Source of the DNA: Bacteroidales bacterium | GTDB taxonomy: Bacteria > Bacteroidota > Bacteroidia > Bacteroidales > F082 | Length of the DNA stretch: 51,657 nt | Direction: 5' to 3' | Assembly: GCA_036351335.1 (NCBI GenBank) | Contig: JAZBOW010000229.1 | Location: 1 to 51,657 of the forward strand | Part shown: in pieces, positions 1 through 51,657 of the stretch | Numbering within the stretch: the stretch's first letter is position 1 | How the letters are laid out: every line of letters starts with the position of its first letter | Position numbers and translations under genes: made by a program | Notes under the pieces: model-generated | Database searches by the model: none | Told to the model about the DNA's origin: nothing | The model's input: only the letters and a program-made list of their open reading frames with translations

Positions 1-1305
1 ATGACACCGAATAACCAACCCGATATAAATACACGTTTCAATAAACTGGTGGAAGCCATCAAGTTCGTATATGCCACTACATTTTTCAGATCGGCCAAAG
101 ATTATATGAAAGCCACACCACATAAAACTGAAGATGAGAAAATGGCTGTTATCATCCAGGAAGTGATCGGAAAAAAACATGGAACAAGATTTTATCCAGA
201 ATTATCAGGTGTAGGCAGGTCGCATAATTATTATGCTTTCGGTCATGCCGATCCTAAAGACGGCATTGTAAACCTCGCATTGGGCCTGGGAAAAACTATT
301 GTTGATGGCGGCAATTCATGGTCCTACACACCTGCTTATCCCAAAGCCGACCCGCCTTTCAACACCGTCAACGATATGCTAAACAATACACAGCGAACCT
401 TCTGGAGTGTGAATATGGGCAAAACATCAGCTTACGATCCTGTGAAGGAAACCGAGTATATGTTGGAAGAAAATATTGTAACTGCAGAAGAGGATGAAAC
501 CCTTCGTTACCTTGCATCCACACTTGACAGTCAGTCAGGACGGATTATTATGGGTGTTGCTAAAAGTGGGCCGCGTTTGCTGAATTTCTCTCCCATTCTC
601 CGTTTAGGTGAAATCCCTTTAAATGATTTGTTAATAAAACTGATGGATGTTTGTGAACAAAATGAAGGAGCACCCGTGGAAATTGAATTTGCCATGACTT
701 TTAACAGCAAAGGCCCGCATAAGTTTGGATTCCTGCAGGTGAGGCCTATGGCAGTTTCCAACGATGTAGTGGATATTGATAATGCGGATTTAACCGGCGA
801 TCAGGTGCTGGCTTCTTCCGAAAAGGTACTTGGAAATGGAACGAATAATCTGATACAAGACATTGTGTATATCAAACAGGAAAAGTTTGATGTAATGAAA
901 ACCTATCAGATAGCAGAGGATCTTGAAAAGATCAACCAGAAACTGGTGAAAGAAAACAAACCTTATCTGTTGATTGGATTTGGCAGGTGGGGTACTTCCG
1001 ATGCTTCGGCAGGCATCCCGGTAAACTGGGGTCAAATATCAGGCGCCAAAGCAATGATTGAAGCCGCCCTGGCCAATGTGAATTTTGAACTGAGCCAGGG
1101 GTCACATTTCTTCCACAATGTAACCGGTTTTGGGGTATATTATTTTTCTCTACCGTTTGAAAAAACGAAAACAATAGATTGGCTATGGTTACAAGAGATG
1201 TCGTCAGAAACTGAAACACAAATGATCAGGCATGTCAGCTTAAAAAAACCTTTGCATATAAAAGTGGATGGACGAACTGGAAAAGGCACCATATTAAAAC
1301 CATAG
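1..1305 (+). CDS. PEP/pyruvate-binding (PPDK_N-type ATP-grasp) family protein, C-terminal 434 aa; 5' part outside the window or a split gene
   Basis: The ORF starts at the window edge. It is collinear with the C-terminal half of 5520..8510 (EDEKMAVIIQEV vs DEEKMAVVIQSV; LALGLGKTIVDGG vs IALGLGKYIVDGG; IGFGRWGTSD vs IGPGRWGSAD; SQGSHFFHN vs SQGTHFFQN; tail GKGTILKP vs TGVVLKP). Confidence 0.75.
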   Translation: MTPNNQPDINTRFNKLVEAIKFVYATTFFRSAKDYMKATPHKTEDEKMAVIIQEVIGKKHGTRFYPELSGVGRSHNYYAFGHADPKDGIVNLALGLGKTIVDGGNSWSYTPAYPKADPPFNTVNDMLNNTQRTFWSVNMGKTSAYDPVKETEYMLEENIVTAEEDETLRYLASTLDSQSGRIIMGVAKSGPRLLNFSPILRLGEIPLNDLLIKLMDVCEQNEGAPVEIEFAMTFNSKGPHKFGFLQVRPMAVSNDVVDIDNADLTGDQVLASSEKVLGNGTNNLIQDIVYIKQEKFDVMKTYQIAEDLEKINQKLVKENKPYLLIGFGRWGTSDASAGIPVNWGQISGAKAMIEAALANVNFELSQGSHFFHNVTGFGVYYFSLPFEKTKTIDWLWLQEMSSETETQMIRHVSLKKPLHIKVDGRTGKGTILKP

Positions 1306-1308
1306 GCT

Positions 1309-4300
1309 ATGAATGAGAAAAAACCACTAGACGATCTAATTGGAGAACTTAAGGAACGAGCGAAAGAGCTGAACTGCCTATACCAGGTGCAAGAATTATT
1401 AAATAACCCTGAAAATTCAATCGAAGACATTTGCACCGGTTTGGTGGATACGATTCCGCCGGGTTGGCAATACCCTGACATTTGCAGGGCAAAAATTCAA
1501 TTGTTTTCAAAAACATATATGCCCGAGGATCTGGTTGAAACCAATTGGGTGCAAAAATCCGACATCCTCATTCAAAATGAAATAGTGGGGCACTTGTTCG
1601 TCTATTATTTGGAAGAAACCCCTGCGATGGATGAAGGGCCTTTCTTGAAAGATGAGCGAAAATTGATCGATACCATTGCCGAGCGACTCGGATTGCATTT
1701 ATTACACCTTCAGTTAAAGAATGTGTTCGATAAACAAAATCAAACGGATACTGCCCAGAAAAAGGAATGGGAAGTCATTCTTGATATGCTGAAACAAACC
1801 AATCCGAAGTTGCTAATCAGGCTGTCGCGAAAAATGGTGAATTACCTTTGCTGGACCGGCGTGAAAAAGGCTGAGGAGTTGTTGGAGCACTTTGGTTCTG
1901 CATTTTACGAAGAAGGCGAATTGATTGATGAGAATAAACCTTTCAAAAAAAGCACTGATAGTGAACTCATCAGTTTGAGTTATCGGATTTTTGAGATTGC
2001 TGAAGATAATCTTAGCCTGGGTAAGATCCTGAATAATATTCAAAAATGGACCAAGGAAGACCGGTCGGGATTTTTATCAAAGGTGCTCGAAAATATGGGT
2101 TCCTCCTTGCAGGACATCAATAACGCCATTGAGCGGTATCATCATTTAGCACCACAAATGCTGGAATTGTCGGAAGCACGTGAAAAAGGACTTCGCGTAG
2201 CCATGATCAGGCGTATATTGACTGATCAGGCTGACTATATTGATATCGCTAAAAGGTTTGTGGATGTAAACAGCTTCAATGCGTTAATGAATAAAATCAT
2301 TTCTCCGGTAGGCAGTCATGGAAAATTAGGTGGTAAAAGTGCTGGCCTGTTCCTAGCACATCAGATGATCAACAAATACATTCCAGATTATGAATCTTTC
2401 ACTGAAATTAAAGTACCAAAAACCTGGTATATTACTTCCGACGGGCTCCTGAGTTTTATGGATTATAATAATCTTGAGGAGGTAATGGAGCAGAAATACA
2501 AAGATATTGGACAGATTCGGCAGGAATATCCGTATGTGATTCAGCTTTTTAAAAATTCCACTTTTCCACCTTCCATCGTGAAAGGACTTTTAATGGCGCT
2601 GGACGATTTCGGAAGTGTGCCTTTGATCATTCGTAGCTCCAGTTTGCTTGAAGACCGCATTGGAATGGCATTTGCCGGAAAATATAAGAGCCTTTTTATT
2701 GCTAATCAGGGGACAAAAGAGGAACGATTAGTTGCGTTGATGGATGCCATTGCTGAAATATACGCCTCTGTTTTTGGGCCCGACCCCATTGATTATCGTG
2801 CAGAAAATGATCTACTCGACTATCATGAAGAAATGGGCATCATGATACAGCAGGTAGTGGGTACGAAAGTGGGTCATTATCACCTGCCGGCATTTGCGGG
2901 GGTGGCATTTAGCCAGAATGAATTCCGTTGGTCGCCACGTATAACCCGAAAAGACGGCTTGATTCGATTGGTTCCGGGTCTTGGAACCAGGGCCGTTGAC
3001 AGAATCAGCAATGATTATCCCATTTTAATTGCTCCAGGTCAGCCACAGCTTAAAGTAAATGTAACTGTCGATGAGGTTATTAAATATTCTCCCAAGTACC
3101 TGGATGTCATCAACCTCGAAAGTGGTGCTTTTGAGACTGTGGAGCTTGAAGATATAAAACAGTTCGGGAAGGAATACCCTATTATCCACCAAGTGGTTTC
3201 AAGGATGAAACAGGACTTTTTACAACTTGCCAGTCCTCTTACAATCGACTTCCAGAAAGATTTTTTGGTGGTCACGTTTGAAGGACTTATTAGTCGCACA
3301 AAATTTGTTCAGCAAACTAAAGATGTGCTTGAGATACTGAGTAAGGAATACAACAATCCGGTAGATATTGAATTTGCCCACGATGGTAGCAACCTGTATT
3401 TATTGCAGTGCCGCACACAGAGTGCAGGAATCGAATATAAACCTGCAGTTATTCCTTCAAACGTCTCCGCGGAAAAATCAATTTTTTCGGCTAATAAGCA
3501 CATTTCAAATGGTATTGTAACTGATATTACCCATATTGTATACGTTGACCCGAAGAAATACAGTGAGGTATCTGATTATGAAACCCTGAAAGAGGTTGGC
3601 CGTTCGGTAGGGAGGTTGAATAAAATTTTGCCCAAACGCCAGTTTATTCTCATGGGCCCTGGACGTTGGGGTAGCAGGGGTGATATAAAATTAGGCGTTA
3701 GCGTCACCTATTCGGAGATTAATAATACAACGATGCTTATTGAAATTGCAAAGAAGACGAACGAGTATACAACTGATCTCTCATTTGGCACCCATTTCTT
3801 CCAGGATCTGGTAGAATCAAATATTCGTTATTTGCCGCTGTATCCTGACGAAGCTGGTACTATTTTCAATGAACAGTTTTTAAAAGATGCTGAAAATGTA
3901 CTAAGCAGTTTTTTGCCGGATATGAAAAAATTAGAAGATGTAATCCATGTGATTGATGTACCGGCTTCAGCCGATGGTCAGGTATTAAACGTATTAATGA
4001 ATGGTGAAACCAACAAAGCTTTGGCTATTCTTTCAGACCCATCTGATTATATGGACGAGGAAGCAAAAGAGTTGCAACTTGGATTGAGGTCAGGCGTGAT
4101 ACAGGAAGATGTGCACTGGCAATGGCGATTGCGTAATGTGGAAAAACTGGCAGCGCAGTTAGACCCGGAAAGATTCGGCGTAAAAGGATTTTATTTGTTT
4201 GGCAGTGTTAAAAATGCCCACGCAGGACCATCAAGCGACATTGATATTTTAATTCATTTCACAGGCAGTGACGAACAAAGAAAAGAACTAAGGTCGTGGC

Positions 4301-4500
4301 TGGAAGGTTGGAGTTTATGTTTAAGCCAGATCAACTTTTTAAGAACCGGGAATAAAACTGAAGGACTGCTTGATATACATATAGTGACAGATGAGGATAT
4401 TAAGAAAAGAGATAGTTTCGCTATAAAGATTGGTGCCGTTTCGGATGCAGCTAGGCCATTGCCCATGGGCACGGCCCTAAAAAAGAATGGTTTAAAGTAA
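1309..4500 (+). CDS. Multidomain protein: N-terminal sensor-like module + PPDK_N ATP-grasp domain + C-terminal minimal nucleotidyltransferase (pol-beta/MNT type)
   Basis: 1063 aa ORF starting 4 nt after the previous stop. PPDK_N-like motifs: GKLGGKSAGLFLA, LIIRSSSLLEDRIGMAFAGKYKS. Family C-terminal block: LMGPGRWGSRGD, SFGTHFFQDL. NTase signature: GFYLFGSVKNAHAGPSSDIDILIHF (G[SG]x9-13DxD) with a later LLDIHIV. N-terminal block: ELNCLYQVQELL..PPGWQYPDICRAKI..DEGPFLKDERKLIDTIAERLG. Confidence 0.85.
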   Translation: MNEKKPLDDLIGELKERAKELNCLYQVQELLNNPENSIEDICTGLVDTIPPGWQYPDICRAKIQLFSKTYMPEDLVETNWVQKSDILIQNEIVGHLFVYYLEETPAMDEGPFLKDERKLIDTIAERLGLHLLHLQLKNVFDKQNQTDTAQKKEWEVILDMLKQTNPKLLIRLSRKMVNYLCWTGVKKAEELLEHFGSAFYEEGELIDENKPFKKSTDSELISLSYRIFEIAEDNLSLGKILNNIQKWTKEDRSGFLSKVLENMGSSLQDINNAIERYHHLAPQMLELSEAREKGLRVAMIRRILTDQADYIDIAKRFVDVNSFNALMNKIISPVGSHGKLGGKSAGLFLAHQMINKYIPDYESFTEIKVPKTWYITSDGLLSFMDYNNLEEVMEQKYKDIGQIRQEYPYVIQLFKNSTFPPSIVKGLLMALDDFGSVPLIIRSSSLLEDRIGMAFAGKYKSLFIANQGTKEERLVALMDAIAEIYASVFGPDPIDYRAENDLLDYHEEMGIMIQQVVGTKVGHYHLPAFAGVAFSQNEFRWSPRITRKDGLIRLVPGLGTRAVDRISNDYPILIAPGQPQLKVNVTVDEVIKYSPKYLDVINLESGAFETVELEDIKQFGKEYPIIHQVVSRMKQDFLQLASPLTIDFQKDFLVVTFEGLISRTKFVQQTKDVLEILSKEYNNPVDIEFAHDGSNLYLLQCRTQSAGIEYKPAVIPSNVSAEKSIFSANKHISNGIVTDITHIVYVDPKKYSEVSDYETLKEVGRSVGRLNKILPKRQFILMGPGRWGSRGDIKLGVSVTYSEINNTTMLIEIAKKTNEYTTDLSFGTHFFQDLVESNIRYLPLYPDEAGTIFNEQFLKDAENVLSSFLPDMKKLEDVIHVIDVPASADGQVLNVLMNGETNKALAILSDPSDYMDEEAKELQLGLRSGVIQEDVHWQWRLRNVEKLAAQLDPERFGVKGFYLFGSVKNAHAGPSSDIDILIHFTGSDEQRKELRSWLEGWSLCLSQINFLRTGNKTEGLLDIHIVTDEDIKKRDSFAIKIGAVSDAARPLPMGTALKKNGLK

Positions 4501-5352
4501 TTCTCTTACAGCTTTTTCGGGCGAATTTATAGTAAAGCGTATCAAAGATAATTCGGGCCCGTCATGTGCTGCATTCAAGCAAATTGTGTTGCCAATTTGA
4601 TCAGTCCAGTAACCTGTAAGTACAGTGGACTCATGCACATGCCCATGTAAAGTAAGGAATGGTTTTCGCTCTTCAATAAAACGCTTGATGGCTATACTGC
4701 CAATATGCACGTCCAATGGCACATAGTCGATCATTTTACCATCCAACGCAGCACGATCCAGCTTCGTTTGATAGGGTGGTGAATGAAAAAGAAAGATGGA
4801 TGTGGAAAGGTCATCTTCATCGCATAATTTCACAAGATCTTTCTGGATAGTTTCGTACTTGATACGCTTTTTGTCTGTTTCAACAGAGAAGGAGCCATCT
4901 TCAGGAGCTACACAACCTGGATCGATATATTTTGAAACATCATACCGCTCCCAATCTTTGAGCATGAAAGGAGAGGGTGGGATACAGGCATAACCATAAA
5001 TGGTAAAATCATGAAATTGCGCCTTCTTTTCATGCATATAAACAATCAGTCCTTCCTGGTCAGCTTTTACGAATTCCTCTTCAATAGCCCTACCATCATC
5101 ATTTCCGAGTATCGTAAAAATGGCTGGATAATCATTACCGAGTGTCTTTTTCAGTTCTCTTAGTTTTTTAAAAATAAATTCGGTGAAGTCTTCAGGCATA
5201 TCTGGATTGGAAGTAAATGCGAATAAACCCGAAGGAAGTAAATCTCCACCCAGAAATACGGCTACCGGTTTTTCCAGTTTGATCTTTTTAAACAGTTGCT
5301 CATACCGATCAACTTTTCCATGCAAATCAGAAGCAAAAAAACAGAGGGTCAT
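4492..5352 (-). CDS. Calcineurin-like metallophosphoesterase
   Basis: 286 aa with the ordered metallophosphoesterase motifs SDLHG, GGDLL, GNDD, HSPP and GHVHES. Convergent with 1309..4500; the 3' ends overlap by 9 nt. Confidence 0.85.
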   Translation of the reverse strand: MTLCFFASDLHGKVDRYEQLFKKIKLEKPVAVFLGGDLLPSGLFAFTSNPDMPEDFTEFIFKKLRELKKTLGNDYPAIFTILGNDDGRAIEEEFVKADQEGLIVYMHEKKAQFHDFTIYGYACIPPSPFMLKDWERYDVSKYIDPGCVAPEDGSFSVETDKKRIKYETIQKDLVKLCDEDDLSTSIFLFHSPPYQTKLDRAALDGKMIDYVPLDVHIGSIAIKRFIEERKPFLTLHGHVHESTVLTGYWTDQIGNTICLNAAHDGPELSLIRFTINSPEKAVRELL

Positions 5353-5409
5353 CGAAGTAAACTTAATTATTCAAATGTAATGATTTTCTAAAAGCAGTAA
5401 CCAGTCATT

Positions 5410-5447
5410 CCTCCGACATCCCCCTTTGGTGGGGGTGCAGGTGGAGG
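5410..5447. other. GC-rich imperfect hairpin in the divergent intergenic region
   Basis: cctcc(5410-5414)/ggagg(5443-5447) and ccccc(5420-5424)/ggggg(5431-5435) flank the loop tttggt. It stands out in otherwise AT-rich spacer DNA. Confidence 0.3.
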
Positions 5448-5491
5448 CCTTAGTCGTTAAAAAAATCAAGCCACCCAAACCACCAATTTCT

Positions 5492-5499
5492 TACCTTTG
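5492..5499 (+). promoter_or_regulatory. Bacteroidota-type -7 promoter box (TAnnTTTG)
   Basis: TACCTTTG lies 21 nt upstream of the ATG at 5520. Confidence 0.45.
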
Positions 5500-5519
5500 T
5501 TTCAAAGTAAATAGAGGCC

Positions 5520-8510
5520 ATGATTCCATCCAAGCTTGATATATATACCCAGAAAAAATACTTCGAAGAACAATCATTTGCCAGCTTAATGCTGAAGCGC
5601 ATCTATAATGTGCTAATCATTTCCAGTGTGTACGATGCGTTTATTTTAGAAGAAGATGGCCGGATTGAGGAACAGATATTTTACGAATATATGTCGCTAA
5701 ACCTGAGGTATCCGCCGCGTTTTTTTAATGTAACTTCAGAAAAAGAAGCTTTTGACATTTTAAAAACCGAAAATATCGACCTGATCATTTCTATGATAAG
5801 TGCCAAAGAAAAAGACACTTTTCAGTTAGCTGATGAAATAAAAGCAAGATACCCACTGATTCCCATTGTGGTGTTAACACCTTTTTCGAGGGAAGTCAGC
5901 CTGAAAGTTGAGAGTCGCAAAATGGGATCCATCGACTATGTATTCAGTTGGCTTGGCAATGCGGATATTTTACTGGCAATCATCAAACTTATTGAGGATA
6001 AGATGAATGTGGAGCATGACGTGAACGTGGTGGGCGTGCAAACCATCATTCTTGTGGAAGATAATATCAGGTTTTATTCCAGCTTTTTACCGCTCATATA
6101 TAAAATTATTTTTAAGCAGTCGAAGGCTTTTATGAGTGAAGGTCTGAATGAGCATCAAAAGATGAACCGTGCCCGCGGGCGTGCCAAAATACTTTTGGCA
6201 ACCAATTACGAAGATGCCCTAAAAATGTACAACCAGTATAAACATAATTTACTTGGAGTTATTTCTGATATTACTTATAACCGGGGTGGCAGAAAAGATC
6301 CGGAAGCAGGTATTTCACTGGTTATGCATATAAAAAATGAAAGTAAGTATACGCCATTGTTGTTACAATCATCTGATCCGCGAAATTGGGCACGCGCAAA
6401 AGTATTGAGGGTTGGTTTTATTGATAAAAACTCGAAGACGTTGATGCATGATCTGCGTGAGTTTATCAAAGAATATTTTGCTTTTGGTGATTTTGTTTTT
6501 AAAGATCCGGAAACCGGCGAACCTGTGGCAAGAGCGAAGGATTTGAAGGATCTTCAGGAAAAAATCTACCAGATACCTGAAAGATCTTTGATGTATCATA
6601 TTAAAAGGGATCATATTTCAAAGTGGTTGCGGGCACGCGCACTGTTCCCGCTGGCTTCCTTACTAAAGCAATTTACAACGGATGATTTTAAAAATAGTCA
6701 TGAAATAAGAGCTTTCATTTTTGATGCTATTGCCAATTTCCGGCTCATAAAATCAAGGGGTGTTATTGCCCAGTTTAACAGAGAGACTTTTGATGAGTAT
6801 TTTACCATCTCTCGTATTGGTGATGGATCAATTGGTGGCAAAGCACGAGGTCTTGCATTTCTTGATTCTCTGATCAAAAGAAATCACTTGTATGACTATT
6901 TTAAAAATATAAAGGTAAACATCCCAAAAACAGTGGTGCTGGGTACAGATCTGTTCGATGAATTTATGGAACAAAATCAATTGTACGCTGTTGCGCTGGA
7001 TGATAAAATCAGCGATGAAGAAATACTGGAAGCCTTCTTAAAAGCGAAGCTTCCTGACCGTTTAAGTGAAGATATTTTGGCCATCATTTCCCAAGTGGAA
7101 AAACCATTGGCTATACGATCATCGAGCCTATTGGAAGATTCATATTACCAGCCATTTGCCGGCATTTACAATACTTATATGGTACCTTTTATCAAAGGTA
7201 ATTATAGAAAAATGTTCCATATGGTACGCAAAGCGATCAAAGGGGTATATGCTTCCGCTTTCTATGCCGACAGTAAAGCATACATGCAGGCCACTTCCAA
7301 TGTGATTGATGAGGAAAAAATGGCTGTAGTGATACAATCCGTTACCGGTACAGAATACGGAAACAAGTATTATCCAACTATTTCTGGGGTAGCAAGATCC
7401 ATTGATTATTATCCGATACCACCTGAAAAATCGGAAGACGGAACTGCCAGCATCGCCCTCGGATTGGGAAAGTATATAGTTGATGGTGGGCTTTCCCTTC
7501 GGTTCTCTCCGAAGTATCCAGACAGGGTATTGCAAATTTCTTCGCCTGAGATGGCTTTAAAAGAAACCCAGAAATATTTTTTCGCTTTGAAAATGGATAT
7601 GGATGTATTTTCGCCAAGCCCTGATGATAGCAAGGACCTGCTTAAACTACCTATAAAAGAGGCCGAGAAAGACGGATCTATCAGTAAAATTGCATCGACT
7701 TATGATCTGCATAACAATATACTCAGAGACGGTTATAATTATGATGGCAAAAAGCTCATTACGTTTTCAAATATTCTGAAACATAAAACTTTACCGATTG
7801 CCGAAATCATACAAAAGGTATTGCAGTTTGGAGAACAGGAAATGGGCAAGCCTGTCGAAATAGAGTTTGTTGTGGATATGAATCCGAATGCTGAAGGGAA
7901 GATCGTGTTTGACTTGCTGCAGATCAGACCCATTGCATCCATAGCTGACAGTGTGAGTATTGATAAGAAAAAAATCAAAAAGAAGGAATCCCTGATTATC
8001 TCTGATTCAGCCCTTGGCAACGGTATTGTAAATGACATATACGATATTGTATATGTGCGGCCTCAAAATTTCAATGCGGCCAATAATAAGGAAACGGTAA
8101 ATATGGTAGGTGCTATTAATGAACAGTTTACAAAGTCAGGGAAAAACTTCATATTAATTGGCCCGGGTCGCTGGGGATCAGCAGATCCATGGCTTGGCAT
8201 ACCTGTCAAATGGCCTCAAATATCCAATGCCAGGCTGATTATCGAATCGGGTATTGATAAGTACCGAATCGACCCGAGCCAGGGTACTCACTTTTTTCAA
8301 AACCTTACCTCCTTCAGGGTTGGCTATTTTACCATCAATCCTTTTATCAACGATGGTTATTACGATATCGATTTCCTCGACAGCCAGAAAGCTGTTTTTG
8401 AAAATGAAACGGTTCGGCATATCCGATTCAAAAAACCCATGCAGATTGTTATTGATGGAAGAAAAAACACAGGTGTTGTTCTGAAACCGGGTTTTAAGTA
8501 CAAGAAATAG
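5520..8510 (+). CDS. Receiver-like domains + PEP/pyruvate-binding (PPDK_N ATP-grasp) family protein
   Basis: 996 aa. N-terminus has two CheY-like modules: the first lacks the acidic pocket (DLIISM instead of ..D), the second keeps ILVEDN ... GVISD ... LLLQSS. PPDK_N motifs: SIGGKARGLAFL, LAIRSSSLLEDSYYQPFAGIYNT. Family C-terminal block: LIGPGRWGSADPWLGIPVKW, SQGTHFFQNL. Confidence 0.85.
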   Translation: MIPSKLDIYTQKKYFEEQSFASLMLKRIYNVLIISSVYDAFILEEDGRIEEQIFYEYMSLNLRYPPRFFNVTSEKEAFDILKTENIDLIISMISAKEKDTFQLADEIKARYPLIPIVVLTPFSREVSLKVESRKMGSIDYVFSWLGNADILLAIIKLIEDKMNVEHDVNVVGVQTIILVEDNIRFYSSFLPLIYKIIFKQSKAFMSEGLNEHQKMNRARGRAKILLATNYEDALKMYNQYKHNLLGVISDITYNRGGRKDPEAGISLVMHIKNESKYTPLLLQSSDPRNWARAKVLRVGFIDKNSKTLMHDLREFIKEYFAFGDFVFKDPETGEPVARAKDLKDLQEKIYQIPERSLMYHIKRDHISKWLRARALFPLASLLKQFTTDDFKNSHEIRAFIFDAIANFRLIKSRGVIAQFNRETFDEYFTISRIGDGSIGGKARGLAFLDSLIKRNHLYDYFKNIKVNIPKTVVLGTDLFDEFMEQNQLYAVALDDKISDEEILEAFLKAKLPDRLSEDILAIISQVEKPLAIRSSSLLEDSYYQPFAGIYNTYMVPFIKGNYRKMFHMVRKAIKGVYASAFYADSKAYMQATSNVIDEEKMAVVIQSVTGTEYGNKYYPTISGVARSIDYYPIPPEKSEDGTASIALGLGKYIVDGGLSLRFSPKYPDRVLQISSPEMALKETQKYFFALKMDMDVFSPSPDDSKDLLKLPIKEAEKDGSISKIASTYDLHNNILRDGYNYDGKKLITFSNILKHKTLPIAEIIQKVLQFGEQEMGKPVEIEFVVDMNPNAEGKIVFDLLQIRPIASIADSVSIDKKKIKKKESLIISDSALGNGIVNDIYDIVYVRPQNFNAANNKETVNMVGAINEQFTKSGKNFILIGPGRWGSADPWLGIPVKWPQISNARLIIESGIDKYRIDPSQGTHFFQNLTSFRVGYFTINPFINDGYYDIDFLDSQKAVFENETVRHIRFKKPMQIVIDGRKNTGVVLKPGFKYKK

Positions 8511-8562
8511 GATTTGCCATTAATATTGCTGTCGATCAGGCAAGTGAAGACGCTCGTTTTAG

Positions 8563-9627
8563 TTATAGAAAATACGTGTCTTCTTTCAATAAATTCGCCG
8601 TTAAGCAGGAGTGTACCGGGAGTATACCAATTACATTTCCTGGCTTAAAGTTAGAAATGTCTGAAACAGGCATACGGACAATCCCATGTTCCTGTGAAAG
8701 TGAACTGACGTAAGCGAAAGGAATTGGTTCGCTCCAGCCATTTTCGTGCAGTGTTGAAACCAATCCGTAATTTTTGAAACCATTTTTATCAAGGATGTAT
8801 TCTTTTGAAAGATGGACGGCACCGCCATAAATTACCAATTCATTTCTTTCAGCATGGACAGCCACAACAGGACAGGCAACCGCTGCTGCGATCTGATCAA
8901 ACGTACCCGACCCTATGCGCATTTGCATCACATCATAATACACGAAATTGCCCGGACGTATCTCATTAGCACCAGAAAAATTCTTTAATATACTGCATGA
9001 TGGTGTATCGCCGTAGCTGATGATTATATGCGGGAAATCATGCACGAACTTTTTTTTCAACACCTTGAGTTGCGTAATGGATGATGAGCCGATATCCCTG
9101 ACTTCATTTGCTGATTGTGCCTGATAAGTATGTCCGGCATGTGCCAGAAAACCTTTAAAGTGAAGTTTTCCTGATGATTGAATGAGATATATGATGGCTT
9201 CAATGTCTTCTAAGTTTTGAGGATCAATGCCGGTGCGGTGGTAACCGGTATCAATTTTGACAAAGATTCCCACATCGAATGAAAGATGTTCAGCTAAAAA
9301 TTCTGTCGAATAAATAGATTCTACCAGTAGGTTCAAAGTAATCTCAGAAGCCAGCTTATCAATTTCTTCTATTTCAGTCAGGTTTACAGGAAATGCGATG
9401 GTGATATCATTCCATCCATCAGAAGCAAAAAACCGGGCCATAGAAACAGATGATACTGCGATTTTTGAAACGCCTCTTTCCCTAAAAAGTTCACCAATTT
9501 CAGCAGATTGATGGGTTTTAAAATGAGGCCTGAATACCACATTGTTTCGATCAGCTTTACGAAGCATTTTTTCAATATTCTTTTTTACTTTCTGTTTATC
9601 GACTATGAAAGATGGTTTATTCCACAT
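8563..9627 (-). CDS. PLP enzyme of the alanine-racemase-N-terminal / DSD1 (D-serine dehydratase, D-threonine aldolase-like) family
   Basis: 354 aa. It has VVFRPHFKTHQS (PLP-lysine context typical of this family). Size and C-terminal HSCLTANL region are consistent with the family. Confidence 0.7.
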   Translation of the reverse strand: MWNKPSFIVDKQKVKKNIEKMLRKADRNNVVFRPHFKTHQSAEIGELFRERGVSKIAVSSVSMARFFASDGWNDITIAFPVNLTEIEEIDKLASEITLNLLVESIYSTEFLAEHLSFDVGIFVKIDTGYHRTGIDPQNLEDIEAIIYLIQSSGKLHFKGFLAHAGHTYQAQSANEVRDIGSSSITQLKVLKKKFVHDFPHIIISYGDTPSCSILKNFSGANEIRPGNFVYYDVMQMRIGSGTFDQIAAAVACPVVAVHAERNELVIYGGAVHLSKEYILDKNGFKNYGLVSTLHENGWSEPIPFAYVSSLSQEHGIVRMPVSDISNFKPGNVIGILPVHSCLTANLLKEDTYFL

Positions 9628-9699
9628 GGTTTACATTTTACAATAACAAAATTAGGTGATAATCGTTTTGATTTAATACTTTTGATAAAAAGCATCCTC

Positions 9700-10236
9700 A
9701 TGAGAAGATATATTGTTTTTCTTTTATTAATTATCATCTTCGTATCCTGTCAGAAAGAGCAAAAAAAGGTGGTCACCCAAAAAATTCAGTATGATGTAAA
9801 TATTAAAAGCCCTGATCCGGATTATGACTGGTGGATTCAAAACCTACCGGGTCCACAGCGCGAAAATTTGGTCAATATGATCCTCGATGGTGCGCTAGGC
9901 GGCAAATTTCAAGCCTATGATTATTTTAACAATCCCATATCGGCATTTGATGTATCAAAAATCCTTTCGGACACTTCCGTGTTGACATTAATGGCCAAAG
10001 AACCCCCTTATGAATATTATGATACCACCATTGTATATACCATCCAGCAGGAAGATATTCTGAAAATCAGGTTCCTGGAAACATGGAGTGCCGACCCGGA
10101 AAAACTCCTGTTCGAGAAAAAAATACTCGGCATTGCACCCATTGCTAAAAGAATTGATCCGATGGGTATAGAAAGATGGCAACCTTTGTTTTGGATTTAC
10201 ACCGATGAGGAGTTCATCCAAAGCCTAAAAAACTAA
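9700..10236 (+). CDS. Hypothetical lipoprotein
   Basis: The internal Met at 9700 gives MRRYIVFLLLIIIFVSC (signal peptide plus lipobox Cys). The upstream part of the 9508 ORF overlaps the divergent gene start and is unlikely to be coding. Confidence 0.55.
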   Translation: MRRYIVFLLLIIIFVSCQKEQKKVVTQKIQYDVNIKSPDPDYDWWIQNLPGPQRENLVNMILDGALGGKFQAYDYFNNPISAFDVSKILSDTSVLTLMAKEPPYEYYDTTIVYTIQQEDILKIRFLETWSADPEKLLFEKKILGIAPIAKRIDPMGIERWQPLFWIYTDEEFIQSLKN

Positions 10237-10375
10237 GCTTTAATTTTCCAATTGAAATGATCTACCGTTCATTGAAGGACTGCTGACCCCCATGCGGGTA
10301 AGCTTATAGGCTTAAGAGTATTCCATTTTGATTTTTTTAGCAAATTATCTATCTTGTTGCTCTAAAACCTGACTT

Positions 10376-12466
10376 ATGAACTGGTCGGTCAGACCTTTTG
10401 TACGTATTTTTATTTTTCTGGTAGCCGGTATTTTGTTGGCATATCATTTACCCTTTATCGCGGAAGCAGGTGTTTTCTATGTATCTGTTATGGTTGCCTT
10501 GTTGGCAGCTACCGGATTCGTGGTATATAAAATGAATTTTTCATGGAGCCGCAAATGGATGCCAGGCGCCATACTTGGCTTAGCCATAACTATTACCGGT
10601 ATTTATTTAACCGGCAAAGAGCAAAGCAGAAAGCCTGAAATATCAGTGAATAGCGTTGAAGTATATATGGGCAGGGTGCTCGAAGAGCCAGTAGAAACAG
10701 CGCTTACCTTTAGAACGATCATAAAAATTAGTAAAATAGTAAGCCATGATACATTGACCATTGAACCTGTAAAATCAATTGCCTATTTCAGAAAAGACAG
10801 TTTGAGCATGCATATTTCGTACGGCGACTGGATCGTGTTTAAAGGAAAACTTAACAAGCCTGTGGGACCTAAAAATCCGGGTGAGTTTGATTATGCGCAA
10901 TTCCTTGCACGCAACAATGTACATTACGTGGTTTTTGTGTCGGGCGACAATTGGAGTTTGCTCGGCACTTCTGCCAATACGTTGATGTCATTGGCTATAA
11001 AAGCCCGCAAATACCTGCTTAATGTACTGCGTGAAAATGGTATGACAGCGGATAATTACGCGGTGGCTGCCGCTATTTTACTTGGCTACGACCAATTGCT
11101 TGAGCCAGAGCTTGAGCAAAATTATGTCACGGCAGGAGCCATGCATATTCTTTGTGTATCCGGTTTACATGTGGGCATTATATACTTGGTATTAAATTTC
11201 TTACTTGGCTTTCTACGCAGAAACACTTTCCATAAAATCGTAAAAGTTATCTTTCTTTTAAGTATCATATGGTTTTATGCTATGATAACCGGCTTTTCGC
11301 CATCGGTGCAGCGGGCGTCTATTATGATCTCATTATTTATTATAGCTACTCTTTCTTCAAAACAGAAAGATGTGTACAATACCCTCGCCGCATCAGCTGT
11401 GATATTGTTATTCACAAACCCGTTTTTGATTTTTAACGTGGGTTTTCAACTATCATATACGGCGGTACTGGGCATCCTGTTGTTTTATAATCCTATTGCA
11501 GGCTTGTTTTACATTAAAAACCCTTTAGTACGAAAAGTATGGGAAATAGTAGCTGTCTCAACAGCTGCACAACTGGGCACTTTCCCACTGGCTGCTCATT
11601 ATTTTCACTTTTTCCCTACCTATTTCTGGTTAACCAATATTTTTATTTTCCCACTCTCATTTGCTATTGTGGGCTCAGGTATGTTGCTGATGGCATTATC
11701 GTGGTTACCGCTTGTTCCTAACCTGGTCACTATGCTATTATCAGGATTTGTATTTCTGCTTAACCTGATCGTTTCATCCGTTGATTATTTACCCTATAAT
11801 GGTATTCACGACCTGTATTTCCCATGGATAAAGGTGGTGTTGGTTTATGGGCTGATCCTGTTATTGATTCCGTTGGTGTTTAAACGGCAGTTAAGAATGT
11901 TATTTCCAACATTGCTGGTTCTTTTGTTGGTCATTTCATTTCAAACAGCACATAAGTACAGGATACTGAACCAGGATAAAATGGCTGTTTACCATGTGAA
12001 TCAGCACAGTGCCATCGACTTTATCAATCAGGACAAACATGTATTGTTGGCTGATTCAGTGCTTTTAACGGAGAACTATAAACTTGAATACCATCTTAAG
12101 AATTGTCGCATCAGTTGGGGGCTGGATAAAAATTATGCGTCCATTGAGAATGGATATATGAATAATGAGGTTAATATCTTTTATGATGGTCAGTTTGGCG
12201 CTTTTGGAGAACATACTTTCATGCGGATCAGTGATAAAATTCCGTATGAGAGCACACAATCTTTATCTGTAGACTTTATTATCATTTCAGGGAAGAGAAA
12301 ATTAGATATAAAAGCACTGGAAGGCGCAGTATCTTTCGAATACCTCGTTATTGACAGTTCGGTGCCTTATTGGAAACAAAAAAAAGTAAAGGAGCAAGCG
12401 GTGGAAATGAATTATAAATGCTTCAATGTGAGTGAAGAAGGCGCATTTGTTCTGGAAAACTTATAA
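10376..12466 (+). CDS. comEC: ComEC/Rec2 family competence membrane protein (no C-terminal metallo-beta-lactamase motif noticed)
   Basis: 696 aa polytopic membrane protein with the characteristic GAMHILCVSGLHVGIIY segment and an N-terminal DUF4131-like OB region. Confidence 0.8.
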   Translation: MNWSVRPFVRIFIFLVAGILLAYHLPFIAEAGVFYVSVMVALLAATGFVVYKMNFSWSRKWMPGAILGLAITITGIYLTGKEQSRKPEISVNSVEVYMGRVLEEPVETALTFRTIIKISKIVSHDTLTIEPVKSIAYFRKDSLSMHISYGDWIVFKGKLNKPVGPKNPGEFDYAQFLARNNVHYVVFVSGDNWSLLGTSANTLMSLAIKARKYLLNVLRENGMTADNYAVAAAILLGYDQLLEPELEQNYVTAGAMHILCVSGLHVGIIYLVLNFLLGFLRRNTFHKIVKVIFLLSIIWFYAMITGFSPSVQRASIMISLFIIATLSSKQKDVYNTLAASAVILLFTNPFLIFNVGFQLSYTAVLGILLFYNPIAGLFYIKNPLVRKVWEIVAVSTAAQLGTFPLAAHYFHFFPTYFWLTNIFIFPLSFAIVGSGMLLMALSWLPLVPNLVTMLLSGFVFLLNLIVSSVDYLPYNGIHDLYFPWIKVVLVYGLILLLIPLVFKRQLRMLFPTLLVLLLVISFQTAHKYRILNQDKMAVYHVNQHSAIDFINQDKHVLLADSVLLTENYKLEYHLKNCRISWGLDKNYASIENGYMNNEVNIFYDGQFGAFGEHTFMRISDKIPYESTQSLSVDFIIISGKRKLDIKALEGAVSFEYLVIDSSVPYWKQKKVKEQAVEMNYKCFNVSEEGAFVLENL

Positions 12467-12521
12467 GGAAGGATTTATCGAATAGAACTTTGTAAATTTA
12501 ACTGCCCTAAGACTTAGGTGT

Positions 12522-13310
12522 ATGATTGAACAAAATGAACCAATAAAATTATTTTGGACCGGAGGCTGGGATTCCACATTTCGATTCATTCAATTGTTAC
12601 TCTTGCACAAACTGGTAGTTCAGCCATATTATATCATTGATCCGGGAAGAAATTCCACTTTACTTGAAATCAGAGCGATGATAAATATTAAAAAAGCGCT
12701 GGTTGCAATAAAGCCTGAAATTAAACATTTGATCCTGCCTACAATTTATAAGGAATTAAATCAAATTGGAAAAAATGAAGACATCGCAAAAAGTTATAAA
12801 AGCCTGACTTTAGTGGAAAGTATTGGTATTCAGTATAAGTGGCTGGCTCAGTTTTGTGATGATGAAGGCATTAATGATATTGAGATCAGCAACGAAACGG
12901 CCATTTTTGATGAAGATAATCGAACACGAAAACTACTGGGTGATGATTTGGAAAGACTCGAAACGGAACGTGGGGTTTATTATAAACTAAATGAAAGATG
13001 CAAGGATAGCGATAAATACAAGTTGTATGGTCACTTTATATTCCCCGTATTTGACTATACCAAGTTTGATATGATCGAGATTTGTAAAAAGCAAGGTACT
13101 TTTAATGTGATGGAGATAACGTGGTTTTGCCATTCGCCTGATAGCAATAATAAACCTTGCGGGAAATGTCATCCTTGCAGAACCGTTTATAGGGAGGGAT
13201 TAAGTTGGCGATTGCCTTTGAGTGCAAAATTGCGTTATTACACGTGGCCCGTGCTTAAAAAAGTAGCGAAGTCGCTGCGACTGATACCGCAAAGTAATAT
13301 GGATCATTAG
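12522..13310 (+). CDS. QueC-like PP-loop ATP pyrophosphatase family protein
   Basis: 262 aa. It has an N-terminal PP-loop variant LFWTGGWDSTF (SGGxDS type) and a C-terminal Cys cluster CHSPDSNNKPCGKCHPC resembling the QueC zinc site (C..CxxCxxC). Confidence 0.6.
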   Translation: MIEQNEPIKLFWTGGWDSTFRFIQLLLLHKLVVQPYYIIDPGRNSTLLEIRAMINIKKALVAIKPEIKHLILPTIYKELNQIGKNEDIAKSYKSLTLVESIGIQYKWLAQFCDDEGINDIEISNETAIFDEDNRTRKLLGDDLERLETERGVYYKLNERCKDSDKYKLYGHFIFPVFDYTKFDMIEICKKQGTFNVMEITWFCHSPDSNNKPCGKCHPCRTVYREGLSWRLPLSAKLRYYTWPVLKKVAKSLRLIPQSNMDH

Positions 13311-13413
13311 TAATTAAACAATAGATGAGAGGTGCTTTTTAAGAAGGGTTTGGCTTAAAATTTCTTTTAGAAAAATAATTTTTTAATTTTATTGCAGTTT
13401 TATAAAAAGCCTT

Positions 13414-13421
13414 TATATTTG
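13414..13421 (+). promoter_or_regulatory. Bacteroidota-type -7 box (TATATTTG) upstream of tRNA-Asp
   Basis: Matches TAnnTTTG and lies about 34 nt upstream of the tRNA 5' end. Confidence 0.5.
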
Positions 13422-13454
13422 CAAACCCTTTTTGGGGAGTTCTTATATAAAGTT

Positions 13455-13529
13455 GGTCTGGTAGTTCAGTTTGGTTAGAATACGTGCCTGTCACGCACGG
13501 GGTCGCGGGTTCGAGTCCCGTCCAGACCG
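13455..13529 (+). tRNA. tRNA-Asp: tRNA-Asp (anticodon GUC)
   Basis: Hand-folded cloverleaf: acceptor GGTCTGG/CCAGACC, D arm GTTC..GAAT, anticodon arm CGTGC-CTGTCAC-GCACG, T arm GCGGG-TTCGAGT-CCCGT, discriminator G. CCA is not encoded. Confidence 0.9.
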
Positions 13530-13530
13530 C
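13516..13530 (+). repeat. attL-type direct repeat (3' end of tRNA-Asp)
   Basis: tcccgtccagaccgc is identical to 49895-49909. The match extends to 17 of 18 nt when 3 upstream nt are included. Confidence 0.8.
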
Positions 13531-13542
13531 TTGATAAAAATT

Positions 13543-13580
13543 AAAACCCTTGTAAATGAATAATTTATGAGGGTTTTTGC
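13543..13580 (+). terminator. Hairpin plus T-run following the tRNA (island-borne)
   Basis: aaaaccct (13543-13550) pairs with agggtttt (13570-13577), followed by T residues. Its architecture resembles the hairpin after the right repeat. Confidence 0.45.
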
Positions 13581-13584
13581 TTTT

Positions 13585-13608
13585 AGAGCTGACAGTAGAG
13601 CTGACAGT
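13585..13608 (+). repeat. Perfect tandem 12-mer x2 (agagctgacagt), candidate integrase arm-type site, left end
   Basis: agagctgacagt agagctgacagt lies about 55 nt inside attL. The related pair is at 49748-49767. Confidence 0.6.
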
Positions 13609-13828
13609 TTTTTAAATTATTTCTTTTTGTCTTCTTGTATTAAACCGTGTAAATAGTCAAACACAGATGGACAATTGTTAAGGTTATTATTTAAGTGTGA
13701 TCATAATATGTAAGATACAATCTGTTTTTCCGGTCCAGATTGCTAAATAGATTATAATATTCACACATTTTATTAGTATTGAAACTCGGGATTTAATAAT
13801 TTCACATTTTTAATATTATAACAAACAT

Positions 13829-14782
13829 ATGACCCAATTGAACCCTGAATTTGAAAAGAAGCTAAATAATGAGGCCCAAAAAATAAAGTGGAAAATCACA
13901 CTTTCGAAGGTTGCAAATGATAAACACATTGCAACAAAAATCAAACAGCTTCAAAGGATTGACAAATGGACAACTGATGAGTTTTATGATATAATATTAG
14001 ATTTATTTGTTGATTATGAGAAAAATGCTAAAAATTGGACAGTTCCTCTTGAATTAGAACAAAGGATTGAAAAAACTGGTAATAGCATCAAAAAAAGAAA
14101 GCGATCAAAATATATTAGTGCGATAGCCGGTTTGGCTCGGGAGCTTACAATATACTTATATGAGTTACAGCCAACAGCGCAGAAGAAATATACCGTTTTA
14201 GATGAAGTTGAAAGAATTCTTTGTTTATTTAAGTTTAGATTGGGTAGACTAGGTCATGAAATCTTCGAAGAGTATGACCTCATTTATTTAAAGGATTTAA
14301 AAAGCAGTATTAAATTTACTCAAAGAACTAATTCGCCCCCCCACAAAAATGCCACATCCGATAAAGGTATGAATCTAAATCCTGATTCTGACAAGAAATC
14401 AGAGTTGAAGAAAAATGGTGACGAGGATACAACTTTCGAATCCTTATTTTATAATAAAGATTTTATCCAAATTCTAAATGAATATTTGGCTTCAGACGAA
14501 GGGGGGAGGTTAATAAATACAAAAGGAGAATGGATTTCTGTTAGGTATAAGCTAATGGGGTATGTCGATGCGTTAATCTTTTTATCAATTATCAAACATA
14601 ATAGCTGGGTTGAGACGGGGACTTTGTTTTCCAGTTATTATAAAAAATCGATAGACCTGTCAGCTTGGAGAAGAAATAAAGATGGACAGAATTATTCTCG
14701 TACAGAATGGAAAAAAACATTTATCGATGATTTAAGAGTATTAAAAACAGATTTTGAAAAAAAAATGGATAAAACACCATAA
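13829..14782 (+). CDS. Hypothetical protein (island backbone)
   Basis: 317 aa ORF with no motif I recognise. It is followed by a strong hairpin. Confidence 0.55.
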   Translation: MTQLNPEFEKKLNNEAQKIKWKITLSKVANDKHIATKIKQLQRIDKWTTDEFYDIILDLFVDYEKNAKNWTVPLELEQRIEKTGNSIKKRKRSKYISAIAGLARELTIYLYELQPTAQKKYTVLDEVERILCLFKFRLGRLGHEIFEEYDLIYLKDLKSSIKFTQRTNSPPHKNATSDKGMNLNPDSDKKSELKKNGDEDTTFESLFYNKDFIQILNEYLASDEGGRLINTKGEWISVRYKLMGYVDALIFLSIIKHNSWVETGTLFSSYYKKSIDLSAWRRNKDGQNYSRTEWKKTFIDDLRVLKTDFEKKMDKTP

Positions 14783-14788
14783 ATAATT

Positions 14789-14830
14789 GTCCTGTTTGTC
14801 CTGTTTGTCCTGTAACAGGAGAAACAGGAC
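14789..14830 (+). repeat. gtcctgttt iteron-like direct repeats forming a 16-bp hairpin (terminator and/or protein-binding site)
   Basis: gtcctgttt occurs at 14789 and 14798, plus gtcctgt at 14807. The arm gtcctgtttgtcctgt (14798-14813) pairs with acaggagaaacaggac (14815-14830) with one mismatch, followed by a T-rich tract. Confidence 0.6.
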
Positions 14831-14886
14831 TTTGTTCCTATTTGTTCTAATGTTCTTTGCCTTTTTAACCAAAATTTAGGCAAAAC

Positions 14887-15189
14887 ATGGAACAGATTTT
14901 TTTTACAAGCCTGGACAAAGAAAAACTAAAAGAGTTATTCCGGGAATCGGTAGCTGAAACGATACAAGATCAACTAAAAGTTCTCATCAAAAAATCTGAT
15001 GAGGATGTAGACGACAAACTCCTTTCCCGGAAGGAAGTCGCTAAAATCTACGGAATTTCCTACGTTACACTTCGTGAGTGGGAAAAGCATCACATTATTC
15101 CTCAACCCATCCGCAAAGGTTCTCGTGTCTATTGGCGAAAAGGGGATATAATGGAGGATATAAGCAGGAGGGGAGGTGAGCATGCTTAA
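14887..15189 (+). CDS. Excisionase-like (MerR/HTH_17-type) helix-turn-helix protein
   Basis: 100 aa. The C-terminal LLSRKEVAKIYGISYVTLREWEKHHIIPQPIRKGSRVYWRKGDI fits the Xis/AlpA-type HTH pattern of Bacteroidota mobile elements. It overlaps the next gene by 14 nt. Confidence 0.7.
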   Translation: MEQIFFTSLDKEKLKELFRESVAETIQDQLKVLIKKSDEDVDDKLLSRKEVAKIYGISYVTLREWEKHHIIPQPIRKGSRVYWRKGDIMEDISRRGGEHA

Positions 15190-17353
15190 TAAAAAAGCCA
15201 TTTTATCAAACCCCAATCTGCAGCTACAAACAATCCAAAGCTATTATCCGCAGGCTGATCCTGGTGGAAAGTTTTTCAAAATTAGGGAGGAGAAAACACC
15301 GTCAGCAAAGTTGCGTCAGTTTAAAGGGGTGTGGTACGTAAAAGATTTTGGGGAACCGCATAAGCCACAAGATTGTTTTGCCGTCGTCATGAGTAAAGAA
15401 GCCTGCAATTTCAACAAGGCCATTGAAATCATCAGCAATAATGATAATCCAGTTGGAAGCTCAAGTGAGCCGGAAAATAAACGTAAGGAATTAAAATCAG
15501 GTGCTGTTAAAGAACAAATCAAAGGAATTATCGGTAATAGTATTGATAAAGCCACTGCATACTTGCAATCCCGAAAAATTGATACGGAGAGGCTTCCGGA
15601 GGATGTATACTTCTATGATAAGTATAAAAATGCTATTGTCTTTATCGACAGTGAAAAAAACGTTCTGAACCGAAGGCTCATCAACCCGAATGAGGGGGAG
15701 TCAAAGGCCCGAATGACTAAATATAGCGACTTTGATCCGATTTATGATGCCTTATATGATTCCGAACACCAAAGAGTATTTATAACCGAAGGGGTGATTG
15801 ATAGTTTGTCTCTGGCCAGTCATTCTTCCATATCGATTTTTACTACAAGCAACCTGATAAAAAACCCCGACAAGCTAAAAAAGTATATCGAAGGAAAAGA
15901 AGTCATACTAGCATTCGATCAAGACGATGCTGGTAATGGATGCAGTCAGTATTATTCAAGTTTCATTTCCGGTTCAAATATTAAAGTGCAAAGCATAAAA
16001 CGATTACTGCTACCGCAAAGAACGGATATTAATGATCTACTATTTGATGGTAACCTGGAAGGTTTCCTTGTCGATGATAACAACTATAAAGTAATTGTCG
16101 ATAACTGTTCACTGAACGAAACGGAACAACAAGAAACGAACGAAAAGAATGAAGAGAAACCTCAAGAATTAACTAAAAATCAGGAGATTGAAGAATTTAT
16201 CATGGATCGGTATGATGTTCGGTTCAATGCCATTAAACAGCAACCCGAATATTGCATAAAGAATGAGGATAAGATCTTCCAGCCAATTGATAAGTACGTT
16301 CTCAATTCCCTGCGACGAGAGTTAAATCAACATGGTTTAAACACATCTGTTTTAAACTTGAAAAGTATTCTCGAAAGTGATTTTGCAAAGATGGTACACC
16401 CAATCCGGGAATATTTTAACTCCTTGCCTCCCTGGGATGAAGAAGCAGACCATATAAAGGAATTGGCCAATACGGTTATCGTAGGCAATCCGGAAATATG
16501 GCAAGAATATTTCCAAAAGTGGTTGGTAGCGGTGGTAGCAAATACACTAAATAATCAAGGATGTCAAAATCACACATGCCTAGTCATTACCGGGAAGCAA
16601 GGTGCGTTTAAGACCACATGGCTGGACCACCTTTGTCCAAAGAACCTGTCACAATATTTATTTACCGGAAAAATTGATCCGCAGAATAAAGATAGCCTCA
16701 CCTACATTGCTGAATGCTTTCTCATAAACATTGATGATCAGCTGCGGCAACTAAATAAGCGGGACGAAAATGAATTGAAAAATTTAATTACAACCCCTTT
16801 TGTTAAGTATCGCCGACCATATGATATCTATATCACCGAATACCCACATACGGCCAGTTTTATGGCTTCTGTGAACGGTAATGACTTTCTGACAGACCCG
16901 ACAGGGTCACGCCGTTTTCTGCCTTTTGAGGCCATAGAAATAGATATAAATGCCGCTAAGGCCATTGATATGGATTTAGTATATGCCCAGGCCATGCATC
17001 TCTACAAATCAGATTTCCGATATTGGTTTGATCATAAAGAGATAGAAGAACTTCATACGCATAACCAGGCCTTTCAGGTTGTCAGCATCGAAGAGCAGCT
17101 TGTTCTTGAATACTTTGATAAGCCCGATGAAAGGGAGTCAGCCACAGATTACCTACAAAGCGCTGTAATACAATCTTATTTAGAAAATCTTATCCGGTCC
17201 CGGCTATCACCAAAAAAACTGGGTGAGGCACTGACCAAACTGGGTTTTGAAAAATGGCAGCGAACTAAAGATGGTAAAACCAAGTGGGTGTGGTCAGTCA
17301 TTAAAAAGGAAATACCACAAGTCGATCAGGAAAATAATAATAATCCTTTTTAA
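15176..17353 (+). CDS. Toprim-domain primase fused to VirE-like P-loop NTPase
   Basis: 725 aa. Toprim acidic motifs: RVFITEGVIDSLSL and VILAFDQDDAGNG. P-loop: LVITGKQGAFKTTWL. Walker B-like: FLINIDDQL. Confidence 0.8.
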   Translation: MSMLNKKAILSNPNLQLQTIQSYYPQADPGGKFFKIREEKTPSAKLRQFKGVWYVKDFGEPHKPQDCFAVVMSKEACNFNKAIEIISNNDNPVGSSSEPENKRKELKSGAVKEQIKGIIGNSIDKATAYLQSRKIDTERLPEDVYFYDKYKNAIVFIDSEKNVLNRRLINPNEGESKARMTKYSDFDPIYDALYDSEHQRVFITEGVIDSLSLASHSSISIFTTSNLIKNPDKLKKYIEGKEVILAFDQDDAGNGCSQYYSSFISGSNIKVQSIKRLLLPQRTDINDLLFDGNLEGFLVDDNNYKVIVDNCSLNETEQQETNEKNEEKPQELTKNQEIEEFIMDRYDVRFNAIKQQPEYCIKNEDKIFQPIDKYVLNSLRRELNQHGLNTSVLNLKSILESDFAKMVHPIREYFNSLPPWDEEADHIKELANTVIVGNPEIWQEYFQKWLVAVVANTLNNQGCQNHTCLVITGKQGAFKTTWLDHLCPKNLSQYLFTGKIDPQNKDSLTYIAECFLINIDDQLRQLNKRDENELKNLITTPFVKYRRPYDIYITEYPHTASFMASVNGNDFLTDPTGSRRFLPFEAIEIDINAAKAIDMDLVYAQAMHLYKSDFRYWFDHKEIEELHTHNQAFQVVSIEEQLVLEYFDKPDERESATDYLQSAVIQSYLENLIRSRLSPKKLGEALTKLGFEKWQRTKDGKTKWVWSVIKKEIPQVDQENNNNPF

Positions 17354-17593
17354 ATAAGTAGTTATGGTGTTAATCGAAATATTCCTGATTGTATTTCAGG
17401 TAATTAACCGTTATTGGTTTCGTAATTGCAAAATTGTTAGTAAGGGTGTTAATGTATTAACCCCAAAAATTCTAACAGGATGTAAATATGTTATATACCG
17501 GCAGGCGCTCTTCTAAAACCACATTAAACCAGTTAGTTATGGAAAATAAACAGGTTAACAAGATATAGTTTATAAATTTTTAAAATAATTTTT

Positions 17594-18454
17594 ATGAGTA
17601 ATAATTTAAAACAGAAAGCACTCGAGCTTAAGCAGCAGGGGCTTTCCTACCAGCAAATAGCCGATGAACTCGGTGTAGGTAAAACAACCGTATATAACTG
17701 GATCGTATACGCCAATGATAATAACGAAAACGATCCCGTTTCAGATCTCCCAGATGAAAAGGAATCCATATTGGAGCTAAAAAAAGAGATCGCAGAATTG
17801 CGGAATAAAATCACACAAGGGATAAATACAAAAAGCGATATGTCCGATGAGGTAGAACTCCGCAAGCTTGAGCTTGAGCATGAATTCCGTATGGAGGAAT
17901 TGGAAAATAATAGGCGGGAAGAATTACTTAAGCGGGAAATAGCAGAATTAGAACAACAGAACGAACAGGTTCAGAAAGGTTCAGAACGTTCTTTACAATT
18001 AGTTGAGGGACTAACTGAACTAAATGAACAGTTTAAAAGTAATCTGTCAGACCTTCATGAACGCTTATCTGGTTTGGAAGAAGAAGTTTCCGTGTTGGAA
18101 AATCCGCCTGTTCCGAATTCGGAATTAGAAGTTCACTCTCTTAAAAAATCTTTTGTTAAAAGGCTCTCAATACTATTGATTGATTATTTGGAGTTGGATG
18201 GCGAAGATTGCACCCTCGAATTGATAGAGTCGATTAATGAAAAGTTAGTTGAACTCAAATCGGAAGTAGAGGAATGGGCAGAATCAAACGATTTTGACCT
18301 TGATGATGAAGATGTCATGGACATACTCGAAAATTTTATCGAAGATGTCAAGGACGCCTTACTCAGTTTAGAGGATATTGATGAAGACGATCGGGTGCTT
18401 GAAATAGACGATGATTGGAAGCAGGAGATGGAAGATTGGCTCGAAAGCGTATGA
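17594..18454 (+). CDS. N-terminal HTH protein with long, highly acidic coiled-coil tail
   Basis: 286 aa. GLSYQQIADELGVGKTTVYNWI is an HTH. The remainder is E/D/L-rich heptad-like sequence. Confidence 0.6.
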   Translation: MSNNLKQKALELKQQGLSYQQIADELGVGKTTVYNWIVYANDNNENDPVSDLPDEKESILELKKEIAELRNKITQGINTKSDMSDEVELRKLELEHEFRMEELENNRREELLKREIAELEQQNEQVQKGSERSLQLVEGLTELNEQFKSNLSDLHERLSGLEEEVSVLENPPVPNSELEVHSLKKSFVKRLSILLIDYLELDGEDCTLELIESINEKLVELKSEVEEWAESNDFDLDDEDVMDILENFIEDVKDALLSLEDIDEDDRVLEIDDDWKQEMEDWLESV

Positions 18455-18481
18455 TCCTTATTTTTAATATTAATTTAGCAG

Positions 18482-18506
18482 CAGCCCCGGAAGGGGCTGT
18501 TTTTTA
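18482..18506. terminator. Rho-independent terminator between convergent genes
   Basis: cagcccc-ggaa-ggggctg followed by tttttt. Confidence 0.75.
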
Positions 18507-18559
18507 TTTATGTAAAAACGACAGGCTGGCTAAAGTCACTATATTATGATGAAAATGTA

Positions 18560-19555
18560 CTATGCCATGATGCGGAACCTGTTTTGAAGATCTCTAAGAC
18601 GTTCTAAAAGTAGTGAAAATGGTAAAGAATCCCCATAGATCATATACTCTTGCATATTCATATAATCAGCTTCAAAAGCCTGTATTAATTTATCGGGCGG
18701 AATGAAACTAATTTGACTTGGGCTATGCGAACCGTAATCCACTTTACTTAAATGTGCATATTTTTTCCGGTGTGCAACAATTGAATTATAAAGATCCAAA
18801 TCTTCAAGAGCACTGGTACCATGTATAGTGTCCATCATTCTTTCAAGGTCATATAAATGCCTGCTTTTCCTTTCTAATAGCATCTTTTTTGCAGGACGTT
18901 GAAACTCTTCATGCAACAGAAAGACTTTTTCAAGAAAAGTCCTTTTTGGTAAAACAATGGGAATATTTATGGGTGTATCTGCAAAATTTTGTGCAGCAAA
19001 TGTTTCTCCCAAAATTGATTGTATGGGCCGTGTCATTGTTGGCTCGATCAGTGATCGGGAACCAATTTCAATCAATACCCTGGGTATCAGATAATCAGAT
19101 TTTTCTGTTAGTGAATCGTAATAAAGCTGCACTTCAACCGGATCCGTATCTGATGCCTCATACGCCTTGACGGAAAGTTCAAATTTTGAAATTCCCATAT
19201 CATGCAACCTCTTTTCAAGTTGCCCGGTAAATTCTGTGCTTATAGAATCACATGATGCTTTGCGTAGCCTTCTTATTTCTCCTTTTGTTAATTCACCTGC
19301 AAAACCAAGTAATGACCTGTCCATGGCCAGATCAATGTCTTCTGAAAATCTTTCAATCAAATTCCATCCTTTACTAAGTGATGTGCCTCCTTTGAATATA
19401 ATTTGCTTTGAGAAGGGTAATGTAAATACAGCATTTAATGCTAACGTGACCCACCAATCTTTTTCAATGGCAGCTGGGGGTAAGCCCGTTTGATTACTCA
19501 TCTGGTTAAATATATCCTGCTTTCTTGGCCCGTTTATTTCGTAAAATGTTTTCAT
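18560..19555 (-). CDS. abiEii: AbiEii/AbiGii-family nucleotidyltransferase toxin (type IV TA / abortive infection)
   Basis: 331 aa. It has the NTase motif IFKGGTSLSKGWNLIERFSEDIDLAMD typical of DUF1814/AbiEii. It starts 2 nt after the upstream AbiEi-like gene. Confidence 0.85.
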   Translation of the reverse strand: MKTFYEINGPRKQDIFNQMSNQTGLPPAAIEKDWWVTLALNAVFTLPFSKQIIFKGGTSLSKGWNLIERFSEDIDLAMDRSLLGFAGELTKGEIRRLRKASCDSISTEFTGQLEKRLHDMGISKFELSVKAYEASDTDPVEVQLYYDSLTEKSDYLIPRVLIEIGSRSLIEPTMTRPIQSILGETFAAQNFADTPINIPIVLPKRTFLEKVFLLHEEFQRPAKKMLLERKSRHLYDLERMMDTIHGTSALEDLDLYNSIVAHRKKYAHLSKVDYGSHSPSQISFIPPDKLIQAFEADYMNMQEYMIYGDSLPFSLLLERLRDLQNRFRIMA

Positions 19556-19557
19556 AA

Positions 19558-20169
19558 TTACTTTCTGTTATCATGAGTGTCCTTCATAATCTTTGCTATC
19601 CATGCCGGGGCTAATTTGGCATCATGAGTTATATTTTCAGGTTTTTCTTTTTGTAGTAGTTCATGAATCCTTGCTCGTTGTTCTTTTGTTAAATTATCCT
19701 TGCCGATCGCACGCAAAGCTTGGATAACCAGGCTACTTATTTCGCCTTTGGCCATCAGGTTTCTGGGCGTTGTTTTTTTAAACTTAATACTTCTTTTTCC
19801 AATCTGAACTTTTCTCGGTGCGCCATCTGTTAAATAAATGATGTTCATAGGCACCTGGCTTGAAAGTCCTAATTTATTGAGTGCATGGATACCTGTTGGA
19901 ACTATACGGGCATGATCACGCCTGGCAATGGCTTTGGCAACCTCTTCAGCGGAAGGGTATAATATGCCAAGTTCTTTATCATGGTTTGGATAAAGATAAA
20001 TGCCATGTGCAAGACGAACCAGATAGCCTTTTTTATGTAACCTGTGTAATGTTTGTCTTATGGCTTCTGCACTGCCAAGATCATCAAAATCTTCAGGAAA
20101 GAATATCATTCCTCTCTCGTAGGCTTTTATTTTATCAAGTATTCCTGTATCTGATCTAACTTTTGCCAT
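19558..20169 (-). CDS. abiEi: AbiEi-family antitoxin / transcriptional regulator
   Basis: 203 aa. The N-terminal winged-helix-like segment IRQTLHRLHKKGYLVRLAHGIYLYP and its position directly upstream of AbiEii support the call. Confidence 0.75.
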   Translation of the reverse strand: MAKVRSDTGILDKIKAYERGMIFFPEDFDDLGSAEAIRQTLHRLHKKGYLVRLAHGIYLYPNHDKELGILYPSAEEVAKAIARRDHARIVPTGIHALNKLGLSSQVPMNIIYLTDGAPRKVQIGKRSIKFKKTTPRNLMAKGEISSLVIQALRAIGKDNLTKEQRARIHELLQKEKPENITHDAKLAPAWIAKIMKDTHDNRK

Positions 20170-20184
20170 TTACTTAGTTTTAGT

Positions 20185-20234
20185 AGCTGTCTCAGCTCTA
20201 TTATATGTCACAAATTTAGCATATATTTGTGACA
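20185..20234. promoter_or_regulatory. AbiE promoter/operator candidates: two inverted repeats overlapping a minus-strand -7 box
   Basis: agctg-tct-cagct lies at 20185-20197. A perfect 10-bp IR, tgtcacaaat (20206-20215) / atttgtgaca (20225-20234), is also present. The plus-strand caaattta at 20211-20218 reads TAAATTTG (TAnnTTTG) on the minus strand, about 42 nt upstream of the abiEi ATG. Confidence 0.5.
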
Positions 20235-20256
20235 AATACACATCTTGTGATACATT

Positions 20257-20468
20257 TTACAAACGCCAAACCTTCCCAATCCTATCCTTTATCTTCTGCT
20301 CGTAAATGGCAATAAGCTGTTTGTTGACAACAATTAAACTGTCCCCTCCAATTTAATTTCACCATTAAGAATTTTTTGAATTACTTCTTCTGAGGAACGA
20401 TATTTCCCAATCGGAATATCTTCCAGTTTAAATGTATTAGTATGTTCGTTAATATGGCACATTCTCAT
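20257..20468 (-). pseudogene. Possible decayed small gene (two frames)
   Basis: Hand translation gives MRMCHINEHTNTFKLEDIPIGKYRSSEEVIQKILNGEIKLEGTV*. It continues in another frame as IVVNKQLIAIYEQKIKDRIGKVWRL*. No family recognised. Confidence 0.25.
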
Positions 20469-20569
20469 ATTATTACTTAGCTGAAAAGTCAACATAACAT
20501 GAAATTAGAAAAATCAATAAAACTAGGATATACAAATTGTGTTTAATTATTTTTTTAAGATAACTTCCT

Positions 20570-21328
20570 TTATAGATTAAGTATCTCGGATTCATAATTA
20601 AAATAGTCGAAAAGAGATTTCCTGGAGAAATTTGTCAGGCGTTTTGTATGCTGAATTGTACATTGTTTATGCGTTATAAATTTTTCAGTTTCCTCAATTA
20701 AATGATCTAAAAAGTCTTGTTCTGGCAAAACTTTATTTATTAGCCCCATCTTATAAGCTTCCTCAGCAGTAAAAAACTCTTTCATTTGAAACTCCATAGC
20801 CACTGAATGGTGAAGTGCACTAGAAAGAAAAAAAGGTAAACCACCACTTGGATGCAGCCCATATTTATTATGAGCCATGATGTATTTTGTTCCTTTCCGG
20901 GCATAAATAAAGTCAGCAATAAGAGCTATTCCAACAAAAGGTGTTACAATAGAACCTTGTGTACCCGAAACAACAATAATGTTAAGGTTTGCCAGGGATT
21001 TAATGAAGCGATTCAGAATATGGATCTCACGAAACCTGACATTTTTTTCACAAAAGCTTGGTGTAAATGATTGAACATCTTCCTTTGTTTTGTGCATAAT
21101 TCGCTTTAAGAATTTATCATATTGCTCCTCATTAACACAATCAGGATCATTATAGAATACGAGTGCTTTGATTTCAGTATCACTCGAAATGTTTTCAAGA
21201 AAATCCATTAACTTACCACTTAGATCGATATCAGAAATAAAGTCAAAAACATTTCTTTTAATCCTGACAATCAAAATTGCATCTTTTCTGGATATTTCGA
21301 AAAACTCAGTTGAAGTTATTGTTTCCAT
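20570..21328 (-). CDS. Divergent crotonase-fold (enoyl-CoA hydratase/isomerase superfamily) protein
   Basis: 252 aa. Crotonase core pattern: VVSGTQGSIVTPFVGIALIADFIYARKGTKYIMAHNKYGLHPSGGLPFFL ... VAMEFQMKEFFTAEEAYKMGLINKVL. The canonical PE(x3)GLxP glutamate position reads AH, while the second catalytic Glu context (AME) is kept. Confidence 0.7.
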   Translation of the reverse strand: METITSTEFFEISRKDAILIVRIKRNVFDFISDIDLSGKLMDFLENISSDTEIKALVFYNDPDCVNEEQYDKFLKRIMHKTKEDVQSFTPSFCEKNVRFREIHILNRFIKSLANLNIIVVSGTQGSIVTPFVGIALIADFIYARKGTKYIMAHNKYGLHPSGGLPFFLSSALHHSVAMEFQMKEFFTAEEAYKMGLINKVLPEQDFLDHLIEETEKFITHKQCTIQHTKRLTNFSRKSLFDYFNYESEILNL

Positions 21329-21384
21329 AATCCGTTGTTTTTAGAAGTATTTACTAAATTATAACATTTTTCAATAAACTGTAT

Positions 21385-21687
21385 CTACATGAAACCTTGT
21401 AGCCAATAGATATATCCCGCATAAAAATTGGAGGTATCAAAGTCTTCATTATAATCATTTACTTTTTTATTAATATTATTGATGAGGTCTTCTATACTTT
21501 TTATTTGTAATTCGTCTTCTTTTGTTAACTCGATTTTAAATTCATCTTCAACCTTATTAAACATTTCAGCTAAATCAGTAGAGTAAAAATTCAGATCCTC
21601 AATAAATTTTAGCTTCCTGGAGAGTTTGTTTTTTTTACATCCTGCAATTCTCGAAATTATTACCAATACCTTATGTATGATCTTCAT
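21385..21687 (-). CDS. Acyl-carrier-protein-like protein with aromatic C-terminal extension
   Basis: Starting at the internal Met (MKIIHKV), which avoids overlap with the upstream gene. FIEDLNFYSTDLAEMFNKVEDEFKIELTKEDELQIKSIEDLINNI aligns with the ACP pattern (DLGxDSLDxVEL..EEEFxIEI), with Ser at the phosphopantetheine position. Confidence 0.55.
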   Translation of the reverse strand: MKIIHKVLVIISRIAGCKKNKLSRKLKFIEDLNFYSTDLAEMFNKVEDEFKIELTKEDELQIKSIEDLINNINKKVNDYNEDFDTSNFYAGYIYWLQGFM

Positions 21688-21697
21688 TATAGAATAA

Positions 21698-21991
21698 TTA
21701 TACCGTTTTTTCAACATCCCAAACAAATGCACGAACCCCTTGTTGTTCTGCAATTTTGTTTAATTCTTCAATTTTTGTCAATAGTGGTTCTACTTTCTGA
21801 TCTTCAATTATTGTCATAATGGCTGAATTTAAGGCAGGCCAGGTATGAGTTCCCATGTGAGGCTCTCCATTAAGCGACCCTCTTCCTTTAACATCAGTCC
21901 ATTGTGTAAAGCCCCTAATTTTCAAACTATCTAATATTTCATTAATCTTTTCTGTCAGCGCTTGATTATATGATATAAATACTGCTTTCAT
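21698..21991 (-). CDS. Small PII-like transporter-associated protein (I recall a Bacteroidota family named after P. gingivalis PG0541)
   Basis: 97 aa. Its start abuts the RND permease stop (21991/21992). The alpha/beta pattern MKAVFISYNQ...GFTQWTDVKGRGS resembles that family. Confidence 0.55.
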   Translation of the reverse strand: MKAVFISYNQALTEKINEILDSLKIRGFTQWTDVKGRGSLNGEPHMGTHTWPALNSAIMTIIEDQKVEPLLTKIEELNKIAEQQGVRAFVWDVEKTV

Positions 21992-24900
21992 TTATACGAG
22001 ATTTAATTTGTTATTAGAATTTTCATTTTTTCTTAAGGATGCTTTTCTCCCTTTCTTTGCTCTTGCTGCACCAAATATGCTATATATAACAGGAACAAAT
22101 ATGAGAGTTACCATGGTTGAAAATAATAATCCACCGATTATGGCAACACCCATTGGTCGCCACATATCAGAACCTTCACCCTGGCTTAATGCCAAGGGCA
22201 ACATGCCAAGCATGGTTGTAAATGTTGTCATTAAAACAGGCCTTAACCTTGATTTACCTGCTAATATTACTGCCTTGGTGAGCCGGGTACCCCTATCTCT
22301 CATGAGGTTTGTAAAATCAATCATCACAATTGCATTTTTAACAACAATTCCTACCAGCATGATTCCGCCAATAAGTGAAATTACATTAAGTGTAATGCCA
22401 GTTATGTACAAAGCCAGGATAACACCTGTAAATGCAAATGGAAGAGAAAGCATTATAATAAACGGTTCTCTGAAAGATTCAAATTGAGATGCCATAACAA
22501 TATACACAAGAACAATACTAAGGATTAATAACAATCCTAAATCCGTAAATGATTCTTCCATATCTTTAGCTGAACCCCCTATTTCAGTATCTATGTTTGA
22601 AGGTATATCCATATTGGTAAGTTCTTTTCTGATTTTGGATGTTACGGTTCCTAAATCAACATCTTGAATTAATGCCGAAACACTTACCACACGTACCCTG
22701 TTTTCTCTTGTAATAGTTGGGGGAGAATAAAATTGCCCTAAAGTAGCGACCTCTTTTAGCTTAATATTAAACCCTCTCGGTGTTTTAATATTTATATTTT
22801 CTATATCTTGAACAGAAGTCTTAAACTCATCAGCATATTTAACAATTACATCATATTCATTTCCTTCTTCTCTGAATTTTGTAGCTGTTAATCCATTAAT
22901 CCTGTTCCTTATGTTTGAAGCAACAGTTGCCGTATTTAGTCCGTAAGCAGCCATTTTATCCCTGTCGAAACTAATTTGTAGTTCCGCTTTTTCCTGGCTT
23001 CTGTCCATAGTAACATCCCTTAAACCATCAATTTTTTTCATTCGCTCTGAAAGTTCCTCTGCAACAATACCGGTTTCATTAAAATCGTAGCCAAATATTT
23101 TAACTTCTATATTATTTTCACTACCCATTCCCATCATTGATCCTATTTTACTATCACCAACATAGTATGAGGCTATTTCAGGGAATTTGTCGAGGTCTTC
23201 TCTAAGCAAATCGCTTATCTCAAACTTGCTTCTTTCCCGCTCTGATTCGAGTGAGAGCCTGAATGTAAAATTGATGATATGTGAAGCGGATTCTTGAAAA
23301 ACTGTTAATATACTACCACCTTCTCCGGCTCCCATATTCGTAGATATCAATTCTATTTCAGGGTATTTTTCATTAATAATTTGTTCAATTTGTCTGGCAA
23401 CTTTTTTAGTTTCATCTATTCTTACACCCTGATTAAGTTCAATACTTGCAGATATACGGGCATCATCGGCAGGAGGCATAAATTCTGTACCAACTAACGG
23501 AACAAGAGCAAAGCTAGCAACAAACACCAGTACGGATATTGATATTACAATTACTTTATGCCTGAGTGACCACTTTAAAATACTTTCATATAAATTATCA
23601 ACTTTTCCCCAAAAGGAATTTAACTTCTTAACAAAACCTTTTGGCTCTTTATACTTTCGCGTCTTTAATAGCTTTGAAGAAAGCATTGGTGTTAATGACA
23701 GCGCTGCTATAGTTGAAACTGTTACAGTAATTGTTACAATCCATCCAAGCTGGTTGAATAAGATACCTGTCATGCCACCAATTAAGGTCATCGGAAAGAA
23801 AACAGCAACTACAGTTAGTGTTGTAGCAACTACAGCAAGTCCTACTTCATTTGTACCATAAATAGAAGCTTCTTTCGGATAACTGCCTTTCTCAACATGT
23901 CGTGTAATATTTTCTAATACAACAATGGCATCATCCACTACCATTCCAATAGCAATTGACAGTGCTGATAAGGAAATAATATTTATTGTATTACCTGATA
24001 TGAATAGATAGATAAATGCGGCGATTAAGGAAACAGGAATTGTTAAAATTATGATGAATGTAGCGCGCCACCTACCGAGAAAGAATAAAACAACCAGTAT
24101 AACAAAAATACCGGCAAACATTAAAGTAGTTGCCAGGTTATTAATTGATCTTGTGATAAAATCAGAACTGTCGAAGATTGTTTCTACAGTTATATCAGGT
24201 GGTAACTCTTTAGTTAACTCATTTAATTTTTTATTTACATCTTCTGCAATACTAACAGTGTTAGCACCCGACTGTTTTTGGACCATAATGCGTACGCCCA
24301 GCCTGCCATTGGTTCTTTCATCAACTGTTAATTTTTTAATTGTATCAGTAATTGATGCAACATCGTTAAGAAAAATTACCTTACCATTAAAATTGCCAAT
24401 TACAATATTTTTTATCTCATCGCTTGTAGTAAATTCACCCTGAACCCTTAATGGGTAATCTGTCATTCCCATTTCAATATTCCCTGATGGAAGGTTGAGA
24501 TTTTCTGCTCTTATTATACCGCCAAGTTGCTCAACACTAAGATTATATGCTTCAAGTCGTCTGGGGTCAACTTCAATAAGTACTGATCTTATCGGCCCAC
24601 CCATTATTGAAACCGAACCAACCCCATCAATCCTGTTCAAAGGATTTACTATTTTTTCATCAAGTATTTTTCTTATGGCAGGATAACTTTCATTTGCGGT
24701 AGCTGATAACATTAAAATTGGTACCATATTGGAACTAAATTTAAAAACTGCCGGTTTCTCAGCGTCTTCCGGTAAGTATCTTTCAACCATGCTAATTGCG
24801 TCTCTGATACTGTTTGCTGCTTCATCCAAATTTGTTCCCCACTCAAACTCAAGCATTATTAATGAAACATTGTCTTTTGAGCGGGATATAACCGTTTTTA

Positions 24901-25129
24901 AATTGCTTATCGTGTTTAACCTATCTTCTAATCGCTTTGTGATATTTTGTTCAATTTCTGTAGCATTTGCCCCCTGATAAAATGTAAATACACTTACAAT
25001 TGGTGGTTCAAGCTCGGGGAACAAATCAATCGGAACGTACAACATTGAATAAATTCCCATTACTACAACTCCAACAAAAACCATTAATGTAGTGATCGGT
25101 TTTTTGACTGCTGTGCTATATAAACTCAT
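21992..25129 (-). CDS. RND efflux transporter permease (AcrB/HAE1-type)
   Basis: 1045 aa with the duplicated 6-TM plus large-loop architecture. Conserved TM4/TM10-type segments: GMVVDDAIVVLENI and GIVVKNAIVMIDF. Confidence 0.95.
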   Translation of the reverse strand: MSLYSTAVKKPITTLMVFVGVVVMGIYSMLYVPIDLFPELEPPIVSVFTFYQGANATEIEQNITKRLEDRLNTISNLKTVISRSKDNVSLIMLEFEWGTNLDEAANSIRDAISMVERYLPEDAEKPAVFKFSSNMVPILMLSATANESYPAIRKILDEKIVNPLNRIDGVGSVSIMGGPIRSVLIEVDPRRLEAYNLSVEQLGGIIRAENLNLPSGNIEMGMTDYPLRVQGEFTTSDEIKNIVIGNFNGKVIFLNDVASITDTIKKLTVDERTNGRLGVRIMVQKQSGANTVSIAEDVNKKLNELTKELPPDITVETIFDSSDFITRSINNLATTLMFAGIFVILVVLFFLGRWRATFIIILTIPVSLIAAFIYLFISGNTINIISLSALSIAIGMVVDDAIVVLENITRHVEKGSYPKEASIYGTNEVGLAVVATTLTVVAVFFPMTLIGGMTGILFNQLGWIVTITVTVSTIAALSLTPMLSSKLLKTRKYKEPKGFVKKLNSFWGKVDNLYESILKWSLRHKVIVISISVLVFVASFALVPLVGTEFMPPADDARISASIELNQGVRIDETKKVARQIEQIINEKYPEIELISTNMGAGEGGSILTVFQESASHIINFTFRLSLESERERSKFEISDLLREDLDKFPEIASYYVGDSKIGSMMGMGSENNIEVKIFGYDFNETGIVAEELSERMKKIDGLRDVTMDRSQEKAELQISFDRDKMAAYGLNTATVASNIRNRINGLTATKFREEGNEYDVIVKYADEFKTSVQDIENINIKTPRGFNIKLKEVATLGQFYSPPTITRENRVRVVSVSALIQDVDLGTVTSKIRKELTNMDIPSNIDTEIGGSAKDMEESFTDLGLLLILSIVLVYIVMASQFESFREPFIIMLSLPFAFTGVILALYITGITLNVISLIGGIMLVGIVVKNAIVMIDFTNLMRDRGTRLTKAVILAGKSRLRPVLMTTFTTMLGMLPLALSQGEGSDMWRPMGVAIIGGLLFSTMVTLIFVPVIYSIFGAARAKKGRKASLRKNENSNNKLNLV

Positions 25130-25137
25130 ATTTTATT

Positions 25138-26193
25138 TTATTTTACTATTTCAACAGGGGTTTGATCCATTAACTTAGAATGCCCTTCAATAATAAGTTG
25201 TTCATTTTCAGAAAGCCCTGATACGATTTCAAGCTTATCTTCAAACATCTTGCCGAGGTAAACTGTTTTTCTTGTTGCTTTCCCGTCTTTATAGACAAAA
25301 ACATATCTTTCATTTGTGCCAGTTTGCTTCATTACAGCAGTTGATGGAACAATTAATGCTTCAGCAGTACCAAGTTTTAGTATAACTCTTGCAAACATGC
25401 CGGGGCGTAATAATTTATCTGGATTTGGAATTGTATTTTCAACAGTAAATGTTCTGGTCATTTTATCAATTACAGGATATATTTTATAGATTGTACCTAT
25501 AAATGACTTATCAGGATATATGTCGAGCTTAATGTTACTTTTCATCCCTTTTTTTAGAACAGGAAAATACTTTTCTGATACTCCGAAAAGTACTTTTACT
25601 TTATCAATATTCATAATTGTAACAATAGCGCCTTTTCCTCCTGTTTCTGGGTTGGGTGCCATCGAGAATATTTCTCCGTCCTCAATATACTTTCCTGTAA
25701 TTATACCATTGATAGGGGATTTTACTTCAGTGTTTCTTTCAAGAAATTCCACATTGGTTTTAGCGATTTCATATTGTGCATTCAATTGGTCGTATTTTTG
25801 CTGGGCAATAGAACCTGCTGCCAATAAAGTATCCATTCTTTGCCTGTCTTGCTTAAGTGTTTCCAATTGAATTCGTGCCTGCATTAGTTTTGTTCGGTCA
25901 AATAAAGCAATAAGCTGGCCTTTCACAACTTTATCACCCACCTCCACATAAAGCTTTTCTAACTGCCCCGGGGTTGCTGCACCGAGATGTGTTACCTCAA
26001 AAGCCTCAATTGTACCCGTATATTCCAGCGTATTGTCAATGGTTGTTATCTGAACTTTTTCAACCCTGACAAAATTGATCTTTTGCTCAATATTCGAGTT
26101 TTGTTTTTCGTTATCTGAATTACTGCATGATGAAAGTATCAGCATATTCAGAAGGAGTAAACTTATTAAATTGTTACGTGTCATTTTTATCAT
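25138..26193 (-). CDS. RND efflux periplasmic adaptor (membrane fusion protein), lipoprotein
   Basis: 351 aa. It has the lipobox LILSSC, a lipoyl-like hairpin region ATPGQLEKLYVEVGDKVVKGQLIA, and a coiled-coil segment. It lies 8 nt upstream of the permease. Confidence 0.9.
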   Translation of the reverse strand: MIKMTRNNLISLLLLNMLILSSCSNSDNEKQNSNIEQKINFVRVEKVQITTIDNTLEYTGTIEAFEVTHLGAATPGQLEKLYVEVGDKVVKGQLIALFDRTKLMQARIQLETLKQDRQRMDTLLAAGSIAQQKYDQLNAQYEIAKTNVEFLERNTEVKSPINGIITGKYIEDGEIFSMAPNPETGGKGAIVTIMNIDKVKVLFGVSEKYFPVLKKGMKSNIKLDIYPDKSFIGTIYKIYPVIDKMTRTFTVENTIPNPDKLLRPGMFARVILKLGTAEALIVPSTAVMKQTGTNERYVFVYKDGKATRKTVYLGKMFEDKLEIVSGLSENEQLIIEGHSKLMDQTPVEIVK

Positions 26194-26227
26194 CTTTTCT
26201 TAATATCATTAAATCTATCATGCATAT

Positions 26228-27538
26228 TTATAGGGTATTAAACAACTTCTGCAAGGCTATTTCAGCTTCTAATAACCTCATTAAAGCCGTAATATAATTC
26301 GTTTCAGCGCTTAAATAATTGTTGTTTGCTGTTGTAAGATCCAAACTTGAAATAAGTCCCTGGTTATATTTCAGAGATAAACTACCGAACACCCTTTTGG
26401 AAACCTCGACATTCTTTTTCTGGCTTTCAAACTGTTCCATGGCTGTTCCTAAATTAAAACGCAATTGTTTTTCCTGAAGAAACAACTGCTCTTCTAACAA
26501 TTCTTTATTATTCATTATAGTTTCATACCTGATTTTTGCCTGCCCCACTTTTGCTTTACGCATTCCACTACTAAAAATTGGGATACTTGCTTTTACACCG
26601 ATAATATCTGACGGAGACATGTCAAACGCAGGAACAATCAATTTTTCGGTATGCCTGTAAAATCCTGTGATTGTTGGCAGATAATTCATTTTCTCCAATG
26701 TTACCTGTTTTTGTATCATCTCTTCCCGCGTTAGCATTAATTGGTAATCCAGGTTATTTCCTAGGTTAAAAGGAAAGACCATAGTTGTTTCAAAATGTAG
26801 GTCTTCTAATATCTCATCCAAACCCTGTGTTAATGTGAATGGTGTATTTGCGCTTAAGCCTAAGTAAAACCGCAGCATATTATATGCTAATTCAACTTGC
26901 CTGTCAGCAGATTTTAATGCATTTTCCAACATAATAACTTGTACAGAAAGTTGGTCTGCATCGGTTTGTTCTAACATGCCAACGCTAACTAACCCTTCTG
27001 TCTGAATGTAAGTTTCATCCAAGTTCTCAAGCGTACTTTGTATAATTTCTCTTGTTTTTTCAGCAACAAGAATCATATAATACGATTTTGTAACCTCTTC
27101 TATTATATCCTGTCTGCTTTTTTCATACTCGGTTACAATCGATGACTTATAAAGTTTTGCTATCTGAAGACCAACTAGGTAATTGCCACTAAAAATTAAC
27201 TGACCGACAGTAAGTTCCAAATTACTGGTAGGGTCAAAAGGGATAGTTGTAGGAGGAGCATCTTCTGTAAAACTGATTTGTATTTCTGCTCCCAAAAAAT
27301 TTGAATAGTCAACAGCCGCATTTACTTGGGGTAGTCCAATTGCAACCGATTCTCTAATAAACTGTTTAGACTCTTCGATTTTAAGCTCAGCATTTTTTAC
27401 TATCAAATTATACTTAATCGCATGATTAATTGCACTATCCAGCGATAAGTTAATTATTTGTTGTGCAATAACTTCTGCATTGAAAAATAAAAGCACAGCA
27501 ATAACTACAGGTTTAAACAATTTCATTTCAAAATTCAT
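26228..27538 (-). CDS. TolC-family outer membrane efflux protein
   Basis: 436 aa with a signal peptide and two-fold repeat of a coiled-coil-rich OEP pattern. It is first in the transporter gene order. Confidence 0.9.
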   Translation of the reverse strand: MNFEMKLFKPVVIAVLLFFNAEVIAQQIINLSLDSAINHAIKYNLIVKNAELKIEESKQFIRESVAIGLPQVNAAVDYSNFLGAEIQISFTEDAPPTTIPFDPTSNLELTVGQLIFSGNYLVGLQIAKLYKSSIVTEYEKSRQDIIEEVTKSYYMILVAEKTREIIQSTLENLDETYIQTEGLVSVGMLEQTDADQLSVQVIMLENALKSADRQVELAYNMLRFYLGLSANTPFTLTQGLDEILEDLHFETTMVFPFNLGNNLDYQLMLTREEMIQKQVTLEKMNYLPTITGFYRHTEKLIVPAFDMSPSDIIGVKASIPIFSSGMRKAKVGQAKIRYETIMNNKELLEEQLFLQEKQLRFNLGTAMEQFESQKKNVEVSKRVFGSLSLKYNQGLISSLDLTTANNNYLSAETNYITALMRLLEAEIALQKLFNTL

Positions 27539-28133
27539 TTATTTTGTTCTCTATTAATTTATGTCCTTTAATTGTAGAAATACCTATTAAACTTATGATC
27601 ATAGAATTGAGAAATACAGGATCAGTAATATTTCTTTCTGGTAAAAGCGTTCCGCTGATAATGGAATTCATTCTTCGTATGTGTAAACTGAAAATCATTT
27701 TCTCATCTAAGTCGTCCCTAAATATTCCCTCTTCTTTGCCTTGCTTCAGCAGGTTTGTTATCATAAAGCCAAGTTCTTTCTCCCTGAACTCTGTAAACAG
27801 TTCATAAATATCAGAATGATATTTTTTTATATCGTATAAAAACCTTGGGTTGCACGTATGGAATTGTTCAAGAAGGTGCTTGTAGATTTTCAATATTTTC
27901 TCGATGACATTTGTATTGTCCTCAATAATTTTTCTGTTTGCCAATAGGTTCTGCTTAATAAAATCTATTGAAACCACTTTAATAACATCATCCTTATTTT
28001 TAAAGAATTGATAAAACGTTTTTTTTGATATTCCGAGATGATGTGAGATATCATCAACCGAAATGCTTCTTATCCCGTACTTAAAAAACAGGTTTAAACA
28101 ACCGGTAGTAATTTTATCTCTATCAATACTCAT
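27528..28133 (-). CDS. TetR/AcrR family transcriptional regulator
   Basis: N-terminal HTH FKYGIRSISVDDISHHLGISKKTFYQFFKNKDD. It overlaps the TolC gene by 11 nt. Confidence 0.85.
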   Translation of the reverse strand: MSIDRDKITTGCLNLFFKYGIRSISVDDISHHLGISKKTFYQFFKNKDDVIKVVSIDFIKQNLLANRKIIEDNTNVIEKILKIYKHLLEQFHTCNPRFLYDIKKYHSDIYELFTEFREKELGFMITNLLKQGKEEGIFRDDLDEKMIFSLHIRRMNSIISGTLLPERNITDPVFLNSMIISLIGISTIKGHKLIENKINEF

Positions 28134-28176
28134 AAAACTATTGTGTTTTCTAAAGTTTTCATTTTAACAAAAAAAA

Positions 28177-28776
28177 TCAATTACTGTATTTATCAATCAA
28201 CAGCAATCCCTTTTCGGTTGCAATCCCCCTGATGAAGTTAATTACAATATTTTCAAATACATTAACTCTTGAAAATTTATTATTTGGGAAAAGCTCCTGG
28301 TTGTTTAGCATTTTGAATTGCTCAAGGATCAATTTCGCAACTATTTCCACATTAATCTCACTTCTAAATATATTTTCCTGAATCCCCCTATTAACTATAT
28401 CAATAGACCTGTTTAAGTTCCTATTGTCATTTTCTTTAATTTTTTGTTCCCATAGGTTGGGGTAATACTTTTCAATATCAAAAAAGAACAACGGGTTAAT
28501 AGCATTGAGCGTGTCGATGCTGTTTTTAATAAATTTAAAAGTAGCTTCAATTATATTTTCGGAGTTTTCAATTATTTCTTCATTAATGCGCCTTTGTTCA
28601 TTCATCGCAGTATTAATACAATGTTGCAACAATTCATCCTTATCAGAAAACTGTTCATAAATAGTTCGCTTCGAAACGCCGAGTTGTTCAGCTATCATAT
28701 CCATAGTAATACTTCGGATACCAAATTTGATAAACATCTGCCGTGATCCTGTGATTATTCTTTCTTTTATATCCAT
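28177..28776 (-). CDS. TetR/AcrR family transcriptional regulator
   Basis: N-terminal HTH FIKFGIRSITMDMIAEQLGVSKRTIYEQFSDKDEL. Confidence 0.85.
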   Translation of the reverse strand: MDIKERIITGSRQMFIKFGIRSITMDMIAEQLGVSKRTIYEQFSDKDELLQHCINTAMNEQRRINEEIIENSENIIEATFKFIKNSIDTLNAINPLFFFDIEKYYPNLWEQKIKENDNRNLNRSIDIVNRGIQENIFRSEINVEIVAKLILEQFKMLNNQELFPNNKFSRVNVFENIVINFIRGIATEKGLLLIDKYSN

Positions 28777-28941
28777 TTACAATAATTATTTTGCAATAAT
28801 ACAAAACTTTTAAAACCATGAAAGTTTTTTTATTTTATTAAGAATGCATTATTTACCCTAACCACAATAAGATTTTAAACCTCTGTTTAACTATAAGTAT
28901 ACTTGGAATCTGTTTTCGGCAAAGCTTAATACGCTGCTAAT

Positions 28942-28959
28942 AAAATCTATATAGATTTT
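28942..28959. promoter_or_regulatory. Perfect 18-bp palindrome, candidate TetR/MarR operator
   Basis: aaaatctat|atagatttt lies in the divergent spacer between the TetR gene (28776) and the yceI-like gene (29050). A second near-palindrome, tatatgt-ggca-acatata, lies about 20 nt downstream. Confidence 0.45.
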
Positions 28960-29006
28960 TATAAAATTAAATTTGTATATATGTGGCAACATATAATGTT
29001 ATTACA

Positions 29007-29014
29007 TATATTTG
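29007..29014 (+). promoter_or_regulatory. Bacteroidota-type -7 box (TATATTTG)
   Basis: Matches TAnnTTTG and lies 36 nt upstream of the ATG at 29050. Confidence 0.5.
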
Positions 29015-29049
29015 CAATCTTAATTTATTAACGATAAATAATTAAAACA

Positions 29050-29640
29050 ATGAAAAAAACAACTTTAATTTTATGCGCAGTAATGTTTGCAGCTTTTTCA
29101 GCACAAGCTCAAAAAACAAAATGGACTTTTGATAAGACACATTCTAATATTCAATTTGATATTGACCATATGGTGATCTCAGAAGTTACAGGGCAATTTC
29201 ATGAATATAAAGGAACAGTATTAGCTGATAAAGAGGATTTTTCGGATGCCAAAATTGATTTTTCAATTGATGTAAATAGCATTGATACTGATGATGGCGA
29301 AAGAGACGGTCATTTACAATCACCTGATTTTTTCGATGTAGAAAAATACCCAAATATTACTTTTGTGAGCAAGTCAATGAAAAAGAATGGTAAGGGTCAA
29401 TACAAATTAACCGGGGACTTTACTATGCACGGTGTTACGAAGGAGATAGCACTTGACGTAAAATATGGCGGTACTGTTACAGATCCATACGGAAATGTTA
29501 AAGCAGGTTTTAAGATTACCGGAATAATTAACCGTACTGATTTTGGACTGAAATATAATTCTGTTATGGATACCGGTGGATTAATGATTGGCGAGGAAGT
29601 TACAATTACATGCAGGGTTGAATTATTAAAAATGAAATAA
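29050..29640 (+). CDS. YceI-family periplasmic (polyisoprenoid/quinone-binding lipocalin-like) protein
   Basis: 196 aa with a signal peptide and KWTFDKTHSNIQFDIDHMVISEVTGQF, typical of YceI. Confidence 0.85.
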   Translation: MKKTTLILCAVMFAAFSAQAQKTKWTFDKTHSNIQFDIDHMVISEVTGQFHEYKGTVLADKEDFSDAKIDFSIDVNSIDTDDGERDGHLQSPDFFDVEKYPNITFVSKSMKKNGKGQYKLTGDFTMHGVTKEIALDVKYGGTVTDPYGNVKAGFKITGIINRTDFGLKYNSVMDTGGLMIGEEVTITCRVELLKMK

Positions 29641-29649
29641 TTCCAACTA

Positions 29650-30195
29650 ATGGAAAGGAAAACGGTTAAGGAATGTAATGGTTTGTTGGTTGGCGATAAA
29701 ATTAAAGACTTTAAAGCTATTGACCAAAATGGGAATAGTATTCAGTTTTCTGAATTGCTAAAAAGGGGGAAAGTCGTCATCGTGTTCTACAGGGGGCAAT
29801 GGTGTCCTATTTGCATGCCTCATTTAAGAACTATGCAGAAAGGTTTATTGGAAGTAGAAAACAAAGGGGCAAGTATTTTAATTATCACCCCAGAAAAGCA
29901 AGAAAACATTCAAAAAACAATGCTAAAAACGAGCATTACAATACCCATTATATATGATGAAAATTATAAAATAATGGAAGCGTTTGATGTTGCTTTTTTA
30001 CCTACTAAAGGGCTTAGGGTTATATACAATACTTTGCTGCGGGCTGATCTTAAAAATGCACAATCTGATGATTCCCAAACCTTACCTGTTCCGGCAACAT
30101 TTATTATTGATACAGATAGTGCGGTTAAATGGAGGCATTTTGATCGGGATTATAAAAAAAGATCAAAAATCAATGATATTCTTGAAAATCTATAA
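29650..30195 (+). CDS. Peroxiredoxin-like / AhpC-TSA (redoxin) family protein
   Basis: 181 aa with a thioredoxin-fold active site, FYRGQWCPICMPHL. Confidence 0.75.
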   Translation: MERKTVKECNGLLVGDKIKDFKAIDQNGNSIQFSELLKRGKVVIVFYRGQWCPICMPHLRTMQKGLLEVENKGASILIITPEKQENIQKTMLKTSITIPIIYDENYKIMEAFDVAFLPTKGLRVIYNTLLRADLKNAQSDDSQTLPVPATFIIDTDSAVKWRHFDRDYKKRSKINDILENL

Positions 30196-30233
30196 ATCAT
30201 ATATACTGACAATGAACAGGAATGCAAATGTTC

Positions 30234-30791
30234 ATGTCAGTATATGTAAAATCAATTGAAATGGAAAAAGGATTGCTTTTAAAAACAGGAAACTCACTTG
30301 AACATTGGATCAAAGTGGTGCAGAAATCAGAAATTGAAAAACACAAAGCCATCATTGAGTACTTAAAAAGTGAGCATGGTTTTACACATGGTTACGCCAA
30401 TTTTGTCGCGCTTAAATCCAGGAAATCAGATGCAGCATCATTCAGCGACAAAGACTTATTGACCAATCAGTATAAAGGAAAAGAACATTTAAAACCAATT
30501 TATGAAAAATTGCTTTCAGAAATTGAAGCTTTTGGTGAAGACATTACAATAACTCCAAAAAAAGATAGTGTAAGCTTTATCCGAAAAAAGCAATTCGCTT
30601 TGATTAAACCGGCAACTAAATCAAGGGTAGATCTGGGCTTAAAAATAAAAGACAAAGCTACAACCTTCAGGCTTGAAAATTCAGGGCCCTTTGGTGCTAT
30701 GTGTACGCATCGGGTTAAACTAGCAACATTAGAGGAGGTTAACTCAGAACTTATTGAATGGCTGAAAGAAGCTTATTTTAAGGCTGATTGA
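30234..30791 (+). CDS. DUF4287/DUF5655-like protein (start uncertain: 30222, 30234 or 30261)
   Basis: The N-terminal MSVYVKSIEMEKG...HWIKVV resembles the DUF4287 start as I recall it. No catalytic motif seen. Confidence 0.45.
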   Translation: MSVYVKSIEMEKGLLLKTGNSLEHWIKVVQKSEIEKHKAIIEYLKSEHGFTHGYANFVALKSRKSDAASFSDKDLLTNQYKGKEHLKPIYEKLLSEIEAFGEDITITPKKDSVSFIRKKQFALIKPATKSRVDLGLKIKDKATTFRLENSGPFGAMCTHRVKLATLEEVNSELIEWLKEAYFKAD

Positions 30792-30832
30792 TAAAAACCC
30801 GTGGTTATGTACAATACTAAATTGCATTATAA

Positions 30833-31288
30833 ATGAAAATCAATATCGGACAAAAAGCACCTGACTTTGAACTTTTTGATCAATCGGGGAACAAATTAAA
30901 ATTGTATAATTTACTTGGAACAAAAAGCATCGTACTATTCTTTTATCCCAAAGACAACAGTCCCGGCTGTACCAGAGAAGCATGCGCATTTAGAGATAGT
31001 TATGAAATATTTCAGGAACAAGATACTGTGGTTATTGGAATTAGTTCTGATAGTGAAGATTCGCACAAAAGGTTTGCAGAAAAACAGAATCTACCCTATA
31101 CCTTATTGAGTGATAAAGAAGGTAAAGTGAGAAAATTATTTTGCGTACCGAAAACGATGGGGTTTTTGCCAGGCAGGGTAACATACATAATTGACAAGCG
31201 GGGAATAGTACGACATATATTTAAATCGCAATTGAATTTTAAAGGACATATCGAAGAAGTATTAAATGTTTTAAAATCTATGGACTAA
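30833..31288 (+). CDS. bcp: Thiol peroxidase Bcp/PrxQ-type peroxiredoxin
   Basis: 151 aa with FFYPKDNSPGCTREAC (the peroxidatic Cys motif PxxxT/SxxC). Confidence 0.9.
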   Translation: MKINIGQKAPDFELFDQSGNKLKLYNLLGTKSIVLFFYPKDNSPGCTREACAFRDSYEIFQEQDTVVIGISSDSEDSHKRFAEKQNLPYTLLSDKEGKVRKLFCVPKTMGFLPGRVTYIIDKRGIVRHIFKSQLNFKGHIEEVLNVLKSMD

Positions 31289-31312
31289 TCAATAACAACA
31301 AAATTTAAAATC

Positions 31313-31681
31313 ATGAACACAGAATTAATTAAAGGACGAAAAATTACCGGATGGATTCTTGCCGGACTACTTACATCCCTGTTCCTTTTCAGTGTAATGG
31401 GGAAATTCTCCATGCCTGAAATGGCAAATAATTTCAATAAATGGGGATTGGGTGACTGGATCACAATAATTGCAATTGGTGAAGCTATATCTGCACTCCT
31501 GTTTTTATTTCCCAAAACAAATATTTTCGGGGTACTTCTTTTGAGTGCGCACATGGGTGGCGCGATTGTTATACACATGAGCAACGGCGAACCTTTTATA
31601 GTACAAACGGTAATTTTGATTCTTGTTTGGGTAACAGGTTTTGTTCGTAATCCCGAACTGCTGGCTAAGTTTAGGAGCTAG
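31313..31681 (+). CDS. DoxX-like small integral membrane protein
   Basis: 122 aa with four predicted TM helices. Size and pattern fit the DoxX-like family. Confidence 0.55.
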   Translation: MNTELIKGRKITGWILAGLLTSLFLFSVMGKFSMPEMANNFNKWGLGDWITIIAIGEAISALLFLFPKTNIFGVLLLSAHMGGAIVIHMSNGEPFIVQTVILILVWVTGFVRNPELLAKFRS

Positions 31682-31795
31682 CAACAATTGGAATCCAATA
31701 TTGACAATAAAAGAACATACAAAACAATCGAACAAATAATTTGGGCTAGAAGATGAATTAATAACAATTTCCCAAATGATAAATACAAGGCAATA

Positions 31796-32698
31796 ATGAA
31801 CCGATCGTCTTTTATAAAACTATTTGGAATGGGTGCACTGGGAGTAGGAACATTTGGTTTGTTAGGGTTGGCAAAAGCATTGGATGGGACAAAGCAAACA
31901 GGGCGAAAACTGCCTGTTTTGTTTAGTTCACATGGAAATCCTATGGATATTCCGGTTCCTCATTATGGAAATCCTTTTAACACATATCTGGGAGATTTAG
32001 GAAAGGAACTTAGAAAGAAATATGATGTTAAAGCTATTTTAGTCGTATCGGCTCATTGGTGTACTAGAGGAACTTTTGTACACATTTCTCAATCACCGAA
32101 GACGATATATGATTATTACGGCTTTCCTGACAACTATTATACAATTCAATATTCTGCACCAGGTTCTCCTGAATTAGCAAAGCAAATAGCAGGTGCTGTT
32201 GGCGAAATACATACAACATCAGATTGGGGCTTTGACCATGGAAATTGGCCAATGTTGATGCACCTCTATCCTAATGCTGATGTTCCTGTCTTTCAACTTA
32301 GCATTGATTATTACAAACCGCCACAATATCATTATGATTTAGCAATTCAATTAAAAAAATATAGAGAACATGGCGTGCTGATTATTGGAAGCGGAGCATT
32401 GATTCATAATTTAAAATTAGCTATGGCTAAAATGCAAACAGGAGATACTGAAATATATGGCTGGGAAGTAGAATTTGACGATTGGATTCTAAAAAGAATT
32501 GAGGACAGGGATATAAAAGCTTTGATTGATTACGAAAAAATTAAATTAGGAAAATTAGCTGCTCCAACACCTGACCATTATGTGCCGCTTATCTATTCAA
32601 TGGCATTGGCTGATGACAAGGATAAAATCCGTCAAACTTACATAGATATGTTACCAGGCTTTAGCAATAGAAGCTTAATTATTGAACCCCAAAATTAA
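31796..32698 (+). CDS. LigB-family extradiol ring-cleavage dioxygenase (4,5-DOPA dioxygenase/YgiD-like) with export signal
   Basis: 300 aa with LPVLFSSHGNPMD, VVSAHW and GSGALIHNL motifs. The N-terminal NRSSFIKLFGMGALGVG.. is signal-like. Confidence 0.8.
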   Translation: MNRSSFIKLFGMGALGVGTFGLLGLAKALDGTKQTGRKLPVLFSSHGNPMDIPVPHYGNPFNTYLGDLGKELRKKYDVKAILVVSAHWCTRGTFVHISQSPKTIYDYYGFPDNYYTIQYSAPGSPELAKQIAGAVGEIHTTSDWGFDHGNWPMLMHLYPNADVPVFQLSIDYYKPPQYHYDLAIQLKKYREHGVLIIGSGALIHNLKLAMAKMQTGDTEIYGWEVEFDDWILKRIEDRDIKALIDYEKIKLGKLAAPTPDHYVPLIYSMALADDKDKIRQTYIDMLPGFSNRSLIIEPQN

Positions 32699-32700
32699 AG

Positions 32701-33159
32701 ATGAAAATGAAAATAGAAGATGAAATAAAAGGACGGTTCAGAAACGAATACCATAAGGGATTGATTAATCTTACTTATACTGTTAAACAAGTGAGTTACG
32801 ATTTTCATCAGGCACTCAAAAAGCATGGGTTAACCGAACAACAGTACAATGTACTCAAGGTACTCAGAGGTTTTCGTACAGAAGGCCCTTGCTCAATCGG
32901 TTTTCTGAAAGACCGGATGCTGGATAAAAAGTCGGATGTAAGCCGAATTGTGGACAAGTTATTTGCTAAAAAGCTGATCGTACGAAAGGAAAATCTAACA
33001 GACCGAAGACAGAAAGATCTTGAAATTACCAATAAAGGGTTAAGTTTATTGACCCAGATGGACAATTGTGAGAAAATCGTGGATACTTTATTAAGTAATC
33101 TATCTTTGGATGAGGTAAAACAATTAAACAGGCTTTTAGATAAAATAAGGGGTAATTAA
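32701..33159 (+). CDS. MarR family transcriptional regulator
   Basis: 152 aa with a winged HTH, LTEQQYNVLKVLRG...CSIGFLKDRMLDKKSDVSRIVDKLFAKKLIVRKEN. It starts 2 nt after the dioxygenase stop. Confidence 0.85.
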   Translation: MKMKIEDEIKGRFRNEYHKGLINLTYTVKQVSYDFHQALKKHGLTEQQYNVLKVLRGFRTEGPCSIGFLKDRMLDKKSDVSRIVDKLFAKKLIVRKENLTDRRQKDLEITNKGLSLLTQMDNCEKIVDTLLSNLSLDEVKQLNRLLDKIRGN

Positions 33160-33197
33160 ATAAAAAAACTTTTTTAAAGATAACAGGTCTCGGAATT

Positions 33198-33638
33198 TTA
33201 GGAATTCGGAAATGAATGCTTCAATACCTTCGCTAACATGCTTACTATTTTGTTCCAATATTCTTTCATTTCGTCTCTTTGTTTAGTATTCAGTAATTTC
33301 TCTTGGTGAAAACTAATTGTCGTTTTTCGTCTGTTTCCAATTATCCGAACTTGAACCGTAGAAATGTTCTTCCAGTTTTTCTTTTTCCAACTCAACCGAA
33401 TATGTGAAAATGGTTTAAATACCCGGACTAATCCCTCAACACCTTCTTTTATTTTAAAATGTTTATCAATCTCAAGTTCATTTTCAATTTCACCAAGCCA
33501 AATTTTTATGCCTTGTTCTGAAAACATAAAATCCCATACGCTTTCCAACGGGATAGGGAATGTTTTCCTCAGCCCAAATTGGAAACCTACGTTTTTTGTT
33601 TGTCCAATTATATTGTCATTTTTAAACTTGCTATTCAT
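33198..33638 (-). CDS. SRPBCC (START/AHSA1-like) ligand-binding domain protein
   Basis: 146 aa. Size and pattern (VWDFMFSEQGIKIWLG..., LSWKKKNW) fit the family. It overlaps the upstream thioesterase gene by 8 nt. Confidence 0.5.
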   Translation of the reverse strand: MNSKFKNDNIIGQTKNVGFQFGLRKTFPIPLESVWDFMFSEQGIKIWLGEIENELEIDKHFKIKEGVEGLVRVFKPFSHIRLSWKKKNWKNISTVQVRIIGNRRKTTISFHQEKLLNTKQRDEMKEYWNKIVSMLAKVLKHSFPNS

Positions 33639-34071
33639 TCATTCTTATAAAATTATAAACCCCTTTACCTTCTGAAATCAATTCATCGTCATTTTCCTGA
33701 TAAGCTTTCATCCTGGTCACAAGTATTGTTTTTCCCAACCTTACTATTTCCCCTTCTACAATAATTGTAGATGCTTCCGCCGGTTTAAGATAATCTATTC
33801 TTAAATCTATTGTCACCATTTTATCTTTAAGCGATGTAAAATATGTTCCCCCGGCAATCCCGCCCACAGAGTCCATTATGGTAGCTATTATTCCGCCATG
33901 CCATCTTCGTCTTCTAAAATCCCCAATCACTTCTTCCCTGAATGGAACCTTTACTTTTGCATATCCTTTCCTAATTTCTAAAAGCTCAACCCCTAAAAAT
34001 TTATGAATTGGGATAAGTTCTTCAATAGTTGTTTTGATTAACTTTTCTTCCGTTTTCATGTTTTTTTTCAC
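33631..34071 (-). CDS. PaaI/hotdog-fold acyl-CoA (or acyl-carrier) thioesterase
   Basis: 146 aa with WHGGIIATIMDSVGG, typical of PaaI-type thioesterases. Confidence 0.75.
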   Translation of the reverse strand: MKKNMKTEEKLIKTTIEELIPIHKFLGVELLEIRKGYAKVKVPFREEVIGDFRRRRWHGGIIATIMDSVGGIAGGTYFTSLKDKMVTIDLRIDYLKPAEASTIIVEGEIVRLGKTILVTRMKAYQENDDELISEGKGVYNFIRMNE

Positions 34072-34108
34072 TATTTTATTAAAGATAACTTCTTTATAAA
34101 TTTTTTCT

Positions 34109-34726
34109 TCATTCTTTTTTAAGGTTATTAGTAACTTTCTTTTTGAGCTGTCCTTCAGAAATTATTTTACATGTAAATTGCTCCATAACCATTTTGATCG
34201 GGAAATCTGACTGATTAATAATATATTGAATACAAATCCCCATTAAGGAAGATGTAAACAATTTAACTTCAATATCCGGGTTTTCATATCCTTTTTCCTT
34301 GAAAAATCCAATGAGTATATTTTCGTATTCAATATAAATAGTGCTGCTTGCTAAATATTTTACGGCAGTCTCATACAATATTTGCTGTGATAACAGAAGG
34401 TTTAAGAGCTTCCAATGAGTTTGGTCGTTGTCCAAAGACGGTAAAATTACTTTGTTAATAAAGTAAACTAAATTATCATCGCTGAATTCCTTATCCACAT
34501 TTTGAGGAAGATAATTTAACAGGGATTCAATACTTTCAATTATAATTTCTTCGAATAGTGTTTCTTTACTTGAATAATAATGGTAAAACAATCCTTTTGA
34601 GATATTGGCTTTTTTTGAAATGTCAGCAATAGATGTTTGGAAGTATCCATTATCCCCAAAAAGGACTAAAGCAGATTTATGGATCTCCTTTTTATTAATC
34701 CTTTTGTTTTTCTCTCTTTTTGTCAT
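34109..34726 (-). CDS. TetR/AcrR family transcriptional regulator
   Basis: HTH LFGDNGYFQTSIADISKKANISKGLFYHYYSSKETLF. Confidence 0.8.
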   Translation of the reverse strand: MTKREKNKRINKKEIHKSALVLFGDNGYFQTSIADISKKANISKGLFYHYYSSKETLFEEIIIESIESLLNYLPQNVDKEFSDDNLVYFINKVILPSLDNDQTHWKLLNLLLSQQILYETAVKYLASSTIYIEYENILIGFFKEKGYENPDIEVKLFTSSLMGICIQYIINQSDFPIKMVMEQFTCKIISEGQLKKKVTNNLKKE

Positions 34727-34733
34727 AATATTT

Positions 34734-36095
34734 CTAAAAACTATACTTAACCTTTAAGAACCCCATATCATAGCCTGTGAGGTTGGTAAACAAGTTGTCA
34801 CCTTTTCCGGTATATACATAGGCACCTAATTGTATTTCGGCATTGTCAATAGGCTTGTATCTGATGGAAGGTGCCCAGATAACAGCATAATTATTGCTGA
34901 CGTCTTTCCAGTCTGAAACAATAAATCCACCGGTTAAGGGTTCAATCTTCAATTTATCTTCAAAGAAAGCTTTTTCATACCCAAACATAAAATAATCATT
35001 CTGGTTGCCTCTGCCACGTTCATGGATAAATCCGTGCAGGTATTGAAAATTAATATACGAACCTTCACGAAAGGTGTAATCCATTCCTAAAACAAATTTG
35101 ACATACAACTCATTATCTACGATAAGGCTGTCCATATCCGGGAGTGGTTGTCCGCCAATGTCATTGGTCATAACAACTTTACTATCGGGTAAAAACCCCG
35201 CTGCCTCGCCCCATACACCTACACTACCTATGCTGCCTGCGAAATCAGCACCGAAAATACTTTGTCTGTAAAAACCTGTAGTTGCTTTAATATCAACTCC
35301 TCCTTCAAGATTGACGGGAGTAATACTATTGTGTATAGGTACAGCCAATCCATCAAAGCCATAAACATAGCTAATCGAAAAATCGAAACCACCTATGAAG
35401 GCTTTAAAGCGCAAACCTGTTGTAGAGCTTTGTGTCAGGCCGAACACAGGCATAACTAAACTATCCGACATAGAAGCAGCGTAGAAAGGAGGCGGCAACT
35501 CTATTGTTGGTGTAAAAGCAACAGCAAAAACACCAATGGGCATAGTAGCCGGTTGAAAGAAAGGTAGATAAACTGCCTGTAGTGAAAAATCACTTGAAAA
35601 ATAATAATTGAGGTTAATTCCTATCGAACCGTTATGTCGCCCAAAGTCCATCACATCTTCAAGGTCATACGGGTTCAGATTATCCGTAGGATTTAGCTTA
35701 TCAGCAGTACCCCATGCAATACGTTGCTTACCAATCTTAACATCCAGGTTTTTCATAAACAACCCGTAAAATTCCAAGTAGGCTTCTCTGATATAAAGAT
35801 TATAAGGATCAACTATGTCCTTGTTATAAAGTTCTGAGGCAGAAGCGATATTTGGTAAACCGATATTCCTTAACCAAACATCAGTATAAAACTTTGCACG
35901 ACCCTTAAATTTTGCCTCAAGTTGTAAATCCAGCCGATTTTCGTTCCATGCCCATAATCCTTCATCCTGCAACAAAAAACGTTGATCGCTTAGAAAATTA
36001 CCACTGAATTTCACTTTGTTTTCCTGTGCTTTTACAAAACCTGAGCTAATTATAAACAGGAATATTAATATTTGGGTTATTCTTATTCTCTTCAT
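34734..36095 (-). CDS. Outer-membrane beta-barrel protein, family unknown
   Basis: 453 aa with the signal peptide MKRIRITQILIFLFIISSGFVKAQ, alternating aromatic/glycine-rich strands, and the C-terminal ...VKYSF. Confidence 0.6.
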   Translation of the reverse strand: MKRIRITQILIFLFIISSGFVKAQENKVKFSGNFLSDQRFLLQDEGLWAWNENRLDLQLEAKFKGRAKFYTDVWLRNIGLPNIASASELYNKDIVDPYNLYIREAYLEFYGLFMKNLDVKIGKQRIAWGTADKLNPTDNLNPYDLEDVMDFGRHNGSIGINLNYYFSSDFSLQAVYLPFFQPATMPIGVFAVAFTPTIELPPPFYAASMSDSLVMPVFGLTQSSTTGLRFKAFIGGFDFSISYVYGFDGLAVPIHNSITPVNLEGGVDIKATTGFYRQSIFGADFAGSIGSVGVWGEAAGFLPDSKVVMTNDIGGQPLPDMDSLIVDNELYVKFVLGMDYTFREGSYINFQYLHGFIHERGRGNQNDYFMFGYEKAFFEDKLKIEPLTGGFIVSDWKDVSNNYAVIWAPSIRYKPIDNAEIQLGAYVYTGKGDNLFTNLTGYDMGFLKVKYSF

Positions 36096-36152
36096 AACTC
36101 TATTTTATTAAGATTAATTTCTTTAACGATTTTCCTGATAATTCATAATTAT

Positions 36153-36782
36153 TTAGAACAGATAAAGCTGCTGTCCTTCTTTTATAAATTCTATTACCTC
36201 TTGTTGTTTTGAAACTTTTTCAAATTTTGTAGGATGTATTACACCACCAAGCATTATATATTTCACTTTCTTTCCTTCCGATTTATAAAACATGTTGATA
36301 AGTGTTTCAACACCAAATCTTGCGTGTTTCATTCTATCAATAATGGGTAGTATATCTTGTTTTAATACAGAACGCTCGCCTGTAAATGATTTGAACGAAT
36401 TAACACTGTAGATAATCAATGTTTCTGTTGGTTGGCCAAGAACCATATCTGCTTCATTGTTAATTATCGGCGTCAATAATTTCGCAAGATGTACTTCTTT
36501 CAGATTAACCAAATCTGCACCTATAAATGTAATTATATCACCTGTTGCATTTTCCACACCGGTTGCCATGGCAAAACCTTTTCCTTTGTTTTTCGGGAAA
36601 TGAATTGCCTTTATTTCTATCGTTTGTTTTAAGCTGTCGATGATATTACCGGTCTGATCAACCGAGCCATCGTTGACAACAATCGTTTCATTAATTAAAG
36701 GGGATTTACTTACTGAACGGAGTACATTTTCTAATGTCTGTTCCTCATTAAATGCACATATAATTGCACTTACCTTTTTCAT
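36153..36782 (-). CDS. Family 2 glycosyltransferase (short, soluble type)
   Basis: 209 aa with VSAIICAFNEEQTLENVL ... VVNDGSVDQT ... GKGFAM and a DxD-like GAD. Confidence 0.8.
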   Translation of the reverse strand: MKKVSAIICAFNEEQTLENVLRSVSKSPLINETIVVNDGSVDQTGNIIDSLKQTIEIKAIHFPKNKGKGFAMATGVENATGDIITFIGADLVNLKEVHLAKLLTPIINNEADMVLGQPTETLIIYSVNSFKSFTGERSVLKQDILPIIDRMKHARFGVETLINMFYKSEGKKVKYIMLGGVIHPTKFEKVSKQQEVIEFIKEGQQLYLF

Positions 36783-37669
36783 TGTCTTTTTCTATTTTCA
36801 TTAAAGTTTTTTATACATTCGGAAGTAACGACTTTTCCTATCTCTACAACCTCTTTAGCTTTATGGAAATCAAAAGTACCACAGGCATACCTGGAAATAT
36901 CAATAAGCAAATCAGGCGGGTTCAATTCAAGGGTCAGTTTCGATATTTGCGACAACATCAGGCTTGTTGTGTCAGTCATTAATTGAAAATATCCGATGCT
37001 GTCATTTTTATTTGCCGGAATAAGTTGTGCCAGTTTTTCCCTGAAACTTTTTAACCGGCCATTGGTCAACTGGTCGATTTTGCCGGGATTCTTGTCAATT
37101 TTCCCAATAGTGTACATAGGAATCTGCGCATTCACATTAACTGCAACAAGTATATCACCTTGCACCCTTTTTACTTGGTTAACCGGAACTGGATTTAAAA
37201 CACCACCGTCAACAAAATGCAAATCATCTATTTTGGTGGGCGTAAGTACAAATGGGATAGATATAGATGCCCTGATGGCTTCCCATAAATTTCCAGATGA
37301 AAACACTTTTTCTTTTTTATTCCTTATATCAGTAGCTACAGCAGTAAAAGGAATGGGTAGGTCTTCAATCTTCTGGTTGGGAATAAATTTCTTAATCTCC
37401 TTTAATACTTTGTCAGCTTTAATTATACCATTCGTGCTCAAAGTGAAGTCAACTAAGCTAAAAACATCCATCCTGTCCAAATTACACAACCACTCTTCAT
37501 ATTCGTCCAGTTTGCCCGAAGCATAAACACCGCCAATCAAAGCACCCATTGACGAACCTGAAATGGAAGAAATCTCAAAACCCTGACTAAGAAGTTCTCT
37601 GATTACCCCAATGTGTGCACTACCACGAGCCCCACCACTACCAAGTACCAATGCTACTTTCTGTTTCAT
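36779..37669 (-). CDS. Patatin-like phospholipase
   Basis: 296 aa with the oxyanion GSGGARGSAHIG, the nucleophile elbow GSSMGA, and the catalytic Asp context VDGGV. Confidence 0.9.
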   Translation of the reverse strand: MKQKVALVLGSGGARGSAHIGVIRELLSQGFEISSISGSSMGALIGGVYASGKLDEYEEWLCNLDRMDVFSLVDFTLSTNGIIKADKVLKEIKKFIPNQKIEDLPIPFTAVATDIRNKKEKVFSSGNLWEAIRASISIPFVLTPTKIDDLHFVDGGVLNPVPVNQVKRVQGDILVAVNVNAQIPMYTIGKIDKNPGKIDQLTNGRLKSFREKLAQLIPANKNDSIGYFQLMTDTTSLMLSQISKLTLELNPPDLLIDISRYACGTFDFHKAKEVVEIGKVVTSECIKNFNENRKRQ

Positions 37670-37678
37670 TTTAACTAC

Positions 37679-38422
37679 TTACTGTTTTAGCTTTCTAACT
37701 GTGAATTCATCATCTGAAAGGCCCTGGTCGAATACCACTTCACTAACAATCATTTTAGTAGCATGATTCTTCTTCAAATCTTTCATTAATATTTCTTTCG
37801 CGCTCCAATAATTTCCTACTTTTTCGTACTGATAAGTTGCATCTTTCATCTTATTTCCTCCCTTATCAAAATACTCAGCAGTTATCGGATAAAAATCTTG
37901 ATTATTGATTTTAATCACCTGTTTTGAATAATCAGTTTTCAATCCGGGCTTGGGTACTAACTTTAGCGTAAATGTTTCGTTATCCTGATCAATTAGCTCC
38001 GGATCATATTTTGAGCTGAACAGTTTGGCTTCCATATCATCATACGAAAAATCGGTTCCTGCAAATTTCTGGTTCTTTACATGTGAGGCTATTCTTCTTT
38101 CTTTACCAAATGCTGGCATATAGATGTACATTACATCTTTTGGTAACGATAAAAAAGCAATGCCTGCCTGTGATGCAGGGCTTGTAAAACGAAATAAACG
38201 CATATCATTTCCTTTCTGTATTACATTTGCTTCGCGCTTACTTTCTTCTCCGTTTTTATCAATTAGAATAATAGTGACTTTGTTTTGCTGATCTTTTGCC
38301 GAATAAAGGACTTCGTCAAGTTTTTGAAGGATCTCATTGGCATCTTGTGCGTGTACATGATTGATAGTGCCTGTCATTACTATTAATGCACATGCTAAAA
38401 CTGATAATTTTAAAATTTTCAT
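37679..38422 (-). CDS. LolA-like outer-membrane lipoprotein-sorting family protein
   Basis: 247 aa with a signal peptide. AGIAFLS, MYIYMPAFGKERRIAS and FAGTDFSYDDM resemble the LolA_like family usually encoded next to COG1033/MMPL exporters. Confidence 0.7.
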   Translation of the reverse strand: MKILKLSVLACALIVMTGTINHVHAQDANEILQKLDEVLYSAKDQQNKVTIILIDKNGEESKREANVIQKGNDMRLFRFTSPASQAGIAFLSLPKDVMYIYMPAFGKERRIASHVKNQKFAGTDFSYDDMEAKLFSSKYDPELIDQDNETFTLKLVPKPGLKTDYSKQVIKINNQDFYPITAEYFDKGGNKMKDATYQYEKVGNYWSAKEILMKDLKKNHATKMIVSEVVFDQGLSDDEFTVRKLKQ

Positions 38423-38450
38423 TTTATTACATTTTTAATTTAATTGAATA

Positions 38451-40712
38451 TTATATATTTTTTAATTTTCGTTTTCTGTTTGCCAGAATTAATATTACAG
38501 GCAATAAGGTTAAAGCCCCAAGTCCTGAACCAATCATACTTAGTGCTACCAACAGCCCAAAGTTCTGTAATGGAACCAGTTCGGAAAATAACAGCACAAG
38601 AAAACCTGCTGCAACTGAAACCACATTTATAATAATTGCTTTGCCACTTACCATTATTGTTTCTTCAAGTGCCTTTTCAACATCGCCGCCGTTCCCATTA
38701 AATGAGTGATTAAAATGTGTGATTACGTGTATTGAATAATCAATACCAATACCCAAGGCTATACTTGCAACTAAAACTGTTGCAATATCAAGCGGGATGC
38801 CTGTTAAGCCCATAAACCCGAATAGAATGATGATTGTGGCTATTATTGGTATTGTAGCATAAATTCCTTTTGCAACAGAACGTAACAATAATCCCACAAT
38901 AATAAGCACCATAACTATGGCTATCAGTAAACTACTAATCTGGCTGTCGATTAAACTGGAATCCAATCTTACATAAACCGCAGGCATACCTGTCACCTCT
39001 ATTTTACATTCTTCAGTCGAATTTTCTACTACAAATGTTTCCATAGCATTTTCAAAATCTTTCATTAATTTACTGTCGGCAGAAGCAAATTTCGATTGTA
39101 TAATAGCTTTGTCAAATTTTTTTGTAACCAATTGCTCCATAATATCTTGTCCCTCTAATAAAAACCAGAGGTTCACAATTTTGTCTTTATCATCAGGTAT
39201 CTTCTTTCCTTCGCCCATTACGTCACTCATTTCTTCAATAAGGTCGGCAACCGATTGTGTTTTGTCTATACCAGGAATAGTTTCCATATAATCCTGAGTC
39301 TTTTTTATCGTTTCTAATACTTCAGGACTCTGAATATCTCCTTTAAATACAACATATACAGGTAAAGAACCGCCAAATTTTTCCTGCATTATGTCTTCGG
39401 TTACCCGGGTAGGATTACCCTTCTTGAAATAATCTGCCATATTTACACTTCTTTGTATCATAAAGACTCCGCTGATAGTAATGAGAAGGAGTAATGACCA
39501 TATTATTAAAGCATATTTAGGATGTTTAAACATTATATTTTTCAGGGGCCGTAAAATATTGTTTGAAAGAAAACCTTCACCCTTTGTATCATCGCTTTCT
39601 AATCTGTTAACGCTTTTGTACATTGAGAATGCAGAAATTAATGCCGGAACAAAGAAAACTGATAAGAGTAAGGCGAAAAACACACCAAGGGCAGTGAAAA
39701 TACCAAAGTCTTGTATCATTGTAAGGTAAGCTCCAAAAACAAATGATACAAACCCTATTACAGTTGTAACTGCGGCCAAAATAATAGGAGTTATTATATA
39801 TGCCAATGCTATTTGTAACGCTTTTTTGCGATCTTTCTCAATGCATTGATTAATCCTGTTTAAAACATGAATCGTATAAGCACTGCCTACAGCCAGTATA
39901 ATAATCGGAATAATGTTTGAGATCATTGTAATTTCGTATCCAAACCAAGTCATTATTCCCAGCGTCCATATAACAGATATTGCAGCTGTTAGCAATGGCA
40001 AAACAACCCCCCGAATTGTACGAAAACTAATAAAGAGGATAATTGCTATCAGTAGAAATACGATTGGGATTAATCTTACAATATCAGACATTATCAGGTC
40101 AGAAACATCGTTCATCATCATTGGCAAGCCTCCATAATATAGTTTCTCGGGCAAATTAAGATTTGTGATTTTCTCTTTGATATCATAAGCTAATTGTTGT
40201 TTGTCAATATCATCGAGCATTGTAAACATGATTAGGGTTGAAGTCCCGTCTTCTGAAACAATTGAACCTTTGTACATCTCTTTTGAAAAAACCCGATGTT
40301 TTAAGCTATCCAATTCCTGTTGCGTATCAGGCATGTCGTATTCATCAACCAGCTTACCTATTTCAATTCCCCATTCACTTCCTTTAATATCAATAACATC
40401 AGTAAGACTTGTTATTGTAGAAATGCCTTTTGTATATTTTAATATATCGGTAATTTGTTTTACATGCTCAATTACTTCCTTTGTGAAAATATCATCGGTT
40501 TCAAGGACAATCATTCCCAACTCATTCCCGCCAAATTCTTTACCTATATCTTTATATAACAAGGCAGCCGGGTCATCATTGGGTAAAGAACTTATTATAT
40601 CGGCATTGATTTTTATATCTTTAAGCTGATAACCAAGATATGCGGTTAATACCGTAACAATAATTATTATCGGCCATTTCAATTTTATTATACTTTCAGA
40701 TAATCTTTTCAT
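38451..40712 (-). CDS. MMPL/RND-superfamily exporter (COG1033 type)
   Basis: 753 aa with two 6-TM bundles, each preceded by a soluble loop. This is the typical size and architecture of HpnN/MMPL-like lipid exporters. Confidence 0.85.
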   Translation of the reverse strand: MKRLSESIIKLKWPIIIIVTVLTAYLGYQLKDIKINADIISSLPNDDPAALLYKDIGKEFGGNELGMIVLETDDIFTKEVIEHVKQITDILKYTKGISTITSLTDVIDIKGSEWGIEIGKLVDEYDMPDTQQELDSLKHRVFSKEMYKGSIVSEDGTSTLIMFTMLDDIDKQQLAYDIKEKITNLNLPEKLYYGGLPMMMNDVSDLIMSDIVRLIPIVFLLIAIILFISFRTIRGVVLPLLTAAISVIWTLGIMTWFGYEITMISNIIPIIILAVGSAYTIHVLNRINQCIEKDRKKALQIALAYIITPIILAAVTTVIGFVSFVFGAYLTMIQDFGIFTALGVFFALLLSVFFVPALISAFSMYKSVNRLESDDTKGEGFLSNNILRPLKNIMFKHPKYALIIWSLLLLITISGVFMIQRSVNMADYFKKGNPTRVTEDIMQEKFGGSLPVYVVFKGDIQSPEVLETIKKTQDYMETIPGIDKTQSVADLIEEMSDVMGEGKKIPDDKDKIVNLWFLLEGQDIMEQLVTKKFDKAIIQSKFASADSKLMKDFENAMETFVVENSTEECKIEVTGMPAVYVRLDSSLIDSQISSLLIAIVMVLIIVGLLLRSVAKGIYATIPIIATIIILFGFMGLTGIPLDIATVLVASIALGIGIDYSIHVITHFNHSFNGNGGDVEKALEETIMVSGKAIIINVVSVAAGFLVLLFSELVPLQNFGLLVALSMIGSGLGALTLLPVILILANRKRKLKNI

Positions 40713-40769
40713 ACGTTATTTCAAATTTGTTTCTACTACTCTGGATTTTAATCATATAATGTTATTTTC

Positions 40770-41321
40770 TTATTTAACACCTACAAAAATGAACACAGGC
40801 AGTATGCTTATTAATATGACTTTTATGCGTGATTCTGAAAACCTTTCTTTAATTAGATTATAATTTAGCCAGGAATATTGATAAGTAATAAATTTCCCCT
40901 TTTCTTTAAGCAAAGTATAAGACCTGGAAATAATCCTTCTTCTTTTTCTTCTATCAAGAAAAGTTAGGGGTATCGTTGAAATGATATAGTCTGTTTGTTC
41001 AATTTTATATCTGTTTTTCAAAATCATTTTTGCATTTTCAGCATCTGAATTAATTATGATTAACCGCTTATCATTGATTTTGACTAATTCATGAATAAAA
41101 TTTTTATTGGTTTCAAATACAAAAAGAGCGGCATCTTCTCTCATTTGGCTAAGGATATGTCTTGTTATTTCTCCTTTACCCGGACCATACTCCACTATCA
41201 ACTTGGCATTGTCAAAATCTATTTTATTTATCATATTTTTTGCAACACGAATAGATGTAGATGTTATCGCTCCAACATTCTTATCTTTTACTAAACCGTT
41301 TACTAATATTTTTTCATCCAT
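40770..41321 (-). CDS. Class I SAM-dependent methyltransferase, phospholipid N-methyltransferase-like (COG3963 type)
   Basis: 183 aa with GAITSTSIRVAKNM.. (PSS-like start), the SAM motif I IVEYGPGKGEIT, and later DYIISTIPL and GKFITYQY. Confidence 0.6.
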   Translation of the reverse strand: MDEKILVNGLVKDKNVGAITSTSIRVAKNMINKIDFDNAKLIVEYGPGKGEITRHILSQMREDAALFVFETNKNFIHELVKINDKRLIIINSDAENAKMILKNRYKIEQTDYIISTIPLTFLDRRKRRRIISRSYTLLKEKGKFITYQYSWLNYNLIKERFSESRIKVILISILPVFIFVGVK

Positions 41322-41352
41322 TACTTTACTTTCATTATATTTTGATAAATTT

Positions 41353-41904
41353 TTAGCTAAACCTTTTATCTAAAATGAAATCCTTCGGATATTTTGCATT
41401 TACATCTTTGTACAAATTATTTACTTCTCTCATTGTTTCTTTCATATCGCTTGGATCTCTAATTACTCCTTTAATTCCCACTTCTTTATTTTTGTAATCC
41501 ATATAACCAACAACTATAGGAACATTCGCCTTTGTTGACATATAATAGAAGCCCTTTTTCCAATGAGGAGTTTTAGCCATATGCCCCTCGGGTGATAATA
41601 CTATATGTAACTCATTGCTATTATTAAATAATTCAATAATATGATTTACAAACTCCTTATTTTTAAATACTGGTATTGAACCAAAAGCCATAAAAAAATA
41701 TTTTATCGGGAATTTGAAAAATTCCTTTTTTGACAAAAACTTATAATTAATTCCTGTGTACATCAGATATAGCTTACCATATAAGCCATCCAAATAACTT
41801 GTATGCGGTGCAAATATGACAATGCTCTTTTTGACATCAGGAAACTCATCCTTTATTTTCCAGCCCAAAACTATTGTAAGGATAAATTCAGAAATAGCTT
41901 TCAT
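41353..41904 (-). CDS. Lysophospholipid/glycerol-phosphate acyltransferase (PlsC/LPLAT family)
   Basis: 183 aa with the HX4D motif FAPHTSYLDG and the motif III VLSPEGH. Confidence 0.75.
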   Translation of the reverse strand: MKAISEFILTIVLGWKIKDEFPDVKKSIVIFAPHTSYLDGLYGKLYLMYTGINYKFLSKKEFFKFPIKYFFMAFGSIPVFKNKEFVNHIIELFNNSNELHIVLSPEGHMAKTPHWKKGFYYMSTKANVPIVVGYMDYKNKEVGIKGVIRDPSDMKETMREVNNLYKDVNAKYPKDFILDKRFS

Positions 41905-41959
41905 TTTAAATTATTATTTGAACTATTATCGTTTTATAGTCAGTTAAATGAAAAAAAAA

Positions 41960-42727
41960 TTATTTTGTCAACACATAAAACACATACTCATATTCTCGTG
42001 CCAAGAATTTATTGTAAGTTGGTGTACCTTCTGTTCCAGCAAAATTTTTACTTAAATACTGAAGAAACTTTGGCATGAGTTTTTTTATCAATTTATCTCT
42101 GCTTGGTGTTGCTAATGTTAAAGCTTTAACAACATTATAAGTGATGTTTTTATCTTTAACTAACTGTAAATTTGAATTTTTCAATTGTGTTTTTAGTTTT
42201 TCAAGTTCTGTTTCACTCCCAAAATCAGTAAAAAGAAAAAAACCGCCTGGTTTCAAAACACGATATACCTCATATAAGAACGTATCCATATGAGAATAGC
42301 GGTGTGCAGACTCAACACTTATTTCGATATCAAATGACTGATCTTGAAAGCTCAAATCTTGTGCGTTTTCCTGCAAAAAATTGATGCTTTCAATTGAATA
42401 ATTTTTATTGCAAAATTCAATAGCTTTTTTACTCAAATCAACCCCGGTTGCTGATCTTGGCAATAAATAACGACTTATATATGATAAACCACCTCCGCGT
42501 CCACACCCTACTTCTAAAACATCTTTCCCCTTAATATCTGCACCAGATGCAACTAAATTATAAAGCTGTATTGAGTATCTGTCTTTTTCATCATTTTTAT
42601 CAAGTTTTATTCTATGGTTATCATTCCAATAACCATAGTTCATAAAAGTGACCTCAGCATTTTTATCAATTCTACTTATATACCAGTACCAAGTTCTAAA
42701 AAAGGTGTTTTTCAATCTTTTTTTCAT
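41960..42727 (-). CDS. Class I SAM-dependent methyltransferase; resembles lipid O-methyltransferases of the mycobacterial phthiotriol-dimycocerosate methyltransferase type (from memory)
   Basis: 255 aa with VLEVGCGRGGGLSYISRYL, TGVDLS, FDIEISVESAHRY, VLKPGGFF and the C-terminal ...YVLTK. Confidence 0.75.
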   Translation of the reverse strand: MKKRLKNTFFRTWYWYISRIDKNAEVTFMNYGYWNDNHRIKLDKNDEKDRYSIQLYNLVASGADIKGKDVLEVGCGRGGGLSYISRYLLPRSATGVDLSKKAIEFCNKNYSIESINFLQENAQDLSFQDQSFDIEISVESAHRYSHMDTFLYEVYRVLKPGGFFLFTDFGSETELEKLKTQLKNSNLQLVKDKNITYNVVKALTLATPSRDKLIKKLMPKFLQYLSKNFAGTEGTPTYNKFLAREYEYVFYVLTK

Positions 42728-42807
42728 TTAATTAAATCTCTTTTTTTTCAACACTGAATATGTATTTATACTATTATTGTTTTTTAGTCAGTTCTGTTTA
42801 AAAAAAA

Positions 42808-43389
42808 TTAGTGAGCTAATCCCTTTGTGAGTATTCCCATCAAACTTTCAAAATAAGGGGAATATTTATCATATTTTTCTTGTAAATAAAATGGTATCTC
42901 AAGTCCTTTCAATACCATAATAAAAACATCTATTAAAACATCAATGTCTTCAATTTCTGCAAATTCTCCATTATGAACCCCTTCTAATATTATCTTTTTT
43001 AATTTCTCTTTTTCCCACTCATCTAACTCATTTCTTAAATCATCAATAAAATGAAAATGTTCGAAGAAGTCTGCTTTTATAGTTTCGTGATAATTAGCTG
43101 CACTGTTTAACACCTCCATTCTTTTGAGAAGATATTCCTTTAATTTTTTAGAAGTATTAAGGTTTGGTTTGTCAACAATAACTGACAATTGATTTTTAAG
43201 ATTTATTATTTCTATTGATACAACCTCTTTAAATAAATCCTCTTTACTGGAAAAATGATAGTATAATGAACCTTTAGCTTTCCTGGCAATCTTTGCAATT
43301 TCATCCATTGAAGTTTTATGAAATCCAAACCGGCTAAACAATTTAGTTGCAACAATTACTATTTTATTCCTTGTATCTTCGAAAGCCAT
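42808..43389 (-). CDS. TetR/AcrR family transcriptional regulator
   Basis: HTH LFSRFGFHKTSMDEIAKIARKAKGSLYYHFSSKEDLF. First gene of the 12-gene minus-strand block. Confidence 0.85.
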   Translation of the reverse strand: MAFEDTRNKIVIVATKLFSRFGFHKTSMDEIAKIARKAKGSLYYHFSSKEDLFKEVVSIEIINLKNQLSVIVDKPNLNTSKKLKEYLLKRMEVLNSAANYHETIKADFFEHFHFIDDLRNELDEWEKEKLKKIILEGVHNGEFAEIEDIDVLIDVFIMVLKGLEIPFYLQEKYDKYSPYFESLMGILTKGLAH

Positions 43390-43502
43390 TTTATGCTATT
43401 TTTGTTTATATGACTAATTACGTTTTAAAGTACAAAGAACTTGAATTTAATTCTAATAACAAAATAAATATCTGAGATATTAGATTTATTTGTCGTTTAC
43501 TG

Positions 43503-43519
43503 TCTTTCAGACTGAAAGA
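43503..43519. promoter_or_regulatory. Palindrome tctttcag-a-ctgaaaga upstream of the TetR gene (operator candidate)
   Basis: Perfect 8-bp arms around a single central nt, about 115 nt upstream of the ATG at 43389. Confidence 0.3.
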
Positions 43520-43613
43520 TAAAAATCAAAAGCAACAAAACATCCTTTCAATTAACGAAAATATGGCGCGAAATAAAAAACTACATACCTGAAATTATGT
43601 AAGTTGCCGTTTC

Positions 43614-43655
43614 TCTACCTCCTTGGACTCGAACCAAGGATCCTCTGATTAACAG
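43614..43655 (-). pseudogene. 3' fragment of a tRNA-Asn(GUU)-like gene (anticodon loop to discriminator); 5' half absent
   Basis: The minus strand reads CTGTTAA-TCAGA-GGATC-CTTGG-TTCGAGT-CCAAG-GAGGTAG-A. This is anticodon loop, stem, variable loop, a perfect T arm and the 3' acceptor strand. No D arm or complementary 5' acceptor strand lies upstream. Confidence 0.55.
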
Positions 43656-43991
43656 CCAAACTAATTACTGGAAGTTTATTAAAGGTTTAATTTTTAATTA
43701 CCATTTTAGGCTGTACTCTAACAAGTATTGAGACATATCTATCATTCAACTGCATGATAATACAATTAATACTTCATTAGAGCTATGCATGGAGGGTTAT
43801 AATTGATAACATTTAAAATTGTCAATACTGACAAAATTAAATCGAATATAAACCTTCAAAAATCAATATTTTTTAGTGTCAAACATTTTAGGTCAAAATT
43901 TATAGTGTTTTTTCATTTCTAGAAAACAAGATGCTAATAATCAGTGAAATATAAAATATACATGGTCCTGGTGGGCCCACTTAATAATCAG

Positions 43992-44027
43992 CCACTTACA
44001 TAGATTTAATTGTAAGTGGTTTTTTTA
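43992..44027 (+). terminator. Strong orphan rho-independent terminator (no ORF upstream)
   Basis: ccacttaca (43992-44000) pairs with tgtaagtgg (44011-44019), followed by tttttttatt. Confidence 0.65.
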
Positions 44028-44156
44028 TTTGTATAACATTTAGCATAACAATGTAATATAAAATTGAGTTTCGTCTGAATCTAAAAAAAGACATGATTTG
44101 TTAAATGTAAAAAAATGGTTAGCTAAATAAGGATTTTAAAAATAATTGCGATTTAA

Positions 44157-44180
44157 GGTTCAAATCACGCCGGCTCACCA
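44157..44180 (+). pseudogene. tRNA/tmRNA-like 3'-end fragment with encoded CCA
   Basis: GGTTCAAATCACGCCGGCTCACCA is a T-loop-like GGTTCAAATC, then acceptor-like CCGGCTC, A and CCA. The upstream sequence cannot form the T stem. Confidence 0.4.
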
Positions 44181-44184
44181 AACG

Positions 44185-44221
44185 GGACAATTTTGTTTTA
44201 GATACGGTTGTCCTTTTTTTG
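44185..44221 (+). terminator. Hairpin plus T-run immediately after the tRNA-like fragment
   Basis: ggacaa (44185-44190) pairs with ttgtcc (44208-44213), followed by tttttttt. Confidence 0.5.
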
Positions 44222-44345
44222 TGCTTCTAAAAGACTTGCTATTCCTCCTAACCCATTGAATCCCTCACTCATCTGACCGGTTCGAACTTATTTTTTTACA
44301 AATATGCAAGCAGGGAAGGGCAATAAAAAAGCGACACTTTTCAAA

Positions 44346-45407
44346 TTATTTTGTAGTTTTCCCTCTCCACCAGGTAGCAAGGGATGAACCGGTAATATTC
44401 ATCATGGGGCCAAATATTGCAGGGGCCAGGCTTACTGTTGTGACCTTGCCCATTTGCAGGGCTAATCCTGATGCCAACCCCCCATTTTGCATGCCGACCT
44501 CCAGGGCAATGGTACGACAATCCTTCTCTTTTAGGCGTAAAAGTTTGGCCGCAAAATAACCAAGTGAATACCCAAACATATTCTGCAAAAGACAGGCAAG
44601 AATCAACATAAACCCGACTTCAAGCAGACTGTCACGCCCGGCAGCAGTGATTACTGTAATGATAATGCCTATTCCAAGCATCGAAGTCAACGACAGTATT
44701 TTCTCCAGCAAATCTTTTCTTCCATTGGCAAAATATTTGAAAAGATATGCACCCATAATTGGCAGCAATCCAAAGATGACGGTGTCTTTTAAGAAAGCTG
44801 TTCCGAATTGTGAGAGTTCAATACCTTCTGTTGCATATCCCAGGAAGTTTTTGAGAAAAATAATAGCCATGTAGGCAGCCATCTGAATGATCATAAGCTT
44901 GCGGCTTTTTTGTCCGTTCTGGAAAAGGTTGAAAATTAGGCCGGCACAAATAGGTAAGATCACCATATTAAAAATTCCCTGCATCATATTCCAGAAATCA
45001 ATCTCAACCATTTCGCCTGCAAAAGTCTGCATCAACAGTGGTGTCATTATCGGAGAAAGTAAGGTGGCAAAAGCTGTCAATGTAACAGATAATGCGAGGT
45101 TGGCTTTTGCAAGAAACGACATCACATTGGATGCCATGCCGCTTGGTGATGATCCCACTAAGATCAGGCCGGCTGCAATTTCCGGTGGAAACTGAAAAAT
45201 GGTGGCAACTGTGATTCCCATGATGGGCATAATGGTGAACTGGCAAATAACACCTGCTATAACTCCTTTAGGCATTTTTATTACCCCTGCAAAATCATTC
45301 AGGCTCATTTGCGAACCCATCCCAAACATGATGATTTGAAGCAGGGGGACAATCAGTAGGGTGAATTGAAACTTCCCTACACCTAAAAAATATTCAGGGT
45401 AATACAT
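44346..45407 (-). CDS. Bile acid:sodium symporter (BASS/SBF) family transporter, probably missing its first TM helix
   Basis: 353 aa with the family block IVPLLQIIMFGMGSQMSLNDF..PKGVIAGVICQFTIMPIMG. Only about 20 aa precede this block, whereas I expect about 40-50. The ORF start overlaps the end of the truncated helicase ORF. Confidence 0.75.
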   Translation of the reverse strand: MYYPEYFLGVGKFQFTLLIVPLLQIIMFGMGSQMSLNDFAGVIKMPKGVIAGVICQFTIMPIMGITVATIFQFPPEIAAGLILVGSSPSGMASNVMSFLAKANLALSVTLTAFATLLSPIMTPLLMQTFAGEMVEIDFWNMMQGIFNMVILPICAGLIFNLFQNGQKSRKLMIIQMAAYMAIIFLKNFLGYATEGIELSQFGTAFLKDTVIFGLLPIMGAYLFKYFANGRKDLLEKILSLTSMLGIGIIITVITAAGRDSLLEVGFMLILACLLQNMFGYSLGYFAAKLLRLKEKDCRTIALEVGMQNGGLASGLALQMGKVTTVSLAPAIFGPMMNITGSSLATWWRGKTTK

Positions 45408-47089
45408 TGAAACAGCTACAGCAGCGAATATCCTGGCAATCGTAACCCGTTGTCATCATTCCGACTGTCACGCACACCCTGGTTTTACTTGTCCGGTAAT
45501 CAGGCAGCCACCTGGAATGTCCGTTCAGGTTGTTATTGCTAAAATTGATGGTCATTTGCTGGGCACCACTCACCAACGAAGTTACCTGCACCGCAAAATC
45601 AGAGTTGTACTTGCCCGGGTAGCGTTTTTCGGCAAAATAGTTTAAAATCTCTGTTATTTTTCGGGCATGATTCTGACTTACGCAGAAAACAAGCGACTTG
45701 CCAATCTCATTCGTAATAGGGTCCGTTAAGGCATGATCCATAAAGGCTTGTACTAATGCCAGGTTCGTCTTTCTGGAAAAGAATTTCTTTTCAAAGTCCC
45801 TGTGTACAAAAGTTTGGGTTTCTTCTTTGCCTTCTTCGGTGGTTGTTACCACATCGTAACCTTCATCGCTTAATAACTGGGTCGTGATATCGGTTCGTGC
45901 ATCAATGGCCGTCGGGTTGATCAGAAATCCATCTTTTACACCATCCAGCAATGAATATCGGTAAGTAGGGTTGCCATCTTCACAGCCGAAGGTGATATAG
46001 GTGTCCTTGAGCAAACGAATTTCCATTTCTTTCGGGTGGATAAAATCGTCCTGTGCAGCCTCAACACCTTTCAGGTAGTCTTTGGGCGTTGCCGTGAGCC
46101 CGAGTTTATATCCGTGGAAATATTCAAATACAGCCCTTGTATTGCCACCAATAGAACGGTGTGCTTCGTCGGAGATGATTAAATCAAAGTCGGTGGGGTT
46201 GAAAATATCCAGGTATTTGTCGTTTACCAGTAAACTCTGAACGGTCGAAACAACGATTTCTGCCCTATACCATTCGTTCCGTTTTTCTTTATAAATGACC
46301 GTTAGAAAATCGTTTTTCAGGTAATTTTTAAAGTTCTTGTATGCCTGATCTTCCAATTCAATTAGGTCCACCAGGAACAGCACACGCCTGGCGTTCCCCG
46401 TTCGTAAGAACAATTTAATAATGGCGGCAGATGTGAGCGTTTTACCTGTTCCGGTCGCCATTTCAAACAGAAAACGATTCTCACCATTGGCAACAGCACC
46501 CTGTATCGCCTTTACAGCATCACTCTGATAATACCGTAAAAATCGTAGTCCATTACTTTCAATAAATTGTGGTCTAATGAGTTCATTGATCCAGTCGGGG
46601 CTTTTATCGTAATTTGGTTTCTGTGTAAGGGCAATATAATCGTTATTGATTACCTCGTTAATCAGTTTGCTCTTGTCTGGTTTAAATTCTTTGAATGCCT
46701 TAAATGAATCCTGTGACGGAAATTTACTGATGATCTGCGGATTTCCTTCTTCAAGGTTCCATAAATAATGAAGATTTCCATTACTCAGTATGATGTATTG
46801 AATGCCTTCTGCCACAGCATATTTTCGGGCCTGTTCTTTAGCATTTAAAGGGTGTATACTCTCCCGCTTGGCTTCGATAAGGGCCAACGGAAAGCCATCT
46901 TCATCCAGCAGTAAATAATCAATGAATCCTTTTTGTGTTCCTTCAAAGTCATCGCCAAACCCCCTCATATACGCCTCAGTGAGCGTAATGCCTCCTTCAA
47001 GCACTACCCTTATCATCATCAAAAAACCGCCATCCTGCTTCTTCCAGTAGCTTATTGATCTTAATCCGGGCCTGGGCTTCTTTTTTCAT
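45394..47089 (-). pseudogene. HsdR-like (type I/III restriction-type) SF2 helicase, frameshifted near the 5' end and truncated at the 3' end
   Basis: The hand-translated upstream frame from the ATG at 47089 gives MKKEAQARIKINKLLEEAGWRFFDDDKGSA* (classic HSDR_N start). The main ORF continues in another frame with DYLLLDEDGFPLALIEAKRE, FEMATGTGKTLT, LIISDEAHRS and LGLTATP. It ends at ..MMTTGYDCQDI+RCCSCFNVLP*, before helicase motif VI. Confidence 0.7.
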
Positions 47090-47186
47090 TGGTTTTAGGA
47101 AGGTGCAAGTTAAGGAAAGTTAAAGAAACTAATGCAAATTAAAGGTGGAATTATAATCTGAGAATATGTTTAAATTCTGATAAAAC

Positions 47187-48332
47187 TTAATCGTTTATTA
47201 ATTGACGCAGATATTTATACTCTTCGTGATCTAAAATATCAATTTGATTTTTTGATGCTAACTGAATTTCTTCCCTGCAACGCATTAGTCTTGTTATCAT
47301 TGGTTGTATAGTGGAATTACTATGATTCACAAATTCATACACGTCACCTACAGTGGCAGGAATTTTATATCCTTTTGGGCAACTTGATATGAGTACTCCC
47401 GCATCCCTTAACTTTGCAATTATTGTTGTCCGAAATGAATGTTTACTTAACATGCTTGTTCTCCGAGAATTTATAAAATCCTGTAATTCATCTGTGAAAA
47501 TATAATCATTCGGATTAATATTTTGAAAATAGAATAATAAATACCGTAAACAATCACATTGACTTTTAATCACAGGATCAGTTTTACCACTATTTTTAGT
47601 TAAAAATTGTTTTGAAAGTGTAACTGACAAATTCGCTATTGTCTGATCAAATTCAACAAAATCAACACCAGGTTCATATGCATATGGAAAATAGTTCTTT
47701 GGCCAAAACCTTATGTCAATTATCTTTGGATTTAGAATATTCAGAAATATATGAGCTTTTGGAGATGACTTTTTTAAATCATAGCACCTGCCTAATGTAC
47801 CAGAGACAATATCTGCTAACTGTATCAATAAATCTGACTTACTATCTGAAAATCTAAAATCACTTTGGCTAAATAGATCAGGTATATGATTTGCTCGAAT
47901 GTATTTAATAAATGAAGATTGCCAATCTTTATTGTCGTGCTCGTCAGCAACAATCTGTAGATTGGGAAATGCCTTAAACAATTCACGATCAACCAAACCG
48001 TTCAAAAACTTATAAAAAGAATCTTTGAATTTCAGGCCTTCTCCTTCATAGACAGTTTTGTCTGCAACCAGAGCGAAAAAATGGAAATCAAGGGCTGATA
48101 ATTTTTCAAGAACTCTAATTCTTCTATGGTCTTTGCTGCCAATAAGACTTGACTTCATCTCACTTTCTTGAAATTCAACTTTTCGGATGGTTTCAAGCTG
48201 CTCTTCAAGTAATAATTGATTATTCTTATCAATTATTACTGCCGTAACAATAAAATGTGTAGAAACATTTTCTTTTGAGAAATCAAAACCGGAATCTCCA
48301 AACTCATCAATAAAAGCGATTTGATTTTTCAT
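47187..48332 (-). CDS. DUF3800 domain protein with about 180-aa uncharacterised C-terminal extension
   Basis: 381 aa with IAFIDEFGDSGFDF and LLIQLADIVSGTL (the DUF3800 hallmarks as I recall them). The C-terminal part ends in a wHTH-like LRDAGVLISSCPKGYKIP. Confidence 0.75.
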   Translation of the reverse strand: MKNQIAFIDEFGDSGFDFSKENVSTHFIVTAVIIDKNNQLLLEEQLETIRKVEFQESEMKSSLIGSKDHRRIRVLEKLSALDFHFFALVADKTVYEGEGLKFKDSFYKFLNGLVDRELFKAFPNLQIVADEHDNKDWQSSFIKYIRANHIPDLFSQSDFRFSDSKSDLLIQLADIVSGTLGRCYDLKKSSPKAHIFLNILNPKIIDIRFWPKNYFPYAYEPGVDFVEFDQTIANLSVTLSKQFLTKNSGKTDPVIKSQCDCLRYLLFYFQNINPNDYIFTDELQDFINSRRTSMLSKHSFRTTIIAKLRDAGVLISSCPKGYKIPATVGDVYEFVNHSNSTIQPMITRLMRCREEIQLASKNQIDILDHEEYKYLRQLIND

Positions 48333-48454
48333 AATTATTTATACTTTAGCTTTACTTCAAAAGTACAAATATGGGATCAATGATAAGTATTTGTTAAAAA
48401 CTTTGAGTACTAAGATCTGTCTGTTTTACGAAAGCACTAGAAAATAATTTGTCA

Positions 48455-49696
48455 TTACCAATATTCCTTCATTTTCTGAGCAGCCATCTCCTCATCGATC
48501 TTAATATAACGCATAAAGGCTTTTTCGGTGCTGTGGCCACTGATTTTCATAAGCAATACAGTCGGCACACCTTTCAGGTATTGGTTGGTGCAAAATGATC
48601 GCCGGCAGGTGTGCGAAGACATAAGCTCGTATTTTTTATAAAAATTGTCGACCTTTTCAATGCCTTTTCTTTTGGTAATAATTATTTCGGAGTCAATGCC
48701 AGCCAACCTTCCAATTTTTTTTATCTCCGCATTAAATACATCTCTCCTGGATTTATTGGGAATGTCCCCGTTATACTTCTTTAGTATTTCCTGAGCAATG
48801 GGTTGCAGTGGAATCACAACAACCTTGTCCGATTTATGCATTTTAATGCGAATCATGTCATCATGTACCATTTCAGGTTTTAATCGAAATAAATCATTTG
48901 ACCTAAGTCCTAACTGACAGCCAAGTACCAATAGGTCGCGTTTCTCTTCCAAATCGGGATGAGAGGTTAAATCAGCACTGTATATTTTGTTTATTTCATC
49001 TTCAGTAAGATATATGGCGTCTGTATCCTCCGTCATGGTTTTAAAATCTGAAAGATCAAACCGTTCCGCTATTTCATGCCTGAAACAGTGATTTAGGAAG
49101 GCTTTCAGGTTTTTAATTTGTTTGCCTACTGTATTTGTGGCTAAGCCTTTTTCACCATCTGGTTTTACAGCATCATACGTTAGGTAGTGCATAAATTGCT
49201 GATAAAAGGAGTATTTGAATGATTTGAAAGTAATTCTCGTTCTTTGGTTTTTCTCGAATCCTTTTAGGTGTTTTGAAAGTGACCTATAGTCTTTGATTAC
49301 GTCAGCAACCACTCTGCCATTAGAAGATTCCAAATATTTTTCAAATTCTTCCCAGAAGTTGGGTGTTTTCTTGGCCGGTTCAGGGGGCAGTAATTGTATT
49401 TTGTACTGTTGCTTAAGCTCTCCAACACTTGGTATTACGCCTTGTTTTTTAAAAAAATTATAAGCATTCTCTATGGCTGTTTTGAATTCCTTTAATCTTT
49501 CATTAATAAGATCTGCATTATCTGTTTGGCCCCTGGTTGCCCTTGCATGTTGTTCTTTGCTATTCCAATACCTTGGTTGAATTGTTAATTCAGTTGAGAT
49601 GATAGCTCTTTTTGAATTATATGAGAAATATAAAAGGATAAGTGTTTCATTCTTTGGGTCGTCTAATTTTCTGAGGTAAAAACGAGCTTTCGGCAT
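48455..49696 (-). CDS. int: Tyrosine site-specific integrase (Bacteroidota mobile-element type)
   Basis: 413 aa with LGCQLGLRSNDL (Arg I) and HTCRRSFCTNQYLKGVPTVLLMKISGHSTEKAFMRYIK (H-x-x-R ... H ... Y). It lies 199 nt inside the right direct repeat. Confidence 0.9.
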   Translation of the reverse strand: MPKARFYLRKLDDPKNETLILLYFSYNSKRAIISTELTIQPRYWNSKEQHARATRGQTDNADLINERLKEFKTAIENAYNFFKKQGVIPSVGELKQQYKIQLLPPEPAKKTPNFWEEFEKYLESSNGRVVADVIKDYRSLSKHLKGFEKNQRTRITFKSFKYSFYQQFMHYLTYDAVKPDGEKGLATNTVGKQIKNLKAFLNHCFRHEIAERFDLSDFKTMTEDTDAIYLTEDEINKIYSADLTSHPDLEEKRDLLVLGCQLGLRSNDLFRLKPEMVHDDMIRIKMHKSDKVVVIPLQPIAQEILKKYNGDIPNKSRRDVFNAEIKKIGRLAGIDSEIIITKRKGIEKVDNFYKKYELMSSHTCRRSFCTNQYLKGVPTVLLMKISGHSTEKAFMRYIKIDEEMAAQKMKEYW

Positions 49697-49747
49697 AATT
49701 TTTTAATTTATTTTTATAGCGAAGTGTATCACGACAAATATAATATA

Positions 49748-49767
49748 AGCTGACAGATAGCTGACAG
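49748..49767 (+). repeat. Tandem AGCTGACAG x2, candidate integrase arm-type site / int promoter element, right end
   Basis: agctgacag-at-agctgacag has the same orientation and core as the 13585-13608 pair. It lies 52 nt upstream of the int start codon. Confidence 0.6.
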
Positions 49768-49894
49768 TTTAACTTAATTTTATCTAATTATATTTTTGCT
49801 AATGATAGAGTAAAAATACTATAAAGCCTAATAACAAAGGGATATAGAGATAAATGAAATTAACTTAAGGAAAGATAGAATAAGTAAAATAGAA

Positions 49895-49909
49895 TCCCGT
49901 CCAGACCGC
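49895..49909 (+). repeat. attR-type direct repeat (copy of the tRNA-Asp 3' end)
   Basis: tcccgtccagaccgc is identical to 13516-13530. Confidence 0.8.
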
Positions 49910-49921
49910 AAAAGAAAAAAG

Positions 49922-49962
49922 AAACCCATTGTTTAACAATTAGTTAGATGATGGGTTTTTTA
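49922..49962 (+). terminator. Hairpin plus T-run, probably the original tRNA-Asp terminator displaced by the island
   Basis: aaacccat (49922-49929) pairs with atgggttt (49951-49958), followed by ttttt. Confidence 0.5.
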
Positions 49963-50268
49963 TTTGGTTGTCGCTGAGGTTGTCGACTTGGATTGCTTTG
50001 CTTAGTATTTTAAGCTTTAGAATGACCTTGAATCTCATTAAAATTAACAGGACACAAATTGAATTCTTCCATATCTTTTTTTATAGGATATAACACTGTT
50101 AAAAGCATATTCCCCCGAACCATTACACATTTAAGCCACTCAACCCCCTTTCCAGTGCATAACACCTTACAACCCTAAAAGCCTCTAATTTCTCGAATGG
50201 TTTGGTGATTATGGGTATTTCTGAGGCTTAGTTTAACTCTTTTTGAAAACCAGAAATTCATCCTACAA

Positions 50269-50844
50269 TTAAGGTGTACCATCACAATTGTATTCAAGAT
50301 TTCCCATATCTATATATACATCATAGTATACATACCTTGGATCATCCCGACCTGCAACATCTTTGGAATAGTAATCTTCAAATTCTGCAGGAAATCCATA
50401 TCTCATCGGAACAGCACATCCACACTTAATTCCATTGGCGAATACAGTAAATGTCAACTCAAATGTTACATAATCCATATCGTTATCAAAATAAAAGTAC
50501 TCAGGAGCTATGACAAAATCTTTATAAAACTCATCATTAGTCATCTGCTTTGGGTGTACGAACAACTCATGAGTAACGTATGTTGACTCTGGAGGGTCAA
50601 CACCGCAATCCCATTTATAAAAGTTAGCTATCAAATACATCGTATCAGCTTCTTTTATATCAATAATACCAGTCCCTCGAAATTTTAACCTTGGAAATAC
50701 CTTATAACGCACTTCCTCATCCCATTCAGTTAGAACGCACTTATCTACGTCATCCTCCGTCTTCTCACAACCACTCATTGAACTAAATAAAAGGAATATA
50801 CATACGGCAAAAGACAGTTTGAACATATTTACTAAAAAATACAT
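50269..50844 (-). CDS. Hypothetical lipoprotein (start 50844 or 50826)
   Basis: 191 aa. MFKLSFAVCIFLLFSSMSGC is a signal peptide plus lipobox. Confidence 0.55.
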   Translation of the reverse strand: MYFLVNMFKLSFAVCIFLLFSSMSGCEKTEDDVDKCVLTEWDEEVRYKVFPRLKFRGTGIIDIKEADTMYLIANFYKWDCGVDPPESTYVTHELFVHPKQMTNDEFYKDFVIAPEYFYFDNDMDYVTFELTFTVFANGIKCGCAVPMRYGFPAEFEDYYSKDVAGRDDPRYVYYDVYIDMGNLEYNCDGTP

Positions 50845-50979
50845 GATTTTTGGTTTATGCTTTTAGATTATAAGTTAATATAGGGCAGCCAATCGTATTT
50901 AGCAAACACAAATGTAAAATAATGGATGCCAAAAGTCAAGAAATTTAAGTTGATATAAATCACAGTAGAATTGCCATTG

Positions 50980-51657
50980 TCACCTCACCTTCACCATCTT
51001 CCCATTGGCAACAGCATCACCTACTTGTAGCCTGTAATAATAAACTCCATCAGCATACCCCTCAGCGTTCCAAATAAGCTGTTGTTTTCCCTGTGGTTGG
51101 TTTACTTGTGTTTGATAGACCAACTGCCCAAGATGGTTGTATATACTCAATGTTACTAATTCAGGCTGTTGTAGTTCGTATTTGAGGGTTGTTGAGTTTG
51201 TGAAAGGGTTGGGATATATTTTTATTGGTACTATGTAGTTATTGACATACTCATCTAAGGATACCAGATTAAAAGTAAGGTATTTGAGTGTATCATCAAC
51301 TACAACATTCTCTAGTCTAATTGTATCATATCCTTCTGCAATAACTTCAACAGTGTATACACCATTATTAAGCAATCTGAAAAACCTGCCAAAAATTGAG
51401 TCATTTTTCCTTGGTTCAACATATAATTGTGTGCTATCAACCTCCACAACCCTAATTTCAGCAAGTATCGGTTGATATGTGTTTGCATCAAATACATGAC
51501 CAGTGATGCCAGGTCCAAAAACTCGATCGAGCAAGTATAATCCTCCCTCTACATTTGCAACAGCAATTTGTAATGGTGCAGAATCTGGAGGAAAAAATTC
51601 TGGTCCAGTTTCAATGACAAACTCTAAGGATCCATTTTTTGCTCGCATCCAACAATC
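50980..51657 (-). CDS. Secreted protein with T9SS C-terminal sorting domain; 5' end beyond the window
   Basis: The frame stays open to the window edge. The C-terminal ~80 aa, IYPNPFTNSTTLKYEL...GVYYYRLQVGDAVANGKMVKV, is a type A Por/T9SS CTD. It is preceded by a carboxypeptidase-regulatory-like beta-sandwich (GVYTVEVIAEGYD). Confidence 0.8.
   Translation of the reverse strand, partial: DCWMRAKNGSLEFVIETGPEFFPPDSAPLQIAVANVEGGLYLLDRVFGPGITGHVFDANTYQPILAEIRVVEVDSTQLYVEPRKNDSIFGRFFRLLNNGVYTVEVIAEGYDTIRLENVVVDDTLKYLTFNLVSLDEYVNNYIVPIKIYPNPFTNSTTLKYELQQPELVTLSIYNHLGQLVYQTQVNQPQGKQQLIWNAEGYADGVYYYRLQVGDAVANGKMVKVR

Follow-up and report, generated by a model that had tools for sequence, protein, structure and literature searches.

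A four-gene transporter frame with variable lipid-enzyme cargo on a tRNA-Asp-associated island of a Bacteroidales bacterium

The gene block at positions 33198-43389 of the window (the whole 51,657-nt stretch of DNA that was analysed) is best explained by a functional unit of nine genes, running from TetR1 to the beta-barrel gene (34734-43389) and built on a phylum-spanning frame of four genes. These encode a TetR regulator, an HAE3-type MMPL/RND pump, a PF17131 LolA-like protein and a DUF1302-like barrel. The frame, which is widespread and previously uncharacterised, comprises a three-part membrane transporter and a repressor for it, and a literature search returned no paper and no experiment on any member of it in Bacteroidota. 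It is proposed, at a probability of roughly 0.55, to act as a repressor-controlled conveyor that takes a tailored lipid made by the cell itself out of the inner membrane and into the outer membrane.

Table 1. Features of the gene block and of the island that carries it (window coordinates).
Feature	Position	Strand	Evidence and role
Island boundary (attL-like), tRNA-Asp 3' end	13513-13530	+	Direct repeat D1; tRNA-Asp at 13455-13530
Crotonase-fold (ECH) gene	20570-21328	-	PF00378, 60.8 bits
SRPBCC (AHSA1-type) cytoplasmic protein	33198-33638	-	PF08327, 36.7 bits; not a conserved partner
Hotdog (4HBT) thioesterase	33631-34071	-	PF03061, 53 bits; TIGR00369, 67 bits; occasional 3' accessory
TetR2	34109-34726	-	TetR_N, 53.5 bits; lineage-specific add-on outside the conserved frame
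Outer-membrane beta-barrel, divergent DUF1302	34734-36095	-	PF06980, 23.5 bits; core, last gene of the frame
GT2 glycosyltransferase, short, soluble	36153-36782	-	PF00535, 96 bits; cargo
Patatin-like phospholipase (RssA-like)	36779-37669	-	PF01734, 114 bits; GGARG, GSSMG and DGG motifs; cargo
LolA-like periplasmic carrier (PF17131/TP_0789-like)	37679-38422	-	PF17131, 166 bits; Sec signal peptide; core
HAE3-type MMPL/RND inner-membrane transporter	38451-40712	-	PF03176, 170 bits; TIGR00921; core
N-methyltransferase-like small protein (NMT), OlsG/PmtA-like	40770-41321	-	Weak profile matches; hydrophobic C-terminal tail; cargo
LPLAT/PlsC-type small acyltransferase	41353-41904	-	PF01553, 34 bits; HX4D motif HTSYLD; cargo
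SAM O-methyltransferase (OMT), lipid-type	41960-42727	-	Class I methyltransferase profile matches; cargo
TetR1	42808-43389	-	TetR_N, 58.6 bits; conserved repressor-type regulator heading the frame
Tyrosine integrase	48455-49696		Phage_integrase, SAM-like and Arm-binding domains
Island boundary (attR-like), 17/18 repeat of tRNA-Asp 3' end	49892-49909	+	Direct repeat D1

The block consists of 12 co-directional minus-strand open reading frames spaced by 7 to 80 nt, with two overlaps of 4 and 8 nt (Table 1), in agreement with a preliminary description made from the sequence alone, which had reported twelve co-directional genes with gaps of 80 nt or less. Nearly all of its domain calls were reproduced by profile searches, the exceptions being a barrel "of unknown family" and a "PaaI" thioesterase. 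The barrel marginally reaches PF06980 (DUF1302; cut-off 23.2 bits, with an alignment covering just 48 residues), and PF06980 is precomputed on most of its homologues. The thioesterase passed the cut-off of TIGR00369 and failed that of the PaaI model, so a generic hotdog thioesterase fits better.

The frame was delineated from 80 related loci, among which 37 hold a complete TetR-MMPL-LolA-...-barrel frame and 50 extend at least 4.5 kb upstream of the barrel. TetR is the first gene in every complete frame, the homologues of TetR1 being 41-77% identical. The barrel is preceded by the LolA-like gene in 45/50 testable loci, and four of the five others show cargo genes all the way to the flank limit. 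The co-conservation that had been preset as a refutation test was thus found for the transport core. All four genes are still together at 26% barrel identity, and the frame or its parts could be traced to 25-26%, including a Treponema, in which the LolA-like gene adjoins the DUF1302 gene and an MMPL gene is 7 kb off. At least 394 species genomes encode the barrel (1821 representative clusters), and one MAG contains paralogous frames (L053 and L067). Cultured carriers include Prolixibacter denitrificans, Petrimonas sulfuriphila and Marinilabilia salmonicolor.

The pump matched PF03176 well above the cut-off, in two stretches, and its best NCBIfam match was TIGR00921 (HAE3; 301.6 bits, E 1e-89), below the cut-off of 351.9. 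Its scores against the HpnN models stayed under their cut-offs (TIGR03480, 120.3 against 751.85; NF052374, 48.1 against 1100). Residues D658, Y659 and H662 of the GIDYSIH motif are invariant across 43 orthologues, as is H282, while Y279 is conserved in 41 of them; by analogy, these residues are assigned to a putative proton relay. PF17131 was the sole profile matched by the window carrier, which did not reach DUF1329 (PF07044), and its relatives in the PDB (3bk5, 3buu, 9tp6 and 4z48) are solved LolA-superfamily proteins. The Treponema homologue gave an additional weak PF07044 match, which suggests that the two families may be related. The barrel (453 aa) has a signal peptide and a C terminus of YSF with an aromatic last residue. 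Its AF2 model of about 22 strands (pLDDT 77) supports a barrel fold, and Foldseek with this model returned generic porins only. No DUF3261 match was seen among the 12 genes, and a BNR/Ycf48-like (COG4447) protein was absent both from these and from the recurrent genes of the 80 loci.

Between or beside the core genes, complete frames hold 0-6 cargo genes, and every recurrent cargo family that was clustered and annotated is oriented like the transporter genes. The acyltransferase was found in 22/37 complete frames, mostly adjoining the patatin (20/37), and GT2 in 18/37, often as duplicates and once fused to the barrel (P0076). The methyltransferases are rare (OMT 5/37, NMT 2/37); OMT directly follows an ACP gene in L037 and L069 and is preceded by ACP and FabH in L064. 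One locus, L040, has the exact gene order of the window save for a second LPLAT replacing the N-methyltransferase, and the set of OMT, LPLAT, patatin and GT2 recurs in L037, L040, L047, L067, L069 and L081. Ten of the 37 frames are without any enzyme; therefore, the transporter does not depend on cargo nearby and might have a general substrate. START proteins with signal peptides lie between the LolA-like gene and the barrel in L026, L029, L035 and L068, and another START protein lies downstream of the barrel in L032.

In the window copy, the best profiles for OMT were NF045823 (phthiotriol/phthiocerol dimycocerosate [PDIM] methyltransferase, 242 bits) and NF045825 (Mtf2 fatty-acid O-methyltransferase, 219 bits), both below cut-off, and those for NMT were weak and far below cut-off (NF041658 OlsG, 62.8 bits; NF045881 PmtA, 55.5 bits). 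The patatin scored 184 bits against NF007623 (cut-off 272). None of the five cargo enzymes, the patatin included, has a signal peptide, and two carry hydrophobic anchors. Profile searches found no KS, KR, DH, ACP or cyclase in the 12-gene block or elsewhere in the window. The earlier statement that there is no backbone synthase therefore holds for this copy and not for the system, since SPT, GlsA-like, FabH-like, ACP or GNAT genes lie in or next to the frame in 27/80 relatives. These include a serine palmitoyltransferase (SPT; 668.6 bits, cut-off 640) and a GlsA-like lyso-aminolipid O-acyltransferase (261.5 bits, cut-off 260), and the further cargo comprises a FabH-like KSIII, SDR, CDP-alcohol phosphatidyltransferase, GNAT protein, ACP, acyl-CoA ligase, FabK-like enzyme and UppS.

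The last three genes of the block, TetR2, the thioesterase and SRPBCC, are best explained as later neighbours rather than core parts. TetR2 was found only in the identical contigs L001 and L002 and does not follow the barrel in the 78 other loci; neither it nor SRPBCC was found in another species, and the 80 loci contain no SRPBCC homologue. A close copy of the thioesterase (83%) lies downstream of the barrel in one other locus, L037, and a different 4HBT family occupies that position in L067, L071 and L078 and lies upstream of TetR1 in L027. All three genes fall within a 13.4-kb segment that is missing from the closest relative, the 80%-identical L003, whose cargo order is also unlike that of the window. 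The ECH gene of the window is 83% identical in nucleotides to L003 11422-12162, directly after the L003 barrel, and a 43% homologue follows the L013 barrel. Because TetR2 is not conserved and belongs to this segment, the "dual TetR control" put forward earlier is unsupported, and the idea of a fixed, self-contained 12-gene machine was likewise abandoned in view of the rare methyltransferases and the unconserved last three genes.

The block is carried by a 36.4-kb island at tRNA-Asp. The tRNA 3' end recurs as a 17/18 direct repeat and a tyrosine integrase lies at the opposite end, which confirms the earlier claim that the block is island-borne; the attR-like repeat lies 196 nt past the integrase. 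The GC content is 0.29-0.38 in the island versus 0.39-0.42 in the flank. Stress genes abound on the island, with an AcrB/MFP/OEP pump, peroxiredoxins and ACR3, and it also has twin TetRs. A decayed tRNA was observed just upstream of TetR1.

The nearest known systems are AmeABCD of Castellaniella defragrans, the sole characterised DUF1302-plus-HAE3 system, which gives monoterpene tolerance and efflux of the dye Nile Red, and the cofit DUF1302/DUF1329/BNR/COG1033 clusters of Shewanella, Kangiella and Pseudomonas, which have been proposed to export an envelope component. Both combine an HAE3-type RND pump with an outer-membrane DUF1302 protein and a periplasmic member of the LolA superfamily in a proposed envelope-spanning system. 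However, the window carrier is a PF17131 protein of 247 aa rather than a DUF1329 protein of about 450 aa, the barrel has 453 rather than 605 aa with only a marginal PF06980 match, and there is no BNR/Ycf48-like fourth protein. Moreover, the window frame is headed by TetR and has lipid enzymes nested inside it, and the hosts are Bacteroidota and Spirochaetota instead of Proteobacteria.

The attachment/export half of aryl-polyene lipid (APEL)/flexirubin loci (ApeD, ApeJ, ApeK, ApeL, ApeM, ApeN and ApeB) offers a similar list of functional parts, namely, a lysolipid acyltransferase, glycosyltransferase, methyltransferase, thioesterase, LolA-like protein and RND exporter that bring a tailored lipid to the outer membrane. 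Nevertheless, ApeM belongs to the APPE family of RND proteins whereas HAE3 is the best family for the window pump, ApeN on the outer side is a LolB-like DUF3261 protein instead of a barrel, and patatin and N-methyltransferase are not among the APE parts. The polyene KS/DH/KR/ACP set is absent from the block and from the whole window, and the block does not merely sit beside an aryl-polyene cluster; in relatives, the genes in question amount to a FabH-like KSIII, ACP and SDR at some loci. HpnN (hopanoid) and MmpL3 (trehalose monomycolate) are lipid exporters of the same RND/MMPL superfamily that extract a specialised inner-membrane lipid and are encoded beside its biosynthetic genes, but hopanoid or mycolate genes are absent here, the pump falls far short of the HpnN cut-off (120 versus 752 bits), and HpnN functions without dedicated periplasmic and outer-membrane partners. 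The Lol pathway (LolCDE-LolA-LolB) follows the same logic, with extraction at the inner membrane, a periplasmic chaperone of LolA fold and an acceptor in the outer membrane. It is energised by an ABC transporter, whereas the frame has a proton-driven RND pump, a PF17131 carrier, an integral barrel as acceptor and cargo enzymes that point to lipids rather than lipoproteins.

From these comparisons we infer the direction of transport, the substrate and each enzymatic step as follows. Lineages would slot variable lipid-enzyme cargo into the conserved TetR/pump/carrier/barrel frame, the window cargo being a presumed patatin lipase, small LPLAT, OlsG/PmtA-like N-methyltransferase, PDIM-methyltransferase/Mtf2-like O-methyltransferase and GT2. 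Since none has a signal peptide and two have hydrophobic anchors, these five enzymes would work at the cytoplasmic side, where their substrate would be a lipid with a backbone from elsewhere in the cell, which they may deacylate, reacylate, methylate and perhaps also glycosylate. The RND pump, driven by the proton gradient, would lift the product from the inner membrane, the LolA-like protein would shield it through the periplasm, and the barrel would receive it into the outer membrane. TetR1 would free the operon upon build-up of a lipid or acyl ligand.

This conveyor is favoured by the linkage of the core (45/50 loci and 37 complete frames, down to 26% barrel identity), by the co-directional lipid-enzyme cargo, with the LPLAT-patatin pair, like GT2, in roughly half of the frames, and by the invariant D658/Y659/H662, the signal peptides on carrier and barrel, the barrel model and the LolA fold of the carrier. 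The precedent of HpnN/MmpL3 and of the cofit clusters would, by analogy, point the same way. Against it count the enzyme-free frames, the AmeABCD precedent, the TetR head and the stress-gene island, as well as the family matches of both methyltransferases, all below curated cut-offs, and a search for an operator site, which found none.

Several of these points would suit a system resembling AmeABCD, controlled by TetR and serving efflux of or tolerance to hydrophobic xenobiotics (solvents, terpenes, detergents or dyes), in which the enzymes would be co-regulated for membrane repair or adaptation rather than make the transported molecule. A TetR regulator at the operon head is typical of drug pumps, as it is of every complete frame; 10/37 frames are enzyme-free; the island holds its own AcrB/MFP/OEP pump, twin TetRs, peroxiredoxins and ACR3; and L015 and L055 have an AcrB-type operon directly after the barrel. 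However, many relatives have dedicated lipid synthases (SPT, GlsA-like, ACP with KSIII) nested among the pump genes, an arrangement not usual in drug pumps, the periplasmic partner has a carrier-type LolA fold and is not a membrane-fusion adaptor, and the BNR partner of AmeABCD is absent. Xenobiotic efflux was considered rather unlikely, yet it is still a live alternative and the strongest of them.

Inward scavenging, in which the barrel and LolA-like protein would capture exogenous lipids or fatty esters for hydrolysis by the patatin and re-esterification by LPLAT into the cell's own membrane lipids, was judged distinctly improbable. It would account for the patatin-LPLAT pair being the commonest cargo and for the acyl-CoA ligase gene located after the barrel at loci L006, L012 and L024, and mutating DUF1302/DUF1329 impairs Pseudomonas putida on Tween 20 and butyl stearate. 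Yet characterised RND/MMPL pumps of the superfamily transport outward, the patatin is without a signal peptide and therefore cannot meet an external ester before uptake, and the biosynthetic cargo (SPT, ACP, KSIII and UppS) fits poorly. Slightly less credible still is that the twelve genes are mere neighbours on a mosaic island, with co-orientation as their sole commonality. The unconserved last three genes within the 13.4-kb indel, the different cargo order even in L003 and the decayed tRNA could be read in this way, but the four core genes are linked across the 80 loci down to 25-26% barrel identity, the window order is repeated in L040, and the OMT, LPLAT, patatin and GT2 set recurs in six loci. 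For the nine-gene frame this reading is largely refuted, and it stands for TetR2, the thioesterase and SRPBCC only.

As a more tentative possibility that we hold to be on balance doubtful, the TetR/HAE3/PF17131/DUF1302-like frame may represent the long-missing and dedicated route by which non-phospholipid, non-LPS lipids reach the outer membrane in Bacteroidota and perhaps in spirochaetes. Sphingolipids, acyloxyacyl aminolipids and glycolipids would be among the lipids so routed. The frame itself would be a modular chassis on which biosynthetic and tailoring cassettes are exchanged, and genomes would keep several paralogous frames. Whole loaded frames would travel from cell to cell on integrative islands, passing new surface-lipid chemistry in one step.

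The block on the minus strand consists of twelve ORFs with gaps of 7-80 nt and two small overlaps, in the order TetR1, O-methyltransferase, LPLAT, N-methyltransferase, MMPL pump, LolA-like carrier, patatin, GT2, barrel, TetR2, thioesterase and SRPBCC. This co-directional arrangement was present as reported in the preliminary description, and nearly all of the domain calls made there were upheld by profile searches. TetR_N domains were found in two proteins and PF17131 (LolA-like) in the carrier, while the remaining assignments included a PlsC-type acyltransferase (183 aa) with the motif HTSYLD, a patatin with GGARG, GSSMG and DGG, a short GT2, a 4HBT hotdog thioesterase and an AHSA1/SRPBCC protein. 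The best curated matches of the class I methyltransferase were the mycobacterial phthiotriol/phthiocerol dimycocerosate (PDIM) methyltransferase model (242 bits) and the fatty-acid O-methyltransferase Mtf2 (219 bits), both below the cut-off. The small methyltransferase (183 aa) weakly matched OlsG, an ornithine-lipid N-methyltransferase, and PmtA. For the MMPL/RND protein the top family was HAE3, at 302 bits against a cut-off of 352. As had been stated, KS, KR, DH, ACP and cyclase genes were absent from the block, and none was found elsewhere in the window. The observation itself was confirmed, and the interpretation placed upon it was partly supported by the data that follow.

Coordinates of features in the window and in related loci
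Feature	Sequence	Coordinates	Strand	Remarks
Three large neighbouring proteins	window	1-8510		all carry PPDK_N (PEP-utilising, ATP-grasp); a nucleotidyltransferase domain is fused to it in one protein and a receiver-like domain (match below Pfam cut-off) in another
tRNA-Asp 3' end	window	13513-13530		
AbiEii/AbiEi (DUF6088) pair	window	18560-20169		type IV toxin-antitoxin pair on the island
Crotonase gene	window	21308-20569		
Segment not in L003	window	21309-34730		13.4 kb
AcrB/MFP/OEP operon	window	21992-28776		headed by two tandem TetR genes
Twelve-gene block	window	33198-43389	-	
Barrel stop	window	34731		
Decayed tRNA-like sequence	window	43616-43686	-	23.1 bits with the Rfam tRNA model (threshold 29 bits)
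HsdR-like and ACR3/SBF-type gene pair	window	45394-47022 and 44346-45407		HsdR-like gene overlaps start of transporter gene; local GC 0.41-0.43, above rest of island
Tyrosine integrase	window	48455-49696		
Repeat of tRNA-Asp 3' end	window	49892-49909		17/18 identical; 196 nt beyond integrase
AcrB/MFP/OEP operon	L015	5700-12500		directly 3' of barrel
AcrB/MFP/OEP operon	L055	7680-14430		directly 3' of barrel
ACP	L037	6776-7018		
IS1595-family transposase	L044, L052, L054	~3800-4760		within frame

Evidence on what is conserved came from relatives of the barrel, which gave 1426 matches in the clustered protein collection and 1821 representative clusters at 50% identity, with at least 394 species genomes represented. 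The best 80 barrel loci, against which all twelve window proteins were searched, were mostly labelled Bacteroidales or other Bacteroidota; among their hosts are the cultured Prolixibacter denitrificans, Petrimonas sulfuriphila and Marinilabilia salmonicolor. Fifty loci have 4.5 kb or more of sequence upstream of the barrel. The LolA-like gene was found upstream of the barrel in 45 of them, and in four of the other five, cargo genes extended up to the flank limit. The complete order of TetR1, MMPL, LolA-like and barrel genes, referred to here as the frame, was observed in 37 loci among the best 80. Ten of these had no added genes, and the others had one to six extra genes each (cargo). A bare four-gene frame was also found at 26% barrel identity, and in a Treponema (25%) the LolA-like gene lies next to the DUF1302 gene, 7 kb downstream of an MMPL gene. 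A profile search for metagenome barrels yielded seven proteins, and the gene context was examined for two. From this linkage the conserved entity was deduced to be the regulator plus the pump-carrier-barrel trio. Two frames occur per genome in three cases: L053 and L067 (MAG UBA5197), L005 and L068, and L008 and L020. The L053 frame is bare and the L067 frame cargo-rich; this suggests that the two are paralogous systems, each with a substrate of its own.

The boundaries of the unit were deduced in part from L003, the closest long relative, which shares about 80% nucleotide identity with the window from the LolA-like gene to the barrel and 69-82% over the remaining frame. The two sequences are homologous from TetR1 as far as the barrel stop and then again at the crotonase gene, and the intervening segment is therefore an indel relative to L003. 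It contains the AcrB operon, YceI, peroxiredoxins, DoxX, LigB, MarR, SRPBCC, thioesterase and TetR2, and its absence from L003 infers that the island is a mosaic. In locus L013 a crotonase homologue likewise lies 3' of the barrel. Among the related loci searched, no SRPBCC homologue was found, and a close thioesterase homologue was present in one locus, L037. A unit of twelve genes was rejected, since TetR2 and SRPBCC are not conserved and the last three genes fall inside the indel; the unit is nine genes. The proposal of dual TetR control was likewise unsupported, as TetR2 was present in no more than two of the best 80 loci, both of them metagenome contigs of identical sequence. The cargo of L003 also differs from that of the window: its O-methyltransferase gene is decayed, its N-methyltransferase gene stands in another place and a GlsA-like gene is added. 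Fast cargo turnover was therefore deduced.

Within the 37 complete frames, the LPLAT was found in 22, the patatin in 20 and the GT2 in 18, with LPLAT and patatin mostly side by side. The neighbourhood conservation to be checked for the preliminary gene set held for the pump, the LolA-like carrier and the barrel but not for the O-methyltransferase (5/37) or the N-methyltransferase (2/37). The set of O-methyltransferase, LPLAT, patatin and GT2 recurred in L037, L040, L047, L067, L069 and L081, and L040 has the gene order of the window but with a second LPLAT in place of the N-methyltransferase. When unassigned ORFs in or beside frames were clustered and representatives profile-scanned, more co-directional cargo was revealed. 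A GlsA-like lyso-aminolipid O-acyltransferase, which scored 261.5 bits (cut-off 260), was present in 15 loci. Further families, with the number of loci, were an SDR (14), a 373-aa GNAT protein (11), a FabH-like KSIII (10), START proteins (5), a 4HBT thioesterase (4), an ACP (3), an acyl-CoA ligase (3), a FabK-like enzyme (2) and UppS (2). In five loci, genes for CDP-alcohol phosphatidyltransferase, GtrA, serine palmitoyltransferase (668.6 bits; cut-off 640), SDR and GNAT form a module. Synthase-type genes were present in 27 of the 80 loci, and the reported lack of any lipid-backbone synthase is hence true of the window copy but not of the system. Most START proteins lie between carrier and barrel; the window SRPBCC was rejected as their equivalent since it has no signal peptide and the full-length START proteins do.

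Several individual loci were also informative. In the ACP of L037, Thr replaces the phosphopantetheine-attachment Ser (GADTLD), which is kept in the L069 and L064 orthologues. P0076, a 692-aa barrel homologue from a Bacteroidales MAG, contains GT2 and barrel in one predicted protein; this reflects a genuine fusion or else a lost stop codon, and in both cases underlines the tight GT2-barrel adjacency. The IS1595-family transposase of three loci lies right before the CDP-alcohol transferase/GtrA/serine palmitoyltransferase module, a position that hints at the insertion route of cargo modules.

The localisation data were as follows. Sec signal peptides were found on the carrier and the barrel, the latter ending in YSF, and the cargo enzymes have none. 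The carrier is homologous to the solved LolA-superfamily proteins 3bk5, 3buu, 9tp6 and 4z48; canonical LolA was rejected as its identity. The D-Y-x-x-H motif of the pump was invariant across 43 orthologues. The barrel, previously described as of unknown family, barely reaches PF06980 (DUF1302), the domain found in most homologues. The barrel profile had no match among PDB sequences, and the predicted model (pLDDT 77, pTM 0.73, about 22 strands) matched only generic 16-18-strand porins (OmpF, AlgE, MOMP) in Foldseek against the PDB (TM 0.42-0.53; identity about 10%). Structure therefore gives the barrel no family assignment.

The frame is most likely an envelope-spanning HAE3 system acting as a lipid conveyor with exchangeable cargo. 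A resident lipid would be remodelled on the cytoplasmic side by the cargo enzymes, extracted by the RND pump, taken across the periplasm by the LolA-like carrier and received at the outer membrane by the barrel, with TetR1 as a putative sensor of a lipid ligand. We infer this four-step route as the most economical reading. The similarity of the N-methyltransferase to OlsG and PmtA suggests a substrate that may bear an amine in its head group. Both ornithine lipid and phosphatidylethanolamine are methylated by OlsG, and none of five transport-related terms, including "transporter", "RND" and "exported", occurs in a 2026 aminolipid review. Literature searches on the Bacteroidota frame, PF17131/TP0789 and sphingolipid MMPL found nothing relevant.

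The main rival is that the frame mediates xenobiotic efflux instead of conveying lipids. Its nearest characterised relatives are AmeABCD, the HAE3 efflux system of Castellaniella, and the cofit DUF1302/DUF1329/BNR/COG1033 clusters; the frame differs from these in having a PF17131 carrier, a TetR and nested lipid enzymes, and in lacking a BNR protein. If efflux were the true function, anaerobic Bacteroidales would possess in the frame an extensive and so far unstudied family of systems that expel hydrophobes. The analogy to aryl-polyene attachment and export drawn previously fits the logic of a lipid conveyor but not its families, as the pump of the aryl-polyene system belongs to the APPE family and its acceptor to DUF3261. 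Orthology of the pump to HpnN was rejected, with scores far below the cut-off. No shared TetR operator was found: when the window was compared with four relatives, the inverted repeats preceding TetR1 had no site in common. Sigma-70 promoter matches showed no excess (66 against 53 ± 7 in shuffles) under a model that does not cover Bacteroidota promoters, and no terminators were found at gene ends, the only three weak terminator-like sites lying elsewhere.

The claim that the block is island-borne was correct, given the repeat of the tRNA-Asp 3' end, the integrase and a GC content below that of the flank. The enclosed island (36.4 kb) also encodes a VapE-like primase, a crotonase-fold protein, the AcrB/MFP/OEP pump with two TetR proteins, YceI, peroxiredoxins, DoxX, LigB, MarR, ACR3, HsdR and DUF3800. 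The HsdR-like protein (542 aa) has N-terminal and ResIII parts alone and so appears truncated. ACR3 and TetR1 are separated by 956 nt, and the tRNA-like sequence in this gap retains its anticodon and T arms, with the acceptor and D arms degraded, and may be a relic attachment site at a junction of island modules. The AcrB-type operons of the unrelated MAG loci L015 and L055 (41-60% identity to that of the window), likewise headed by tandem TetR genes, may reflect a repeated association of two pump systems.

To our knowledge, little is established about how bacteria outside the Proteobacteria transfer specialised lipids between the inner membrane, where they start, and the outer membrane. The pump-carrier-barrel trio, with recurrent sphingolipid, aminolipid and acyl-chain genes in its operon, is a concrete candidate for such a route, and three cultured carriers of the frame are available. 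The island-borne copy suggests that surface-lipid remodelling can be gained horizontally as a ready-to-export package, with relevance to envelope properties, host signalling lipids and stress tolerance.
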